Assembly (NCBI GenBank): GCA_044344255.1
Contig: JBIJDH010000022.1
Location: 32,001 to 96,000, forward strand
Reading direction: 5' to 3'
DNA from: Myxococcota bacterium
GTDB lineage: Bacteria; Myxococcota_A; UBA796; UBA2385
DNA: 64,000 bases
The translations under genes were made by a program, and so were the position numbers. Positions 1 through 64,000 of the stretch are shown piece after piece. The notes under the pieces are model-generated. The model had not been told where the DNA came from. It worked only from the letters and a program-made list of their open reading frames with translations, and made no database searches. Position 1 is the first letter of the stretch. Each line of letters opens with the position of its first letter.

Positions 1-1
1 G

Positions 2-1084
2 GCCAACTTCCTCGTCTATGACGGAGAGGAGACGGACTCCCGCCCGGAACACCAGCTCTCCCGCCTCCGGACCCACTACGCCTACACAGGCCCGAACCTC
101 ACCGACGTACGCTACGCCGGCGTCACCCGAGACGGCAAGATCGAGGCCGAGATCTCCACTCAGCTTGGCCGGACCGACGATCTGGTGCGGGTGTACTATC
201 ACCTTCGAACCACCTTCCTCGAAGACGTCGCCTACGATCGGCTCGCCCTCTTCCAGATGGCCGCCGACCGGTACGCCGACAACGGCTTCACCCGTTACGC
301 CTACGGCAATGAAGCCGGGGCCGTGCTCGACGAGGCCATCCCCGACCACAAGACCACCGGCTACGCCGCCGAGGCCGACCGCGCGATCCCCCTCTCGGGC
401 GACGCCCCCTGGGTGTTCCTCTACGCAAACGAGCGCGTGGAGAGCTCCCTCCCGGAGCGCCTCGCCAACGTCGGCTTCGTGGTGCGGGCCTATGAGGCCA
501 ACATCGGCGGTGTGATCACCACCTCGCCCGTCATCAACCTGATGCGCACCTACAACGGAGGCTGGTCGCAGGTCTCCTTCGAGCTCGGCCTACCCGAAGA
601 CCCGAGCGCGCGGGTCATCCCAGCGGGGAGCGTCGTGACGGCGACCCTCGAGTACCTCGTGATCCCCTCCGACAAGGACGCCTACTACGGCGAGAGCGAC
701 CACCTGCTCGCGACCCCCGCCGAGGACTACGACACGACCGAGATGATGCGCGCGCTGGCCGAAGGCAATCGCCTCACCGTGAGCGCGACGGTGGGCACCC
801 TCACGCGCAGCCAGCCCGTCGAGATCACCGCGGCGGAGGGCGCGACCGCCGCCGAGCTCACCCTCCAGGGCGGTCTCGGCTACACCCCGCTCACCTTCCA
901 CGGCCTCGTCCGCCCCGACGGCTGGCGCCTCGAACAGGAGGTCGAGGGCGCGTGGGAGCGGGTCGACCAGTCGGTCGAGGGTAACGACTATTGGCAGTCC
1001 TACGAGGACGCCTCCGCTGGCACCTGGGACCTCGTGTTCAACGTCCACAACGAGGGCGAGCGGCGGTTCCGGCTGGTGCGCTGA
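2..1084 (+). CDS. Hypothetical protein, 5'-truncated by the window edge
   Basis: The frame of ORF 185..1084 stays open back to base 2 (ANFLVYDGEETDSRPEHQL...) with GC3-rich codons. No family recognised. Confidence 0.75.
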   Translation, partial: ANFLVYDGEETDSRPEHQLSRLRTHYAYTGPNLTDVRYAGVTRDGKIEAEISTQLGRTDDLVRVYYHLRTTFLEDVAYDRLALFQMAADRYADNGFTRYAYGNEAGAVLDEAIPDHKTTGYAAEADRAIPLSGDAPWVFLYANERVESSLPERLANVGFVVRAYEANIGGVITTSPVINLMRTYNGGWSQVSFELGLPEDPSARVIPAGSVVTATLEYLVIPSDKDAYYGESDHLLATPAEDYDTTEMMRALAEGNRLTVSATVGTLTRSQPVEITAAEGATAAELTLQGGLGYTPLTFHGLVRPDGWRLEQEVEGAWERVDQSVEGNDYWQSYEDASAGTWDLVFNVHNEGERRFRLVR

Positions 1085-1291
1085 CCGGCCGCGTTCGAGC
1101 GCCGCTCAGGCCCGGAGGGTGTCGCCCCCACCGGGCGCGAGAGCGTGCTCCCCACCATCGTCCAGACCGGGGTCGCGTTGTAGCCCTCGCCCTGGAGGGC
1201 GGCCCCCATGGTCTGTCGGCCCATCCGAGAGACAAACCAAGCCACGTCCGCCCGCCACTGCCGCCACCGCACCTTCGAGCGCCGCGGCGGC

Positions 1292-2329
1292 TCAGCCCCG
1301 CCCGGCCGCCGCCTCCACCGCCGCCGCGAGGCCCCGGTTGACCGACTTGTAATGAGCCACCCGCACGTCGAGGTCGAGGCCCGCGGCGCGGGAGAGGGCG
1401 CGGCCGATCGCGTCGGTGATCCAGGCGCTGTCGTTGCCGAAGGCGCCGCCGCCGAGGAAGGTGAGCCAGACCCGACCGCTGCCTGCCCCCTCGGCCCGCT
1501 CGATCGCGGCGGCGAGCAGGGTGGCCTCATAGGCCCCCTCGAGCACGAGGCGGGCGAAGGGCTCCCAGAGGCCATTCGGCAATCCCGAGTAAGCGCAGGA
1601 CAGGGCCGAGCAGAAGGCCTGGCTGACCGACTGAGCCCGGTCGAGGGGCACGAAGCGGCTGGAGAAGGTGACGCCCACCCCCGTCTGGAGGCCGATCTCC
1701 AACGCGCCCATCAGGGTCTCCCGGGCGGCAGGGTCGAGCGCCTCCAGGCGAGCCCGGAGCCGGGACAAGCGAGCCGCCGAGGAGAAGGTGTAGCCGTTCT
1801 TCGTGTCCCAGAGCGCAGGGACCTCGCCGAGCGCCGCCCGGAGGCCGTCTGTATTGTCGATCTGACGGTCTCTGCTCTGTCCGATCCCCCCCTTCACCGG
1901 GACGAAGAGGTGCCGATAGACCGTGGCCGCCGCCGCGGCGAGGGCGCAGGCGGGGCCCTGCGTGGGATCATGGGCGTAGCCGGTCACCCCGTCCTCCGGC
2001 ACCGTCGAGGGGCCCGGGAACTCCAGGCAGTTGAACTGAGAGGCCACCTGGAAGAGGGCGCCCTCGTTCTCGGGCAGCGCATGAAGCCCGAGCACGTCAC
2101 CCACGGCCTCGTGCCGGAGGCGCAGCCCGCGCCCGCGCCCGCGGGGGAGTGCGAGGGCGGCGGCGCCGGCGCGGAGCGAGGAGAGGGAGGGCGTCGAGAA
2201 GCGCCCCACGCGGAACGTGGCCCCGTTGACCCGGCTCTGGAGCTGGTCTCCCGAGAGCGCCAGCCGCGCACGGGTGGAGTCCGGGTCCTGCTCACTGAAG
2301 CCAAAGAGCTGCTCGAACCACATGGTCAC
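1292..2329 (-). CDS. Conserved hypothetical protein, possible macrodomain/PARG-like ADP-ribose hydrolase fold
   Basis: Motifs ALFQVASQFNCLE, PEDGVTGYAHDPTQGPACA and C-terminal LTFLGGGAFGN, which resembles the GCGAFGN loop of PARG-type macrodomains. Confidence 0.65.
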   Translation of the reverse strand: MTMWFEQLFGFSEQDPDSTRARLALSGDQLQSRVNGATFRVGRFSTPSLSSLRAGAAALALPRGRGRGLRLRHEAVGDVLGLHALPENEGALFQVASQFNCLEFPGPSTVPEDGVTGYAHDPTQGPACALAAAAATVYRHLFVPVKGGIGQSRDRQIDNTDGLRAALGEVPALWDTKNGYTFSSAARLSRLRARLEALDPAARETLMGALEIGLQTGVGVTFSSRFVPLDRAQSVSQAFCSALSCAYSGLPNGLWEPFARLVLEGAYEATLLAAAIERAEGAGSGRVWLTFLGGGAFGNDSAWITDAIGRALSRAAGLDLDVRVAHYKSVNRGLAAAVEAAAGRG

Positions 2330-2390
2330 ACCCCCGCGCTCCGCCTAATCCGCGCGCGTCTCCGCCGGCGCGCGGCCGCGTCCGCCGACC

Positions 2391-2407
2391 CGTTGCACGA
2401 TGAAACA
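2391..2407. promoter_or_regulatory. Putative enhancer-binding-protein site (UAS)
   Basis: CGTTGCA-CGA-TGAAACA, a one-mismatch version of the palindrome at 41745 and 42686, about 115 bp upstream of a sigma-54 promoter. Confidence 0.5.
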
Positions 2408-2521
2408 GGGCGAGTCTGAAACATGGTCCTGGAGACCTGCAACCCCCGACCCGTCGAAACAGGGCGAGGGGCAAACCTCAAGAGTGACCGATTAACCTGA
2501 ATTGACCCGCCCACCAAAGTC

Positions 2522-2537
2522 TGGCACGCCTCTTGCT
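2522..2537 (+). promoter_or_regulatory. Sigma-54 (-24/-12) promoter of the rhodanese/TauE/YeeE operon
   Basis: TGGCACG-CCTC-TTGCT, an exact match to the TGGCACG-N4-TTGCW consensus, ~50 bp before ATG 2590. Confidence 0.85.
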
Positions 2538-2589
2538 AAAGGCCTCACCGTACCCGCTGAGCCCCTCAGCCCCCTCCCGTGGAGCCCCC

Positions 2590-3030
2590 ATGTCGAGCCC
2601 CCTCCTCCTCTCCCGTTCGGACGCCCAGCCGGCCGGGTTCCGTGACCTCAGCCCCCAGGCGGCCCTCCTCCACGCGCATGAGCTCCGCCTCATCGACGTG
2701 CGGGAGCCCGACGAGTTCGTCGGCCCTCTCGGGCACATCGAGGGCGCGGAGCTCGTGCCCCTCGCGACCCTCCCCGCCGCCGCCGCAGGCTGGGACAAGC
2801 GCGCGCCGGTGCTCCTGATCTGCCGCAGCGGCGCCCGCTCGGCCCGAGGCGCCGGCACGCTCGCCCAGCTCGGCTTCACCCAGCTCTTCAACCTCGTCGG
2901 CGGGATGCTCGCCTGGGACGCCAGCGCCCTGCCCCGCCACAGGGCCGACCCCAGCCCGGAGGGGCGCCCCGTCCCTTCGCCCGACGACACGATGAAACCG
3001 GCTGCAACACGCAGCGTCGGACCGAGCTGA
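2590..3030 (+). CDS. Rhodanese-like sulfurtransferase
   Basis: LIDVREPDEF...GHIEGA, active-site loop CRSGARS, LVGGMLAW. GGAG precedes ATG 2590. Confidence 0.9.
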   Translation: MSSPLLLSRSDAQPAGFRDLSPQAALLHAHELRLIDVREPDEFVGPLGHIEGAELVPLATLPAAAAGWDKRAPVLLICRSGARSARGAGTLAQLGFTQLFNLVGGMLAWDASALPRHRADPSPEGRPVPSPDDTMKPAATRSVGPS

Positions 3031-3033
3031 ACC

Positions 3034-3774
3034 ATGATGCTCCTCGCCCTCGCGCTCTCCCTCCTCATCGGCGTCGCCCTCGGTCTCCTCGGCGGCGGGG
3101 GCTCGATCCTCACCACCCCGATCCTCATCTACGGCCTCGGCGTCGAGACCAAGGCCGCCATCGCCACCTCCCTGCTCGTGGTGGGCATCACCAGCGTCGC
3201 CGCGGTGATCCAGCACGCCCGCGCCGGCAACGTCGTCTGGCGCACCGGGCTCATCTTCGGCGGCGCAGGGATGGCGGGGGCCTACATCGGCGGCTTCATC
3301 GCCGGCTGGATCCCCGCGACCGTGCTCATGGTCCTCTTCGGCGGGATGATGCTGGCCACCGCTGGGGCGATGTTCCGAGGCCGTAAGGACTCGGGGCCGG
3401 GCACCGGAGAGGCCCAGGCCCTGTGGAAGGTCATCGGTGAGGGCCTCGTGGTGGGCGTGGTCACCGGCCTCGTCGGCGCGGGCGGCGGCTTCCTCGTCGT
3501 GCCTGCCCTGGCCCTCTTGGGCGGGCTCCCGATGAAGAAGGCGGTGGGCACCTCGCTCCTCGTCATCGCCCTCAAGAGCTTCGCCGGCTTCGCCGGGCAC
3601 GCCGCGCATGTCACCATCGACTACCAGCTCGCCGCCCTCGTCGCGACCTCTGCGGTGGCCGGCTCCTTCATCGGCAGCCGCCTCGCGGACCGCATCCCCG
3701 CCGAGCTGCTCAGGAAGGGCTTCGCCATCTTCGTGCTGGTGATGGCCGTCTTTGTGCTCTATCAACAGGCCTGA
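3034..3774 (+). CDS. TauE/SafE-family sulfite exporter
   Basis: Two repeats GLLGGGGSILTTP / GLVGAGGGFLVVP, AIATSL/AVGTSL motifs, hydrophobic throughout. Confidence 0.92.
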   Translation: MMLLALALSLLIGVALGLLGGGGSILTTPILIYGLGVETKAAIATSLLVVGITSVAAVIQHARAGNVVWRTGLIFGGAGMAGAYIGGFIAGWIPATVLMVLFGGMMLATAGAMFRGRKDSGPGTGEAQALWKVIGEGLVVGVVTGLVGAGGGFLVVPALALLGGLPMKKAVGTSLLVIALKSFAGFAGHAAHVTIDYQLAALVATSAVAGSFIGSRLADRIPAELLRKGFAIFVLVMAVFVLYQQA

Positions 3775-3864
3775 GCTATCCAAAGGCGCGCGACCGGGCG
3801 CCTTACAACACAGAACTTCCTCTCTCTTGTCATCGAACATGTCATCGAAATTCCGAGGTGAATC

Positions 3865-4299
3865 GTGTCTCCGGACTTCACGCCCCTCCTCTCCACCCTC
3901 GGCGGCGCGCTCATCGGGGCGTCAGCCTCGGCCATGCTGCTGGTCGAGGGCCGAGTGGCCGGTATCAGCGGCATCGTCGGCGGACTGTTCAGCCCCAAAG
4001 CTGGCGACATTGGTTGGCGGGTCGCCTTCCTGGCCGGCCTCGGCCTGGCCGGGCTCGGGGCGACCCTCCTCGCTCCGGCGCTCGTGGCGGTCGAGACCGA
4101 CCGGACGCCCGTAATGCTCGTCGCCGCCGGGCTCCTCGTGGGCGTGGGGACCCGAATCGGAAACGGCTGCACGAGCGGCCACGGCGTCTGCGGCCTCTCG
4201 CGGATGAGCCCCCGTTCCCTCGCGAGCGTGATCACCTTCATGACGGTGGGCGCCCTCGTCGCGGTCGCGGTCGGCCGGCTGATGGGAGGTGGAGCATGA
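3865..4299 (+). CDS. YeeE/YedE-family sulfur-compound transporter subunit
   Basis: GRVAGISGI and GNGCTSGHGVCG motifs. Confidence 0.9.
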   Translation: MSPDFTPLLSTLGGALIGASASAMLLVEGRVAGISGIVGGLFSPKAGDIGWRVAFLAGLGLAGLGATLLAPALVAVETDRTPVMLVAAGLLVGVGTRIGNGCTSGHGVCGLSRMSPRSLASVITFMTVGALVAVAVGRLMGGGA

Positions 4300-4721
4300 A
4301 GAGCGTCTTGCTCTCCCTCGGGACGGGCCTCCTCTTCGGCGTCGGCCTCCTCCTGTCGGGGATGACCCAGCCGGCCAAGGTCGTGAACTTCCTCGACGTG
4401 CTCGGAGACTGGGATCCCTCCCTGGCCTTCGTGATGGGCGGCGCCATCGGGGTGCACTTTCTGGCCTATCGCCTCGTGCCCCGCCTTCAGCGGCCCGCCT
4501 GGGCCCCGACCTTCGCCATCCCCAGCCGACGGGACATCGACGCGCGGCTGATCGGCGGCGCCGCGCTCTTCGGGGCCGGCTGGGGCCTCGGGGGCTACTG
4601 CCCGGGGCCCGCCCTCACCTCCGCCGTGAGCGGCGCCTCCTCCACCCTGATCTTCACCGGCGCGATGTTGGTGGGGATGTGGGTCCACTCCCTCTGGGAG
4701 ACCGCGAAGGCCCGCTCCTGA
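4296..4721 (+). CDS. YeeE/YedE-family (DUF6691-type) transporter subunit
   Basis: SGMTQPAKVVNFLD, WDPSLAFVM, GWGLGGYCPGP. ATGA overlap with the previous gene. Confidence 0.9.
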   Translation: MKSVLLSLGTGLLFGVGLLLSGMTQPAKVVNFLDVLGDWDPSLAFVMGGAIGVHFLAYRLVPRLQRPAWAPTFAIPSRRDIDARLIGGAALFGAGWGLGGYCPGPALTSAVSGASSTLIFTGAMLVGMWVHSLWETAKARS

Positions 4722-4794
4722 CCGGCAGTTCGCGCCCCCTACCCGCGCACCTCTCCACCCCTCTCGGACCGCGGCTGACGCGACCGGAGCCCCC

Positions 4795-5334
4795 GTGAAC
4801 ATCCGCACCATCCTCGTCCCCGTCGATTTCTCCACCTGCTCGATGCTGGTCACGAAGCAGGCGGCCGGGCTCGCCGTCCGCCTCGGAGCCCGCCTGGTGA
4901 TCCTGCACGTCGCCGAGCTCCCGCCCGGCCTCCGCCGCACCACCCCCGTCCACCCCGATGGCCTCGACCGGACCGCCGCCGAATACCTCACCGAGGACTC
5001 CACCAACCGGCTCGGGGAGTTCGCCCTGGCCGCCCGCGCCCTCGGCGCCGAGGCCGAGGTGGCGGTGGCGCTCGGTCCCATCGTGCCCACGATCCTCACC
5101 GCGACCGCCTCCCACGCCGCAGACCTCATCATCATCGGCACGCACGGGCGCACGGGCCTCGCCCGCGTCGTGCTCGGCAGCGTGGCCGAGGGGGTCGCCC
5201 ACGGGGCCCACGTCCCGGTCATGCTGGTACGCCGGGAATCCCGCCCCGAGTGCGCCCGGGAGAGCTGCGAGTGGTGCCCCCATCAGGGGCGGAGCCCGGC
5301 CGAAGAGCGCATCGACGCGGAGTCTCAGGGCTGA
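4795..5334 (+). CDS. Universal stress protein with Cys-rich C-terminal tail
   Basis: ILVPVDFS, IIGTHGRTGLARVVLGSVAE, PVMLV. Tail CARESCEWCPH. Confidence 0.9.
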   Translation: MNIRTILVPVDFSTCSMLVTKQAAGLAVRLGARLVILHVAELPPGLRRTTPVHPDGLDRTAAEYLTEDSTNRLGEFALAARALGAEAEVAVALGPIVPTILTATASHAADLIIIGTHGRTGLARVVLGSVAEGVAHGAHVPVMLVRRESRPECARESCEWCPHQGRSPAEERIDAESQG

Positions 5335-5371
5335 CCTCTCGAAAGGGGTCGTGAGGCAGACTCCCCGCCGC

Positions 5372-5409
5372 GCCCGCGGTCTGGTAGGATGCCCGCGGTC
5401 TGGTAAGAT
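5372..5409 (+). repeat. 19-bp tandem duplication in a promoter region
   Basis: GCCCGCGGTCTGGTAGGAT followed directly by GCCCGCGGTCTGGTAAGAT (1 mismatch). Confidence 0.85.
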
Positions 5410-5438
5410 GGCTGTAAGAGCGAGGTAAGCGGATCAAC

Positions 5439-6023
5439 GTGGCTGCCACCAATCGAAGAACTGTGTTGGCAGGCCTGTTCGGGGGCTGCGCGCTCATCGC
5501 TGCCGGGGGCGGCTACGTTTGGTACAACGTCGGCTACGAGGCTGACCCGGAGGACCACCTCCTCATCCTCGACGCCAAGGAGGCCCTCGTCCTCCGTGCC
5601 CTCTTCGAGGTCCTGATGCCAAAGGGCTCCGACCTCCCCACGCCCAAGGGCATGAAGCTGATGGACCGCTTTGACGAGCTGGTCTGGTCGGCGAGCGACG
5701 AAGAGCGGGCCGACTTCCAGGGCGCGCTCTCGATCATCGAGCACGCTCCCCCTCGTTACGGTCAGCTCCACCGCCTGAGCGGGTTGAGCATCGCCGATCG
5801 CGGCCGCTTCCTGGGCCGGGTGCTCGCCGGAGACCACGGCGACCACATCCGGGCATTGACGGGCATCAAGCAGCTCTGCTACCGGTTCACCTACGGCCAC
5901 CCCAACGCCTGGACCCCCATCGGCTACGACGGGCCGTGGGTGCTGGAGGCGGTGCCGCACCCCTCTCGTGGGGCCTACGAGGCCGCGAAGGCAGAATTGG
6001 CAAAGAAGTCGGAGAAGACGTGA
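5439..6023 (+). CDS. Gluconate 2-dehydrogenase subunit-3-like partner of a GMC oxidoreductase, Tat-like signal
   Basis: N-terminal NRRTVL plus hydrophobic stretch. W..IGYDGP motif near the C-terminus. GTGA overlap with the GMC gene. Confidence 0.75.
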   Translation: MAATNRRTVLAGLFGGCALIAAGGGYVWYNVGYEADPEDHLLILDAKEALVLRALFEVLMPKGSDLPTPKGMKLMDRFDELVWSASDEERADFQGALSIIEHAPPRYGQLHRLSGLSIADRGRFLGRVLAGDHGDHIRALTGIKQLCYRFTYGHPNAWTPIGYDGPWVLEAVPHPSRGAYEAAKAELAKKSEKT

Positions 6024-7609
6024 TCTTCCAAGCGCGCGACATGCTGGCCGCGGTGGCGAACGGCGTCCTCGAAGACCGATGCCAGGTCTGCATCGTCGGC
6101 AGCGGCTGTGGCGGCGCCACCGTCGCTCGCCGCCTCGCCGAGCGGGGCATCGAGGTGATGATCCTCGAGCAGGGCGGGTGCTGGGTCCCCAACCAGGACT
6201 TCGACCAGCGCGAGCTCAACATGATCCCGCGCCTGAGCGGCGGTCGGGGCGTCGAAGAGAGCGACGACCGCTCGGTCACGCTCGCGTACGGGCAAAACCT
6301 CGGCGGCGCCTCGGTCCAATATCGGGCCAACTCCTACCGCACGCCCATCGACCGCCTCGAGCTGTGGGCCTCGAAGTACGGGCTCCAAGGCCACGGGCTC
6401 GACGACCTCGGGCCCTTGTTCACCCGCCTCGAGGCCGAGCTGTCCATCCAACCCGCGGGCGATGAGCTCGTCAACCCGATGAACGCCCGCGTGCGCGACG
6501 CCGCCACCCGCCTCGGCTGGACGGTCGGCCGGGTGCCGCAGGCCCGCACAAACTGTAGCAAGTGCGGGTATTGTTCAGAGGGCTGCGCCTACGACGCCAA
6601 ACAGAGCATGCTCGTGACCGCGCTCCCCGCCGCGATGGCCGCTGGGGCGCGGATCTACACCGACTGTAGGGCCAAGCAGATCACGCGCGAGCGCGGCCGG
6701 GTCAAACACCTCCTGGTCGACATCATGGACCGGGCCACCGGCCGCCCGACGGGCCTCAGCTTCCGCGTCGACGCCCAGGTCTTCGTGATCGCCGGCGGGG
6801 GCTACGGCAGCCCCACCTTCCTGCTCTCTCAGGGCTTCAAGGACGAGCTCCCCGAGCTCGGTCGCCACTTCTTCTGCAACCCGAGCCCCTCTGTCCACGC
6901 GATCTTCCCCGAAGACACAGAACAGTGGCGCAACATCCCCAGCGCCTGGGGGGTCGAGGAATTCCGCCTCTCCCGTCACGACAGCCGAGGCGAAGAAGAC
7001 TCCCCCTTCTTCGGCAAGAAGGGCGAGTACGTCGAAGGGGGCTATCTCATGATGGCCAACCAGCTCCACCCCGCCGCCTTCGCGTCTGTCCTCCCCGGCT
7101 TCGGCGACGAGCACGCCCGCCTGATGTCCCAGTACCGCCGGCTCGGCGGCACCATCGCCTGGATCGACGACGCCGAGGAGGGCACCATCGAGTGGGTTGA
7201 GGGCGCCCGCAAGATCACGGTCCCGCTCACCGGCGGGAACGAGCGGCGCATCCGGGACGCCTACCGCAAGCAGGCCCAGCTGCTGCTCTCGGCGGGCGCG
7301 ATCGAGGTGATCTTCGGCGACGCCAAGGACACCCGCGTCCGCGTGGCGGCCGACGTAGACGACGCCGTGGACGCCCTCGACCTCCGCCCCGGCCGCAACC
7401 TGCTGTCCGCCCCGCACCCCGGCGGCGCCTGCCGGATGGGCACGGACGCCTCAAACTCGGTGGTGGGCCTCGACAACCGGGTCCACGGCTTCGAAAACCT
7501 CTACGTCACCGACTCCAGCGTCTTCCCCACCGGGCCGAGCGTCGATCCGAGCCTCACCATCATGGCCTTCAGCCACATCGCCGCAGGCTCGATCGCCAGC
7601 GCGCTCTGA
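6020..7609 (+). CDS. GMC-family FAD oxidoreductase
   Basis: IVGSGCGG FAD motif, LGGAS, CxxCGxCxxGC, HPGGACRMG, NLYVTDSSVFPT. Confidence 0.92.
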   Translation: MIFQARDMLAAVANGVLEDRCQVCIVGSGCGGATVARRLAERGIEVMILEQGGCWVPNQDFDQRELNMIPRLSGGRGVEESDDRSVTLAYGQNLGGASVQYRANSYRTPIDRLELWASKYGLQGHGLDDLGPLFTRLEAELSIQPAGDELVNPMNARVRDAATRLGWTVGRVPQARTNCSKCGYCSEGCAYDAKQSMLVTALPAAMAAGARIYTDCRAKQITRERGRVKHLLVDIMDRATGRPTGLSFRVDAQVFVIAGGGYGSPTFLLSQGFKDELPELGRHFFCNPSPSVHAIFPEDTEQWRNIPSAWGVEEFRLSRHDSRGEEDSPFFGKKGEYVEGGYLMMANQLHPAAFASVLPGFGDEHARLMSQYRRLGGTIAWIDDAEEGTIEWVEGARKITVPLTGGNERRIRDAYRKQAQLLLSAGAIEVIFGDAKDTRVRVAADVDDAVDALDLRPGRNLLSAPHPGGACRMGTDASNSVVGLDNRVHGFENLYVTDSSVFPTGPSVDPSLTIMAFSHIAAGSIASAL

Positions 7610-7615
7610 GGGGGC

Positions 7616-8491
7616 TCACCCGCGGCGACGCAGGCCCGGCCCGAGGGTAGCGATCCCCACCCCGACCAGCACCACGAGCGCGCCTACGGCCTCCAGCCGG
7701 CCCGGGATCTCGTGCAGCACGAGGGCGCCGAGCAGGGCCGCCCCCACCGGCTCGAGGAGGATCGCCGCGGTGACGGTGGCCGCGGGCAGGTAGCCGACGG
7801 CGTAGTTGAGGCCGAGGTGACCGATGAGCTGCGGCCCCACCACCATCCCGGCGATCGCCAGCCAGGAGGCCGCGGGCCAGCCCGAGAGCGGGACACCGAG
7901 GAGGAGGGCGGCCGGCAGCAGGCTGAGCGCGCAGGCCCCATAGACGAGGGCCCCGTAGCGGTTGATCTCGACGCTCGGCCGCACCACCCGCCCGATGATG
8001 AGGTAGCCGGCCGACAAGAGGCCCGCGGCGAGGGCCAGCAGATCGCCCTCGAGCAGCGAGGCCGCCGAGCGCCCCTCTCCCGCGCGCTCCCCCACCCCGC
8101 CGCTCATCGCCGCGACCCCCGCGAGGGCGAAGGCCACGCCCACCCAGAAGGGGGCCTTCGGCCGAACCTTGAGGATCAACCACTCGAGCAGCCCAGCCCA
8201 GACAGGCGTGAGGCAGGCGAGCAGGGTGGAGCGCAGCACGGTGGTGAGGTGAAGGCTGGTGAACCACAACACGAAGTGGAGCGCCAGCAAGACCCCGCCG
8301 AGCGCGCCGAGGCGCCGCGCCTGCCGCGGCACCGGGCCGAGCAGCGGCTGCCGACGGACGAGCAGGAGGCCCGTAAGCAGCGCCGCCGCCGAGCCCGTGC
8401 GCCAGAAGGCCACCGCGAGGGGCTCAACCCCCTCGGCGAGCCTCACCAGGACCGCCGCCCCGCTGATCGCGCTGATCGCCGCGACGAGCAC
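7616..8491 (-). CDS. DMT/EamA-family transporter
   Basis: About 10 TM segments, AVAFWR, GDLLAL, LIGHLGLNYA, LLEPV. Confidence 0.88.
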   Translation of the reverse strand: MLVAAISAISGAAVLVRLAEGVEPLAVAFWRTGSAAALLTGLLLVRRQPLLGPVPRQARRLGALGGVLLALHFVLWFTSLHLTTVLRSTLLACLTPVWAGLLEWLILKVRPKAPFWVGVAFALAGVAAMSGGVGERAGEGRSAASLLEGDLLALAAGLLSAGYLIIGRVVRPSVEINRYGALVYGACALSLLPAALLLGVPLSGWPAASWLAIAGMVVGPQLIGHLGLNYAVGYLPAATVTAAILLEPVGAALLGALVLHEIPGRLEAVGALVVLVGVGIATLGPGLRRRG

Positions 8492-8550
8492 CAGCCCCGG
8501 GCGGGCCGCGGCGCCAAGGGGCGAACCCTCACCCCCGAGCGGCGGACCCT

Positions 8551-8751
8551 TCAGAGATGGCCCTTCGGGCGGGTGGCGTACATCACGTCCATCAGGGCGT
8601 TGAACAGCTCCTCTTCGCTCTCGAGCTCCGCCTTGTTCTCCAGGAGGTCCCAGATCTTCTCATCGGAGTACTGGTTCTTGAGCGTGCCCAAGGAGGGGTC
8701 AGACTCGACCATCTCGGCCACCAGCTCGCGGGTCACCTGGAACTTGCCCAT
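8551..8751 (-). CDS. Small acidic hypothetical protein (66 aa)
   Basis: GGAGGCGAGG just upstream of the ATG, host-like codon usage, co-oriented between two minus-strand genes. Confidence 0.7.
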   Translation of the reverse strand: MGKFQVTRELVAEMVESDPSLGTLKNQYSDEKIWDLLENKAELESEEELFNALMDVMYATRPKGHL

Positions 8752-8787
8752 CCTCGCCTCCCCGCGGGCTCGCCGCGACCCGGAGCC

Positions 8788-9612
8788 CTATCCGACCCGC
8801 TTTGCCTCGTCTTCGGGCCAATGGCACTTCTTGTACTTCTTGCCGCTCCCGCAGGGGCAGGGGTCATTCCGCCCGATCTTGGGCGAGGCCGACGCGGGCT
8901 GCGGGCCGCTCTCGGCCTCCAGCAGCCGCCGCGCCACCGCCTCGACGCGGGCGATCCGCTCGGCGGAGGGGGTCGGGGTGAAGTGGGCCTCGGCCTCGGC
9001 GAGGTCGCTCACGTCGATGTAGAGCACGCCTTCGCCTCCGCCCTCCTCCACCGAGCGCAGCAGGGCGTCGAGCTTGGCGGTGATGGCCGGGAGATCGGCC
9101 TCCGAGCCATACCGCTGCAGGAAGTACGCCCCGAGGCCGGGCAGGGTGTCGAGGCACCGCAGGGCCCGCTCGTAGAGCAAGGGGCTCTCGAGCTGGAGCC
9201 GGACCGCGAGCTCCATCAGCGCCGCGCCGCGGGTGCCGTCGGCGTCGTCGGTGCCCTCGAGCTGAACGAGCAGCGCGGGGCCGATCTCGGGGCCGAGGGC
9301 CTCGAGCGCCCGCATCGCGACCTCGAAGAGCACGTCCCCGGGCTCGGCGGCGGCGAGCACGGTGAGGAGGGGCTCGGTGGCCTCGAGCGAGCCCACCCGG
9401 CCGAGCAGGTGCGCGGCGTGCACCGGCACGTAGCCGCCCCCGGGGGCCTCGCGGTCAGAGAGGGCGACGTCCATCAACAGCTCGATGAGCTCGGGGACCA
9501 CGGCCTCGCCGCGCTCGAGGATGTGCCGCTCGGTCGAGGCGGGGAGGGACTCGGCCGCCCGGACGAGCTGCTGCAGAAGCGTAGGGGGGGTTCGTTCACG
9601 ACGGGCCATCAT
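8788..9612 (-). CDS. SEC-C motif protein with HEAT-like helical region
   Basis: C-terminal [24 protein letters not shown] coupling to the upstream NUDIX gene. Confidence 0.85.
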
Positions 9613-10079
9613 CACACCAGGGGAGGTTCGATTGGAGCGGTGAGGAGGGGGCGGATGCAGTCCAGCAGCGGCAGATCGGCGGCGGCCCACTCGAGCTCGT
9701 CGAGGCCATCGGCCCCGACCCAGCGGAGCTCGGTGTGCTCGACCCGGACGGGCTCGCCGTGGGGCAGCGCGGCGGCGTACGCGAGGAGCTGGATCCGCCG
9801 CCGCGGCTGGTGGGCCAGGGACTCGCCGAGGAGCTCCCCGACGACGACATCGATGAGCAGCTCCTCTTGGAGCTCGCGGCGCAGGGCCTCGGCGTCGGAC
9901 TCGCCGGGCTCCACCTTGCCGCCAGGGAGCTCCCAGCGGCCCGGCTCGGACTTCTCGGGCGGGCGCTGCGCGGCCAGCAGGCGGCCCCCGCGGATCACCG
10001 CGCCGGCCACCACCCTCACGACCGGCGGCGGCCCGTGGGTCGGGTACGGCGTGTGCGGTGAAGCAGGGGGGCTGGACAT
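9612..10079 (-). CDS. NUDIX hydrolase, MutT/NudG-like
   Basis: [26 protein letters not shown]udix box, [15 protein letters not shown]. Confidence 0.9.
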
Positions 10080-10143
10080 TCGCCGCGCTCCGTCCGTGGC
10101 CGCCACGGTGGGCAGGGAGGGGCGGCCCGTATAGCGTGGCCGG

Positions 10144-12693
10144 ATGTCCGCCGCAGGTGCCCCGCGCTCCGCCCCTTCACCCCACTCCCTCACCCTCTCC
10201 CCCTCCCAGGACGGCGGCGGCCTGCACGCGGGCGGGCTCCAGGCGGGCGGGATCCACGCCCAGCTCGGGCCCACCAACACCGGGAAGACCCACCGCGCCA
10301 TCCGCAGGCTGCTCGGTCACCGCAGCGGCATGATCGGGCTGCCGCTCCGCCTGCTGGCGCGGGAGGTCTACGATCGAATCAAGGCGGAGAAGGGCGAGCA
10401 GGCCGTCGCCCTCATCACCGGCGAGGAGAAGCGGGCCCCTGCGAGCGCGCGCTACTTCGTCTGCACCGTCGAGGCGATGCCCCTCGACCGGCCGGTAGAG
10501 TTCCTGGCGGTCGACGAGATCCAGCTCGCCGCCCATCGTGAGCGGGGCCACACCTTTACAGACCGCCTGCTCCACGCCCGCGGCCTCCGCGAGACCTGGT
10601 TCATGGGCTCGGACACGATGGCCGCCCTGCTGCCGAGCGTGGTGCCCACGGCCTCGATCGAGGGCAACCCGCGGCTCTCGAAGCTCCGCTACGCCGGGCC
10701 CAGCCGCCTGAAGGAGCTCCCTCCCCGCACCGCCCTCGTCGCCTTCTCCACCGCTCAGGTCTACGCTCTGGCCGAGCGCGTGCGGCGCGAGCGGGGCGGC
10801 GCCGCCGTGGTGCTGGGCGCCCTCTCCCCCCGCACCCGCAACGCCCAGGTAGCGCTCTACCAGAACGGGGAGGTGCCGATCCTCGTCGCCACCGACGCTA
10901 TCGGCATGGGCCTCAACATGGACGTCGACCACGTCTGCTTCGCCGACCTCCACAAGTTCGACGGCGCCGAGCACCGGCGCCTCGAGCCCGCCGAGATGGC
11001 CCAGATCGCAGGCCGGGCCGGCCGCTACCGCAGAGACGGCACCTTCGGCGTCCTCGCCGACGGCGGTGACCTCGAGGGGGCCGAGATCGAGGCCATCGAG
11101 GCGCACCGCTTCGCCCCCGTGACCCGCCTGTGGTGGCGGAGCAGCGACCTCGACCTCGACAGCCTCGACGGGCTCATCGCCTCGCTCCAGGCTCGCCCCC
11201 GCCGCGGCTGGATGCGGGCCGCCGAGAAGGCGGAAGATCAGGCCTCGCTCCTCGCCCTCGCCGCCGATCCCGGCGTCCGCGCGCTCGCCCGCGGGCCGGC
11301 GGCGGTGGGGCTGCTCTGGGAGGTGGCCCGCATCCCCGACTTCCGCCACACCCTCGAGGGCAGCCACCATCGGCTCCAGGCCGCCCTCTACCGCTACCTC
11401 ACCGGCCCCACCGGGCGCGTGCCGGCGGCCTGGGTGAGGGAGCGCGTGGAGCGCCTCGACCGCCCCGACGACGACATCGACAACCTGCTCACGCGCATCG
11501 CCTACATCCGCACCTGGACCTACGTGAGCCAGCGGTCGGACTGGGTGGAGGAGGCCGAGGCCTTGCAGGAGCAGGCCCGCCTCATCGAAGATCGGCTGAG
11601 CGACGCGCTCCACGCCCGCCTCACCGCGCGCTTCGTCGACCACCGCACCGGGCTCATCCTCGGCGGCAAGGCGCAGGGGGCCCCGGTGACCGCGATCTCC
11701 GACGATGGCGCCCTCTCCGTAGGCGGGCACGCGCTCGGCCGTTGGACCGGCTTCGACCTCGAGCTCAGCGACATCCGCGACCGCAACGAGGCCCGCGTGC
11801 TCGGGCAGGCGGCCCGGGGCGCGCTCGAGGCGCGGGTGGCGGAGCGGCTGGGGCGCCTGCTCGCGGCGCCCCACGTCGACATCGCGCTGGACGACCAGCG
11901 GCGGCTCGTCTGGGAGGGGGCCGCCCTGGCCGAGGTGGTGGCCGGGCCGAGCCCGCTCAGCGCCGAGGTCAAGCTCCGCCCCCTCGAGCTGCTCGGCCCC
12001 ACACAGCGGCGACAGGCCCACCAGCGCCTCCTCCGCTGGACCCGCGAGGCCCTCGAGGCCCTGCTCTCCCCCCTCCGCCCCGCCGCGGGGGGCCCGCCCG
12101 TCTCCGCCGCCGTGCGCGGCGTGGCCTACGCCGTCGAGCGCGGGCTCGGCATCGCCCCCGTCGAGGCCGTGTGGGAGCACCTCCAAGCCCTCGACCCCGC
12201 CGACCGCCGGGCGCTCGCCCGCCTCGACCTCCGCCTCGGACAGCGCTGGGTCTACTCCCACTCGCTCCTCAAGGCCGAGGCCCTCTCCGCCCGCGCCCGC
12301 TGGTGGGCCGTCTTCCAGGGGGAGGAGGACGTGCCGGCCCTGCCCCGGCCCGGCGCCGCCTCGGTCGCGGTGACCGCCCGCGCCGACTTCTACGTCGCCA
12401 TCAGCTACCCCCCGCTCGGCGGGCGCGCGGTGCGGGTCGATCTCGCCGAGCGCCTCGCCGCCGAGCTGCGCGCCCTGGCCCGCCGCGGCCCCTTCCAGCT
12501 CCCCGGCGAGGTGTCGGCGGGCATCGGCTGCCCCGCGGCGGCGATGCCCGGCGTGATGGCGGCCCTCGGATACAGTCCGGTGGGGGACTGGAGCGAGACG
12601 CCCAACCGCTACGGGGTCGAGGGTCGGCCGCGGGGGCCGGCCCCTACGGGGGCGAGAGGATCCAGTCCAGCGGCCCGTGATCGACGCCGTTGA
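10144..12693 (+). CDS. SUV3/MgpS-like ATP-dependent helicase
   Basis: [47 protein letters not shown]. Confidence 0.92.
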
Positions 12694-13735
12694 CGCGGAG
12701 GTGGAGGCGCTGGGGCCCCGGGCGGAGGGGGCGGGTGGAGACGGGCCGGGTGGAGAGCCTCCCGGTGAACCGCCAGCGCTCCCCCGCCGCCACCGCGCGG
12801 ACCGCCCCTCGGAAGGTGCGGCTGGACCAGGCCCCGGCGCGGGCCCCCGGCCAGGACCAGACGAGGTCGATCCGCACCGTCACCGCGGCGTCGACGGTGA
12901 CGTCGGCCTCGACCTCCAGGGCCTCGCCCACCCGCAGGGCGGCGCTGGTCAGCCGGAGCGCGAGGACGCTCACCCCGCCGTCGCCCTGGCCGAGGAGGCG
13001 CAGCGCGCCGGGGTGGCCCTTCTTCAGCAGGTCCCGCAGCCCGTGCGTGACGAGGGCTCGCCGCGACGGGGCCCGGGCCAGCCACTCGCCCATCCAGGCG
13101 ACCGTGCCGTCTGGATCGAGCTTCCCGAGGTCACCGACGTGGTTGGCCACCGAGCGGCGGACGTAGTCCGAGGGATCGTCGGCGAGGCGGTCGAGCAGCG
13201 GCCGGGCGCGGCCATCGGCCGGCAGGTGGAGGCCCCAGGGGAGCTTCGGCCGGCTCCCTTCGCTCACGAGGCGCCGAACGTGGGGGTCGGGATCCCCCAC
13301 CCAACGCGCGAGGGCGGCCCAGGCGGGCTCAGGCGCGTCGCGGAGCAGCGGTCGGATCGCGAACTCGGCGGAGAAGCGGCGCGTCATCTCGCGGAGGGCA
13401 ACGAGGCTCCGCTCGGGGTCCGCGAGGCCGTGGTCCTCCACCACCTGGAGGAGGGGCCAGAGGCGCATCCCGCCGGTGGTGCCATCCGTGCCCTCGAGCG
13501 GCGGTGGCAGCGCGGCCACGAGGAGCCGCAGCGCCTCGGGCCACTGCGCAGGGAGCGCGGCCCGCAAGGCCAGGGCCACCTGCTTCACCCGCGCCTTGAG
13601 GGCCAGCGGGCCGAGGTCTCGGCTGGCCTCGATGACGAAGGCGGGGGCGTCGAAGGACGGGTACGCGGCGCAGAGGCGCGCGGCGATGTCCTCGATGGCC
13701 TCGCGGTTGATCAGCTCTTTGAAGGGCTCGGCCAT
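12644..13735 (-). CDS. DNA alkylation repair protein (AlkC-like HEAT-repeat glycosylase with C-terminal beta domain)
   Basis: TRRFSAEFAIRP, VRRLVSEGSRPKLPW, DDPSDYVRRSVAN. Confidence 0.88.
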   Translation of the reverse strand: MAEPFKELINREAIEDIAARLCAAYPSFDAPAFVIEASRDLGPLALKARVKQVALALRAALPAQWPEALRLLVAALPPPLEGTDGTTGGMRLWPLLQVVEDHGLADPERSLVALREMTRRFSAEFAIRPLLRDAPEPAWAALARWVGDPDPHVRRLVSEGSRPKLPWGLHLPADGRARPLLDRLADDPSDYVRRSVANHVGDLGKLDPDGTVAWMGEWLARAPSRRALVTHGLRDLLKKGHPGALRLLGQGDGGVSVLALRLTSAALRVGEALEVEADVTVDAAVTVRIDLVWSWPGARAGAWSSRTFRGAVRAVAAGERWRFTGRLSTRPVSTRPLRPGPQRLHLRVNGVDHGPLDWILSPP

Positions 13736-13766
13736 CTCTACCTCGTCGAGGTTGGACTCCCTCCGC

Positions 13767-14279
13767 TCAAGGGGGCGGCGCCTGGCCGGCCACCGCGCCG
13801 AGCGAGGCGAGCAGGCGGGCGATGCGCACACCGTAGTTCACGTCGGGCACGGTGACGGCGGTCTTTCGACCTTGCTTCGTCATCAGATGCAGGGCCGTGA
13901 AGACCATGCCCCGCCGCTCCACCACCATGAGGTGCATGCGCACGATCTCCGCGGGGCGCGAGTACACGAAGCGGCGCAGCAGGAAGATGCGGATCCAGAA
14001 CCAGGCCCAGGTGCCCCCGCCGACGAGGCCGATGAACAGCCCCATCAGCACGCACACCACCATCGCCACCACCTCGTCGGGGCGGTGAGGGGCGAAGGCG
14101 GCGAGGCCCAGCATGCCCATGCAGCAGAGCACGCTCACGGCGCCGAAGCAGCCCCAGAGCATGAGGTTGCCCCGCACGCAGGGCTCGACCAGCAGCTTGA
14201 GGTCAGCCCGGGCCTGCGCCGGATCGGCGGCCGGCGTGCTGGGGACATCAATAGACAGCGTGCTGTTTCGGCCGGCCAT
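13767..14279 (-). CDS. Hypothetical membrane protein (2 TM)
   Basis: Two hydrophobic segments, co-oriented upstream of the AlkC-like gene. Confidence 0.6.
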   Translation of the reverse strand: MAGRNSTLSIDVPSTPAADPAQARADLKLLVEPCVRGNLMLWGCFGAVSVLCCMGMLGLAAFAPHRPDEVVAMVVCVLMGLFIGLVGGGTWAWFWIRIFLLRRFVYSRPAEIVRMHLMVVERRGMVFTALHLMTKQGRKTAVTVPDVNYGVRIARLLASLGAVAGQAPPP

Positions 14280-14300
14280 CGCGCGTCACCTCAGAGGGGC

Positions 14301-14343
14301 CGCTTATGCGAAGGACCCGGAGTTGGCAGCCCTCGCATAAGCG
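14301..14343. promoter_or_regulatory. 11-bp perfect inverted repeat in a divergent intergenic region
   Basis: CGCTTATGCGA (14301-14311) ... TCGCATAAGCG (14333-14343), 21-bp spacer. Confidence 0.55.
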
Positions 14344-14388
14344 CTCCGCGTGCGCTATCGTGGGGGGAGTCACAACTGTGGAGCCTCG

Positions 14389-17334
14389 ATGCCGTCTCCT
14401 CGCCGCCCCTATCCTCGCTGCTCATCCCCGTACGCCCTCATCGCATTGCTCGGGGTCCTCAGCGCGTGCGGCGGGGGCATCAGCCCCAAAGCAGACCAGA
14501 GCACCGAGCGCGATCCCACCTGGGGCGACACCCCCACGCCCACCGACAGCGGCGGCGTAGACACCGGCGATCCGCTGCCCGCGGCCGACTGGGCGCTCGT
14601 GGCGTCGGACACGAAGTCGGCCCTGATGAGCATCCACGGCCGCGGCCCCGATGATGTCTATGCCGTCGGCGCCGACGACGGTTCGGGCGGCCTCATCCTC
14701 CACTACGACGGCAGCAGCTGGAGCCGGGTCACGAACGGCGACAAGCACGACCTGTGGTGGGTCGAGACCTTCCCCGACGGCTCCGCCATCGCCGCCGGCT
14801 CGGGCGGCACCATCCTCCGCGACAAGGGCGACGGCGCCGGCTTCGTCCGCGACGTCACCCCCGGCCTCGGCTCGCAGACGATCTACGGCGTCTGGGGCTC
14901 GGGCTCCGACGACCTCTGGGCGGTCGGCGGCTTCGCCGGCCGCTGGGGCTTCCTCTGGCACTGGGACGGTGAGTCCTGGACCAACCAGGAGCTCCCCGAC
15001 GGCCTCCCCCTCTCCGCCGATGGCGAGCTCCCCGCCCTGTTCAAGGTCTGGGGCCGCGCCGCCGACGACGTCTGGGTGGTGGGCGGCAACGGCACCATCC
15101 TCCACTACGACGGCGCCGCCTGGTCGGTGATCGACGGCGGCACCGATCAGCTCCTGTTCACGGTGCACGGAAACGCGGACGAGGTCGTGATCGTCGGCCC
15201 CGAGACGGTGCTCGTGGGCGGCCTCGACGGCTTCACCAACCAGGTCCCCGAGGGCGCCGGCATCCTCCAAGGCGCCTGCACCGAGCCCGACGGCGGTGTG
15301 CTGGTGAGCGGGCAGAGCGGCACGCTGTGGGTGCTCTCGGTCGAGGGGGAGTGGGAGCAGCAGGTCAACACCTTTGGCGTGAGCCCGGAGTCGCTGCACG
15401 CCACCTGGGTCGACCCGACCGGCGGGCGCTGGTCGGTGGGCGGGAGCGTGCTCTCCGGCGCCCTCGACCAGGGCATCGTCGTGCACCAGGGCGAGCTGGC
15501 CTCGACCTACACCCGGCCGGCCGATCCCGATCCCATCCCCGCCTCCTGCTCTGCCGACGACATCGACCCCGACCCCTCCGGCTCGATGGCCCGCCGCTGG
15601 AACGAGCAGCTCCTGAACGCGATCCGCCGCGACATCCCGCGGCCGGTGGTGCACGCGCGCAACCTCTTCCACACCTCGGCCGCGATGTGGGACGCCTGGG
15701 CCGTCTATGACGACACCGCCGATCCGTACCTCGGTGAGCCGCGCGTCACTTTGGCGGATCCGGGAACCCTCGAAGCGGACCGCGACGTCGCCATCTCCTA
15801 CGCCGCCTATCGGGTGCTCACCCACCGCTACACCGGCCAGATCGGCGGTGAGACGAGCGTGGCCTGCTTTAACGCCTTCATGGACAGCCTCGGCCTCGAC
15901 CCCGACGACGCCCACACCGACGGCGAGGCCGACGATCCCATCGCCCTCGGAAACCGCATCGGTCAGGCCTACATCGACGCCTTCGCCGACGACGGATCCA
16001 ACGAGGCCAACAACTACGCCGACACCACCGCCTGGGTCTCGCCGAACGCCCCGCTCGTGGTCGACAACCCCGGCAACGTGATGGTGGAGCCGAGCCAGTT
16101 CCAGCTCCTCAACCTCGCCAACGCCGAGACGCAGAACGGCATCGTGCTCGAGAGCGGCAACCAGAAGTACATCGGCGCCCAGTGGGGCCTCGTCACCCCC
16201 TTCGCCCTCGGCGATCACACGGGCACCTACGGCTACATCGACCCCGGCGGTGAGCCCCTGGCCTCCGACCCCGAGATGGCCGAGTGGGTCCTCGACGTGC
16301 TGCGTAAGAACGCGCTGCTCGACCCCAACCTCGATGGCACCCTCGACATCTCCCCGGGCGCCTACGGCAACAACAGCCTCGGACAGAACGACGGCGCGGG
16401 TCATCCTGTAAACCCGATCACCGGCCTGCCCTACGCGGCGAACGTGGTGAAGATGGGTGACTTCGGCCGCGTGCTGGCCGAGTTCTGGGCCGATGGCCCC
16501 GCCTCGGAGACGCCCCCCGGCCACTGGAACACGATCGCCAACTACGTGAGCGACGAGGCCGATCAGGACACCCTCGGCGAGGCCGCCTTCGGGGCGCCGA
16601 TGGACCGCCTCGCCTGGGACCTGCACCTCTACTTCGCGATGAACGGCGCCCTGCACGACGCCGCCATCACCTCCTGGGGCCTCAAGCGCGAGTACACGGC
16701 GTCGCGGCCGATCAGCCTCATCCGCTGGATGGCCTCCCAGGGCCAGCGCTCCGATCCCACGCTGCCCTCCTACAGCCCCGACGGCCTGCCCCTGGAGGCG
16801 GGCGTCACCGAGCTCATCACCGCCGAGAGCAGCGCGCCCGGTGAGCGCCACCACAACCTGCGCGTCTTCCAGGGCGAGGTGGCGGTCAAGATGTGGCTCG
16901 GCGAGCCGGGAGACCGCGCCAACCAGACCACCGGGACGGGCTGGGCGCGGGCCAAGGAGTGGTTCCCCTATCAGCGCCGCACCTTCGTGACCCCGGCCTT
17001 CCCCGGCTACACCTCGGGCCACAGCACCTTCTCGCGCTCGGCCGCCGAGGTGCTCACCCTGCTCACGGGCTCCGCCTACTTCCCCGGCGGCCTGGGCGAA
17101 TTCGACGCCCCGGCGGGCACCTACCTCGTCTTCGAGGACGGCCCCTCCGAGACCATCACGCTCCAGTGGGCCACCTTCCAGGACGCCGCCGATCAGGCTG
17201 GACAGTCGCGCATCTACGGGGGGATCCACATCTTCCCGGATGACCAGTACGGCCGGGAGGCCGGCTACACCGTCGGTCATATGGCCGTAGACGAGTCCAG
17301 CGCCTGGTTCGACGGCACCGCCATCGCCGACTGA
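14389..17334 (+). CDS. Lipoprotein: N-terminal beta-propeller-like repeats fused to a vanadium-dependent haloperoxidase (PAP2 superfamily) domain
   Basis: Lipobox LSAC. Repeats VWG..DDVWVVG..GTILHYDG. ARRWNEQLL..IRRD.PRP, FWADGP..ETPPGHWN, PAFPGYTSGHSTFS, SRIYGGIH. Confidence 0.88.
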   Translation: MPSPRRPYPRCSSPYALIALLGVLSACGGGISPKADQSTERDPTWGDTPTPTDSGGVDTGDPLPAADWALVASDTKSALMSIHGRGPDDVYAVGADDGSGGLILHYDGSSWSRVTNGDKHDLWWVETFPDGSAIAAGSGGTILRDKGDGAGFVRDVTPGLGSQTIYGVWGSGSDDLWAVGGFAGRWGFLWHWDGESWTNQELPDGLPLSADGELPALFKVWGRAADDVWVVGGNGTILHYDGAAWSVIDGGTDQLLFTVHGNADEVVIVGPETVLVGGLDGFTNQVPEGAGILQGACTEPDGGVLVSGQSGTLWVLSVEGEWEQQVNTFGVSPESLHATWVDPTGGRWSVGGSVLSGALDQGIVVHQGELASTYTRPADPDPIPASCSADDIDPDPSGSMARRWNEQLLNAIRRDIPRPVVHARNLFHTSAAMWDAWAVYDDTADPYLGEPRVTLADPGTLEADRDVAISYAAYRVLTHRYTGQIGGETSVACFNAFMDSLGLDPDDAHTDGEADDPIALGNRIGQAYIDAFADDGSNEANNYADTTAWVSPNAPLVVDNPGNVMVEPSQFQLLNLANAETQNGIVLESGNQKYIGAQWGLVTPFALGDHTGTYGYIDPGGEPLASDPEMAEWVLDVLRKNALLDPNLDGTLDISPGAYGNNSLGQNDGAGHPVNPITGLPYAANVVKMGDFGRVLAEFWADGPASETPPGHWNTIANYVSDEADQDTLGEAAFGAPMDRLAWDLHLYFAMNGALHDAAITSWGLKREYTASRPISLIRWMASQGQRSDPTLPSYSPDGLPLEAGVTELITAESSAPGERHHNLRVFQGEVAVKMWLGEPGDRANQTTGTGWARAKEWFPYQRRTFVTPAFPGYTSGHSTFSRSAAEVLTLLTGSAYFPGGLGEFDAPAGTYLVFEDGPSETITLQWATFQDAADQAGQSRIYGGIHIFPDDQYGREAGYTVGHMAVDESSAWFDGTAIAD

Positions 17335-17361
17335 GCGCCGCGCGCGCGGCGTCGCCCGGCC

Positions 17362-18192
<831 letters not shown>

Positions 18193-18365
18193 CGAGGGCT
18201 CCTTGTCCCATCCTCCTACACACAGCCCCCGGGCGCGGCTGGACCCCGCCGCGGGACGGGCTGTTCCGTGCGCGCAACACCTCGGGCTGGGGCCTCCCCC
18301 GCGCCTCCCCCGCGCCTCTCGCGGCCGAGGCCCCCCTCGATCGCTCCGCCTGGCTGCGCGGTCGC

Positions 18366-18938
18366 TCAGCCGAGCGGGGCCACCCCGATCAGCCACTTGT
18401 GGAAGAAGAGCAAGGTCACCGCGTACAAGCCGAGGCCCCCGACCACACAGATGAGGTCGTTCCAGCGCCCCCGCGGCGCCCCCGGAACCGGGCGGACGGG
18501 CCGCCACCGCAGCGAGAGCAAGTCCAGCGCCGCCCACACGAGGAAGGCGCCGAACAGGGCGAGATCGTGGAGCGCCCCGTTCACCAGCAGGTGCGATGCG
18601 GCCCACAGGCCCACCGCCAGCAGCATCGGGTTCTTCACCGCGTCCGAGATCCGCCCCGGCATGTACGCGGCGAACAGCAACGGGAAGAAGGGCAGCATCA
18701 GGGCGAGCACGCCGTGCCGGAGCCCAAAGGGCGGCCACCAGAGGAAGACGGGGCTCCGCCGCGCCACGGCGTAGCCGAAGACGACGAGCCCGAGGCCGAC
18801 CATCGAAACCAGGGAGTACAGCCCCTTCCAGGCGTTCTCCCCCATGCGGGCTACCATGGCGTCTCGCCAGCGGTTGGCCACGATCGACACCGAGTGCACG
18901 CCGAGGAAGAGGCCGAGGCCGAGGACGAGCAACAGCAT
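18366..18938 (-). CDS. nnrU: NnrU-family membrane protein
   Basis: LFLGVHS, WKGLYSLVS, KNPML..V.LWA.SHLLVNG, H.WLIGV.P. Confidence 0.88.
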   Translation of the reverse strand: MLLLVLGLGLFLGVHSVSIVANRWRDAMVARMGENAWKGLYSLVSMVGLGLVVFGYAVARRSPVFLWWPPFGLRHGVLALMLPFFPLLFAAYMPGRISDAVKNPMLLAVGLWAASHLLVNGALHDLALFGAFLVWAALDLLSLRWRPVRPVPGAPRGRWNDLICVVGGLGLYAVTLLFFHKWLIGVAPLG

Positions 18939-19351
18939 GTTCAGCGCTCCCTTTGCCTCGACCCCCTATCGGCTCCGCCCCGCGTGGCGAGCCGCCTCAC
19001 CCCCCGGCTCCCCGAGGCTCACCGGGCCACAACATAGGTCCTCCCCCTATCTCCTCCCAGCGGGCTGATCTCCAGCAGGTTCGGTTCGTTCTACAGCGGC
19101 AGGCTCGAAGGGGCGGGAATAGATCCAAGACGTTCCCAAGGGGAACAACGAGTCCGCTCAGAGGAGCCTCAAGTCCCCCTGAGTCTACGTACCGTCCACC
19201 GCCTTTGAAATGGTTCGAAGACCCTCGCGCTGCTCAACAGCGCACGGTGCAGGTGTAAGATTCGGTAGCCCGCTCGACGCCTCACGCGCCCCGCTCACCC
19301 CGAACACCTGAGGGAGTCCGACTCCCCACCCCATCTGATCGGAGCCCCGTC

Positions 19352-21634
19352 ATGTCCAATTCTGCCCGGCCCCTCCTCCTCGGCGCTGCCCTGCTGCTCT
19401 CGCTCTCTGCCGGCTGCGGTGGCGGCGCAGGCGCTGACGGCAAAGACGGCATCAACGGCAGCAACGGCGCCAACGGCGAGAGCGGCGCACCCGGCGGCAA
19501 CGGTCTCGATGGCGTCAACGGTGTCGACGGCATCAACGGCGTCGATGGCGTGGACGGGGAGACCGGCGCGGACGGTCACGACGGCCGCGACGGCCATGAC
19601 GGTGAGGGCCCCTGGGGCATCAACCTCACCCTCGTCTCGATCGACGGCGGCAGCGGCTCCGCCGGCGCCTTCCAGGTGGGCGACTTCCCGAGCGTGACCT
19701 TCACGCTGACCGACGACGACGGCCACGAGTACGACGTCTCCGAGCTCACCGGCTTCTACTTCAACGTCGCCGGCCCCACGAGCCACTACGCCAACGCGAT
19801 CCTCTACTCCGACCTCGCCAAGGTCGCCGACACCGCGGTCTACAACTTCGACGGCACCTGGACCTACGACTTCGACATCGCCTTCCCCGCGACCTACCAC
19901 GCCGTGCTCAACGACACGACCGACCTCGGCACCGACGACGGTGACTGGGGCGGCGAGGCGCTGGTCGACGGCACCTACACCGTGGCGGCCTGGGCCTACA
20001 GCAAGGTCACCCTCGACGACGGCAGCTACTACTACGAGGCCGGCAACGCGACCTCTGACGTCCTCTTCGGCACCGCGACGGCCATCGAGCCCCGCGAGGT
20101 GGTGCTCGAAGAGAACTGCGCCAACTGCCACGGCGACGAGTTCATGGCCCACGGCGGCAGCCGCCGCGACCTCGACGTCTGCCTCACCTGCCACGTCGAC
20201 GGCACCGAGGATCGGTACTCCGCCACCGACAGCACGGTCACCCCGGGCACCTCGGTCGGCATGACCACGATGATCCACAAGATCCACATGGGTGAGGACC
20301 TGAGCAACGGCTACACGGTCGCCGGCTACCCCGCGGACACCACCGATCCGGGCTACCCGAACTACAACTCGATCGACTACTCCGAGGTCGTGTTCCCGAG
20401 CTTCAAGGAGGGCTCCGCCTCCTGTGACTCCTGCCACAGCGGCGCGGCCGACGGCGACGTGAACACCCGCCCCACCCGCCAGGCCTGCGGCGCCTGCCAC
20501 GACAGCGTCGACTTCGCGGCTGGCACCAACCACGAGGGCGGCGCCCAGACCAACGACACCAACTGCGCGGTCTGCCACACCCCCGACAACATCGACGGCT
20601 ACCACCTCGACGCCCGCTTCGACACCACGTTCAACCCCGGCATCAACGTCGAGATCCTGACCGCCTCCGGCGGATCGGGCTCGGGCGGCGCCTTCCAGGC
20701 CGGTGACACCATCACCATCACCTTCAAGGCCACCCACGACGACGGCACCTACGTGCAGAAGTCGGAGTTCGCCTACTCCTCGTCTTCGTCCACCTGCGGC
20801 ACCCTCGCCGGCGGCTCGACGCTGTACCTTGGCGGTCCCACCGAGCACATGGAGCGGATCCAGTACTCCACCTCTCCCAGCAGCTCGTCCACGGTGGGCT
20901 CGGTCTACGGCAGCTCCACCTACGACTCCAGCACCGGCATCTACACCTACTCGATGCCCGCTGTGATCCCCTCGACGATCCCCGCGCAGCTCAACGACAC
21001 CACGGCCTTCGGCGAGGCCGAAGGTGACTGGTACGGGCTGCCGCTGCCCTCGGGCACCTACCGCCTCGGCCTCGCCCTCTACACCACCCTCTGGGACGCC
21101 GACTGCAACCGCGTCCGCGTGGCCGATACCACCTACTTCGACATCCTGATGGGCACCGCCACCACGATCGAAGACCACGACTTCGTGGACAACGCCTCCT
21201 GTGAGAGCTGTCACGAGACGGTGGAGTTCCACGGCGACACCCGCAATGACGTCTCCTACTGCGTCATGTGCCACACCCCGGGCTCGGAGGACTCCTCCTC
21301 TGTCAACCCGACCACCAGCCTCGACTTCCCCGTGATGATCCACAAGATCCACGGCAGCAGCATCCTCGAGAACGGCTACTGCGTCGGCTCGACCTGCTTC
21401 GACGTCACCTTCCCCCGCTTCGACGGCGGCGTTCAGGCCTGCACCGCCTGCCACGGCGCCACCGACAAGTGGGAGAACCCCTCGACCCGCGGCTGCATCA
21501 CCTGCCACGACTCCGAGGACGCGGCGGCCCACGCGGCCATCATGACCGATGACGTCTACGGTGAGAGCTGCGACACCTGCCACGGGCCGGGCCGCGACTA
21601 CTCCTCCGAGTCGGTCCACGCCTGGACTCGCTGA
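19352..21634 (+). CDS. OmcA/MtrC-family decaheme c-type cytochrome lipoprotein with collagen-like N-terminal region
   Basis: Lipobox SAGC, (G-X-Y)n repeat, 10 CxxCH in two groups of five, each after a beta-rich domain, two MIHKIH motifs, HGGSR/HGDTR after hemes 1 and 6. Confidence 0.9.
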   Translation: MSNSARPLLLGAALLLSLSAGCGGGAGADGKDGINGSNGANGESGAPGGNGLDGVNGVDGINGVDGVDGETGADGHDGRDGHDGEGPWGINLTLVSIDGGSGSAGAFQVGDFPSVTFTLTDDDGHEYDVSELTGFYFNVAGPTSHYANAILYSDLAKVADTAVYNFDGTWTYDFDIAFPATYHAVLNDTTDLGTDDGDWGGEALVDGTYTVAAWAYSKVTLDDGSYYYEAGNATSDVLFGTATAIEPREVVLEENCANCHGDEFMAHGGSRRDLDVCLTCHVDGTEDRYSATDSTVTPGTSVGMTTMIHKIHMGEDLSNGYTVAGYPADTTDPGYPNYNSIDYSEVVFPSFKEGSASCDSCHSGAADGDVNTRPTRQACGACHDSVDFAAGTNHEGGAQTNDTNCAVCHTPDNIDGYHLDARFDTTFNPGINVEILTASGGSGSGGAFQAGDTITITFKATHDDGTYVQKSEFAYSSSSSTCGTLAGGSTLYLGGPTEHMERIQYSTSPSSSSTVGSVYGSSTYDSSTGIYTYSMPAVIPSTIPAQLNDTTAFGEAEGDWYGLPLPSGTYRLGLALYTTLWDADCNRVRVADTTYFDILMGTATTIEDHDFVDNASCESCHETVEFHGDTRNDVSYCVMCHTPGSEDSSSVNPTTSLDFPVMIHKIHGSSILENGYCVGSTCFDVTFPRFDGGVQACTACHGATDKWENPSTRGCITCHDSEDAAAHAAIMTDDVYGESCDTCHGPGRDYSSESVHAWTR

Positions 21635-21673
21635 AGCGGATGGTGTGACGGCGCCTCGCAGCGGGGCGCCCTG

Positions 21674-21710
21674 AGCGGGGGGCGGCGTCTTCGGGCGCCG
21701 CCCCCTCGCT
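21674..21710. terminator. GC-rich hairpin between convergent genes, probable terminator
   Basis: GGGGGCGGCGTC-TTCG-GGCGCCGCCCCC stem with a cUUCGg loop, extended by AGCG/CGCT. No U-tract. Confidence 0.65.
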
Positions 21711-21727
21711 GCGTCTGGCCCCTTGGC

Positions 21728-22531
21728 TCAGGGCTTGGCGGCCACCGGGAACAAGACCGCCTCGGTGACGATCACGGGGTAGCTGTAGCCGGAGCCGTAG
21801 TCCTCATCGACCTTCACGAGGCCCTGCGCCTCGACCTCGACCCCCATCGCCGCCGCGGACTGGGTGGTCACGGTGAGGTCGTTCGTGCCGGAGGCGCCCG
21901 TGCCGTCCTGGATGTGGAGCCAGTTCCGCCCCATCACGCCCGGGGTGTACTTGACCACCTTGCCGCGTACGGTGACCGTCTTCCCCGCGAGGGCCTGGCG
22001 ATCGGACCACACCGAGGCGATGGTCTGGACGGGGCCGCCCGCGCGGGGCGCCGTGGGCGCAGGGATCGAGGCCGGCGCGGCCTCGCCGACGGGGGCCGCT
22101 GCGGCCGGCGTGGCGCCGTCGCCCGGGGCGCTGAGGCTCTCGACGAAGTAGACGAGCGGGAAGTCTCGGTTGAGCGTGTCGCTGTGGAAGTCGCGCATCG
22201 GCAGCGACAGGGTGAGCGCCACCCGGCTGCCCACGGGGGGCGCCGCGCCGCCGCTCGCCGCCCAGAGCTCCCCCTCGACCGTCTGGACCCGCACATAGCT
22301 GTACGGGGGAGCGGAGAGCCCCTCCACCACGGTGCCTTCGACGGTGGGGCCGGTGGGCTTGGTCGCCATGCCCGGCGCGGGGGCCGGGGCCTGCCCGGAG
22401 GTCGGGGCCTGAGCCGCGCCGAGGTCTTGGAAGGCCCCCGGGCTGAGCTGTCCGGGGCGGGCGCCCTCCGCGGGGGGGGTGGGCGCGGCGCCGTCACAGG
22501 CGACGAGGAGCGAGAGGAGCAGGAGGCGCAT
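21728..22531 (-). CDS. NrfJ-related lipoprotein with C-terminal OB-fold-like domain
   Basis: Lipobox LVAC. GTVVE...YSYVRV...WAA, F.S.TLNR.F..VYFV, VTVRGKVVK...MGRNWLHIQDG. Confidence 0.75.
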   Translation of the reverse strand: MRLLLLSLLVACDGAAPTPPAEGARPGQLSPGAFQDLGAAQAPTSGQAPAPAPGMATKPTGPTVEGTVVEGLSAPPYSYVRVQTVEGELWAASGGAAPPVGSRVALTLSLPMRDFHSDTLNRDFPLVYFVESLSAPGDGATPAAAAPVGEAAPASIPAPTAPRAGGPVQTIASVWSDRQALAGKTVTVRGKVVKYTPGVMGRNWLHIQDGTGASGTNDLTVTTQSAAAMGVEVEAQGLVKVDEDYGSGYSYPVIVTEAVLFPVAAKP

Positions 22532-22740
22532 GGGCGATGATCCGAAGGGTGGGTTTGCGGGAGCCGATTAGCCGCCGCAGCGCGCGCAGGCTCCCTCCCG
22601 CCGAGGGGGGGAGCGTGCCCCAACCCGCCGAAGCCTGCCCTCGATCATGGTAGCGTCGAGGCCCTCTGCGCACAGGCGCGCTACAGGCTCCCTCCCGCTG
22701 TCACCCACGCGGCGCTCCGATGCGCGAAGATCCGCTCCAG

Positions 22741-24819
22741 ATGCTCTCCACACGCCCACGCACGGATGATCCTCTGAGCCTGCATCCGCCCGCTCTGTTC
22801 GCGAGCCCCGCGCAGCGGCTCGGTCGCCTGTCGCTCGCCCTGCTGCTCGCCGGCTGCGCGGGGGGAGACGGCTGGCCCGACAGCGAGGAGCCCCGCCCCG
22901 CCGCCCTCGCCGCCACCCCCGCGGGCGCGCTCGAGGGGGAGCTCACCGGGCCCGACGGGGGGCCGCTCGCGGGCGCCTTCGTCACCACCGATCCCCTCGG
23001 CATGGGCGCGACCACCGGCGAAGACGGGCGCTTCCGGATCGAGCGCCTGCTCCCTGGCGAGTACACCGTCACCGCCGCCGCCGCCGGCCTCTCGGCCGTG
23101 GAGTCCGAGCCCTTTCTGATCGAGGCCGAGGGGGTGGCCTCGGTCTCCCTCACGCTCCCGGCCCTCCCCGAGCAGGACGGCCTCCTCCGCGTCACGGTGC
23201 TCAACGCCTTTGACGAGCCCGCGGCCGCCGTCCACGTGATCGCCACCGACGGCACCCTGACGGTCGAGGGCGACACCGACGCCTCGGGCGCCCTCACGCT
23301 GTCTGGCCTCGGCGGGCGCACGGTGAGCGTCTACGCGGCTGACCCCGCCGGTCGGCACGCCGCCCGCTCCACCGACGAGATCGCGGTGCCCGCCCTCGGC
23401 GGCGCGCAGGTCTCCTTCGCCCTCTCCGGCCAGCCTGACCCCGAGTGGCTGGGCACCTCTGGCACCCGCATCTGCGTGATGTGCCACGAAGACATCGCCG
23501 CGGTCTATCAAGGCTCGGCCCACGCCCAGGCGATGTCGGCGGTCGAGGGCGCCCCCGCCCTGGCCTTTGACCTCGGGCTCACGGTCGACCTCGAAGGCGC
23601 CACCGCCACCCTGAGCCGCGAGGGCGGCGAGCCCGTCGTCACCTTGGAGGACAGCGCCGGCGCCACCTCCACCTGGCCCGTGGCGGGCCTGCTCGGCGGA
23701 GAGCGCCGCGGCGCCATCCCCTGGACCGAGGTCGACGGGGTGTCCTGGCCGCTGCCCCTCGCCTGGCGCCCCGCCGATCCGCGCCGCCCGGGATGGGAGG
23801 AGCCCGCCTGGGTGGGCACAGACCTCGACGCCTGGTTCGACACCGACGGCACCTTCGCCTTCAGCGGCACGCCCCCCGCCGCCGCCTCGGCGGAGAACCG
23901 CTGCTTCGCCTGCCACGCCACCGGCTTCACCCTCGCCTCGGACGGCGGCGGGCAGGTCACGATGACCGCGACGAGCGAGCCCGACGCGCGCTGGGACGAA
24001 GCCGCCGTCGGCTGTGAGCGCTGCCACGGCCCCGGGCTCAGCCACTCGGCCGGCCTGCTCTCGGAGAAGCGCGCCACCATCATCAACCCCGACCGGCTCG
24101 ACGTCGCGCGGGGCAACGAGGTCTGCGGGCAGTGCCACTCCGCCCTCGCAGGCGCAGCGCACACCCCCTACGCCTGGAGCGAGGCCGAGGGCCTCTTCGC
24201 CCCGGGGGAGACCCTCTCCGACTACGCCGCCAGCGACTTCTCGGCCTGGACGGAGTCTGGTGTCACCGACCTCCCCGGCGCCGCGGCCGACGAGCTCAGC
24301 CGGTCGGCGCACGCCACCAACGGCTGGGAGGCCCGCTGCACCGACTGCCACGATCCGCACGGCAGCAGCGTCCGCTCCGACCTCCGCCAGGAGAGCGAAG
24401 ACAACACCCTCTGCAGCAGCTGTCACCTCGGCCTCGACTACGCGGGCGACGCGGCGGCGATGGCCGCCCACACCGGCCACAGCGCCTACGATCCAGGCAG
24501 CGAGGGGCACTCGGGCCAGTGCACCGGCTGCCACATGCCGCCCACGGCCACCCGCTCCGCCTGGTCCGACCTCTCCGCCGCCGGAGACCTCGCCAGCCAC
24601 CGCTTCCTCGCCGTGCCCCCCGCCGAGTCCCTCGCCTACTTCGAGGCCGCCGGCGCCACGACGCTCGAGCCCGGCACCTTCGTCCCCAACGCCTGTCAGG
24701 AGTGCCACGCCTGGAACGGGTGGCGCCTCGGCGCCGCCTTCACCGGGCCCACCGGCGACATGACGGCGCGCGCCACCCACGAGGCCCTCGACGGCGCCTA
24801 TGGGCTGATGTTCCCATGA
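22741..24819 (+). CDS. Octaheme c-type cytochrome lipoprotein with N-terminal carboxypeptidase-regulatory-like beta-sandwich domains (start could be 22720)
   Basis: Lipobox LAGC. G.PLAGA.V...TT.EDGRFRI..L.PGEYTV domain. 8 CxxCH including CERCHGPG and CTGCHMP...SHRF...PNACQECH. Confidence 0.88.
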   Translation: MLSTRPRTDDPLSLHPPALFASPAQRLGRLSLALLLAGCAGGDGWPDSEEPRPAALAATPAGALEGELTGPDGGPLAGAFVTTDPLGMGATTGEDGRFRIERLLPGEYTVTAAAAGLSAVESEPFLIEAEGVASVSLTLPALPEQDGLLRVTVLNAFDEPAAAVHVIATDGTLTVEGDTDASGALTLSGLGGRTVSVYAADPAGRHAARSTDEIAVPALGGAQVSFALSGQPDPEWLGTSGTRICVMCHEDIAAVYQGSAHAQAMSAVEGAPALAFDLGLTVDLEGATATLSREGGEPVVTLEDSAGATSTWPVAGLLGGERRGAIPWTEVDGVSWPLPLAWRPADPRRPGWEEPAWVGTDLDAWFDTDGTFAFSGTPPAAASAENRCFACHATGFTLASDGGGQVTMTATSEPDARWDEAAVGCERCHGPGLSHSAGLLSEKRATIINPDRLDVARGNEVCGQCHSALAGAAHTPYAWSEAEGLFAPGETLSDYAASDFSAWTESGVTDLPGAAADELSRSAHATNGWEARCTDCHDPHGSSVRSDLRQESEDNTLCSSCHLGLDYAGDAAAMAAHTGHSAYDPGSEGHSGQCTGCHMPPTATRSAWSDLSAAGDLASHRFLAVPPAESLAYFEAAGATTLEPGTFVPNACQECHAWNGWRLGAAFTGPTGDMTARATHEALDGAYGLMFP

Positions 24820-25694
24820 GTGAGACCAACCTCCTCCGCTCCCCTCCCGGCGCCCGCGCGGTCCGCCACGGGCTGCTCCTCCTGGCCCTCAGCGCCGTCG
24901 CCTGCGGCACGCCGGTCGAGCCCGCCAAGGGCGCGTCCGGCTCCAGCGGGGCCGTCCAGTTCCCCCACGCCGCGGGCTACAAGGCGGGCACCGACCACGG
25001 CGCCGAGGCCCTCGCCCTCGGACAGGCGGCCTGTAACGAGTGCCACCGCCCCGAGACCAACGCCCCCACCTGCGCCTCCTGCCACGAGGGCTACCCCCAC
25101 GAGGAGGGCTGGCTCGCTGGGACCGCCCACGGCGTCGGCCTCATCGGCGAGACCGGGGCCGCGGCCCTCCAGGTCTGCGGCGACTGCCACGGAAAGGCCG
25201 AGCTCACGGCCCCCTCCTGCACCACCTGCCACGACTCCTACCCCCACCCCGAGGGCTGGGAGCTCGCCGGCCAGCACGGCGCCTACACCCTCGCCCGCGG
25301 CTCGGCGGTGGCGGCCTGCGGAGGCTGCCACGGCGCCGCCCTCGAAGGGGTGACCGACCCCGACCGGGCGAGCCCCTCCTGCACGTCCTGTCACGCCACC
25401 TGGCCGCACCCCGAGGGCTGGGCCGCGGTCGAGGGCCACGGCGCGACCTCAGCCGCGCAGCTCCCCGACTGCTACGCCTGCCACGGTGAGGGCGGCACCG
25501 GCGGCATCGTCGCCCTGGCCTGCTCCCGCTGCCACGACGCCTTCCCCCACGCCGACGGCTGGACCCAGGGCCACCTCGCCTGGGTGAACGCCCGCGGCGA
25601 TCAGGCCTGCTTGAGCTGTCACGACGCCGGCTCCGCGGCCCCCACCATGCCGGCCTCCTGCGGCGCCGCCTGTCACTCTGGGAGCGGCGGATGA
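24816..25694 (+). CDS. Decaheme c-type cytochrome lipoprotein built from tandem two-heme repeats
   Basis: ATGA overlap, lipobox AVAC, 9 CxxCH plus a terminal CxxxCH, repeated (Y/W/F)PH..GW...HG. Confidence 0.88.
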   Translation: MSETNLLRSPPGARAVRHGLLLLALSAVACGTPVEPAKGASGSSGAVQFPHAAGYKAGTDHGAEALALGQAACNECHRPETNAPTCASCHEGYPHEEGWLAGTAHGVGLIGETGAAALQVCGDCHGKAELTAPSCTTCHDSYPHPEGWELAGQHGAYTLARGSAVAACGGCHGAALEGVTDPDRASPSCTSCHATWPHPEGWAAVEGHGATSAAQLPDCYACHGEGGTGGIVALACSRCHDAFPHADGWTQGHLAWVNARGDQACLSCHDAGSAAPTMPASCGAACHSGSGG

Positions 25695-26971
25695 TGCTCC
25701 TCCTCGGCGGGATCTTGTCGGCCACCGCCGCCGACCGCGACACCAGCCAGGGCGACGATGGGCTCCTCGACGGCCTGCACGCCTACGTCACCTCCGCGGC
25801 GGAGGTCCGGCCCGACCTCGTCGGCGAGCGGGACGTCCGGGCCCGACAGAGCCTCGGCCTGTCCACCCCGGTGGGCGAACACTGGTCCTTCGACCTCTCC
25901 GGCGCCCTCCGCCACGGCAGCGTCCACGACGCCGATCTCGACCTCCACGCCCTCCACCTCCAGGGAGAGGGGGAGCGGCTGCACCTCGAGCTCGGCCGAC
26001 AGGTGGTCGTCGATCCCCGCGGCCTGCAGCACCTCGACGGCCTCCGCCTCGAGCGCAGCGCCGGGCTCGTGGTCCCCGCATTCTGGCTCGGCCGGCTGTG
26101 GGCCCCCGAGGCCCCCTTCAAGGACCCCCGGCAGGCCGAAGACGACGCCGCCCACGGCACCCTCGTCGGGGGCGCCTCGGTAGACCTCCACCCCCCCGGC
26201 CCCGACGGCGAGCCCTCCGGCCGCGCCGGCCTCCGCCTGGGCTTCGAGGAGCAGCTCGAAGCCAGCGAGGCCCGCTCCCACGTCTTCGGCGCCGCCGAGC
26301 TCAACGGGCCCCGCGGCGGCCGTGGCACCCTGGACGCCGAGGCCGTCCCCGGCGAGGGGCAGCGCCTCGGCCTGCGCGCCATCGGGCCGGTGGGCCGTGT
26401 CCTCACCCTCGGCCCCGAGCTCCGCTACGAGGCCCTCGGCGTCAGCACCGTCTCCACCACCCGCCGCGACGCCATGGACTGGCTCGGCGGGGATGGCTAC
26501 GGCGTCGGCAGCCTCCTCATCGCCGGTCACCAGGGCGAGTGGACCGCCAGCGTCCAAGGCGGGCCGGTCTATCGGCCCGACCGCTCGGCGGGCGCCACCG
26601 GCAACGCCAACCTCCACTACCAGGCGAGCCCCACCTTCGGCCTCGGCCTCTTCGGCCTCAGCGCCTATGTCGAGGGCTCCGCGGTCACCGGCGGCGGGCT
26701 CCAGGCCGCCACCTCCCCCGAGGGCCTCCGCGTCAGCGGCGACGTCGGGCTCTATCGATTCACGCCGCTGACCGGCGCGGTCGCATCGGTGGGAGAGGCC
26801 CGCCTGCGGGCCAGCGCCCCCCTGCTGCGCCGCACCCACGGCGCCCGCGAGACCGCCGGCCTCCGCTTCCAGGCCGAGCTGGCGAGCGGCGCCGATCGAA
26901 ACCTCCAGCCCTGGATGCGCGGCGGCGTCGCGCTCAGCGGCAACCTCGGTCCGAGTGGGGACCACCCATGA
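25691..26971 (+). CDS. Putative outer-membrane beta-barrel (porin of a porin-cytochrome conduit)
   Basis: Signal peptide, no heme motifs, many alternating hydrophobic/polar strands, LELGRQ...LDG motif, lies between multiheme genes. Confidence 0.7.
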   Translation: MMLLLGGILSATAADRDTSQGDDGLLDGLHAYVTSAAEVRPDLVGERDVRARQSLGLSTPVGEHWSFDLSGALRHGSVHDADLDLHALHLQGEGERLHLELGRQVVVDPRGLQHLDGLRLERSAGLVVPAFWLGRLWAPEAPFKDPRQAEDDAAHGTLVGGASVDLHPPGPDGEPSGRAGLRLGFEEQLEASEARSHVFGAAELNGPRGGRGTLDAEAVPGEGQRLGLRAIGPVGRVLTLGPELRYEALGVSTVSTTRRDAMDWLGGDGYGVGSLLIAGHQGEWTASVQGGPVYRPDRSAGATGNANLHYQASPTFGLGLFGLSAYVEGSAVTGGGLQAATSPEGLRVSGDVGLYRFTPLTGAVASVGEARLRASAPLLRRTHGARETAGLRFQAELASGADRNLQPWMRGGVALSGNLGPSGDHP

Positions 26972-27591
26972 CGCCCCGCTTCGTCTCTCTCCGCCTGTCG
27001 GCGCTCCGCCTCTCTTCCTTCTGTCTGCCCGCGCTGCTGGTCGGCCTGCTCTGGTCGGGCGCCGAGGCGAAGGACGGGCCGGACCCCGCCCTCCTCCCCT
27101 CCCCCTTCCGGCACGCCGAGCACAAGGGCGCGTTCCAAGACGCCTCGGTCACCTGCGTAGACTGCCACGCGGTCGGCCTCCGCGGCGCCGACACCACCAT
27201 CGCGGTGCCGGTGATGCCCGCGGCGCCGTGGTCCACCTGCCACGGCTGTCACCGAGACGAGGTCCGCCGGGCCCCCGCCGCGGCCCCCTCCACCTGCCTC
27301 ACCTGCCACAGCTCGATGGCGGCGCTGAAGCCGACCGACCATCAGGTCGACTGGGTCCACCAGCACGGGGACGCCGCGCGGTCTCTCCAGGCCGACTGCT
27401 CGAGCTGCCACGACAAGGTGACCTGTGTCTCCTGCCACGAGGAGCGCGGCGCCCTGTCCAAGAACCCGCACCCGCCCGGCTTCGCCGCCTTCCACGGCGT
27501 ACAAGCCCAGCTCGACCCTCGCTCCTGCACCACCTGCCACACGCCCTCCACCTGCACGAGCTGCCACCAGTCGGGAGCTGCCCCATGGTGA
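26968..27591 (+). CDS. Heptaheme periplasmic c-type cytochrome
   Basis: ATGA overlap, signal peptide ending AEA, F.H..H then 7 CxxCH, repeated HG..A....CxxCH....CxxCH. Confidence 0.88.
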   Translation: MTPRFVSLRLSALRLSSFCLPALLVGLLWSGAEAKDGPDPALLPSPFRHAEHKGAFQDASVTCVDCHAVGLRGADTTIAVPVMPAAPWSTCHGCHRDEVRRAPAAAPSTCLTCHSSMAALKPTDHQVDWVHQHGDAARSLQADCSSCHDKVTCVSCHEERGALSKNPHPPGFAAFHGVQAQLDPRSCTTCHTPSTCTSCHQSGAAPW

Positions 27592-27878
27592 GCCGCCGCT
27601 GCGCCCTGCTCTTGTCCTTGCTCCTCGTCGCCTGCGGCGAGGAGGACCCCTGCCCCTACGGCTCGCTGCTCGACAGCCCGGCCGGCCTCACCCTGACCGC
27701 GGCCGAGCACCCCACCGGCTGGGGACAGGCGGAGTGTGTGAGCTGCCACGTCATGGAGACGCTGCACCGCTCCGGCTGCTCGCCCGACATCGATCCCGTC
27801 GAGCTCCAAGACGAGGTCGCCGCGCGGGGCCTCGAGGGCTGCGTGGACTGCCACGGCAATAACGGGGTGTCCGAATGA
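27585..27878 (+). CDS. Small diheme c-type cytochrome lipoprotein
   Basis: Lipobox LVAC. CVSCH and CVDCH. Overlaps both neighbours. Confidence 0.82.
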   Translation: MVSRRCALLLSLLLVACGEEDPCPYGSLLDSPAGLTLTAAEHPTGWGQAECVSCHVMETLHRSGCSPDIDPVELQDEVAARGLEGCVDCHGNNGVSE

Positions 27879-28771
27879 GCGCGCCTCTCGCCCTGTCCCT
27901 CAGCCTCTCGCTCCTCCTCGCCGGCTGCCTGTCCGCAGAGGCCACCGAGCGGCTCGGCAAGAGCCCCCACGGCGCCAAGGACGGCTGCGTGGCCTGCCAC
28001 GTGAGCGGTGCGGGCGCCCAGGGCGTCGGGGCGACGAAGCCGATCGAGGCCACCTGCCGCTCCTGCCACCCCGACGCCGACATGCACCCGGTGGGCATGA
28101 AGCCGCGCACGGTGAAGGTCGCCGCGGGCTGGCCGCTGGAGGACGGCGTGGTCACCTGCGCCACCTGCCACGCCGAGCCCGCCCACGGCGGCGTCGCGGC
28201 CACGCTCCCCTCGCCCTGGCATCGCGGCGGCCCCTATCCCACGACCACCGCCTTCTGCGCGAGCTGCCATGACATCGCGGCGTACTCGCGACAGAGCCCT
28301 CACACGAAAGAGAAGACCCGGGATCCCAAGGGCGCCACATGCACGGCCTGTCACAGCGGCCTGCCGGTGACCGGCGCTGCCCCTTCGGCGTCCCGCACCC
28401 GGGTGCCTGCCGACCAGAGCTGCACGGGCTGCCACGAAGGGCAGATCCACGCCGGAGTGGTCGAGCACGTCGGCAAGAGCGTGAGCCCTGCGGTGCGCGC
28501 CGCCCTCCCGCCTGCGGTCGCCGTCAACGCCGACGGCACCATCGCCTGCTGGACCTGCCACGAGGTCCACGACGGCGTGACGGCCACTCACCCCAACCGT
28601 CGTGTCCTCGCCGACGGCCTCCGGAGCCGCGCCTTGAAAGAGGACTGGACCGCCTATGCGGGGTCGGCCTATCTCTGGCCCCGCGCCGAAGCGGATGAGG
28701 GTTCGGCCATGCTGGCCCTGTCGATCGACGACGGCGCGCTCTGTCAGGCCTGTCACGGAGAGGGCCCATGA
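27875..28771 (+). CDS. Octaheme c-type cytochrome lipoprotein (cytochrome c3/paired-CxxCH type)
   Basis: Lipobox LAGC, 8 CxxCH, HPVG...PL.DG.V.CxxCH pattern. Confidence 0.88.
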   Translation: MSAPLALSLSLSLLLAGCLSAEATERLGKSPHGAKDGCVACHVSGAGAQGVGATKPIEATCRSCHPDADMHPVGMKPRTVKVAAGWPLEDGVVTCATCHAEPAHGGVAATLPSPWHRGGPYPTTTAFCASCHDIAAYSRQSPHTKEKTRDPKGATCTACHSGLPVTGAAPSASRTRVPADQSCTGCHEGQIHAGVVEHVGKSVSPAVRAALPPAVAVNADGTIACWTCHEVHDGVTATHPNRRVLADGLRSRALKEDWTAYAGSAYLWPRAEADEGSAMLALSIDDGALCQACHGEGP

Positions 28772-31290
28772 CCGCCTCCATCGCCCCGCTCCGCCCGCTC
28801 CTCTTCGCCTTGCCGCTCGCGCTCGGCGCCTGCGACCTGGTCGAAGTGCCCGAGATGGCCGACCACCCGCCCCTGCACGGGGTCACCGTCGTCTCGAAGG
28901 TGAAGCTCGACGCCTTCTACCCTACCGACGTCCTGCCCACGGCCGCCGGGGCGCTCGTGATCGACGGCTACAACAGCCGCCTCCTCGCCATCGACGCCGC
29001 CGGCGCCTCCCAGGAGCTCTCGATCGACCCCGCCACCTGGGCCGGCAGCCTCCGGCTCGGCGCGGGCAAGGAGGGGCATTGGGTCTCCGACGCGGGGGCG
29101 CGGGTCCTCCTCATCGCCCCCGACGGCGGCATCCTCCGCGAGCTCGAGCTGCCCTTCGGCGCCGACGACGTCCACGAGCCCGTGGCCCTGCTCGACCGCG
29201 GCGCCGAGCTGCTCGTCACCGACCGCCAGCACCACCTCCACTGGCTCGACCCGCAAGACGGCCACTTCCTCCGCTCGGTCGACCTCGGCGCCGAGGCCCC
29301 CGCCGTGCTGACCGACCTCGTCCCGCGTACGGGCGGCGGCTTCTGGGCCACCGATCCGCTCGCCGCCCAGGTCATCGGCTTCTCCGCCGACGGCGTGGTC
29401 GAGCTCCGCTTCGGGCACCGGGGCGGCGGCGTGGGCAACCTCGTCCAGCCCAAGGGGCTCGCGGTGGTGCAAGGCGGCGTCTTTGTCGCCGACTCCGCGC
29501 TCGGGATCGTCCAGCTCTTCGATGAGAAGGGCCAATTCCGCGCCGCCCTCTCCGACTTCGGAGACAAGAAGCAGGAGGCCCCGCTCGACTTCGGCCACCC
29601 CGTCGCCGTGGAGGACGCCGGAGACGGCCGACTCCTCGTGCTCGACGCCGAGGGCCCCACCCTCTGGACCCTCGAGCTCCGGGCGCCGGCCGTCGCCGCC
29701 CGCCTGGCCCAGCCCCCCGGCCGCTGGCAGCGCAGCCCGATCCTCGAGGTGATGGACAAGGTCCCCGGCGAGAACGGAGAGACCTGCCTCCAGTGCCACG
29801 ACGGCTTCGTCAAGGACAGCCGCCGCAATTGGGATCCCACCCGCTCACACCACCCGGTCCACACCGAGGTCAAGCGCGAGCTCCCCGCCTTCTTCCCCCT
29901 CGACGACAAGGGGCAGCTCGCCTGTGAGACCTGCCACAGCCCCCACGGCGAGGTCAACCCCAAGCAGGCCATCGAGGCCAAGACCGAGGAGGAGCGCGCG
30001 CAGCTCAAGCGCCAGGAGACGGGGAGCTTCACCCGCCTCTCGATGGACGACGCCTCCCTCTGTATCGCCTGTCATGCCGGCGACCCCCACGCGGCCGTCT
30101 CCGAGCAGCTCGGCGTCGGCAAGAGCCACCTCGCCGGGCAGGCCCTCCGCGAGGCCCTCGAGCGCCGCCCGAACGCGGTGCCGGGAGAGGCCGCCCAAGC
30201 CGACCTCGGCTGCGTCGGCTGCCACGCCGTCCACGGCGGCGACGGGGAGTCCCTCTCTCGACAGACGAGCGACGGGCGGGTCTGCGCCAACTGCCACGAG
30301 TCGCAGGCCACCACGGGCCACCCCACCGGGACCCGCGCCGCCTCCCGCCCCTCTCCGAGCCTCGCCTCAGCGATCCCGCTCGACCAGCAGGGACACGTGA
30401 GCTGCATGTCCTGCCACGACCTCTCCGACGCCCGGGGAGAGTCCCTGCTCCGAGATCCCGCCGACGGCGGCCAGCTCTGCGCCTCCTGCCACAAAGACCT
30501 CGCCGCCACCGTGCGGACCGAGCACAGCGGCCACGGTCTCGCCTGTCAGGACTGCCACGACCCCCACGCCGGGAAGGGCGAGCACCTGCTCGACGCGAGC
30601 CTCGTCGCCGCCACCGCCCGCGCTGAGTCTGACCCCCTCGGCTGCACGAGCTGCCACGGCCCGAAGGGGAAGGGCGGCGCCGTCACCGCCCTCCACCCCC
30701 TCGGCGCCAAGGCCCCGAACGGCAGCACCGTCTCGTGCGCGAGCTGCCACACCGACGCCCACGCTCCTTCCAAGGCCCCTGCGGCCGGCTGCGCCGACTG
30801 CCACACGGAGCAGGCCCAGGCCCAGAAGGCGGGCGGCCACGCCGGGCACGGCGACGTCGCCTGCGTGACCTGCCACAACCCCCACAAAGCCAGCGCCACC
30901 GCGGGCCTCGCCCCCGCGGGCACCAACCCTGCGTCCCTCCGCTGCCTGACCTGTCACTCGGAGAGCGCCCGCGGCCAGGCCGAGGCCCCCAAGGTCGCCG
31001 CCTACGAGCACCCCGCGCCGGTCTTCAAGACCGACGGCACCCGCTGGGAGCCGCTGGGCGGCCTGCCCCTCTACGACAAGCGCGGGATCGCGGTCGGCCC
31101 GAAGGAGAACGGCGCCCTCACCTGCCAGTCCTGCCACCTCACCCACGGGCCGGCGGAGGGCGCCGAGAAGCTGCGCCGCCCCGACGGCTGGAAGGAGGCC
31201 TGCGCCTCCTGTCACGGCGCCGACAGCCTCGTGCTCTATCGGTACTTCCACCAGCCCGACCGCCGCAAGGACATCGTGGTGAAGCCGTGA
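28768..31290 (+). CDS. Lipoprotein: NHL-repeat beta-propeller fused to a 15-heme cytochrome
   Basis: Lipobox LGAC. NHL-like FG.RG...GNL.QPKGLAV...VFVADS. 15 CxxCH in the C-terminal ~500 aa. Confidence 0.88.
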   Translation: MTASIAPLRPLLFALPLALGACDLVEVPEMADHPPLHGVTVVSKVKLDAFYPTDVLPTAAGALVIDGYNSRLLAIDAAGASQELSIDPATWAGSLRLGAGKEGHWVSDAGARVLLIAPDGGILRELELPFGADDVHEPVALLDRGAELLVTDRQHHLHWLDPQDGHFLRSVDLGAEAPAVLTDLVPRTGGGFWATDPLAAQVIGFSADGVVELRFGHRGGGVGNLVQPKGLAVVQGGVFVADSALGIVQLFDEKGQFRAALSDFGDKKQEAPLDFGHPVAVEDAGDGRLLVLDAEGPTLWTLELRAPAVAARLAQPPGRWQRSPILEVMDKVPGENGETCLQCHDGFVKDSRRNWDPTRSHHPVHTEVKRELPAFFPLDDKGQLACETCHSPHGEVNPKQAIEAKTEEERAQLKRQETGSFTRLSMDDASLCIACHAGDPHAAVSEQLGVGKSHLAGQALREALERRPNAVPGEAAQADLGCVGCHAVHGGDGESLSRQTSDGRVCANCHESQATTGHPTGTRAASRPSPSLASAIPLDQQGHVSCMSCHDLSDARGESLLRDPADGGQLCASCHKDLAATVRTEHSGHGLACQDCHDPHAGKGEHLLDASLVAATARAESDPLGCTSCHGPKGKGGAVTALHPLGAKAPNGSTVSCASCHTDAHAPSKAPAAGCADCHTEQAQAQKAGGHAGHGDVACVTCHNPHKASATAGLAPAGTNPASLRCLTCHSESARGQAEAPKVAAYEHPAPVFKTDGTRWEPLGGLPLYDKRGIAVGPKENGALTCQSCHLTHGPAEGAEKLRRPDGWKEACASCHGADSLVLYRYFHQPDRRKDIVVKP

Positions 31291-31439
31291 CCGCCCCCAC
31301 CGCCACCGATCCGAGCGCCAACCGGCTCCGGACCCTCAAGCTGTCGCTCCTCGCCTTCATCCTCGGCTTCATCGCCGTCGGTGGGGTCGCGATGAACATT
31401 CGGTTTCTGTGGAACGCCTATCTGCACGGGGGCCTCTAG
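31287..31439 (+). CDS. 50-aa single-pass membrane peptide
   Basis: GTGA overlap with the upstream stop and TAG/GTG overlap with the downstream gene. Hydrophobic LSLLAFILGFIAVGGVAM. Confidence 0.65.
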   Translation: MTAPTATDPSANRLRTLKLSLLAFILGFIAVGGVAMNIRFLWNAYLHGGL

Positions 31440-32242
31440 TGTCAGCCCATCCTGAACCCTCCGAGGGGGCCGCGGGGACCTCCCTCCTCGGCGCCCCCTT
31501 CCGCTGGCTCCGCGACACCTTCCGCTTCCTCGGCGCCCACCCCTCGAGCTTCGCGGTGGTCGGCGTGGCGCTCGCCGCCGGCGCCCTCGCTGGCGTGCCC
31601 ATGCACGAGAAGGGCTACGACTACATGTGGCGGGACGCGCGCTTCTGCGACGACTGCCACGTCCACGACTATGCGAACGAGGCCTGGGCCACCTCCATCC
31701 ACGGCGGCGTGACCACCTGTCACGACTGCCACCGGGTGCCCATCCGCCACTACCCGCGCAACCTCTTCGTCACCGTCTTCGACGCGCCCCAGTCTGAGGC
31801 CGACATCCACCGCCCCGAGGTGGGCACCCAGATCTGCAGCCAGTGCCACCTGCGCGAGGAAGGAGACGAGCCGCTCACCGGCCCCCTGCCCGAGGCGGTC
31901 CGACAGAAGCTCGTCAAGGTCGACGACAGCCCGCTGCACAAGGTCCACATGTCGGCCACCTCCCGGCTTCCCTCCGCCTACCAGCGCGGCAAGGAAGACC
32001 AGACGGGCGGCACCGCGCTCGAGGCCAGCGACAAGAGCCACGAGGGCGCCGCCGGGGCCATCCTCTGCGCCGACTGCCACGGCGCCGGCCCGAACCGCGC
32101 CCACAGCTTCGAGGCCACGCGCGACAACTGCGTCCTCTGCCACCAGGAGTCCCAGGCCCACGCGGGCGGCGCCGCCAGCCTCGACTGCCGGGACTGCCAC
32201 CTGTCCGGCTTCCTCGCGCCTGCGGAGACCGCGGCGCGCTGA
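31439..32242 (+). CDS. Membrane-anchored hexaheme cytochrome, NapC/NirT-like N-terminus
   Basis: N-terminal TM segment, then FCDDCH......W..S.H....CHDCH (NapC/NirT spacing), 6 CxxCH in total. Confidence 0.8.
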   Translation: MSAHPEPSEGAAGTSLLGAPFRWLRDTFRFLGAHPSSFAVVGVALAAGALAGVPMHEKGYDYMWRDARFCDDCHVHDYANEAWATSIHGGVTTCHDCHRVPIRHYPRNLFVTVFDAPQSEADIHRPEVGTQICSQCHLREEGDEPLTGPLPEAVRQKLVKVDDSPLHKVHMSATSRLPSAYQRGKEDQTGGTALEASDKSHEGAAGAILCADCHGAGPNRAHSFEATRDNCVLCHQESQAHAGGAASLDCRDCHLSGFLAPAETAAR

Positions 32243-32289
32243 GAACATCCACGACGTGCAGCTCGTCGGTGAAGCCGGGTCCGTTGTCG

Positions 32290-32318
32290 TTGACGTGCGA
32301 TCCGAGGGCCGGTATATA
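32290..32318 (+). promoter_or_regulatory. Sigma-70-type promoter candidate
   Basis: TTGACG-17 bp-TATATA (overlapping TATACT), unusual in such GC-rich DNA. Confidence 0.55.
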
Positions 32319-32324
32319 CTGGTA

Positions 32325-32660
32325 AGCTCATCCACTAGGCGTGGAAGGAGTCACGAGTCCGCCCCCAAAGGGCGTTCTCAGCTTTTTCGGGACTGGCCGG
32401 AAGCGACGAGGCCGCTACAGTCTCCGCGCCTTTTGAGTTGTTGTCGCACTCATTTTTGTGATTCGGACCTGAGACTCACACCAGCCACCAAGCGCTCCGG
32501 TATCGCAGAGCAGTCCATCTCAGTCCGAGCTCCCTACCGCAAGCGGGGGCTCCCGAGATCCTCCGACACGGGCCACTACTCCCATTCGCCCAAGTAGAAG
32601 TCGGGCAGCAGCTCCCGGATATCGAACCTGTTGCTCGAGATGGCCCGTGTAGGGCTCCGA
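32325..32660 (+). ncRNA. Candidate structured non-coding RNA (family unknown)
   Basis: Series of hairpins and a three-way junction (32566-32575/32641-32650, 32576-32580/32593-32597, 32601-32611/32628-32638) with G-U pairs that form only on the + strand. No convincing ORF. Confidence 0.3.
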
Positions 32661-32709
32661 CCAGTCTTGCGCATCAAGCCTCCACATTCTGATGGTCCCC
32701 TCCCCACAC

Positions 32710-33340
32710 ATGCCGAGCCACCCGCGAGGGGTCCGCGTGGCGGCGCCTCCGGGTCGCCTTCGGGCTCAGCTCGGCGGCCGCCTGCGATCGACGCCCCCGC
32801 GGCGAGGGGCCCGAGGCATCCGACGCCCCCGCGGAGCACCCCGACCCGAGCGACATGGACGACGACTGGCTCTTCGCCCCCCTCCGCGTCAATCGGATCG
32901 ACCTCCGCGCGCTCTCCGAGCGGGTAGACATGCGCCGCCTCCACGCCACGCTGGCGGCCGAGTGGTACCTCGGAAACGCCGACGGGTGCGGATCGTTCTC
33001 CAACAACTACCGCCTCTACCTCCCGCCCGACGGGCCGGCGGTGCTCGCCCCCTGGGACATGGGCTCCGCCTTCCCCGAAGCGGGGCGGGACGAGGCGCTG
33101 TGGGTCGAGCCCGCCGGGAACCTCGCGGCCCTCTGCTTCGCCGATCCCGACTGCCTCCGCGAGCAGGAGGCGCGGCGGGGAGGGCTCGAGGAGACCGTCC
33201 AGCAGGCCGGCCTCGCCGAGGGCGCGGCGGCGGTCCGGGCGCGGATCCGCACCGCGGCCGAGCGAGACCCCTGGGGCGCCTGCGACCCCGACGCGGTCCA
33301 GTCGGCCCAAGCGCGGGTCCTCGAATGGTTCGACGGCTGA
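32710..33340 (+). pseudogene. CotH-kinase-like lipoprotein remnant
   Basis: ORF 32855..33340 has a CotH-like C-terminal part (EWYLGNADG....NNYRLY.....PWDM). The frame extends upstream to a lipobox-like SAAAC, but the nearest ATG (32710) is out of frame, and the ORF is far shorter than a CotH domain. Confidence 0.5.
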
Positions 33341-33375
33341 GCGCTCGGCGGGCCGCTGTTTGAGGGTGTGAGGCT

Positions 33376-36156
33376 GTGCGAAGATGCTTCGATGCCCCCG
33401 AACCGCCGCCCCCACGACGCTCCGAGCCCCGAGACTCGAGCGCCGGCGCCACGAGCACCCCGACGGATCTCGGGTCTCCGCCGACGGAGGCCTGGGGGAG
33501 GGCCGCGCTGACCACCGAGATCCGGTGGAGCCGTCGCCAGCCAAGGTCGGCGGGGCTGGAAGACCGGTCGGAAGAGAGCTGGGGCTCCATCCTGGAGGAG
33601 AGCTCGCTCGTCGGCGTGTCGGCCATCGACACACTGGCTCCCGAGGCGCCGCAAGCCATCCCCCTGGGGGCCAGGCCTGGCCTCCCCCCGAACAAGCGAT
33701 CGGCGGGCGGCGCAGCCTCATCGATGGCGGATCGGTATGAAGACCACGGTCTGGTGGGCATGGGTGGCATGGGGGAGGTGCGGCGAGTCTACGACCCGTC
33801 GCTCGAACGCATGATCGCCATGAAGCTCATCCGGCGAGACCGACAACGGGATCCTCAGCAGCTTCGGCGCTTCGCCCAAGAGGCCGTGGCCACGGCGCAG
33901 CTCGCTCACCCGGGGATCGTCCCCGTTTACGAACAGGGGGTCACGGAAGATGGTCGCCCCTGGTTCACGATGCAAGAGGTCCGAGGCGAGACGCTCTCCG
34001 CGTTGATCACCCAGCTTCACTCCACCGCCAGCGCCCGCTCGCAGGGACGCCGCCCGCCGCCGCCGGGCTTCCGGCGCCTTGTCGCCGACATCGAGCGCGC
34101 CGCGCGCACCGTCTCCTTCGCACACAGCATCGGTGTGGTCCATCAGGACCTCAAGCCGGCGAACCTCCTGGTCGGCGACCACGGCGAAGTCATGGTCGTA
34201 GATTGGGGCCTCGCGCGCGCCGCGGGAGACGGGCACGGCGGAGTGCAGGGCACGCCCAGCTACATGGCCCCAGAGCAGGCCCGGGGCGCCGCCGTAGACC
34301 CCAAGACGGACGTCTACGGGCTCGGGCTCCTGCTGTGGGAGCTGTGCGCCGGCCACCCCCCTTTCCCCGGCGTTCGAGTCGAAGACGTGCTGGAGCTGCT
34401 CCGGAGGGGGGAGGTGCCCGCTCCGCCGCTCGGCCCATGGCTGATCCCCGAAGATCTCGTGACGACGATGCGAGAGGCCACAGCCACCGATCCCGCCCGG
34501 CGTCCCCGCGACGGCGCAGCCTTCGCCGACCGCCTCCGCGCATGGTTGGACGGCGAGACCGCCCGCGAGCGGGCGCGGGCCCTCGTCGAGGCTGCGATAG
34601 CGATTGGCGAGAGCGTCCGCGACCTGCGTCGACGCGCGGAGCAGCTCCGACAAGATGCCCAGCGCCGGCTGTCCGCCAGCCAGCCCTGGGAACCTGAGTC
34701 CACCCGGGCGGATGCCTGGGAAGTGGAGGATCGAGCAAACGACCTCAGTCGCCAGGTCGCAGTGGCAGAGCGCGAGGTCGAAGCCAAACTGGAGGCCGCG
34801 CTGATCCATGACCCGGACGCCCTCGACGCACACCTCCTCCTCGCCCGACGCCTCCGCTCCCAGCAGGACGGGGCTGAGCAGGAGGGCCAACCTGAGCGCG
34901 CGGCCGCTCTGGAGCTCCGCCTGCGGCGGCACCTCAACGCGCTTCCCCCCGAGCACCCGGAGCGGGTCCAGGCGGAGTCCTGGCTCCAGGGAGACGGTTG
35001 GTTGAGCCTGCTCACCGAGCCGCCCGACGCGACTGTGGAGCTGTCTACATTCGCCCTCGCCCGGCGACGCCTCTTCCCGTCGGATGGACGTCAAATCGGC
35101 ACCTCGCCGCTCGACAAGGAGCGCTTGCCGCAAGGGAGCTGGCTCCTGACCCTGCGAGCCCCGGGCAGGGTCCCGGTGAACTACCCTGTGTTCATTCGAC
35201 GACAGGCCCATTGGGACGGCCGCCACCCCGGGAGGCCTCAGGCGGAGCCCATCTACCTCCCTCGAGAGGGTGAGATCGGGCCGGACGACTGCTACGTGCC
35301 GGCTGGTTGGACCGAGCTGGGCGGTGACCCACTCGCCCCCTCCAGCTTGCCGGCCTGCCGTGTGTGGGTGGAAGGCTTCGTGATGCGACGGTTTCCGGTC
35401 ACCAACCGAGAGTACATAGAGTTCCTCAATTATCTGGTGGTGACAGGCGAGGGCGAACAGGCTGAACGGTACGCGCCACGCAGCCGCGGTGGGAGCGTCG
35501 ATGCGTGGGGAGAGCACTACTTTGGGAGGTCGAAGGACGGGACCTTCTACCTCCAGACTGACGCGGACGGAGTGACCTGGCACCCTGACTGGCCCGTGAT
35601 CATGGTGGACCACGTGGCTGCCTGGGCCTACGCCCGCTGGGTGTCGAGTCGGACAGGAAGGCCGTGGCGCCTGCCCGTCGAGGAGGAGTGGGAGAAGGCG
35701 GCCCGCGGGGTCGACCGACGTGCATGCCCCTGGGGCGACTTCGCGGACCCCACCTGGAGCAACAACCGGCGCGCCTGGCCTGGCGTCGGAAAGATGGAGG
35801 CGGTGGGCACCAGACCAAGCGACCGCAGTCTCTACGGAGTTCAGGACCTCTCCGGCAATGTGGTGGAGTGGACGGCCAGCCGAATGAGCCACACCGGGAA
35901 CACTCCCGACGGCAGCGTCGTCGAGGTCCTGGACGGCCGAAACGAGTCAGAGCAGGCTTGGCTCGGCCGATCGGCCACCTGGCGGGTGGTGGGCAAGGGG
36001 GCGTCTCGCCTACACGATCTCGCCACGGTGCGCTCGGCGTTCCGATTGGCGATGGAGCCGTGGACCAGAGCCTCGAACGTAGGAATTCGCCTGGTCTTCT
36101 CTCTGGGTTCGACCGCCCAGGCTGCGGCCATCCGCACCCCGACTCTCTCGGCCTGA
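33376..36156 (+). CDS. Ser/Thr protein kinase fused to a formylglycine-generating-enzyme (FGE-sulfatase) domain (start uncertain)
   Basis: GMGGMGEV, AMK, HQDLKPAN, DWG, GTPSYMAPEQ. C-terminal PVTNREY, RLP.EEEWEKAARG, DLSGNVVEW, G.R motifs. Confidence 0.9.
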   Translation: MRRCFDAPEPPPPRRSEPRDSSAGATSTPTDLGSPPTEAWGRAALTTEIRWSRRQPRSAGLEDRSEESWGSILEESSLVGVSAIDTLAPEAPQAIPLGARPGLPPNKRSAGGAASSMADRYEDHGLVGMGGMGEVRRVYDPSLERMIAMKLIRRDRQRDPQQLRRFAQEAVATAQLAHPGIVPVYEQGVTEDGRPWFTMQEVRGETLSALITQLHSTASARSQGRRPPPPGFRRLVADIERAARTVSFAHSIGVVHQDLKPANLLVGDHGEVMVVDWGLARAAGDGHGGVQGTPSYMAPEQARGAAVDPKTDVYGLGLLLWELCAGHPPFPGVRVEDVLELLRRGEVPAPPLGPWLIPEDLVTTMREATATDPARRPRDGAAFADRLRAWLDGETARERARALVEAAIAIGESVRDLRRRAEQLRQDAQRRLSASQPWEPESTRADAWEVEDRANDLSRQVAVAEREVEAKLEAALIHDPDALDAHLLLARRLRSQQDGAEQEGQPERAAALELRLRRHLNALPPEHPERVQAESWLQGDGWLSLLTEPPDATVELSTFALARRRLFPSDGRQIGTSPLDKERLPQGSWLLTLRAPGRVPVNYPVFIRRQAHWDGRHPGRPQAEPIYLPREGEIGPDDCYVPAGWTELGGDPLAPSSLPACRVWVEGFVMRRFPVTNREYIEFLNYLVVTGEGEQAERYAPRSRGGSVDAWGEHYFGRSKDGTFYLQTDADGVTWHPDWPVIMVDHVAAWAYARWVSSRTGRPWRLPVEEEWEKAARGVDRRACPWGDFADPTWSNNRRAWPGVGKMEAVGTRPSDRSLYGVQDLSGNVVEWTASRMSHTGNTPDGSVVEVLDGRNESEQAWLGRSATWRVVGKGASRLHDLATVRSAFRLAMEPWTRASNVGIRLVFSLGSTAQAAAIRTPTLSA

Positions 36157-36280
36157 GGCGCTCGACGCGCGGCTGAGCGCCACCCCGCCCACCGCCCGCC
36201 CGCCCCGACCGCCGTCTCGCCGACACCACCCCGCCCCCGGGGTAGAGGGCCGGCTCCCCGCCGTGCAGGAAGGTCCGCCC

Positions 36281-37480
36281 ATGCGCTCTCCGCTCCGCAT
36301 CCTCGCCGGACTGTTCGTCGGCGCGCTCCTCGGCGCCTTCGTGGCGCCGCAGGCCCCCTGGCTGGTCGACTACGTGGCCAAGCCCGTGGGCGGGCTCTTC
36401 CTCCGTCTGCTGCTCGTGCTCGTGATGCCGCTGGCGGCGGCGGCGCTCGTGCTCGGGGTGACCGAGCTGCGCGGCGGCGGGCTCGCGGGGGTGGCTGGGC
36501 GGGCCTTCGGCTGGACGCTGCTGCTCACCGTCATCGGCGTGATGGTGGGCGTGACGCTCACCACCGTCGTGGCTCCCGGCGAGGGGGTGGACCGCGCCGC
36601 CCTGCCGGCCGGGGAGGCCCCCGCCGCCTACGCCGGCAACCCGGTGGACGCCTTCGTGGCGATGGTGCCCGACAACGTCATCGCCGCCGCCAGCCGGGGT
36701 GAGCTGCTCGGCGTGCTCTTCACGGCCCTGCTCTTCGGCCTCGCCCTGCGCGCCCTCGACACCCCCGCCACGCGGGCGCTGCGAGAGGGCATCCAGGGCT
36801 TCTTCGAGGTCTGCGCCAAGGGCATCGAGATGGTGATGGTGCTGGCACCCGTGGGCGTGGGCGGCCTCATCTGCACCTGGGTGGCCAAGACGGGCCTCGC
36901 CGGCCTCCTCCCGCTCGCCCAGTTCGCGGGCGTCGTGGTGGGCTCCATCCTCTTTCAGGGGGTGGTGGTCTATGGCCTGGCCTTACGCTCCGCCGGCTGG
37001 AGCCCGCTGGCCTTCTTCCGCGCGGTGGAGCCCGCCCTGGCGATGGCCTTCTCGACGGCCTCCTCGGCGGCCACCTTGCCCACCACGCTGCGGGTGGCCG
37101 AAGAGGGGCTCCAGCTCCCCTCCGAGCGCGCCCGCTTCGTGCTCACGGTGGGGGCCTCGGCCAACCAGAACGGCACGGCCCTCTTCGAGGGGGTGGCGGT
37201 GCTCTTCCTCGCCCAGCTCTATGGGGTGGAGCTCTCGCTCCCACACCAGGCCTTCATCGTCGGGGTCTCGATCCTCGCCGGGATCGGGACTGCGGGGGTG
37301 CCCGGGGCCTCGCTCCCCGTGATCGCCGCCCTGGCGAGCGCGGTGGGGGTGCCGCCGGAGTCGGTGGGGGTGCTCGTGGGCATCGACCGGCTGCTCGACA
37401 TGTGCCGCACCACGCTGAACGTGGCCGGTGACCTCGTCATCGCCGCGCTGGTGAGCCCGAGGCCCGCACCGGCGGCCTGA
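36281..37480 (+). CDS. Dicarboxylate/amino acid:cation symporter (DAACS, GltP-like)
   Basis: AFSTASSAATLP, GASANQNGTALF, GTAGVPG, IDRLLDMCRTTLNVAGD. Confidence 0.93.
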   Translation: MRSPLRILAGLFVGALLGAFVAPQAPWLVDYVAKPVGGLFLRLLLVLVMPLAAAALVLGVTELRGGGLAGVAGRAFGWTLLLTVIGVMVGVTLTTVVAPGEGVDRAALPAGEAPAAYAGNPVDAFVAMVPDNVIAAASRGELLGVLFTALLFGLALRALDTPATRALREGIQGFFEVCAKGIEMVMVLAPVGVGGLICTWVAKTGLAGLLPLAQFAGVVVGSILFQGVVVYGLALRSAGWSPLAFFRAVEPALAMAFSTASSAATLPTTLRVAEEGLQLPSERARFVLTVGASANQNGTALFEGVAVLFLAQLYGVELSLPHQAFIVGVSILAGIGTAGVPGASLPVIAALASAVGVPPESVGVLVGIDRLLDMCRTTLNVAGDLVIAALVSPRPAPAA

Positions 37481-37501
37481 GCCGGGCCGCCCCGCGCACC
37501 C

Positions 37502-38950
37502 TCACCAGCCCTCGAGGCCCGGCACCGCGATGTCGTCCACCCCGAGGGCGTGGGCCTCGCGGATTCCGGACATCATCGCGGCGTGGACGTTGCCATAGTA
37601 GTCAAAGACCGTGGCCTCCCCCGCGAAGCGGAGGCGCTCCCCCTCGGGCTCGCCGAGGGCGTCGAGGTCATCGTCGGTGGCGCCCACGGGGAGGAAGCTG
37701 TAGCTGCCGCCGGCGTAGGGGTCGGTCGTCCAGTGGGTGACGGCGGTGGCGGAGGGCGCGGGGATGTCCTCGCCGGTGGCCTGGGCGAGATCAGCGAGGA
37801 GGCCGTCCACCAGCGCCTCATCGGTCCAGCTACCCTGCACCTCGCGGGCGAAGCGGCCGCCGTAGAGCGCCACCATCGCGGGGCCCCCTGCGCCCTCGGA
37901 GAGGTCATAGACCTCGGGGAAGCGGCCGCTCGCGTCCTCGTCGATCATCTCGATCCCGCCGGACCACCAGGGCTCATCCCAACGGAGGACGACCTTCTCG
38001 AGGTTGCCCATGTCCACGCGCGCGATGGCCGACTGTTTACGCGCAGAGAGGGCGGGGTCGAAGCGGATGGCCCCCCGGCGGAGCACGCCCACCGGCACCG
38101 TGACCACGACGTGGCTGCCGGTGAAGACCTCGCCTGCGGCGACGACCTCCACGCCCTCATCGGTGACGGTGACGTCGGTCACGGGGTGCGAGAGCAGGGG
38201 CTCGAGCCCCTCCGCGAGGGCATCCACCATGCCGCCGTAGCCGCCGGTGGGGAAGTGATCTCCCCCCTTGAGGCCCCGCTCCTGCCAGAGCATCTCGAGG
38301 GACTGTTCATCCATGGGGCCCGAGTACTCGAGCTCGACGAACCACTGGTCGATCGCGAAGGTCGCGAGGCGGGCCTCCTGGCCGCTGAGGCCCTCGTCGT
38401 CGATGAAGGCGTCGCGCGCGTCTTCGGCGGTGGCGCGGTCGCCGAGCGCGCTCCGGAGCGCGGGGAGGGAGTCCCCAAAGTCCTCATAGTACGCGTCGAG
38501 CGAGTCCCACGCGCTGTCGCCGAGGCGGGTGTCGTTGGCCTCGTCGTAGACGTGGCTCCAGGAGGTGTGGTCCCGCTCGTAGCCGAGCTTGTTGCCGTCC
38601 ATGAAGTCGGCGACGGGGTTGTCCTCGATCCCGTGCAGCCAGGCCCCGCCGAGATCCAGGGGCGCCCCGCCCACGGACTCCGTGGAGACCCGACCGCCGA
38701 TTCGATCTCGCGCCTCGAGGACGGTGACCTCCACGCCCGCATCGTGGAGGATCCGCGCCACGGTCAGCCCCGAGACGCCAGCGCCGACGACGATCACGTG
38801 GGTGTCGGGATCTCCAGCCGGCTTGGACCCGCCGGACCGAGCCCCATCCTTGCAGCCGAACCCCGTACAGAGGACGAGCAGGCCGCCCAACCCGGGGACG
38901 GTCGCGGTGAAGCCCCTTCGATGGAGCGAGGGCAAAGAGAGGGAAGTCAA
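37502..38950 (-). CDS. Flavin monoamine/polyamine oxidase family protein
   Basis: VVGAGVSGL, EARDRIGGR, DLGGAWLHG, W..DPYAGGSYS, FAGEAT, VHAAMMSG.REA. Confidence 0.9.
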   Translation of the reverse strand: MTSLSLPSLHRRGFTATVPGLGGLLVLCTGFGCKDGARSGGSKPAGDPDTHVIVVGAGVSGLTVARILHDAGVEVTVLEARDRIGGRVSTESVGGAPLDLGGAWLHGIEDNPVADFMDGNKLGYERDHTSWSHVYDEANDTRLGDSAWDSLDAYYEDFGDSLPALRSALGDRATAEDARDAFIDDEGLSGQEARLATFAIDQWFVELEYSGPMDEQSLEMLWQERGLKGGDHFPTGGYGGMVDALAEGLEPLLSHPVTDVTVTDEGVEVVAAGEVFTGSHVVVTVPVGVLRRGAIRFDPALSARKQSAIARVDMGNLEKVVLRWDEPWWSGGIEMIDEDASGRFPEVYDLSEGAGGPAMVALYGGRFAREVQGSWTDEALVDGLLADLAQATGEDIPAPSATAVTHWTTDPYAGGSYSFLPVGATDDDLDALGEPEGERLRFAGEATVFDYYGNVHAAMMSGIREAHALGVDDIAVPGLEGW

Positions 38951-38974
38951 GCGTTGTGCCTCAATGTGTATCTC

Positions 38975-39493
38975 TCAAGAGGTATAATGGACGATCTCCC
39001 CATCGAGCTGCTGCAGGTTCTGGATCAGCCACTCGCGATCGGAGGCGTCGGCGACGGGCTCGGCGAGCTTACGGGCCGCCCGGAGGTGGTGCTGGAGGAG
39101 GGTGTCCTCTCCGGCCAGCCGCGCCGCCCTCGCCAGGGCCTCGTGGCTGAAACCCCCATAAAAGGGACCGATCTCGCGATGTTCCTCGTAGATCTTCAGC
39201 GAACGGAGCCCGTAGATTCGCGCCAGGTCGGGCGCTCCAATCACGGCGTAGACCCGCGACAACATCCAATCGGCCACGTTCATCTGCGTGGGCCCTGCAT
39301 GGCCGCCGAGGCGGATCACCTCGCCCCAGTGAAAGGCGGAGGCGTGGGCGCGGCTCAGGAGCTGCGCGTGCTGCTCCTCGCTGAGCTCCCGCTTGTCGAG
39401 CAGCTCCCAACAGCTGTTGTAGAGCTTCGCCGCGAGGATCCGGTGTTGAGCGGCCTCGACTGACTGGGGCAGATCCGGAGGCGGTGTGGGCAT
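38975..39493 (-). CDS. Conserved hypothetical helical (TPR-like) protein
   Basis: N..WELL, AHASAFHW, W.LSRVYA, HEALARA. GGAG precedes ATG 39493. Confidence 0.75.
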   Translation of the reverse strand: MPTPPPDLPQSVEAAQHRILAAKLYNSCWELLDKRELSEEQHAQLLSRAHASAFHWGEVIRLGGHAGPTQMNVADWMLSRVYAVIGAPDLARIYGLRSLKIYEEHREIGPFYGGFSHEALARAARLAGEDTLLQHHLRAARKLAEPVADASDREWLIQNLQQLDGEIVHYTS

Positions 39494-39623
39494 GGTGGCT
39501 CCCTGGTTCTCCCCATCCTGAACCCGTCCCGCTTCCGCGGACAAGGCCCCCCCCTTCAGAAGGTCGCCGAGCCCCTTCGGCGAAGCCGCTGCGAGCACCC
39601 ACTCCAGTAGGACCTGAAGCGTA

Positions 39624-39655
39624 CCATTGACTCGTCAATGGAGACCCCTTAGACT
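39624..39655 (+). promoter_or_regulatory. Sigma-70 promoter with a palindromic operator over the -35 box
   Basis: TTGACT (39627-39632)-17 bp-TAGACT (39650-39655). Perfect IR CCATTGAC-TC-GTCAATGG (39624-39641). Confidence 0.65.
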
Positions 39656-39712
39656 CTTAGCAGCCCACCGCCTGCCCGGCGCCACCCCCGGGCCCCTGCC
39701 GCGGAGTCTCCG

Positions 39713-40207
39713 ATGTCCCTCCCAGCGCTCTCCCTCGTCCCCGATGGCGCCTCCTCCGCCCACTCTCCCGGGCCGGCCGGGCCGCGCGCGCCGATCGTGG
39801 AGGTCTCTGAGTTCTCCGACGACCTGCCCACCGACCACAGCACGGGCCACCCAACCCTCCAGGCTCGCGAGCGCAGCGACGACGATCCGACCGACCTCGG
39901 TGGGATCGACCAGCACATCGCGCTCGAGCCCGAAGAGCTGGTCATCATGCGCGAGGAGGTCGTCCGCCTCCGCCGCGCCCTCATCCAGACGGCCAACGAG
40001 ATCGAGGCCAGCCTGAACGAGATCGCCCACGCCCACGACCTCCGGCGGAAGGCCGAAGAAGAGGCGATGCTCGCGAAGCGGCGAGCCGACGCCGCCGAGG
40101 ACCGCACCCGCTCCCTCGAGCTCCGCGTCACAGCCCTCCACTCCTACGCGCAGTCATCCTGGTACAATCGCCTCTTTGGTCGCCCCTCGCTGCCCGAGAC
40201 CACCTGA
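39713..40207 (+). CDS. Hypothetical coiled-coil protein
   Basis: Acidic disordered N-terminus, heptad-like E/R/A-rich helix, C-terminal WYNRLFG. Confidence 0.7.
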   Translation: MSLPALSLVPDGASSAHSPGPAGPRAPIVEVSEFSDDLPTDHSTGHPTLQARERSDDDPTDLGGIDQHIALEPEELVIMREEVVRLRRALIQTANEIEASLNEIAHAHDLRRKAEEEAMLAKRRADAAEDRTRSLELRVTALHSYAQSSWYNRLFGRPSLPETT

Positions 40208-40243
40208 GGCGTTCGCCCGGGCTCAGTATGTACTCGCCCGACC

Positions 40244-41671
40244 TCAGTAGCCACCCGCCTTCTTGAGCTTCCGCCACAGCGTCGTGCGATCAATGCCGAG
40301 GATCCGCGCGGCCCCGGCCACATTGCCGTCGCTCTTGTCCATCGCCTTACGAATGGCGGCCTCTTCGAGCTTGGCGAGCGAGGGGTGAACGGGCTCCCGC
40401 GTGGCCACCTGGGGCAGCCCAAGGTGCTCCGGGCGGAGGGCTTGGCCGGCGGGCACGCGGATCCACGCGAGGCGGAGCACATTCTCGAGCTCCCGCACGT
40501 TGCCTCGCCACTCCCGGTCGACGAGCGCGGCGACGGCCTCGGCGCTCAGCCCCGCCGTCTGTTTCTCTCGGCCCCGCCGCGCCGACTCGGCGGCGAAGCG
40601 GGCGAGGAAGTGCTCGGCGAGCAGCGGGATGTCGTCCGGTCGGTCGCGGAGGGGCGGCACGGGGACGCGGACCCCCGCGAGGCGGTAGTAGAGGTCCTCG
40701 CGGAAGTGGCCGGCGGCCACGTCGTCGTCGATGTCACGGTTGGTGGCGGCGAGGATTCGCACATCGACGCGGCGGGGGCGGTCCTCCCCGACGCGCTGGA
40801 TCTCGCCTTGCTGCAGCACCCGGAGGAGCTTGACCTGGAGCTGCAGCGGCAGCTCGCCGACCTCGTCGAGCAGCAGGGTACCGGTGTCAGCCTCCTCAAA
40901 GCAGCCCCGCCGGTCCTGGCTGGCCCCTGTGAAGGCCCCCTTCTTGTGGCCGAAGAGCTCGCTCTCGATGAGGGAGGGGCTGAGCGCCCCACAATTGACC
41001 TTGATGTAGGGCTTCCCCATGCGGTCGCTCAGGTACTGCAGCGCGTCGGCGAAGCGCTCCTTGCCCACCCCGGACTCGCCGATGATCAGCACCGGAACAT
41101 CGTGTGGGGCCACCTGCTCCACGAGCTCGTAGAGGCCTTGCATGGGCGCCGAGCGGCCGATGATCTCGTGGAGGGAGCGGCGCTCGTGCAGGGCGGCGGT
41201 CAGCGCCACGGTCTCGGTGAGATCTCGGAAGAGCTCGATGCCAGCGAGGGCCCGACCGTCCCGCGCGCGGAGCACCAGCATGCGGGTGTCGGCCTGAACG
41301 AGGCGCGCCCCGCTGCGCCCTCGGTAGGTGACCGCGTGCCCCCCCGCGCCCCCGCGCCCCCCCTCGAGGAGGGCCGTGAGCGGGCAGGCGAGCGAACAGT
41401 CGGGGGCGTTCAAGGCCTCTCGACACAAGCAGTCGAGCGCCTCGTCGGGACCGTAGCCGAGCAGCTCCCGCGCCCGCCGGTTCATCTGCACGACCCGCCG
41501 CGTGCCGGCCTCGATCACCACCGCGCCGTCCGAGACGTGGTGGAGGAGCGCGCGGACGAGCGGGTTCGACAAGGCGAGATCGAGCTCGTCCACGTCGAGC
41601 AGGATGTCGCTCGATCGAGGCGCGTCCAGCGCCGCTGGGTCGATCGACGCGGGGTTGACGGACTTCGGCAC
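40244..41671 (-). CDS. Sigma-54-dependent transcriptional activator (PAS + AAA+ + Fis HTH)
   Basis: GESGVGKE, ESELFGH.KGAFTGA, LDEVGE, FREDLYYRL, GNVRELEN, AARILGIDRTTLWRKL. PAS with CLC..CSLACP. GAGGAG before GTG 41671. Confidence 0.93.
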   Translation of the reverse strand: MPKSVNPASIDPAALDAPRSSDILLDVDELDLALSNPLVRALLHHVSDGAVVIEAGTRRVVQMNRRARELLGYGPDEALDCLCREALNAPDCSLACPLTALLEGGRGGAGGHAVTYRGRSGARLVQADTRMLVLRARDGRALAGIELFRDLTETVALTAALHERRSLHEIIGRSAPMQGLYELVEQVAPHDVPVLIIGESGVGKERFADALQYLSDRMGKPYIKVNCGALSPSLIESELFGHKKGAFTGASQDRRGCFEEADTGTLLLDEVGELPLQLQVKLLRVLQQGEIQRVGEDRPRRVDVRILAATNRDIDDDVAAGHFREDLYYRLAGVRVPVPPLRDRPDDIPLLAEHFLARFAAESARRGREKQTAGLSAEAVAALVDREWRGNVRELENVLRLAWIRVPAGQALRPEHLGLPQVATREPVHPSLAKLEEAAIRKAMDKSDGNVAGAARILGIDRTTLWRKLKKAGGY

Positions 41672-41744
41672 GCGCGCTCCTCGGGCCCCCTCGGACGCCC
41701 GCCCCCTCAGTCTAGGCGGGCAGGCGACCGATCGCAATGACATT

Positions 41745-41761
41745 TGTTGCACTTTGCAACA
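41745..41761. promoter_or_regulatory. Palindromic operator/UAS upstream of the EBP gene
   Basis: TGTTGCA-CTT-TGCAACA, a perfect 7-bp inverted repeat. Confidence 0.7.
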
Positions 41762-41781
41762 GAACCGGGTGATGGTAGGGA

Positions 41782-42579
41782 ATGACCCCCGAGCGCCCCT
41801 CCGATCCCCCCCGCCACCGCCTCCCACCGGGCCCCCTCTTCCCCTCCGGCCTCGCCTGGACCGATGAGGGCCCCGAGGGCGGCCCGGCATACCTCTTTGT
41901 CCACGGCATGCCGGGGAGCCACCGCGACTTCCGCTGGCTGGCCCCCACCCTGCCCGGCTGCCGGCTGCTGCGGGTAGACCTGCCGGGCTTCGGCGCATCC
42001 CCCGCCGGCCCCACCCCGCTCGACGAGCGTGGCCGCGCCTCCGTCCTCCGCCCGGTCCTCGACGCCGCGGGGGTTGAGCGGGTCGTCGTCGTCGGGCACT
42101 CGATCGGCGGCGCGGTGGCGTCGGCCTTCGCGGAGATGGCCCCCGAGCGGGTCCATGCCCTCGGCCTCCTCGCCTCCGCCGGGGCGCGCGCGCACCTCGC
42201 CTTCGCCCTCTGCCCCTTCCGCCTGCTCCGCTTCGGCTACGACCGGCCGCCCCTGCGCTCCCTGGCGGCGCGGCTCACCCGACGCCTCTACACCGCCTTC
42301 GGCTTCCCCCGCTCGATGCCCGCGGCCGAGCTCGAGACCACCGTGCGCTCCGCTATCCTCGCCGACTTCCAGGCCCACGGCGCCCGCATGCGGGCCCTCC
42401 AGATCCCCACCCTCGTCGCCTGGTCAGAGGACGACCGCGTGGTGGAGCGCTCCGTCTCCCGCGGCCTCGCCGCCCTCTCGCCACCCGGCCCGCGGCTCGC
42501 CTTCCCCACCGGCGGGCACAACATCCAAAAGACGCAGGCGGTTGAGCTCGGCGCGGCCCTGCGCACGCTTTGGGGCTGA
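41782..42579 (+). CDS. Alpha/beta fold hydrolase
   Basis: FVHGMPGS, DLPGFG, GHSIGG nucleophile elbow, WSEDD, GGHN. Confidence 0.9.
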   Translation: MTPERPSDPPRHRLPPGPLFPSGLAWTDEGPEGGPAYLFVHGMPGSHRDFRWLAPTLPGCRLLRVDLPGFGASPAGPTPLDERGRASVLRPVLDAAGVERVVVVGHSIGGAVASAFAEMAPERVHALGLLASAGARAHLAFALCPFRLLRFGYDRPPLRSLAARLTRRLYTAFGFPRSMPAAELETTVRSAILADFQAHGARMRALQIPTLVAWSEDDRVVERSVSRGLAALSPPGPRLAFPTGGHNIQKTQAVELGAALRTLWG

Positions 42580-42685
42580 GCGGAGCTCCCCCATGACGGG
42601 ACCTCTGGAATTTTCTTGGCGCCCGATCACCCCGGGTTATCGCCAGCACACATCCGGCACGAGGAGCCACGCCCACCCTCCCCTC

Positions 42686-42702
42686 CGTTGCAGTCTGCAA
42701 CG
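42686..42702. promoter_or_regulatory. Putative UAS for the sigma-54 promoter of the sigma-factor gene
   Basis: CGTTGCA-GTC-TGCAACG, a perfect 7-bp IR about 100 bp upstream of the -24 element. Confidence 0.7.
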
Positions 42703-42798
42703 TTGCGGTTGCAGAAGGCCACGCTGGTCCCCTCGACGGCCTCGTCCGAGCCCCGAGAAAGCCGCGGCCCCCCAACGGCGCCCCCCTCTCACCCACGA

Positions 42799-42814
42799 TG
42801 GCACGCTCCTTGCT
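42799..42814 (+). promoter_or_regulatory. Sigma-54 (-24/-12) promoter
   Basis: TGGCACG-CTCC-TTGCT exact consensus, 30 bp before ATG 42844. Confidence 0.85.
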
Positions 42815-42843
42815 TGAATGGCGACTCCCGACCAGGAGCGACC

Positions 42844-43788
42844 ATGTTCCGCATCACCGCCGATGAAGAGCGCCAGCTCGCGCACCGCATCCGCGCCGCC
42901 GAGCAGTCCGCTCGGGCCGCCCTCGCTGGCCTCGAGCCGGCCGAGCGGGTCCTGCGCCGCCGCCCGACCCGCAATGAGCGTACCCGCGCCGGCGCGGTCG
43001 ACCGCCTGATCGAGGCCGTCGCCGCCTGTGAGGAGGACGCGCGGGTCGATCGCGAGGTGCGAGTCGGGATGAGAGAGGCCCGCCGCGCCCTCAAGCAGGC
43101 CGAGGACACCCGCTGGGAGCTGGCGATGAGCGCCCGCCGCATCGCACGCGGAGAGGCCCGCAAGCTCGCCTGCTCGCTGATGGGCGAGGAGGACCTCTGC
43201 CAGGAGGGGTACATCGGCCTGATGCGGGCAGCCAAACGTTTTGACCCTGACCGCGGCATCCGCTTCTCCACCTACGCCCGCTGGTGGGTGCGGGCACAGA
43301 TGACCCGCGCCCTCGAGACCACCGGCCGCATGGTGCGCTTGCCGGGCGGGGCCGTCGAGCAGATCCGCAACATGAGCCAGGCCGCCGAGCGCCTCGACCG
43401 CGCGGGCCTGCAGTACACCCTCGACGACCTCGCCGAAGAGGTGGGCATCGAGAAGCCGCGCGCCCAGCTCCTCCTCTCTCAGGGCGGGGTGGTGTCGATC
43501 GACCAGCAGGACGACGACGGGCTCAGCATCGGCGACCGCCTCTCCTCGAACACCCGCGCCACCAAGCCCGACGAGCTCGCCATCACCGCCCAGGCGCTGG
43601 GCAAGGTGACCGACGTCTTCGACGAGCTCCTCGACGATCGCGAGAAGTACATCATCCTCAACCACTACGGGCTCCGCGGCGCCGAGTCGCGCACGATGGC
43701 CGACATCGGCAAGTCGATGGGCCTCTCGCGCGAGCGGGTGCGGCAGATCGAGGTCGGCGCTCTGTCTCGCCTCCGCGAGGCCATCTAG
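42844..43788 (+). CDS. Alternative sigma-70-family sigma factor (RpoD/RpoH-like, no region 1.1)
   Basis: [34 protein letters not shown], region 4 [25 protein letters not shown]. Confidence 0.92.
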
Positions 43789-43809
43789 CGCTCCGCTCAG
43801 CGGGGGCGC

Positions 43810-45060
43810 TCAGCCCGCGCCGAAGCGGAGGATGAAGCGGCTGCCGCCCCCCTCCCGGGCCTCGACCTGTACGGTGGCCCCGTGGTGATGCGCGATCTGG
43901 CGGACCAGCGCGAGGCCCAGCCCCACGCCGCCGTCGCCCTCCTTGTGGCCCGCCGGACGGTAGAAGGGCTCGAAGATCCGCTCCCGCTCGGCCTCCGGCA
44001 CCCCGGGGCCTCGGTCGGCCACGACGAGCTCGGTGGGCCGCACGGAGACCTCCGCCGCGCCGCCGCCGTGCCGCGCTGCGTTCTCGAGCAGGTTGCGCAA
44101 CAGGCGGCGGAGGAGCCGAGGGTCCCCCTGCAGGAAAGAGGGCTCACCCTCGACGGTGGCGCCCGTGCGGACGGCCTCTTCGGCGGCGAGGGCGAGGAGC
44201 TCCACGGCCTCGCTGCGCGGGGGACCGAGGACCGTGTCCAGGCGGCTCGCGAGGAGCACATCCTCGATGAGCGCGTCCAGCTCAGCCACGTCGCGGGTGG
44301 CGTCGGCCAGGAGCGCGGCGCGGGCGGCGGGCTCCGGGTCCCCGTCCAGCAGCAGCTCGAGGGCCATCCGCAAGCGGGCGAGCGGGCTCCGGAGCTCGTG
44401 GGAGGCGCTGGCCAGCACCCGCCGCTGGCCGAGGACGAGGGCCTCGATCCGCTCCGCCGCTCGGTTGAAGGCCCGCGCCAGCGCTGCGACCTCGTCGCCG
44501 CCCCGCACCGTGACCCGCGCGCCCAAGGCCCCACCACCGAAGCGCTCGACCCCCGCTTGGAGGGCCTCGAGGCGGCGGGTGATGCGCCGGGCCAGGGGGT
44601 GGCTGCCGACCACGATCGTGAGGAGCAGCACGCCCAGCACCGCAAAGAAGTGCTGGAACATCCCCGTGGTGTGGTCTCCCGGCAGGCTCACGCCCAGCCA
44701 CCGCTCGTCGCGCAGGTGGATGGCCAGCGCTCCGCGGCCCACCCACTGGACGGGGTCGGGATCGGAGACATCGGGCGCCGCTGGGGCCCCGCCCGAGCTC
44801 TGGAGGAGGCGGCCGCCCGCGTCCCACAGGCTGAGCGAGACCTGGAGCTGCGCCGCCCGGGCCGATAGCGCCGCGCCCGTGGCCGAGGGATCGGCGGGGA
44901 GATCGGCCACCACGAGCTCGGCGAGGGCCACTGACTGTCGAGGTGGCGGCCACCGGCTGGGGTCGGGGCCCGTCAGGCGCGCGGTCAGCGCGGCGGCCCC
45001 CACGCAGGCCACCGCCACCGCGATGAAGCCGACCGCGATCTGCCGCGAGAGGGAGCGCAT
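43810..45060 (-). CDS. HAMP-domain sensor histidine kinase
   Basis: 2 TM, HAMP, SHELRSPLARL, NLLENA, DRGPGVP, IFEPFYR, GVGLGLAL. Confidence 0.92.
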   Translation of the reverse strand: MRSLSRQIAVGFIAVAVACVGAAALTARLTGPDPSRWPPPRQSVALAELVVADLPADPSATGAALSARAAQLQVSLSLWDAGGRLLQSSGGAPAAPDVSDPDPVQWVGRGALAIHLRDERWLGVSLPGDHTTGMFQHFFAVLGVLLLTIVVGSHPLARRITRRLEALQAGVERFGGGALGARVTVRGGDEVAALARAFNRAAERIEALVLGQRRVLASASHELRSPLARLRMALELLLDGDPEPAARAALLADATRDVAELDALIEDVLLASRLDTVLGPPRSEAVELLALAAEEAVRTGATVEGEPSFLQGDPRLLRRLLRNLLENAARHGGGAAEVSVRPTELVVADRGPGVPEAERERIFEPFYRPAGHKEGDGGVGLGLALVRQIAHHHGATVQVEAREGGGSRFILRFGAG

Positions 45061-45062
45061 CC

Positions 45063-45746
45063 TCAATCTTGCCGGCTGGAGAAGAGGTAGCCCGAGCCCC
45101 GCACGGTGAGCACCCGCCGAGGCTCCTTCGGGTCGTCCTCGATCGCGGCGCGGATCCGAGAGATGTGGACGTCGACGCTGCGGTCACCGTCTCCCTCCTC
45201 CCCCGTGACCCGCTCGGAGATCTGCTCCCGCGACAAGATGCGCCCCGCGCTCTCCGCCAGCACCCGGAGGATGTCGAACTGGTGGGCCGTGAGCGGCCGG
45301 GGCTCCCCGCCCAGCGTCACCTGCCGGCCCTCCCGATCGAGCTCCAGCCGACCGAAACGAAGGGGGGCGCTGGGAGTCGCGCTGGACACCCGCCGCCGGA
45401 GCACCGCGCGGAGGCGGGCCAAGAGCTCCCGGGGCTCAAAGGGCTTCGGGAGGTAGTCGTCGGCCCCGAGCTCGAGGCCGACGATGCGGTCGGTGGGGTC
45501 ACCCCGGGCGGTGAGCATGAGCACGGGCACGTCGCTCTCCGCCCGCAGGCGCCGCAGCACCTCGAGGCCGTCCAAGTCCGGCAGCATGCCGTCGAGGATG
45601 ACCGCGTCGAAGCCGCGCCTCCCGGCCGCGAAGCCGGAGGCGCCGTTGAGGCGCTGCTCCACGGTGAAGCCCGACGCGCCGAGGTAGGTCCCGAGCATGC
45701 GCCCGAGACGCTCGTCGTCGTCGATGATCAGGATGCGGGAGCTCAA
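45063..45746 (-). CDS. OmpR/CpxR-family response regulator
   Basis: ILIIDDD, LDGMLP, MLTARG, GADDYLPKPF, RSVDVHISRIR, TVRGSGY. TTG start assumed. Confidence 0.92.
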   Translation of the reverse strand: MSSRILIIDDDERLGRMLGTYLGASGFTVEQRLNGASGFAAGRRGFDAVILDGMLPDLDGLEVLRRLRAESDVPVLMLTARGDPTDRIVGLELGADDYLPKPFEPRELLARLRAVLRRRVSSATPSAPLRFGRLELDREGRQVTLGGEPRPLTAHQFDILRVLAESAGRILSREQISERVTGEEGDGDRSVDVHISRIRAAIEDDPKEPRRVLTVRGSGYLFSSRQD

Positions 45747-45769
45747 GGCGACGTGACCATCCGCAGAGC

Positions 45770-46423
45770 TTAGCGCGCGCGGCCGGGCCGCTCGCCTCGC
45801 TCCGACCAACCTTCGACGAGCTCCTGGCGCTGCTCGACGGTGAGGATGGCGGAGAGGCCCACCACGGCGTCGACGACGACGCGGCTGCCCTGGTCCGCGA
45901 GGGCGAGGCCGCGCTGCCGCACCCCCTCGAGGGCGGCCGGATCGACGGTCTCGGCGGAGACCGCGTCGAGCGCCTCCTCGTGCAGGTCACCCTTCTCGGC
46001 GTGGAGGGCCGCGAGGCGCGGGGCCAGGTCTCCGATGAGGGTGTCGATCTGCGCCATCTGCTCGTCGGTGGCGTCGACCCGGCCGAAGAGGTGCTCAGCG
46101 CCGCGGCTCATGTGCGACTCGATCGAGGCGGCGTCGACCTCGCCACCCCAGCCGTGGCGGCCACAGGAGCCGCCGTGGCCCATCGGACCGGCCCAGGCCC
46201 AGGAGATCGGCACGGCGATGAGGGCGAGCAGGGCGGCGCCCTTGAAGAGGCGTCGCAGGCCGCCCCGGCCGCCCCGGCTTCCCCGGTGGGCACAGCGGCC
46301 ACCGGGACCGCAGCGTCCCGCGCGCCCCTCGGGGCCGGCGCCGGGGGTGGAGTCGGCGGAGGTGGGATCGGCGGGGCTGGCAGAGGGGGTGGGGTTCTCG
46401 GAGGACATATTCTCGGAGGACAT
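45770..46423 (-). CDS. Spy/CpxP-family periplasmic protein
   Basis: Signal-like stretch, ATDEQ...I and ILTVEQR (LTxxQ) motifs, upstream of a two-component pair. Confidence 0.8.
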   Translation of the reverse strand: MSSENMSSENPTPSASPADPTSADSTPGAGPEGRAGRCGPGGRCAHRGSRGGRGGLRRLFKGAALLALIAVPISWAWAGPMGHGGSCGRHGWGGEVDAASIESHMSRGAEHLFGRVDATDEQMAQIDTLIGDLAPRLAALHAEKGDLHEEALDAVSAETVDPAALEGVRQRGLALADQGSRVVVDAVVGLSAILTVEQRQELVEGWSERGERPGRAR

Positions 46424-46568
46424 GGGAGCTCCAGGGCTGGGTTGAGTCCACCGCGGCTCGCGGTGGCTCTCCTCACTTCGCCCCCGACCATTTCGCCCCC
46501 GTTTCGCCTCCGTGAAGAAGTGTGAAGCGACCGTTCACCCGGGGCCGCTCCTCGGCACCAAGGGGCGA

Positions 46569-48365
46569 CTATCCGCCGAGCCGCTCCAACATCGCCGAGC
46601 AGCGGCCCTGCTCCGCTCCCTCGAGGCGCGGGCAGGCCGAGCCGAGCACCCGCCGGGCGTCCTCCCGCCGCTCGGCCTCGGCGAGCTTGGAGCCGAACCA
46701 ATAGAGGTCAGTCGGCGAGGTGCCCGGGCGGGTGGCCACCCGGAGCGCGCCGGTCCAGTCGCCCTGCTCGACGTAGATGCGGAGGCCGAGGCCGGCGATG
46801 CCGCGGTCGAGGTCGGCGTTGTCGGAGGCCGGGGCCTGGAGCGCCTCCGCGATGAGGGCGAGCGCGCCCGCCCCGTCGTTGGCCTTCTTGCGCATCAGCG
46901 CGTGGTTGTAACGCGTGACCGTGGGCACCTTCGCCCCGGTCGTCTGGGCGAAGAGGAGGTCGGACCGCCGCAGGTCGCCGAGGTCTACCGCGCAGCCGTG
47001 GCCCATCACCGACATCTTCGCCGCGTCGCCGCCCTGCAGCTTGAGCTCCTCGAGGGCGGCCCCCACGGTAGACAGGCAACCCTCGGCGTCGCCGGCCTTT
47101 CGGAGGGCGACGGCGAGGTTGTAGCGGTCGGCCGAGTCCGTCGAGCGGCCGAGGGCCTCCCGGGCCTTCGGGCCCAGGTGCTGCGGGCTCGTGGTGGCGA
47201 GCTGCCCGGCGGCCTGGAGCAAGCGGAAGTGGCCCGGCCAGCCCGCGAGCCCGCCTTCGACGGCCGCCCCGGCCTCGGCCCCCTTGCCCTGGGCGAGCCG
47301 GAGCCGGGCGGTCGCCGCGGCGAGGTTGGCCTGGTCGCCCATGCTGCCCTTGAGCTCGCCGAGCCGCTTCTCGGCGGCGGAGTAGTCTCTTGCTTCGATG
47401 AGGAAGACCACGAGCTGCCCGGCCCCGTCCCCCATCATCTCGCGGAGGCGCGCCTCGTCGGAGGCGGTGAGGATGCCCGTCATCGTCCCGTTCTGGTGCA
47501 GATCGATCCAGGGCTTCCCTTGGAGGCCCAGCGTATAGTCGGCCTTCGCCCCCGCCCGGTCCCCCGACATCTCGCGGGCGCGGCCGCGGAGGAGGAGGGC
47601 CTGCACGTCATCGGGCCGCTCCTGGAGCAGGGGCTCGAGCACGGTCTTCACCGCGGCCCAGTCATACTCATTGGCGTGATCGACCGCCTGCGCCAGCACC
47701 ACCATCCGGTCGAGCCCGAGGCGGCTGGCCACCGTGCCCACGCTGTCGACCCGCCCGCCCACCCGCGTGATGGCGGCGGCGATGAGGTCGAAGGTGGCCG
47801 CGTTCTTACAGGCGGGGAGCCGGGCCTCGGCGGTGGCGGAGTCACCCGCCTCGGCGGCGAGCTGGACCTCGAAGCAGGCGATCACCGGGTCAGGGAGCTC
47901 GGCGCGGGCGGCCTCGATGTCGGCCCGGGCGGCCGTGAGCTCGGCGGTGCGCAGGTAGACCTGCTGTAGCGTGGCGTGGGCCTCGATCGAGCCCGGATCG
48001 GCGCTCACGGCCTTCTTCGCGTAGCTCCGCGCCGCGTCGAAGTCCTGGCGCACGAAGGCGAGCTCGGACAGGGCCACCAGCAGCTCGACCTGTCCGGGGA
48101 AGGCGAGGATGGCCGCGTCGAGGGCCGCCTTGGCCTCCTCGAGCCGCCCTTGCCGCAAGAGCGTGAGCGCGAGGCCGTGCTGGGCCATCCCGCAAGAGGG
48201 GTCCCGCGCCAGCACGGACTTGAAGGCGGCCTCGGCCTCCGAGAGGCTGCTCCCGCCGAGCGCGGCGATGCCCTTGCTGTAGGCCTTCTGGTCGCGGGCC
48301 TGGGGTGCCCAGTCGGCCCGGGCGGGCGCGAGGAGGAGCGAGAGAGACAGCAGGAGGGTCCACAT
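46569..48365 (-). CDS. Secreted tetratricopeptide-repeat protein
   Basis: Signal peptide ending ARA, repeated A...F..VL..DP....A..GLA TPR patterns. Confidence 0.82.
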   Translation of the reverse strand: MWTLLLSLSLLLAPARADWAPQARDQKAYSKGIAALGGSSLSEAEAAFKSVLARDPSCGMAQHGLALTLLRQGRLEEAKAALDAAILAFPGQVELLVALSELAFVRQDFDAARSYAKKAVSADPGSIEAHATLQQVYLRTAELTAARADIEAARAELPDPVIACFEVQLAAEAGDSATAEARLPACKNAATFDLIAAAITRVGGRVDSVGTVASRLGLDRMVVLAQAVDHANEYDWAAVKTVLEPLLQERPDDVQALLLRGRAREMSGDRAGAKADYTLGLQGKPWIDLHQNGTMTGILTASDEARLREMMGDGAGQLVVFLIEARDYSAAEKRLGELKGSMGDQANLAAATARLRLAQGKGAEAGAAVEGGLAGWPGHFRLLQAAGQLATTSPQHLGPKAREALGRSTDSADRYNLAVALRKAGDAEGCLSTVGAALEELKLQGGDAAKMSVMGHGCAVDLGDLRRSDLLFAQTTGAKVPTVTRYNHALMRKKANDGAGALALIAEALQAPASDNADLDRGIAGLGLRIYVEQGDWTGALRVATRPGTSPTDLYWFGSKLAEAERREDARRVLGSACPRLEGAEQGRCSAMLERLGG

Positions 48366-48534
48366 GGCGGGCTACCTCGTCCGATCAGCGGCGGGGTGGG
48401 AGGTCGACGTGGCAGTCTGACACGCGGGAGGCCGGGCCGTTCCCCCCGCGGCGCGGCGGCCTCGCCAAGGGGCTGTCAAGGGCAGGAGCCGACGCCGGGA
48501 GGCGACGACCGGGCAAGCTAGTTAGGTCCATGGG

Positions 48535-49731
48535 ATGACGCTCCCCGACCAGCTGATCCTCGAACGATTCCGATGCTTCCCAACCTGGGTCACGCTGCCG
48601 CTTAGTCCCATCACCCTGGTGTACGGCTCCAACAACTCAGGGAAGAGCGCGTTGCTCCGGTCGCTCGCCTTGCTCGGAGCGTCGCTCGAACCGAACGGGA
48701 CCACAGCCATCCGTTTGCCCGAGCAGGCGTTCCCCGGTTGCCGCTTCCAAGACCTCGCCTGGCAGGGAGATTACGGCAGCTACGCTTGGAAGCTGGGCGT
48801 ACGCTGGTCGCAGTCGGAGATTTCCGAGGCGTTGTTCACGCTCAATGGCGCAACAGACACGCCCCCCTTCATCGCCCGACTGGACTTGCGGAGCCCAGGG
48901 TCGGTCCCCCCTTGGCGAGCCATGGCCGACGAGGATCGACGGCTGATCGATCCGCGAGCCGGTACCCCGCTTCCGTTCGACGGCCTGATACCTGCCACGG
49001 ACGCCTTGGACGACCTGCGAAGTCAGCTACTGCCGCTCCGCGGAAAGGTGCGCTGGCTCGCCGGGGTGCGCCAAAAGGTCCCGAGAGTCATAGAGGCCCC
49101 CACGCAAGCGATACCGTCGATGTTCGGTGATGGAGAGGGATCCGCCCACGCCGTGGCGTTCGACTCCGACCTCCGTGAGGACGTTGCGAGTTTCTACGAA
49201 AACCTCGACTCGCCACGTCGATTGGAGGTGCACGAGTCGCCGCCACTTGGTCGTTGGCTCTCCCTCAACCCGAAGAGCCAACCGCTGTGGAGGGTCCACA
49301 TCAACGACACGGGGGAGGGGATGGCCCAGGTCCTCCCTGTGTTGACGCAGGCGGCCCTGACAGCCCGAGAGGGGGGCTTGCTCGCGGTTGAAGAGCCAGA
49401 GAGCCATCTCTACCCCTCGGCGCAGCGCACTTTGGCCCGACACATCTGCTCGCTCAGCATGCGCAACAGCTCCCCCAGGTACATCCTGGAGACTCACAGT
49501 CGCGTTTTCCTATTGGCCGTCCAATTGGAGGTCGCCAACGGATACCCTGCAGACAACGTACGAATCGTGTGGGTCGACCAGCTGCCCAGCGGACGAAGCA
49601 GCACCACGGTGCTCAAGCTACGCGATGACGGGCACCTCAGCGACGGTTGGCCTCCCTCCGCGCTGGGTGAAGACCTCGCGTTAGCGCGAGAGCTGTCGAG
49701 GTTGGGTCGTCGTCGAGAGGAGGGTCGATGA
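48535..49731 (+). CDS. ABC/AAA_21-type ATPase with DUF3696-like C-terminus (defence-associated)
   Basis: LERFRCF, Walker A YGSNNSGKS, GEGMAQVLPV signature, Walker B AVEEPESHLYP, ILETHS, terminal L..DG.L..GWP. Lower GC than flanks. Confidence 0.88.
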   Translation: MTLPDQLILERFRCFPTWVTLPLSPITLVYGSNNSGKSALLRSLALLGASLEPNGTTAIRLPEQAFPGCRFQDLAWQGDYGSYAWKLGVRWSQSEISEALFTLNGATDTPPFIARLDLRSPGSVPPWRAMADEDRRLIDPRAGTPLPFDGLIPATDALDDLRSQLLPLRGKVRWLAGVRQKVPRVIEAPTQAIPSMFGDGEGSAHAVAFDSDLREDVASFYENLDSPRRLEVHESPPLGRWLSLNPKSQPLWRVHINDTGEGMAQVLPVLTQAALTAREGGLLAVEEPESHLYPSAQRTLARHICSLSMRNSSPRYILETHSRVFLLAVQLEVANGYPADNVRIVWVDQLPSGRSSTTVLKLRDDGHLSDGWPPSALGEDLALARELSRLGRRREEGR

Positions 49732-50873
49732 TAATCCACCTTTCGAATGATCTGTTTGACCATCCAAACGAAACCGAGGACCGGACCCTTCGAAGATTGA
49801 TCTCGCGCATTGCAGACGATGACGATATCCACGCGCTTCTTATCGAGCCCGAAAGCGTTCCAGCGGACGAGCAAGATCCAATAAGGACGTGGATGAGTCG
49901 GCTTCACGAGTCCGACCAGCGTACATTCATTTCCTTGTGCAATCATGGGCCTCTCGTTCAACAAATGAATTACCCAGGAGCACCTTCCCATCGGCCACAC
50001 TGCTGGCGAAGGCCCGGACCGCTTGAGGTCCACGTCCAGCGAAGGGCTGGTAGCGACTGGAAGAGCCTCCACCTCTGCCTGTCGGACACTCTGGACCTCC
50101 TCCAAGAACCTATTCACCTATATCTTGAAAACGCTCGGCACGACTTCCGATTTGTACACTTTCTAGGCAGCTCTCATCACCGAGCAAGCCTATCGCGCTT
50201 AGAGACGTTGCCAGCACGAATGGTAATCCATGGAGGAGGCACCGGGGAACTTCACGGGTGGCTGCGCCCGTTGGCCGAAAAGGATAACATCAGCGCGGTT
50301 GAGATGCGCCGTATTTGGAAGAGTTGGGTCCTCTTTGACAAGGACGCAGCCGAATCCGATGCGCGACAACCGAGCGACTCTATCCTTAAGCTCATCTCTC
50401 TTTGCGAGCGGGTTTTGGCACAACACGGGGTACCCATTTCCTGGATCTGCCTCCAACGAAGAGAGATCGAGTCATACATCCCCGATGCAGGATTGCCTCG
50501 CAACACACAGAAGCGGAAAAAATTTACGCGACTCCGGGACCGTCAAGACCGGCGAGACTGGGCCTGGGCCTACGACATGAAGGGAGGATTGCGAGGCGAT
50601 TTGGTTGCATCTGTTCCCAAGGCACGGAGGGATCAGCTCAATGCGATTGGCCAAGTCCCGCAGGCACAAGAATTGAAGTCACCCTTCAACCAGCTCGATC
50701 CCACGGAACGACGGGAGCTCGCGCACGGATTCGGCAACAGCGTACTGAACGCCGCACTCACCAAGGATCCTCCTCCCGAATGGCTCGATGAGCTCGCCGC
50801 CGAGTACGACCGAGGCCCCGACTACCAGCTCCCGCGCGCCGAGCTCCTCCAATCTATATTTGACAGGATGTGA
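49728..50873 (+). CDS. Hypothetical protein with TOPRIM-like motifs
   Basis: LYLENARHD (conserved-Glu strand), IHGGGTG, VLFDKD (DxD), LQRREIESYIP. ATGA overlap with the ATPase gene. Confidence 0.7.
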   Translation: MIIHLSNDLFDHPNETEDRTLRRLISRIADDDDIHALLIEPESVPADEQDPIRTWMSRLHESDQRTFISLCNHGPLVQQMNYPGAPSHRPHCWRRPGPLEVHVQRRAGSDWKSLHLCLSDTLDLLQEPIHLYLENARHDFRFVHFLGSSHHRASLSRLETLPARMVIHGGGTGELHGWLRPLAEKDNISAVEMRRIWKSWVLFDKDAAESDARQPSDSILKLISLCERVLAQHGVPISWICLQRREIESYIPDAGLPRNTQKRKKFTRLRDRQDRRDWAWAYDMKGGLRGDLVASVPKARRDQLNAIGQVPQAQELKSPFNQLDPTERRELAHGFGNSVLNAALTKDPPPEWLDELAAEYDRGPDYQLPRAELLQSIFDRM

Positions 50874-50874
50874 G

Positions 50875-52512
50875 ATGAGCGAAATGCTTGAGCGGACCAG
50901 TTTTGACACGCCGACCCTCCCTCGCCTCGCGATCATCATCGCGGAACTCCAGCGTGGGGTCTACCAAATTCCGGAGTTTCAACGACCCTCCGTTTGGGAA
51001 GACGACCAAAGACTGGGACTGATGGACAGCATCGCGAAGGGTCTACCCATCGGTAGCATTTTGGTATGGAGGTCGTCAAAGCACGTGCTCCAAACCTATC
51101 CCAGCGTAGCCGGTATTCCGGTTCCGAGATCGCCCAAAGAGGTTGACAAGCGCACCTACCTGATCGACGGCCACCAGCGGATCTCAACCCTGTTCGGAGC
51201 ACTAGTTCGGCCCACTCACCCACGCACAGGTCGAGACGCCAAGCGTTGGCCGATTTACTACGAGCTTGGTACGTCCGAGAGCCCAGCATTTAAGCTTCCT
51301 CCGGTACGTGGGGAAGTGCCAGCGCACTGGCTGCCGCTGGACATCCTGCTCGACAACAGGGCACTCTTCCGGTTTCGCGAGAGGCTATTTGCGAAAGGAG
51401 AAGACGCCCGAGCGGACGAGGTGGAGCGAATTGCCAATGTTTTCAAAGACTACATCATACCCGTCGTTCCCCTCGTAACGGAAACATTGGACCTCGTGAC
51501 CGACGCATTCGTTAGGATCAACAGTCAGGGTTCCGATATGACCGAAGCACACATGCTCCGAGCATTAACCTTTCTCAAGGGTGACATCGACACTGACCGA
51601 GGGTTCAAGCGCATTCGGGAAGCGCTCGAGCCGCTCGGCTGGGGGGAAATCCCAGACCAACCGCTGGTCAACAGTCTGAAGGCGGCGCTAGACCTAGATG
51701 TGTATCGGTCCTCTGTCACCGAAGTCAACGCTGCACTCCAAGAGAATCCCACGGCGCTGCTTCGGCTGCAAAAAGCGCTTCTCGAAGCTGTGTCCCTGCT
51801 CGCCAACATCGGGGTGCGTGGCTGGGGCGCTTTGCCGTACGCCTACCAGTTCGTCACCCTCGCCGCGCTGGCCTATCGCGATCTTGGTAGTCTGCAACGC
51901 AAGGAAGGGCCGCTGCGGCAATGGTTCTGGCGAACAACATATACGGAGCATTTCACGGGACAAACGGGCGGACAGATTCGCCGCGAAATTGACGTGCTCT
52001 CGATGATGCCCGACGACGGGGAAGCGGATATCGCGAAGGGGGTTGATGTCCCGGCGCTTAGCGGAAAGTTTAGGCAGGGAACAGTGCGAATCAAGGCCTT
52101 CCTCCTCTTTCTCGCGAGCAAGCCGAGCACAACCGAGGCGCGGGAGCGTAGACAGGAGGTTCTCGCTAAACTGCTTGGTTCGGGACGAGAGCGGAGGGCA
52201 CTGTCCCTTATCATTCCGAAACTTGGGGCTATCCCCGGGAACATTGTGCTCGCCGAGCAAGTAGAATTGGGCACAATTCGAAAGACAATGACAAGCGGTC
52301 ACCTCTCTTCGGAGCAAGCTGACGAGTTTGCCGTTCAAGGGCAGTTCGCAAACGCCTCATCTCTTGAGAGTCAGCGGACTCCGCAATGGATGGAACAGCG
52401 AACTGCGGTTCTGATCGCCGATGAAGCCACCTTCATCCGCAGCTTTGGCATCTCCATCACCGCTGGGAGCGGGGCGGAGCGGCAGGACGAGGGCGACGAC
52501 GACGACGCCTGA
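50875..52512 (+). CDS. DUF262 (ParB-like, GmrS-type) domain protein
   Basis: IPEFQRPSVW, LMDSI.KGLPIGSIL.W, LIDGHQRISTL, FVRINSQG. Confidence 0.88.
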   Translation: MSEMLERTSFDTPTLPRLAIIIAELQRGVYQIPEFQRPSVWEDDQRLGLMDSIAKGLPIGSILVWRSSKHVLQTYPSVAGIPVPRSPKEVDKRTYLIDGHQRISTLFGALVRPTHPRTGRDAKRWPIYYELGTSESPAFKLPPVRGEVPAHWLPLDILLDNRALFRFRERLFAKGEDARADEVERIANVFKDYIIPVVPLVTETLDLVTDAFVRINSQGSDMTEAHMLRALTFLKGDIDTDRGFKRIREALEPLGWGEIPDQPLVNSLKAALDLDVYRSSVTEVNAALQENPTALLRLQKALLEAVSLLANIGVRGWGALPYAYQFVTLAALAYRDLGSLQRKEGPLRQWFWRTTYTEHFTGQTGGQIRREIDVLSMMPDDGEADIAKGVDVPALSGKFRQGTVRIKAFLLFLASKPSTTEARERRQEVLAKLLGSGRERRALSLIIPKLGAIPGNIVLAEQVELGTIRKTMTSGHLSSEQADEFAVQGQFANASSLESQRTPQWMEQRTAVLIADEATFIRSFGISITAGSGAERQDEGDDDDA

Positions 52513-52617
52513 CAACCCCGCCCGAGTCGGCCCGCACTCTCCGGTGGCGTTCCCCGTTTGCCGTGGCATGTTGTCCGACCTGGACGACCGCCCTGGACGA
52601 CCGCCCCTGGAGACGAC

Positions 52618-55779
<3,162 letters not shown>

Positions 55780-55784
55780 AGCCC

Positions 55785-56195
55785 GTGCGCTCCGCCCGCG
55801 ACGCCCTGCTCGAGGCGATGATCCCCGCCCCGGGCGCCGGCCTCCCCGCGATGGCCGAGCTCAATCTCGCGCCCTTCTGGGCCCGGTTTGACGCGGTGGC
55901 GCCCCTCCCGCTCCGCCTCGGCTTCGGCGGAGTGGCGCTGCTGCTGGTCTACGCGATGCCCTGGCTCCTCGGCTTCGGCCGCCCCTGGGGGCGCCTCTCG
56001 CAGGGCGAGCGGGACCGGCTGCTCGAGCGCTGCGCCGCCTCGCCGCTGCTCGGGCCCACCCAGGACCTCGTGAAGCTCGTGGCCTGCTTCGCATACTTCG
56101 ACGACGGGCGCGTGCAAGCCACCCTGCGCGCAGGGCGGGGCCTCGACGGTCGGGGCCGCGCTCGAGCGTCTATCGGGCTCGACCCCGCCGGCTGA
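55785..56195 (+). CDS. Small GMC-associated protein (gluconate dehydrogenase subunit-3-like)
   Basis: LLEAMIP, ..LS..ERDRLL, VKLVACFAYFDD..V, upstream of a GMC gene. Confidence 0.65.
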   Translation: MRSARDALLEAMIPAPGAGLPAMAELNLAPFWARFDAVAPLPLRLGFGGVALLLVYAMPWLLGFGRPWGRLSQGERDRLLERCAASPLLGPTQDLVKLVACFAYFDDGRVQATLRAGRGLDGRGRARASIGLDPAG

Positions 56196-56458
56196 GGAGG
56201 CCGGCGTCGCGCCGCCGGGCACCCCCGCGTCCGTCGAGGGGGACCGCGTCCGCCCGTCGCCGGCGCCCTCGCCCGTCCCGGGAGGCTGCGCCGCTCCATC
56301 GCGCTCGCGCTCGACGGGCGAGGGTGAGCCTGAGGCGCCATCGGGCCCCTTCCCAAGCGTCGAGCCGCAGCGTACCTTGCCGACGTGGACGCCCGCATCG
56401 CCTGCCTCGACGACCCCCACCACCCGCGCGCGCACACCACCCGGCGCGGCGCTCCCCG

Positions 56459-57958
56459 ATGAGCGCCTTTGACGGTCGTGCCCTCCGCCAGCACGCCGCG
56501 ATCGAGGCCGACGTCGTGGTCGTGGGCAGCGGCCCCGCAGGCTCCGCCGCGGCGCGCGTGCTCGCCCAGGGCGGCGCGAAGGTGGTCGTCCTCGAGGCCG
56601 GCCCGCGGGTCGCCCCCGCCGACTCCGCGCTCAGCGCCTTCGCCTCGATGGCCGCGACCTACCGCGGCCTCGGCGCCACGCTGGCCCTCGGGCGGGCCGC
56701 CACCCCCCTCGTCCAAGGCAAGATGGTGGGCGGGAGCTCCCCCATCAACGGGGCGATCTGCTGGCGCCTGCCCCGCGACGTCTACGAGGAGTGGCGGCAG
56801 GCAGACCCCGCCCTCCAAGACGAGCTCCCCTGGGAGGCGCTCGAGGCCGTCACCAATGAGGTGGAGGCGCGGCTCGACGTCGCTCCCACCGACCCCGCCG
56901 TCGCCGGGCGCAAGAACACGCTGATGGCCCAAGGAGCCGAGGCCCTCGGCCTCGCGCACCGCCCGATCCGCCGCAACGTCCAGGGATGCGAGGGCCTCGG
57001 CCGCTGCTTGCAGGGCTGCCCCGCAGGCCACAAGCGCTCCGCCGACCAGACCCTCCTCGCCGACGCCGAAGAAGCGGGGGCCGCGGTCTACGCCTCCGTG
57101 GAGGCCCGCGCGGTCACGGTGCGGCGCGGGCGGGCCACCGAGGTCGTGGCAGAGGCCGCCGGGGGCGCCAGGCTCCGCGTCTCGGCCCGCCACGCCGTCG
57201 TCCTCGCCGCGAGCGCCGTGCAGACCCCCGCCCTGCTCTTAGAGAGCGGCATCCGCCACGGCCCCGTCGGTGAGGGCTTCCAGGGCCACCCGGGGGTGTC
57301 GATGGCGGGGCGCTTCGCCGAGCCCGTACGCATGTGGGAGGGAGCCACCCAAGGCCACGAGGTCACGGGCCTCCGCGGAGAGGGCCTGAAGTTCGAGGCC
57401 CTCGGCTTCGACCTCACCCTGCTCGCGGCCCGCCTGCAGGGGTCCGGCAGCGCCTTCGCGGCCCGCCTGACCGACCTCGACCACTGGCTCGAGTGGGGGG
57501 CCGCCGTGCGCTCCACCGCGCGCGGGCGGGTGCGGGTGCTCTTCGGCCAGACCCTCGTGACATGGAGCCCCACGGCGCTCGACCTCGCCCGCTACCGCCG
57601 CGGCCTTCGTGTGCTGGGCGAGCTGATGTTCGCGGCGGGGGCCGAGTCGGTCGCGCCGGGCCTCCGCGGCTTCCCGCACCGGCTCGACCACCCGAGCGCG
57701 CTCCGCGCCCTCGAGACCGACGGCCCAGAGAGCGCCGCGGCCTACCCCGCCGTCATCACGCACATGTTCGGCACCTGCAGAATGGGCACCGCCCCCCGCC
57801 GCTCGGTCGTGCGCCTCGACACCCGCCACCACGTCGTGGAGGGCCTCTACGTCGCCGACTCCAGCATCTTCCCCACCAACATCGGGGTCAACCCGCAGAT
57901 CCCGATCATGGCCCTGGCCACGCTCTCCGCCCGCCACGTGCTGGCTCGGGCCCTCTGA
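56459..57958 (+). CDS. GMC-family FAD oxidoreductase
   Basis: VVGSGPAG, VGGSSPING, C.GLGRCLQGCP, HMFGTCRMG, GLYVADSSIFPT..GVNP. Confidence 0.92.
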   Translation: MSAFDGRALRQHAAIEADVVVVGSGPAGSAAARVLAQGGAKVVVLEAGPRVAPADSALSAFASMAATYRGLGATLALGRAATPLVQGKMVGGSSPINGAICWRLPRDVYEEWRQADPALQDELPWEALEAVTNEVEARLDVAPTDPAVAGRKNTLMAQGAEALGLAHRPIRRNVQGCEGLGRCLQGCPAGHKRSADQTLLADAEEAGAAVYASVEARAVTVRRGRATEVVAEAAGGARLRVSARHAVVLAASAVQTPALLLESGIRHGPVGEGFQGHPGVSMAGRFAEPVRMWEGATQGHEVTGLRGEGLKFEALGFDLTLLAARLQGSGSAFAARLTDLDHWLEWGAAVRSTARGRVRVLFGQTLVTWSPTALDLARYRRGLRVLGELMFAAGAESVAPGLRGFPHRLDHPSALRALETDGPESAAAYPAVITHMFGTCRMGTAPRRSVVRLDTRHHVVEGLYVADSSIFPTNIGVNPQIPIMALATLSARHVLARAL

Positions 57959-58011
57959 GCCCCCCGCCGAGGCTCGGCGTCGGCTACGCTCGCGGATGGA
58001 GGGCGCCCGCG

Positions 58012-58725
58012 ATGCGCGACTCAGGGAGAGGCAGCGCACGGCCCCCGCTCTTCCGCCGCCTGCCCGCCCCCGCCTCCCTCGACGAGCTGCGCGAACGCGC
58101 CGCGCTCATCGGCGGGCGCAGCCTCGCCGCCCTCGCCTGGGAGCTCGGCGCCACCGCGCCCGACGACCTCCGCCGCCACAAGGGCTGGGTGGGCCAGCTC
58201 ATCGAGGCCGCCCTCGGGGCCCCGGGCGGCGGCGCGCCCACGCCCGACCTCGCCGGTCTCGGCGTCGAGCTCAAGACCATCCCCATCGACGCGGAGGGCC
58301 GCCCGCTCGAGTCGACCTGGGTCTGCTCGGCGCCGATGGACGGCTCGATGGAGCCCACCTGGGCGGGCTCCCACGTGCGCCAGAAGCTCGCGAAGGTGCT
58401 GTGGGTGCCCATCCTCACCGAGCCTGGGGCGCCGCCGGCCGCCCGCCGGGTGGGAGAGGCCCGCCTCTGGAGCCCGAGCCCCGCCGAGGAGGCCCTCCTC
58501 CAGGCCGACTGGGAGGAGCTGGCCGAGATCATCGCCCGCGGCGAGCGCTGGCTGCTCCGGGCCGACCGCGGCCGCGTGCTCCAGCTCCGCCCCAAGGCCG
58601 CCAACCGGGAGGACAAGGTCTGGGTCGTCGATGAGGAGGGCCGCTGGATCACCGCCGTGCCCCAGGGCTTCTATCTGCGCAGCCGCTTCACCGCGGACCT
58701 CCTCACCACCCTGCGCGACCGGTAG
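58012..58725 (+). CDS. mutH: DNA mismatch repair endonuclease MutH homologue
   Basis: KGWVGQLIE..LGA, PD...LGVELKTIPI, PLEST.V, KL.KVLWVP, LWSPS, DWEEL, VLQLRPKAAN, GFYLR..FT. Confidence 0.9.
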   Translation: MRDSGRGSARPPLFRRLPAPASLDELRERAALIGGRSLAALAWELGATAPDDLRRHKGWVGQLIEAALGAPGGGAPTPDLAGLGVELKTIPIDAEGRPLESTWVCSAPMDGSMEPTWAGSHVRQKLAKVLWVPILTEPGAPPAARRVGEARLWSPSPAEEALLQADWEELAEIIARGERWLLRADRGRVLQLRPKAANREDKVWVVDEEGRWITAVPQGFYLRSRFTADLLTTLRDR

Positions 58726-58734
58726 GCTGTGGGA

Positions 58735-59715
58735 ATGCACGCCACCGACGCCGACCCGCCCTCCGCCCTCCGCGTCGCGATCACGGGGGCCACGGGCTTC
58801 CTCGGCGGGCACACCACCCTCGCCCTCCAAGCGGCGGGGCACACGGTCACCGGGGTGGTGCGACGACCGGAGGCCGGGGGCTGGCTCTCGGAGCGGGGCG
58901 TGGCGCTGCGGTCTGCCGACCTCCGCGACGAGGCCTCGCTCCGCCGCGCCTTCGAGGGCTGCGCGGTGGTGGTCGCCAACGCCGCGATGAGCTCCTACAC
59001 CGGCAGCCTCGAGGAGATGGTGCGCACCAACGTGTCGGGCACCGAGGCCACGCTGCGGGCCGCCGCCGCGGCGGGTGTAGAGCGGGTGGTCTACATCTCC
59101 ACGGTCGGCCTCTATGAGACCACCACCCGGCACCCGATGGGCGAGGATCAGCCCCGCTACGGCCCGGTCAAGCGGTGGTTCGCCTGGTCACACCTGACGA
59201 CCGACTGGCGCTACTCGGTGTCGAAGGGCCTCGCGGAGGACCGCGCCTGGGCGGTGGCGGCCGAGCTCGGCCTGAGGGTGACGGTGCTGCGCCCCGGGCC
59301 CATCTACGGCTCGCGCGACCCCAAGTGGACCGCCCGCCTCCTCCGCCAGCACGCGCGGCGCGTCACCTTCGCCCCCACGCTCGGGGTGCCGCTCATCCAC
59401 GCCGGGGACGTGGCCGCCTGCGTGGTCGCCGCGGTGGAGCGCCCGGGCTGCGCCGGTCGCCCGTACAACATCGCCGGGCCGCCGGTCTCCCCCTACACCG
59501 CCCTCCGCCTGCTGCGGGCCTTGAGCGGGCGGGGGCCGCTCCTCATCCCGGTGCCGGTCCCCCTCTCGGTCCGCTACGACACCCGCGCCGCCGAGGTCGC
59601 CCTCGGCCTCCGCTGCCGGAGCCTCGAGGCGGGCCTCCGTGAAGTGCTGGAGCCGCTCCCCGCCGCCCCGCGACCGGGCGGGGCCGTTGGACCAAACCAA
59701 GCGCGGCAGCTATAA
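58735..59715 (+). CDS. NAD-dependent epimerase/dehydratase (extended SDR)
   Basis: ITGATGFLG, NVSGT, YIST, YSVSK, LRPGPIYG. Confidence 0.9.
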   Translation: MHATDADPPSALRVAITGATGFLGGHTTLALQAAGHTVTGVVRRPEAGGWLSERGVALRSADLRDEASLRRAFEGCAVVVANAAMSSYTGSLEEMVRTNVSGTEATLRAAAAAGVERVVYISTVGLYETTTRHPMGEDQPRYGPVKRWFAWSHLTTDWRYSVSKGLAEDRAWAVAAELGLRVTVLRPGPIYGSRDPKWTARLLRQHARRVTFAPTLGVPLIHAGDVAACVVAAVERPGCAGRPYNIAGPPVSPYTALRLLRALSGRGPLLIPVPVPLSVRYDTRAAEVALGLRCRSLEAGLREVLEPLPAAPRPGGAVGPNQARQL

Positions 59716-62631
59716 ATGCCCCCGGACGGCGACGCCTCGGCGAGAGACCCCCGCCGCCCTCGACGCCCCCCCATAGGCGCCCCCCTCCGCACGGGTCCCA
59801 CCGGAATGGCCCTCCTCCCGCCCTCTCCCTCGCTGACCGAGCACCTCTCCCTACAGTCCAAGGTCGGTGAGGGCCGCCTGGGCGCGGTCTGGCGGGCCTT
59901 CCACCGGGAGACCGGCCAGCCCGTCGCCCTCCGCGTCGTCTCGGACGCCGGGCTGGTCGATGACCGCCTCCGCCTCGCCTGGTGGCGAGAGATCCGCCAG
60001 GGCCTGACCACGCTCCACCCCTACCTCTGCACCACCTACGGCGGCGGTGTGCTCTCCGCCGACGACGCCCGGCGGACGCGGCTGCCCGAGGGCTCCCTGT
60101 GGATGGCGACCGAGTGGCTCGAGGGGCCCTCCCTGTACGGGCAGCGGCTCCCCACGCTGGAGGCCGCCCCCATCATCTCGGCGGTCCTCCGCGGCCTCGC
60201 CCACCTGCACGCCCGTGGCCTCCGCCACGGCGCCGTGCGCCTCGCCAACCTCCGCCGCCCGGGCCCCGGCGCCTTGCCGCGCCTCTGTGACGCCGGCATG
60301 GACCGAATCGAGGCGGTCATCCACGAGGGCGGCGACCTCGGCAGCATCCAGGGCCCCGTGCTGACCGACCTCCAGGCGACGGCCGAGCTCGTCGCCAACC
60401 TCATCCCGAGCCCGCGCAGCCCGGCGATCGAGCAGTGGATCACCACCGCCCGCGGCAGCCGCAGCCGACGGCCGTTCACCCACGCCGCCGACGCCCGCCT
60501 CGCCTGGGAGGCCGCCGTGGGGCCAGCCGGCCGAGCGCCCGACCGCAGCAGCCGCTCCCTGCCACGGCCGCTCCGCCTCGGGAGCCAGGAGCGCCCCTGG
60601 CCCTTGATCGGCCGGAAGACCGAGCAGGACGCGCTCATCGCCGCGCTCCGCCGCGTCCGCGCCGAGGGGCGGCCCCGGGCCGTCGTCGTCCTCGGCGCGC
60701 CCGGCGTGGGTCGCACCGCGCTCGTCCACGCGCTCTCCGTTCAGTCCGACGAGCAGGGCTTCGCGCGCTCCCTCATCGCCTTCCACGGCCCGATCACGAC
60801 GCGCTCGCACGGCCTCACCGGCATGATCGCGCGCTTCCTCGCCACCGACGGCATGGCCCCGCCCCTCTCCACCATCCGCGCCGAGTCCCGCCTCGCTGAC
60901 CTCGGCATCGAGGAGGAGATGATCCGGCGCTTCGTCCCGATGTGGGTGGAGGACGGGCGCGGCGCGATGCCCGTGAGCCCGGTCGAGCAGACCGACCTCC
61001 TGCTCAGCCTCATCAGCCGCCTCGCCGCCGACAAGCCCGTCGTCATCCGCCTCGACGAGGCCCACTGGAGCCTCGAGGCCCTCGACTTCGCCGAGCAGCT
61101 CCTCTCCCGCGCCGGTGAGCTCAACCTGCCGGTCCTCCTGCTCATCACGGTTCGCTCCGATCTCCTCTCCAAGCGGCCCGCCGAGGCCGAGCGGGTCGAC
61201 CGCCTCCGCGCCCGCCCCGAGTGTGAGACGCTCGTGCTCGAGCCCCTCGATGCGGAGGCCCAGAAGGGCATCCTCGAGGAGCTGCTGCTGTTCAGCGGGC
61301 CCACCGCCCGGCGGCTCTCCGAGGCCGCGCAGGGGAGCCCCCTCTACCTCCACGCGCTCGTGGCCGAGCTCCGCCGCCAGGGGGCGCTCACCCAGCAGAT
61401 CAGCGGCACCTGGGCCCGCGTGGACGACTCCGCTCCCCTGCCCGCCGATCTCGCCCAGATCTGGGAGCAGCGCCTCTCCCATCTCCTCGACGAGCTCGCC
61501 CCCGATCAGTCCGACGCCGTTGAGCTCGCCGCGGTCCTCGGCGGCCTGGTCGACCCCCACGAGTGGCGAGAGGTCTGCGCCAATGAGGGGGTCTCGGTAG
61601 ACCCCGGCCTCGCCGAGATGCTGCTCCACCTCGACCTCGCCACCCCCCTCTCCCGCGGCGCGCCGGGGGCCTGGTACTTCAGCCACGGCCTCGTCGTCCG
61701 CGCGATCATCCACCGCGCCGTGCGCCGCGGCAAGCTGGCCGACCACCACCGCGCCGTCGCCCGCACCCTCGAGGCGCAGGTCGAAGACAAGAGCCCCCTC
61801 CGTCAGCTCCGGCGCTTCCGACATCGCCTCGCCGCCGGTGAGCTCGACGCCGTCTTCCCGGCCGCCCTCCGCCAGGCCCGCGACCACCTCACCGGCGGGC
61901 TGCTCCGCCCGGGCCTCGAGCTCACCGACCTCCTCTCCCGCGCGGTCGAGGCCACCGAGGGGCCGAAGCAGGCCGAGCGCCGCGCCTGGATCCAGACCCT
62001 CCTCGCCGAGGCCCGCCTCGTAGAGGGCCGCCCCGACGAGGCCGCCATCCTCCTGCACCGCACCGAGATCACGGCGCGGGCCCAGGGCTGGACCCACCTC
62101 CTCGTGCTCACCCTGCTGCTGCGGGTTCGGGCCGACCGCGCCGACCGTGACGGCGACGCAGCGCGGGAGCGCCTCGCCGAGGCCGACCGCCTCCTCCAGC
62201 CCTCCGGCCCCTCCTGGCTCCGCGCCCGCACCCGCATGGCGGCGGCGCGCCAGGCCATGGCCCACGAGGACTGGGAGCAGGCCGCCGACGAGCTCGCCGA
62301 GGCCATCCCCCTCTGGGAGGAGGCCGGCGAGGCGACCGGCCTCGGCCAGTGCTGGCTCGACCTCTCCCGCCTCGCCTGGGTGGGCGGAGACCCCGCCGCG
62401 GCTCGCCGCTGGCGAGAGGCGGCCCAGCGCCACTTCGAGGCCTCCGGCGCCTGGCTGGGCCTCGCCGAGGTGCGCACTGTGGCGGGAGATCAGCTCCGCC
62501 TGCAGGGCGACCTCGCCGGGGCCCGGGCCTCCTACGCCGCCGCCCTCCGCCTCGCTGACACCATTGGGATCCCGGGCCTCTTCGAGGCGGAGGTCGGCCG
62601 CGCCCTGCTGGCCCTGTCTTCCGCAGAGTGA
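59716..62631 (+). CDS. Pseudokinase-AAA ATPase-TPR multidomain protein (start could be 59806)
   Basis: Kinase-like GEGRLGAVW, VALR, HGAVRLANL, DAG. LIGR..E, GAPGVGRT, LDEAHW, GSPLY. C-terminal TPR-like helices. Confidence 0.8.
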   Translation: MPPDGDASARDPRRPRRPPIGAPLRTGPTGMALLPPSPSLTEHLSLQSKVGEGRLGAVWRAFHRETGQPVALRVVSDAGLVDDRLRLAWWREIRQGLTTLHPYLCTTYGGGVLSADDARRTRLPEGSLWMATEWLEGPSLYGQRLPTLEAAPIISAVLRGLAHLHARGLRHGAVRLANLRRPGPGALPRLCDAGMDRIEAVIHEGGDLGSIQGPVLTDLQATAELVANLIPSPRSPAIEQWITTARGSRSRRPFTHAADARLAWEAAVGPAGRAPDRSSRSLPRPLRLGSQERPWPLIGRKTEQDALIAALRRVRAEGRPRAVVVLGAPGVGRTALVHALSVQSDEQGFARSLIAFHGPITTRSHGLTGMIARFLATDGMAPPLSTIRAESRLADLGIEEEMIRRFVPMWVEDGRGAMPVSPVEQTDLLLSLISRLAADKPVVIRLDEAHWSLEALDFAEQLLSRAGELNLPVLLLITVRSDLLSKRPAEAERVDRLRARPECETLVLEPLDAEAQKGILEELLLFSGPTARRLSEAAQGSPLYLHALVAELRRQGALTQQISGTWARVDDSAPLPADLAQIWEQRLSHLLDELAPDQSDAVELAAVLGGLVDPHEWREVCANEGVSVDPGLAEMLLHLDLATPLSRGAPGAWYFSHGLVVRAIIHRAVRRGKLADHHRAVARTLEAQVEDKSPLRQLRRFRHRLAAGELDAVFPAALRQARDHLTGGLLRPGLELTDLLSRAVEATEGPKQAERRAWIQTLLAEARLVEGRPDEAAILLHRTEITARAQGWTHLLVLTLLLRVRADRADRDGDAARERLAEADRLLQPSGPSWLRARTRMAAARQAMAHEDWEQAADELAEAIPLWEEAGEATGLGQCWLDLSRLAWVGGDPAAARRWREAAQRHFEASGAWLGLAEVRTVAGDQLRLQGDLAGARASYAAALRLADTIGIPGLFEAEVGRALLALSSAE

Positions 62632-64000
62632 GTGAAGAGCCGCAAGACGCCGGTCCCCTGGCGCCCGGCGCTGAGCTCGGCCGCTTCCGCGTGGTGGAGC
62701 TCGTGGGGGAAGGCGCGATGGCGCGGGTGTACCGGGTGCGCCACCGCGCCCTCAGCACCGAGCACGCCGTCAAGCTGCTGCGGAGCGCCGATCCGTCCCT
62801 CCGCCAGCGCCTCCTCCAGGAGGCCCGTGTCCAGGCGCGCATCCGCCACGACCACGTCGTCGCGGTCACCGACGTCCTCGAGCACGAGGGCCTGCCCGCC
62901 ATTGTCATGGAGTACGTGGCCGGCCGCTCGCTCGACCGCCGTCTCCACGAGGACGGCCCGCTGCCGCTCGACGTGGCCCGCCGTGTCTTCTCCGAGGTGC
63001 TCGACGCGGTGGGCGCCGCCCACGCGGCGGGCGTGCTCCACCGCGACCTCAAGCCGGGCAACGTCCTCCTCGCGGAAGAGGGCGAGCGCCTCATCGCGAA
63101 GGTCACCGACTTCGGCATCGCCAAGCTCGTCGCGGCCCCGGTCCGCGCCGACGAGACCCGCCACGGCGCCGCGATGGGCACCCCCGGCTACATGGCCCCC
63201 GAGCAGTGGGCCGACGCCCACTCTGTCGACGTCCGGGCCGACGTCTTCGGGCTCGGCGCGCTCTTCTACGAGTCGCTGACCGGCAAGACCCCCTTCGTCG
63301 GTCCGAGCCTCTTTACGGTGATGAAGCGCACCCTCGCGGGCGAACACGCGCCCCTCCGCGAGGGGCGCCCGGACTGCCCCCCCGCGCTGGCGGAGGCCAT
63401 CGAGCGGGCCCTTCGCCCCTCCCCCGAGGCGCGGTACCCCGACGTCGCCGCCTTCCGTCGGGCGCTCGAGGCCGCGTGGACCCAGCCCGACGTCCCCACC
63501 GAGGCCCCCGCCACGGCCCCCGAGCCCGTGGCCGAGACACCCCAGCCTGAGACCCTCCAGCCTGAGACACTCCAGCCCGAGGCGCTCGAGCCCGAGGCGC
63601 TCGAGCCCGAGCCACCCCAGCCCGAGCCTCCCGCTCGCGCGCGCCGGCCGCGCAGCCCGCTTTGGCTGGGCCTCTTTGTGCTGCCGATCGGGCTGTTGGT
63701 CTTCGCCGGCCTCTCCGCCGCCGGGGTCGCCGCCTGGTGGTGGAAGGGGGCGAGCCCGGTCCGCCGAGCCGCCGAGCCGATCGAGCCTCCCCCACCCCTC
63801 GCAGCGCCCGCGCCCCCAACCCCGGTGGTCTTCATCCCCGCCGGTGAGCTCCTCCAAGGTGAGGCCGGCCGCCCGGTGAGCGTCGCCGCCTTCCAGCTCG
63901 ACCGTTGGGAGCTGAGCGTGCTCCGTTACGACGAGTGCCACGCCGCCGGGGCCTGCAGCCGGCTCGCCGGCCCCGCTCCCACCTCCACCGAGCTGCCCGC
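62628..64000 (+). CDS. Membrane Ser/Thr protein kinase, probably with a C-terminal FGE-like domain, 3'-truncated
   Basis: GTG 62628 overlaps the previous stop. GEGAMARVY, AVK, HRDLKPGN, DFG, GTPGYMAPEQ, Pro/Glu linker, TM, then VFIPAG...V.V.AFQLDRWE. Confidence 0.88.
   Translation, partial: MSEEPQDAGPLAPGAELGRFRVVELVGEGAMARVYRVRHRALSTEHAVKLLRSADPSLRQRLLQEARVQARIRHDHVVAVTDVLEHEGLPAIVMEYVAGRSLDRRLHEDGPLPLDVARRVFSEVLDAVGAAHAAGVLHRDLKPGNVLLAEEGERLIAKVTDFGIAKLVAAPVRADETRHGAAMGTPGYMAPEQWADAHSVDVRADVFGLGALFYESLTGKTPFVGPSLFTVMKRTLAGEHAPLREGRPDCPPALAEAIERALRPSPEARYPDVAAFRRALEAAWTQPDVPTEAPATAPEPVAETPQPETLQPETLQPEALEPEALEPEPPQPEPPARARRPRSPLWLGLFVLPIGLLVFAGLSAAGVAAWWWKGASPVRRAAEPIEPPPPLAAPAPPTPVVFIPAGELLQGEAGRPVSVAAFQLDRWELSVLRYDECHAAGACSRLAGPAPTSTELP
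63534..63623 (+). repeat. Coding 15-bp tandem repeat (6 copies)
   Basis: GAGACACCCCAGCCT-like units encoding ETPQP/ETLQP/ETLQP/EALEP/EALEP/EPPQP. Confidence 0.85.

Follow-up and report, generated by a model that had tools for sequence, protein, structure and literature searches.

Electrons can cross the outer membrane of some bacteria through conduits that join a porin to multiheme cytochromes. The closest described systems are the porin-cytochrome (Pcc) conduits of Geobacter, OmbB-OmaB-OmcB and ExtABCD/ExtEFG, whose porins have 18-22 strands in print (PMC4282303), and MtrCAB-CymA of Shewanella. Large operons with a porin are also known as PCC3 and Uet. In Myxococcota, a bioRxiv survey of boreal lakes lists unnamed 'novel clusters' together with MtrC, ExtABC, and CbcL.

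Here, a cytochrome locus from an uncultured Myxococcota bacterium is described. With a probability of about 0.7, it is a conduit of the Pcc (OmbB-OmaB/Ext) superfamily with its own inner-membrane and periplasmic feed, run outward along the path proposed below. No description of the operon itself was found in the literature searched; the supplements of the boreal-lake survey may list its proteins.

Gene layout and heme motifs

The window, i.e., the whole stretch of DNA analyzed, comprises 64,000 nucleotides. Its eight cytochrome genes contain, in order, 10, 8, 9, 7, 2, 8, 15, and 6 CxxCH motifs. The 66 heme motifs reported by the first-pass annotation stand as a total, but canonical CxxCH motifs sum to 65, since the "10" of the gene at 24816-25694 consists of nine CxxCH and one C-terminal CX3CH. 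A six-frame count gave 65 CxxCH in the 12.9-kb region versus 2 in the remaining 51 kb of the window, the genome-wide rate predicting 0.70 per 12.9 kb. The eight open reading frames are genuine, as claimed, with GC3 of 0.89-0.95 around the heme motifs. The chain of nine genes linked by stop/start overlaps (22741-32242; here g1 to g9) was confirmed codon by codon, with ATGA at 24816, 25691, 26968, 27875, and 28768, GTGA at 31287, and overlaps of 7 nt at 27585 and 1 nt at 31439. A consensus promoter scan found no promoter. An assembly join or artefact was ruled out because a single contig of a riverine run (X16) covers 17504-34500, with 304 differing letters. Six lipoproteins had been proposed, and a lipobox-type Cys is indeed present in six cytochromes of the locus (a sequence pattern in g1, g2, g5, and MtrC), but that of g6 (27875-28771) is not conserved in homologues and is doubtful.

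The MtrC decaheme and its neighbor

The first cytochrome gene (19352..21634, + strand) encodes a decaheme lipoprotein of 760 aa. It scores 270.4 bits against TIGR03507 (cut-off 209.3), matches PF22113 and PF01391, and finds MtrF 3PMQ (E 2.9e-16) and MtrC 6R2Q_C (E 1.9e-11) in the PDB. Judged by these profiles, it is a true member of the MtrC/OmcA family, as first annotated, and would be the surface terminal reductase; residues 27-84 form a Gly-X-Y collagen-like stalk. Here mtrC is its own transcription unit; between it and the operon, a gene running in the opposite direction (21728..22531, - strand) encodes a heme-free OB-fold/NrfJ-like lipoprotein of 267 aa. This lipoprotein has no Pfam or NCBIfam match, its Atlas structure neighbor is an 'NrfJ family protein' (TM 0.58), and of 51 named loci, 3 have such a gene next to the cluster. 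The earlier remark that neither MtrA/DmsE nor MtrB is recognizable was borne out across the 95% complete host genome, with no match to MtrB (PF11854) and none over the cut-off to MtrA/DmsE (TIGR03508; best 53.9 vs 192.2 bits). Homology to MtrAB was rejected on these results and on an hhalign value below 1% between the barrel described next and an MtrB-like protein.

The predicted porin and its modeled heptaheme partner

The heme-free protein g3 (25691..26971, +; 426 aa) is predicted to be an outer-membrane beta-barrel. Its AlphaFold2 model (pLDDT 90, pTM 0.82) has 22 strands, within the range published for Pcc porins, and no plug domain. The fold matches are outer-membrane barrels (best Z 19.7), including TonB-dependent, usher, and porin barrels and MtrB (6R2Q_B, Z 15.8); no Pcc structure is among them, which does not exclude that one exists. 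The first-pass proposal, which would have been refuted had 25691-26971 not been a beta-barrel, is not refuted by this model.

The same annotation had put the locus forward as a candidate new system of extracellular electron transfer, and the reading of it as new and non-Pcc was not supported. Broad profiles of the g3 family align by hhalign with ExtB-type porins at 98.4-99.3% and with OmbB-type porins at 99.0-99.5% over 358-372 columns, the OmbB type being recognized by its place beside OmaB/OmcB orthologues and not from a named OmbB sequence. Visual comparison with reference sequences from the PMC11492766 supplement served to check which proteins are OmaB and OmcB. The narrow g3 profile alone gave 95.8% over only 259 columns for the OmbB type and 52% for the ExtB type, and the controls, TonB barrels and an MtrB-like protein, stayed below 2%. 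Four residues, G102, R103, D116, and G117, are common to 60/60 aligned porins. Mean identity between the g3 family and Pcc porins is 13-14%, and by identity clustering, g3 proteins form their own cluster. On these alignments, the g3 family is a distant subfamily of Pcc (OmbB/ExtB) porins. A wholly new kind of system was rejected once the broad barrel profile reached the OmbB- and ExtB-type porins; g4 is likewise a distant homologue of OmaB/ExtC, and g1 aligns with OmcB-slot proteins.

When two sets of barrel members, 70 and 19 in number, were scanned against Pfam and NCBIfam, no porin family was named, and PF11854 matched none of the 70 homologues. Barrel profiles and an OmbB-type porin, used as queries against PDB sequences, turned up no relative, and an initial search of genome contigs with the single barrel gave no match. 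Neither Pfam nor NCBIfam has a model for g3-type barrels, so family-based screens miss this conduit.

The next gene, g4 (26968..27591, +), encodes a heptaheme cytochrome of 207 aa with a cleavable signal peptide. It aligns with OmaB-type proteins at 99.3% over 144 columns and with the ExtC/OmaV type at 99.05% over 80 columns, and is the sole or first match of OmaB/ExtC HMMs in the host genome; multiheme profiles cross-match partly via heme motifs, g6 and g7 reaching 96% over ~50 columns against the OmaB type. Modeling of the barrel with this heptaheme, a pairing raised at first pass, gave a complex score of 0.79 versus 0.00 for the best control, where the mark is reached by 116 of 157 solved pairs and 2 of 215 mismatched pairs. 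Contacts agree among runs by at least 73%, with a partner pLDDT of at least 64. In the model, folded without hemes, g4 is seated in the g3 lumen, its residues 103-203 contacting alternating residues on nearly all strands. Because the solved MtrAB complex has a similar architecture, the score may in part reflect this likeness.

The remaining operon proteins

The operon opens with g1 (22741..24819, +; PF13620, PF13435, PF09699, hhalign), an octaheme lipoprotein of 692 aa with an N-terminal carboxypeptidase-regulatory-like domain. Over its heme part it matches the N-half of OmcB-slot proteins (99.9% over 412 columns against two of them; 98.1% over 222 columns against the OmcB-type alignment), and it would be surface-exposed. 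The lipoprotein g2 (24816..25694, +; 292 aa; nine CxxCH and one CX3CH) carries repeats related to g4/OmaB (99.2% against g4, 98.8% against the OmaB type), and its lipobox pattern is kept in 15 of 16 aligned homologues. The diheme lipoprotein g5 (27585..27878, +; 97 aa), a near-invariant neighbor of g4, is found in 19 of 23 loci selected by their barrel and also in Bdellovibrionota-titled loci; it may be a cap or adaptor at the barrel. The octaheme g6 (27875..28771, +; 298 aa) was considered as a conserved lipoprotein and rejected on homologue N-termini; since its lipobox occurs in this locus only, it is probably periplasmic. A tetraheme takes its position in Bdellovibrionota-titled loci.

The largest protein, g7 (28768..31290, +; 840 aa), combines an NHL-like beta-propeller with a 15-heme cytochrome. 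PF09699 and TIGR01905 are over the cut-off, the match to the NHL-family NF035926 is weak, and a split homologue carries PF01436 NHL. A g7-like gene is present in 48 of 51 loci selected by g9, and the protein could serve as a periplasm-spanning wire. By hydropathy and conserved position, g8 (31287..31439, +) is a single-pass membrane protein of 50 aa with a conserved C-terminal His-Gly-Gly. Most loci, in records with titles ranging from Myxococcota to Bdellovibrionota, have a similar small ORF immediately 5' of g9, suggesting that g8 is a partner of g9.

NapC/NirT quinol dehydrogenases have a CxxCHxM heme-1 ligand pattern. This pattern is absent in the hexaheme g9 (31439..32242, +; 267 aa), where His replaces Met two residues after heme 1 in 34/34 aligned homologues. 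The original NapC/NirT-like label is weak: an N-terminal membrane helix is present and the top fold match is NrfH (2J7A_C), but that match is weak (Foldseek E 0.26, Z 4.9, rmsd 4.3, 122 aligned; model pLDDT 75.5) and the HMM scores fall below their cut-offs (TIGR03153, 33 bits vs 134; PF03264, 21.3 bits vs 24.1). From this weak similarity, g9 is a candidate quinol dehydrogenase.

Gene order in relatives

Of 182 genomes in the host class, 49 have strong matches to the g3-type barrel, as do 9 of 201 sampled Bdellovibrionota genomes, the latter with a reduced form of the operon. Two sets of loci were compared, 23 selected by the barrel and 51 named loci selected by g9; gene order is conserved in them and the modules at both ends are exchangeable. 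Among the 23, the inner-membrane slot holds g9 (12 loci), a CbcL-like cytochrome b/c (2), or an NrfD-type module (1). An envelope-spanning wire would be expected to accept such unrelated quinol-interacting modules, and that three of them share this slot agrees with the earlier proposal of one locus for an entire quinone-to-surface wire. At the outer end, the adjacent putative surface decaheme is of the MtrC type in 3 of the 23 and of the OmcB-C-terminal type in 7, and a molybdoenzyme set is the outer unit in 3/23. The relatives' Big_2 decaheme aligns with the C-half of the OmcB type; an 803-aa neighboring decaheme had no PDB sequence match.

All 20 Desulfobacterota matches retrieved have multiheme cytochromes as neighbors, arranged as in ombB-omaB-omcB or in an extABCD-like order. 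MtrC beside a Pcc porin without MtrB occurs here and in five Desulfobacterota loci; the hybrid architecture noted at first pass is not confined to this locus.

Proposed electron path and alternatives

Outward electron flow is favored. Quinol would be oxidized by the membrane hexaheme g9 with the microprotein g8, and electrons would pass to the periplasmic 15-heme NHL protein g7 and the octaheme g6, and then to g4, whose C-terminal five-heme part would thread the 22-strand barrel. From there they would reach the surface lipoproteins g5, g2, and g1 and the MtrC decaheme, which could reduce extracellular acceptors, e.g., Fe(III)/Mn(IV) particles or humic matter.

Also in favor of this reading, the host genome encodes GspD, NrfH, NirK, clade II NosZ, and cbb3 oxidase, lacks RuBisCO, and contains Ccm-like genes, the maturation functions that the first-pass annotation had left to be sought elsewhere. 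The NapA-like, NirK, NrfHA-like, clade II NosZ, and cbb3 oxidase proteins of the host would suit an inward run of the same hardware, which would draw electrons from Fe(II) outside the cell, reduced humics, or partner cells and pass them through the quinone pool to nitrate, nitrite, N2O, or low-O2 respiration. NapC/NirT and CbcL-type proteins work in both directions according to PMC6295460, and NHL-plus-multiheme porin clusters have been proposed for uptake in Tenderiales. Such a run is nevertheless improbable: MtrC- and OmcB-type proteins, the partners at the surface, are known from reductive systems, and a search for RuBisCO, the one CO2-fixation route covered, found none in the 95% complete genome.

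The very high heme content of the locus could instead point to a 66-heme capacitor that mainly stores charge or buffers redox in a particle-attached facultative anaerobe under fluctuating oxygen, mineral respiration being minor. PMC11495043 suggests such a role for multiheme proteins, and the locus DNA occurs in lake, river, and freshwater runs (20 rows across 17 studies, 4 of these rows being possibly the source). Storage, however, needs neither a conserved barrel-plug pair nor exchangeable surface enzymes such as the molybdoenzyme set, and we regard this as rather remote. No RNA run is among those listed with this DNA; five short exact contigs of an RNA library (X24) lie over parts of mtrC and the stretch upstream, and contigs can neither show transcription nor rank genes.

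Slightly less probable still, operon and mtrC could be separate in function, as the separate mtrC unit here and the 20 of 23 barrel-selected loci without adjacent mtrC would allow, with periplasm-facing lipoproteins serving a periplasmic reductase chain and the barrel importing substrate, but no MtrA or MtrB was found that could serve MtrC, 8/51 named loci have mtrC behind g9 and oriented alike, and g4 fills the modeled lumen.

The outward Pcc-type conduit can be taken further, as a tentative proposal that we hold at well under even odds. The locus would represent an undescribed, self-contained Pcc subfamily, a plug-and-play envelope wire with a core of barrel, heptaheme plug, diheme cap, NHL multiheme, and a His-Gly-Gly microprotein/hexaheme pair as a quinol dehydrogenase of a new, two-subunit type. 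Docking onto it would be interchangeable among MtrC, OmcB-like decahemes, and a molybdoenzyme, MtrC would thus work independently of MtrAB, and extracellular acceptors would be respired by uncultured Myxococcota and Bdellovibrionota of freshwater, groups that are not known to reduce metals. If the conduit reading favored above is right, direct extracellular electron transfer extends to a common uncultured lineage and to Bdellovibrionota, the 'orphan' mtrC genes without mtrAB may have found what they plug into, and one conserved porin-plug core comes with naturally interchangeable inner and outer modules.

Comparison with known conduits

With MtrCAB-CymA of Shewanella, the locus shares an MtrC/OmcA decaheme, a membrane-anchored candidate with weak NapC/NirT likeness, and the principle of a porin with a plug. 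In contrast, the host has no recognizable MtrA or MtrB, g3 is unrelated to an MtrB-like sequence, MtrB has 26 strands (PMC12133095) versus 22 predicted here, and the inner-membrane cytochrome is a tetraheme in Shewanella and a hexaheme in g9. PCC3 and Uet of iron oxidizers and Tenderiales (PMC9900912; 10.1101/2022.05.06.490989) are likewise large operons with a porin and long multiheme cytochromes; the Uet NHL proteins and the PCC3 inner-membrane protein are element types shared with this locus. Compared by published heme counts only, they differ from it, with 21-27 periplasmic hemes in PCC3 and 11 + 4 + 3x3 in Uet.

ExtABCD/ExtEFG of Geobacter (PMC6148476) shares the porin homology seen with broad profiles (98-99%), several small lipoprotein cytochromes, and an ExtC/OmaV-type pentaheme that aligns with the C-terminal five-heme part of g4. 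However, g4 is not a lipoprotein, no ExtA-type dodecaheme lies upstream, and gene order and heme counts differ. OmbB-OmaB-OmcB (PMC4282303; PMC4245776) has the same succession of a plug-less porin of ~400-430 aa and a homologous small periplasmic multiheme cytochrome, and its OmcB type is matched by g1 in the N-half and by the relatives' decaheme in the C-half. The porins share ~14% identity, the plug has seven hemes and not the eight of OmaB, and g4 is followed by the diheme g5 where OmaB is followed by the 12-heme lipoprotein OmcB, of which no full-length form is present at the locus. The large surface cytochrome here would instead be MtrC, and the locus adds a diheme lipoprotein, an NHL 15-heme protein, a microprotein, and a membrane hexaheme in one operon.

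Organization of the locus

The locus at 19352-32242 is real, conserved and uncharacterised, and it is a variant of the Geobacter-type porin-cytochrome (Pcc) kind, exemplified by OmbB-OmaB-OmcB and Ext, not a new kind. The window has a GC content of 72%, and the host genome measures 8.18 Mb (95% complete). Eight cytochrome genes carry 10 (mtrC, MtrC/OmcA family, 19352-21634, +), 8 (g1), 9 plus one CX3CH (g2), 7 (g4), 2 (g5), 8 (g6), 15 (g7) and 6 (g9) heme motifs; the first-pass annotation gave the same counts for the other seven, and its ten for g2 include the CX3CH. With 65 CxxCH, where the genome-wide rate predicts 0.70, this is the heme-richest locus of the genome; the rest of the window has two. 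ORF boundaries bear out that the nine genes g1-g9 (22741-32242, +) are chained by overlapping stop and start codons. Upstream lies mtrC, separated from them by an NrfJ-like lipoprotein gene of opposite orientation. A single contig from a riverine run covers the whole locus, and 20 runs from lakes, rivers or fresh water (17 studies; four runs are possibly the source itself) contain near-identical DNA.

No description of the operon was found in the literature, including the available portions of PMC6148476, PMC11495043, PMC13591261 and PMC12545173, nor in those of PMC9900912, PMC6295460 and 10.1101/2022.05.06.490989. Among unnamed extracellular electron transfer clusters, Myxococcota head the list in the covered part of 10.1101/2022.03.26.485925.

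Several neighbouring features were recorded. A 981-aa lipoprotein (14389-17334, +) combines DUF6851 with a weak match to the second domain of vanadium haloperoxidase. An NnrU-family membrane protein (18366-18938, -), with a possible link to nitric oxide or denitrification, is encoded directly upstream of mtrC. Immediately 3' of the operon, 32256-32600 has a lower GC content and appears non-coding, with GC3 of about 0.6-0.65 in all frames.

The predicted barrel and its proposed heptaheme partner

The heme-free, beta-strand-rich product of g3 (25691-26971) is predicted by AlphaFold2 as a 22-strand barrel without a plug (pLDDT 90); the first reading had supposed a beta-barrel. Its fold search retrieved outer-membrane barrels (best Z 19.7, rmsd 3.9, 347 aligned). 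It has no Pfam or NCBIfam match; a homologue search yielded 84 representatives, and none of the 70 homologues scanned with these libraries matches any porin family.

Two-chain modelling with the heptaheme g4 (26968-27591) gave a score of 0.79, against 0.00 for the best control. Of 157 solved pairs, 116 attained this mark, and of 215 mismatched pairs, two. At least 73% of contacts agreed between runs, with partner pLDDT of at least 64. In the model, residues 103-203 of g4, with five of its seven heme motifs, contact alternating residues on nearly all strands and are thus placed in the lumen. The loop pattern suggests that g4 faces outward with its C-terminal part and keeps its first two hemes in the periplasm. 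Because the chains were folded without hemes and the solved MtrAB is architecturally alike, the model counts as support for binding, not as a demonstration.

Proposed electron path and exchangeable modules

The favoured reading, with a probability of about 0.7, is an outward wire. Quinol would be oxidised at g8/g9 (a 50-aa microprotein and the membrane hexaheme), electrons would pass the periplasm via g7/g6 and cross the outer membrane through g4 inside the barrel, g5/g2/g1 would relay them at the surface, and MtrC would hand them to an extracellular acceptor. We infer the sides of the proteins, the hand-offs, the direction and the substrate. Use of the same conduit for electron uptake is unlikely, and a role in charge storage is very unlikely.

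The product of g9 (31439-32242), annotated initially as a membrane-anchored NapC/NirT-like cytochrome, is weakly NrfH-like in family scans, predicted model and fold comparison, and His stands after heme 1 where the NapC family has Met. What speaks most for a connection with the quinone pool is the comparison of loci, in which three unrelated quinol-interacting modules take turns in a single slot. Among 23 loci selected by their barrel, several of them truncated at contig ends and one without any call at the thresholds used, this inner-membrane slot holds g9 in 12, a CbcL-like cytochrome b/8-heme fusion in two and a tetraheme/Fe-S/NrfD set in one; two more have a divergent hexaheme, followed in one by Fe-S, Mo-like and NrfD genes. 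The other genes recur as g4 (21/23), g5 (19/23) and g6, g7, g1 and g2 (17/23 each).

The adjacent decaheme is of MtrC type in 3/23 and a Big_2 lipoprotein in 7/23; the latter aligns with the C-half of OmcB at 99.9% (281 columns; here and below, profile-profile probability). A second set, 51 named loci selected by g9, shares part of its DNA with the 23, so the two sets of counts must not be summed; 48 of the 51 have g7-like genes, 38 have g4-like genes, and eight have mtrC 3' of g9 in the same direction. A periplasmic chain unrelated to MtrC is the least probable alternative to the outward wire.

In 3/23 loci (L064:3495-8820, L065:9283-16635, L066:3593-8856), g1-g2 are missing and the operon opens instead with a set comprising a PsrA/ArrA-like molybdoenzyme, an Fe-S subunit, small cytochromes and a TorD-like chaperone; this is a candidate outer-membrane enzyme supplied by a Pcc conduit.

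The locus is of interest for its full-envelope operon, swappable modules, MtrC without MtrAB, conserved microprotein and unexpected hosts.

Distribution

A6, a barrel profile of wider scope built from 38 sequences, hits 68 of the 182 host-class genomes (E < 1e-29 in 49), a count that includes the genomes supplying the profile, with gene context checked for a subset. It also matches 11 of 201 sampled genomes from the phylum of an Oligoflexia-titled locus (nine strongly). Bdellovibrionota-titled loci retain the barrel, 7-heme, 2-heme, 4-heme, NHL 11-heme, microprotein and hexaheme.

Further variation was seen among the fetched loci. In Bdellovibrionota-titled L105:10781-12271, L106:10804-14176, L113:13380-15539 and L117, the operon adjoins repeat cytochromes that resemble g2 and carry 18-30 heme motifs. 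One genome (L076/L082) has several tandem, partly inverted copies and a CbcL-like gene, one barrel being apparently broken. Other Myxococcota-phylum porin clusters (L071:5152-10270, L077:7346-11549) combine distant barrels with 8-27-heme cytochromes. Apparent system II cytochrome c maturation or heme biosynthesis genes, judged by eye, lie beside the operon in L123:14887-16714, L124:12389-14686 and L081:14347-18102. The segment 22741-26971 is possibly a mosaic: the nearest matches of g1 and g2 (46-56%) are in loci with one barrel subtype (L083, L088, L089, L103), but g3 clusters with another.

Host gene content

A family scan of 35 chosen host proteins identified NrfH, NirK, clade II NosZ, cbb3 oxidase, an ACIII/Qrc-like complex and Ccm-like maturation genes; NrfA-like and NapA-like proteins matched under the cut-off. 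GspD is encoded. The lack of a recognisable MtrA/DmsE decaheme or MtrB, noticed earlier in the window, extends to the 95% complete genome, which has no MtrB, no MtrA/DmsE match over the cut-off and no RuBisCO. This gene content would fit a facultatively anaerobic heterotroph. One host cluster (L203, G000:C29:157000-176999) unites NapA-like, NirK and clade II NosZ genes with a tetraheme/Fe-S/NrfD module of the type filling the operon's inner-membrane slot in L070.

Relationship to known porin-cytochrome systems

Of 301 genomes sampled from the phylum to which a Syntrophobacteria-titled locus belongs, A6 matches 29 (27 weakly); the porin adjoins multiheme cytochromes in all 20 loci fetched from these. 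In one, a set of porin (404 aa), octaheme and 9-12-heme lipoprotein is duplicated in tandem; others have the order 11-heme, porin, 5-heme, 6-heme. By eye, against sequences in the part of the PMC11492766 supplement available, their cytochromes are of OmaB/C, OmcB and OmaV/ExtC types.

MtrC-family genes over the cut-off flank OmbB- or ExtB-type porins in five of these 20 Desulfobacterota loci (L169, L175, L176, L180, L186); none of the five genomes, whose completeness is not given, has an MtrB match. According to the portion covered of PMC12133095, Desulfobacterota mtrC is frequently located away from mtrAB.

The first-pass proposal of a new system with a non-Mtr porin-cytochrome operon gives way to a Pcc variant, given the homology of the barrel to OmbB/ExtB and of g4 to OmaB/ExtC. 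Two broad barrel sets reach 99.0% and 99.5% with OmbB-type (372 and 358 columns) and 98.4% and 99.3% with ExtB-type porins; a narrow set reaches 95.8% and 52%, respectively, and controls (TonB barrels and an MtrB-like protein) stay below 2%. For g4 the values are 99.3% with OmaB-type (144 columns) and 99.05% with ExtC-type (80 columns), and for the g4-like g2 98.8% with OmaB-type; the remaining operon multihemes give shorter or weaker matches. An Om(abc)B complex has reportedly been solved recently by cryo-EM. When 60 porins are clustered by identity, the window's barrel falls in a separate group of 18.

PMC4245776, in the part seen, already reports that pcc clusters include genes for inner-membrane and periplasmic cytochromes. 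The locus belongs with the Pcc family, as a new branch, because the outer cytochromes of Pcc systems show no co-evolution with their porin (PMC4245776; PMC4282303, as far as covered) and because the 22 strands of g3 and the mean porin identity of 13-14% to OmbB- and ExtB-types fall inside the ranges these portions give for Pcc porins, 18-22 strands (PMC4282303) and 8-100% identity (PMC4245776).
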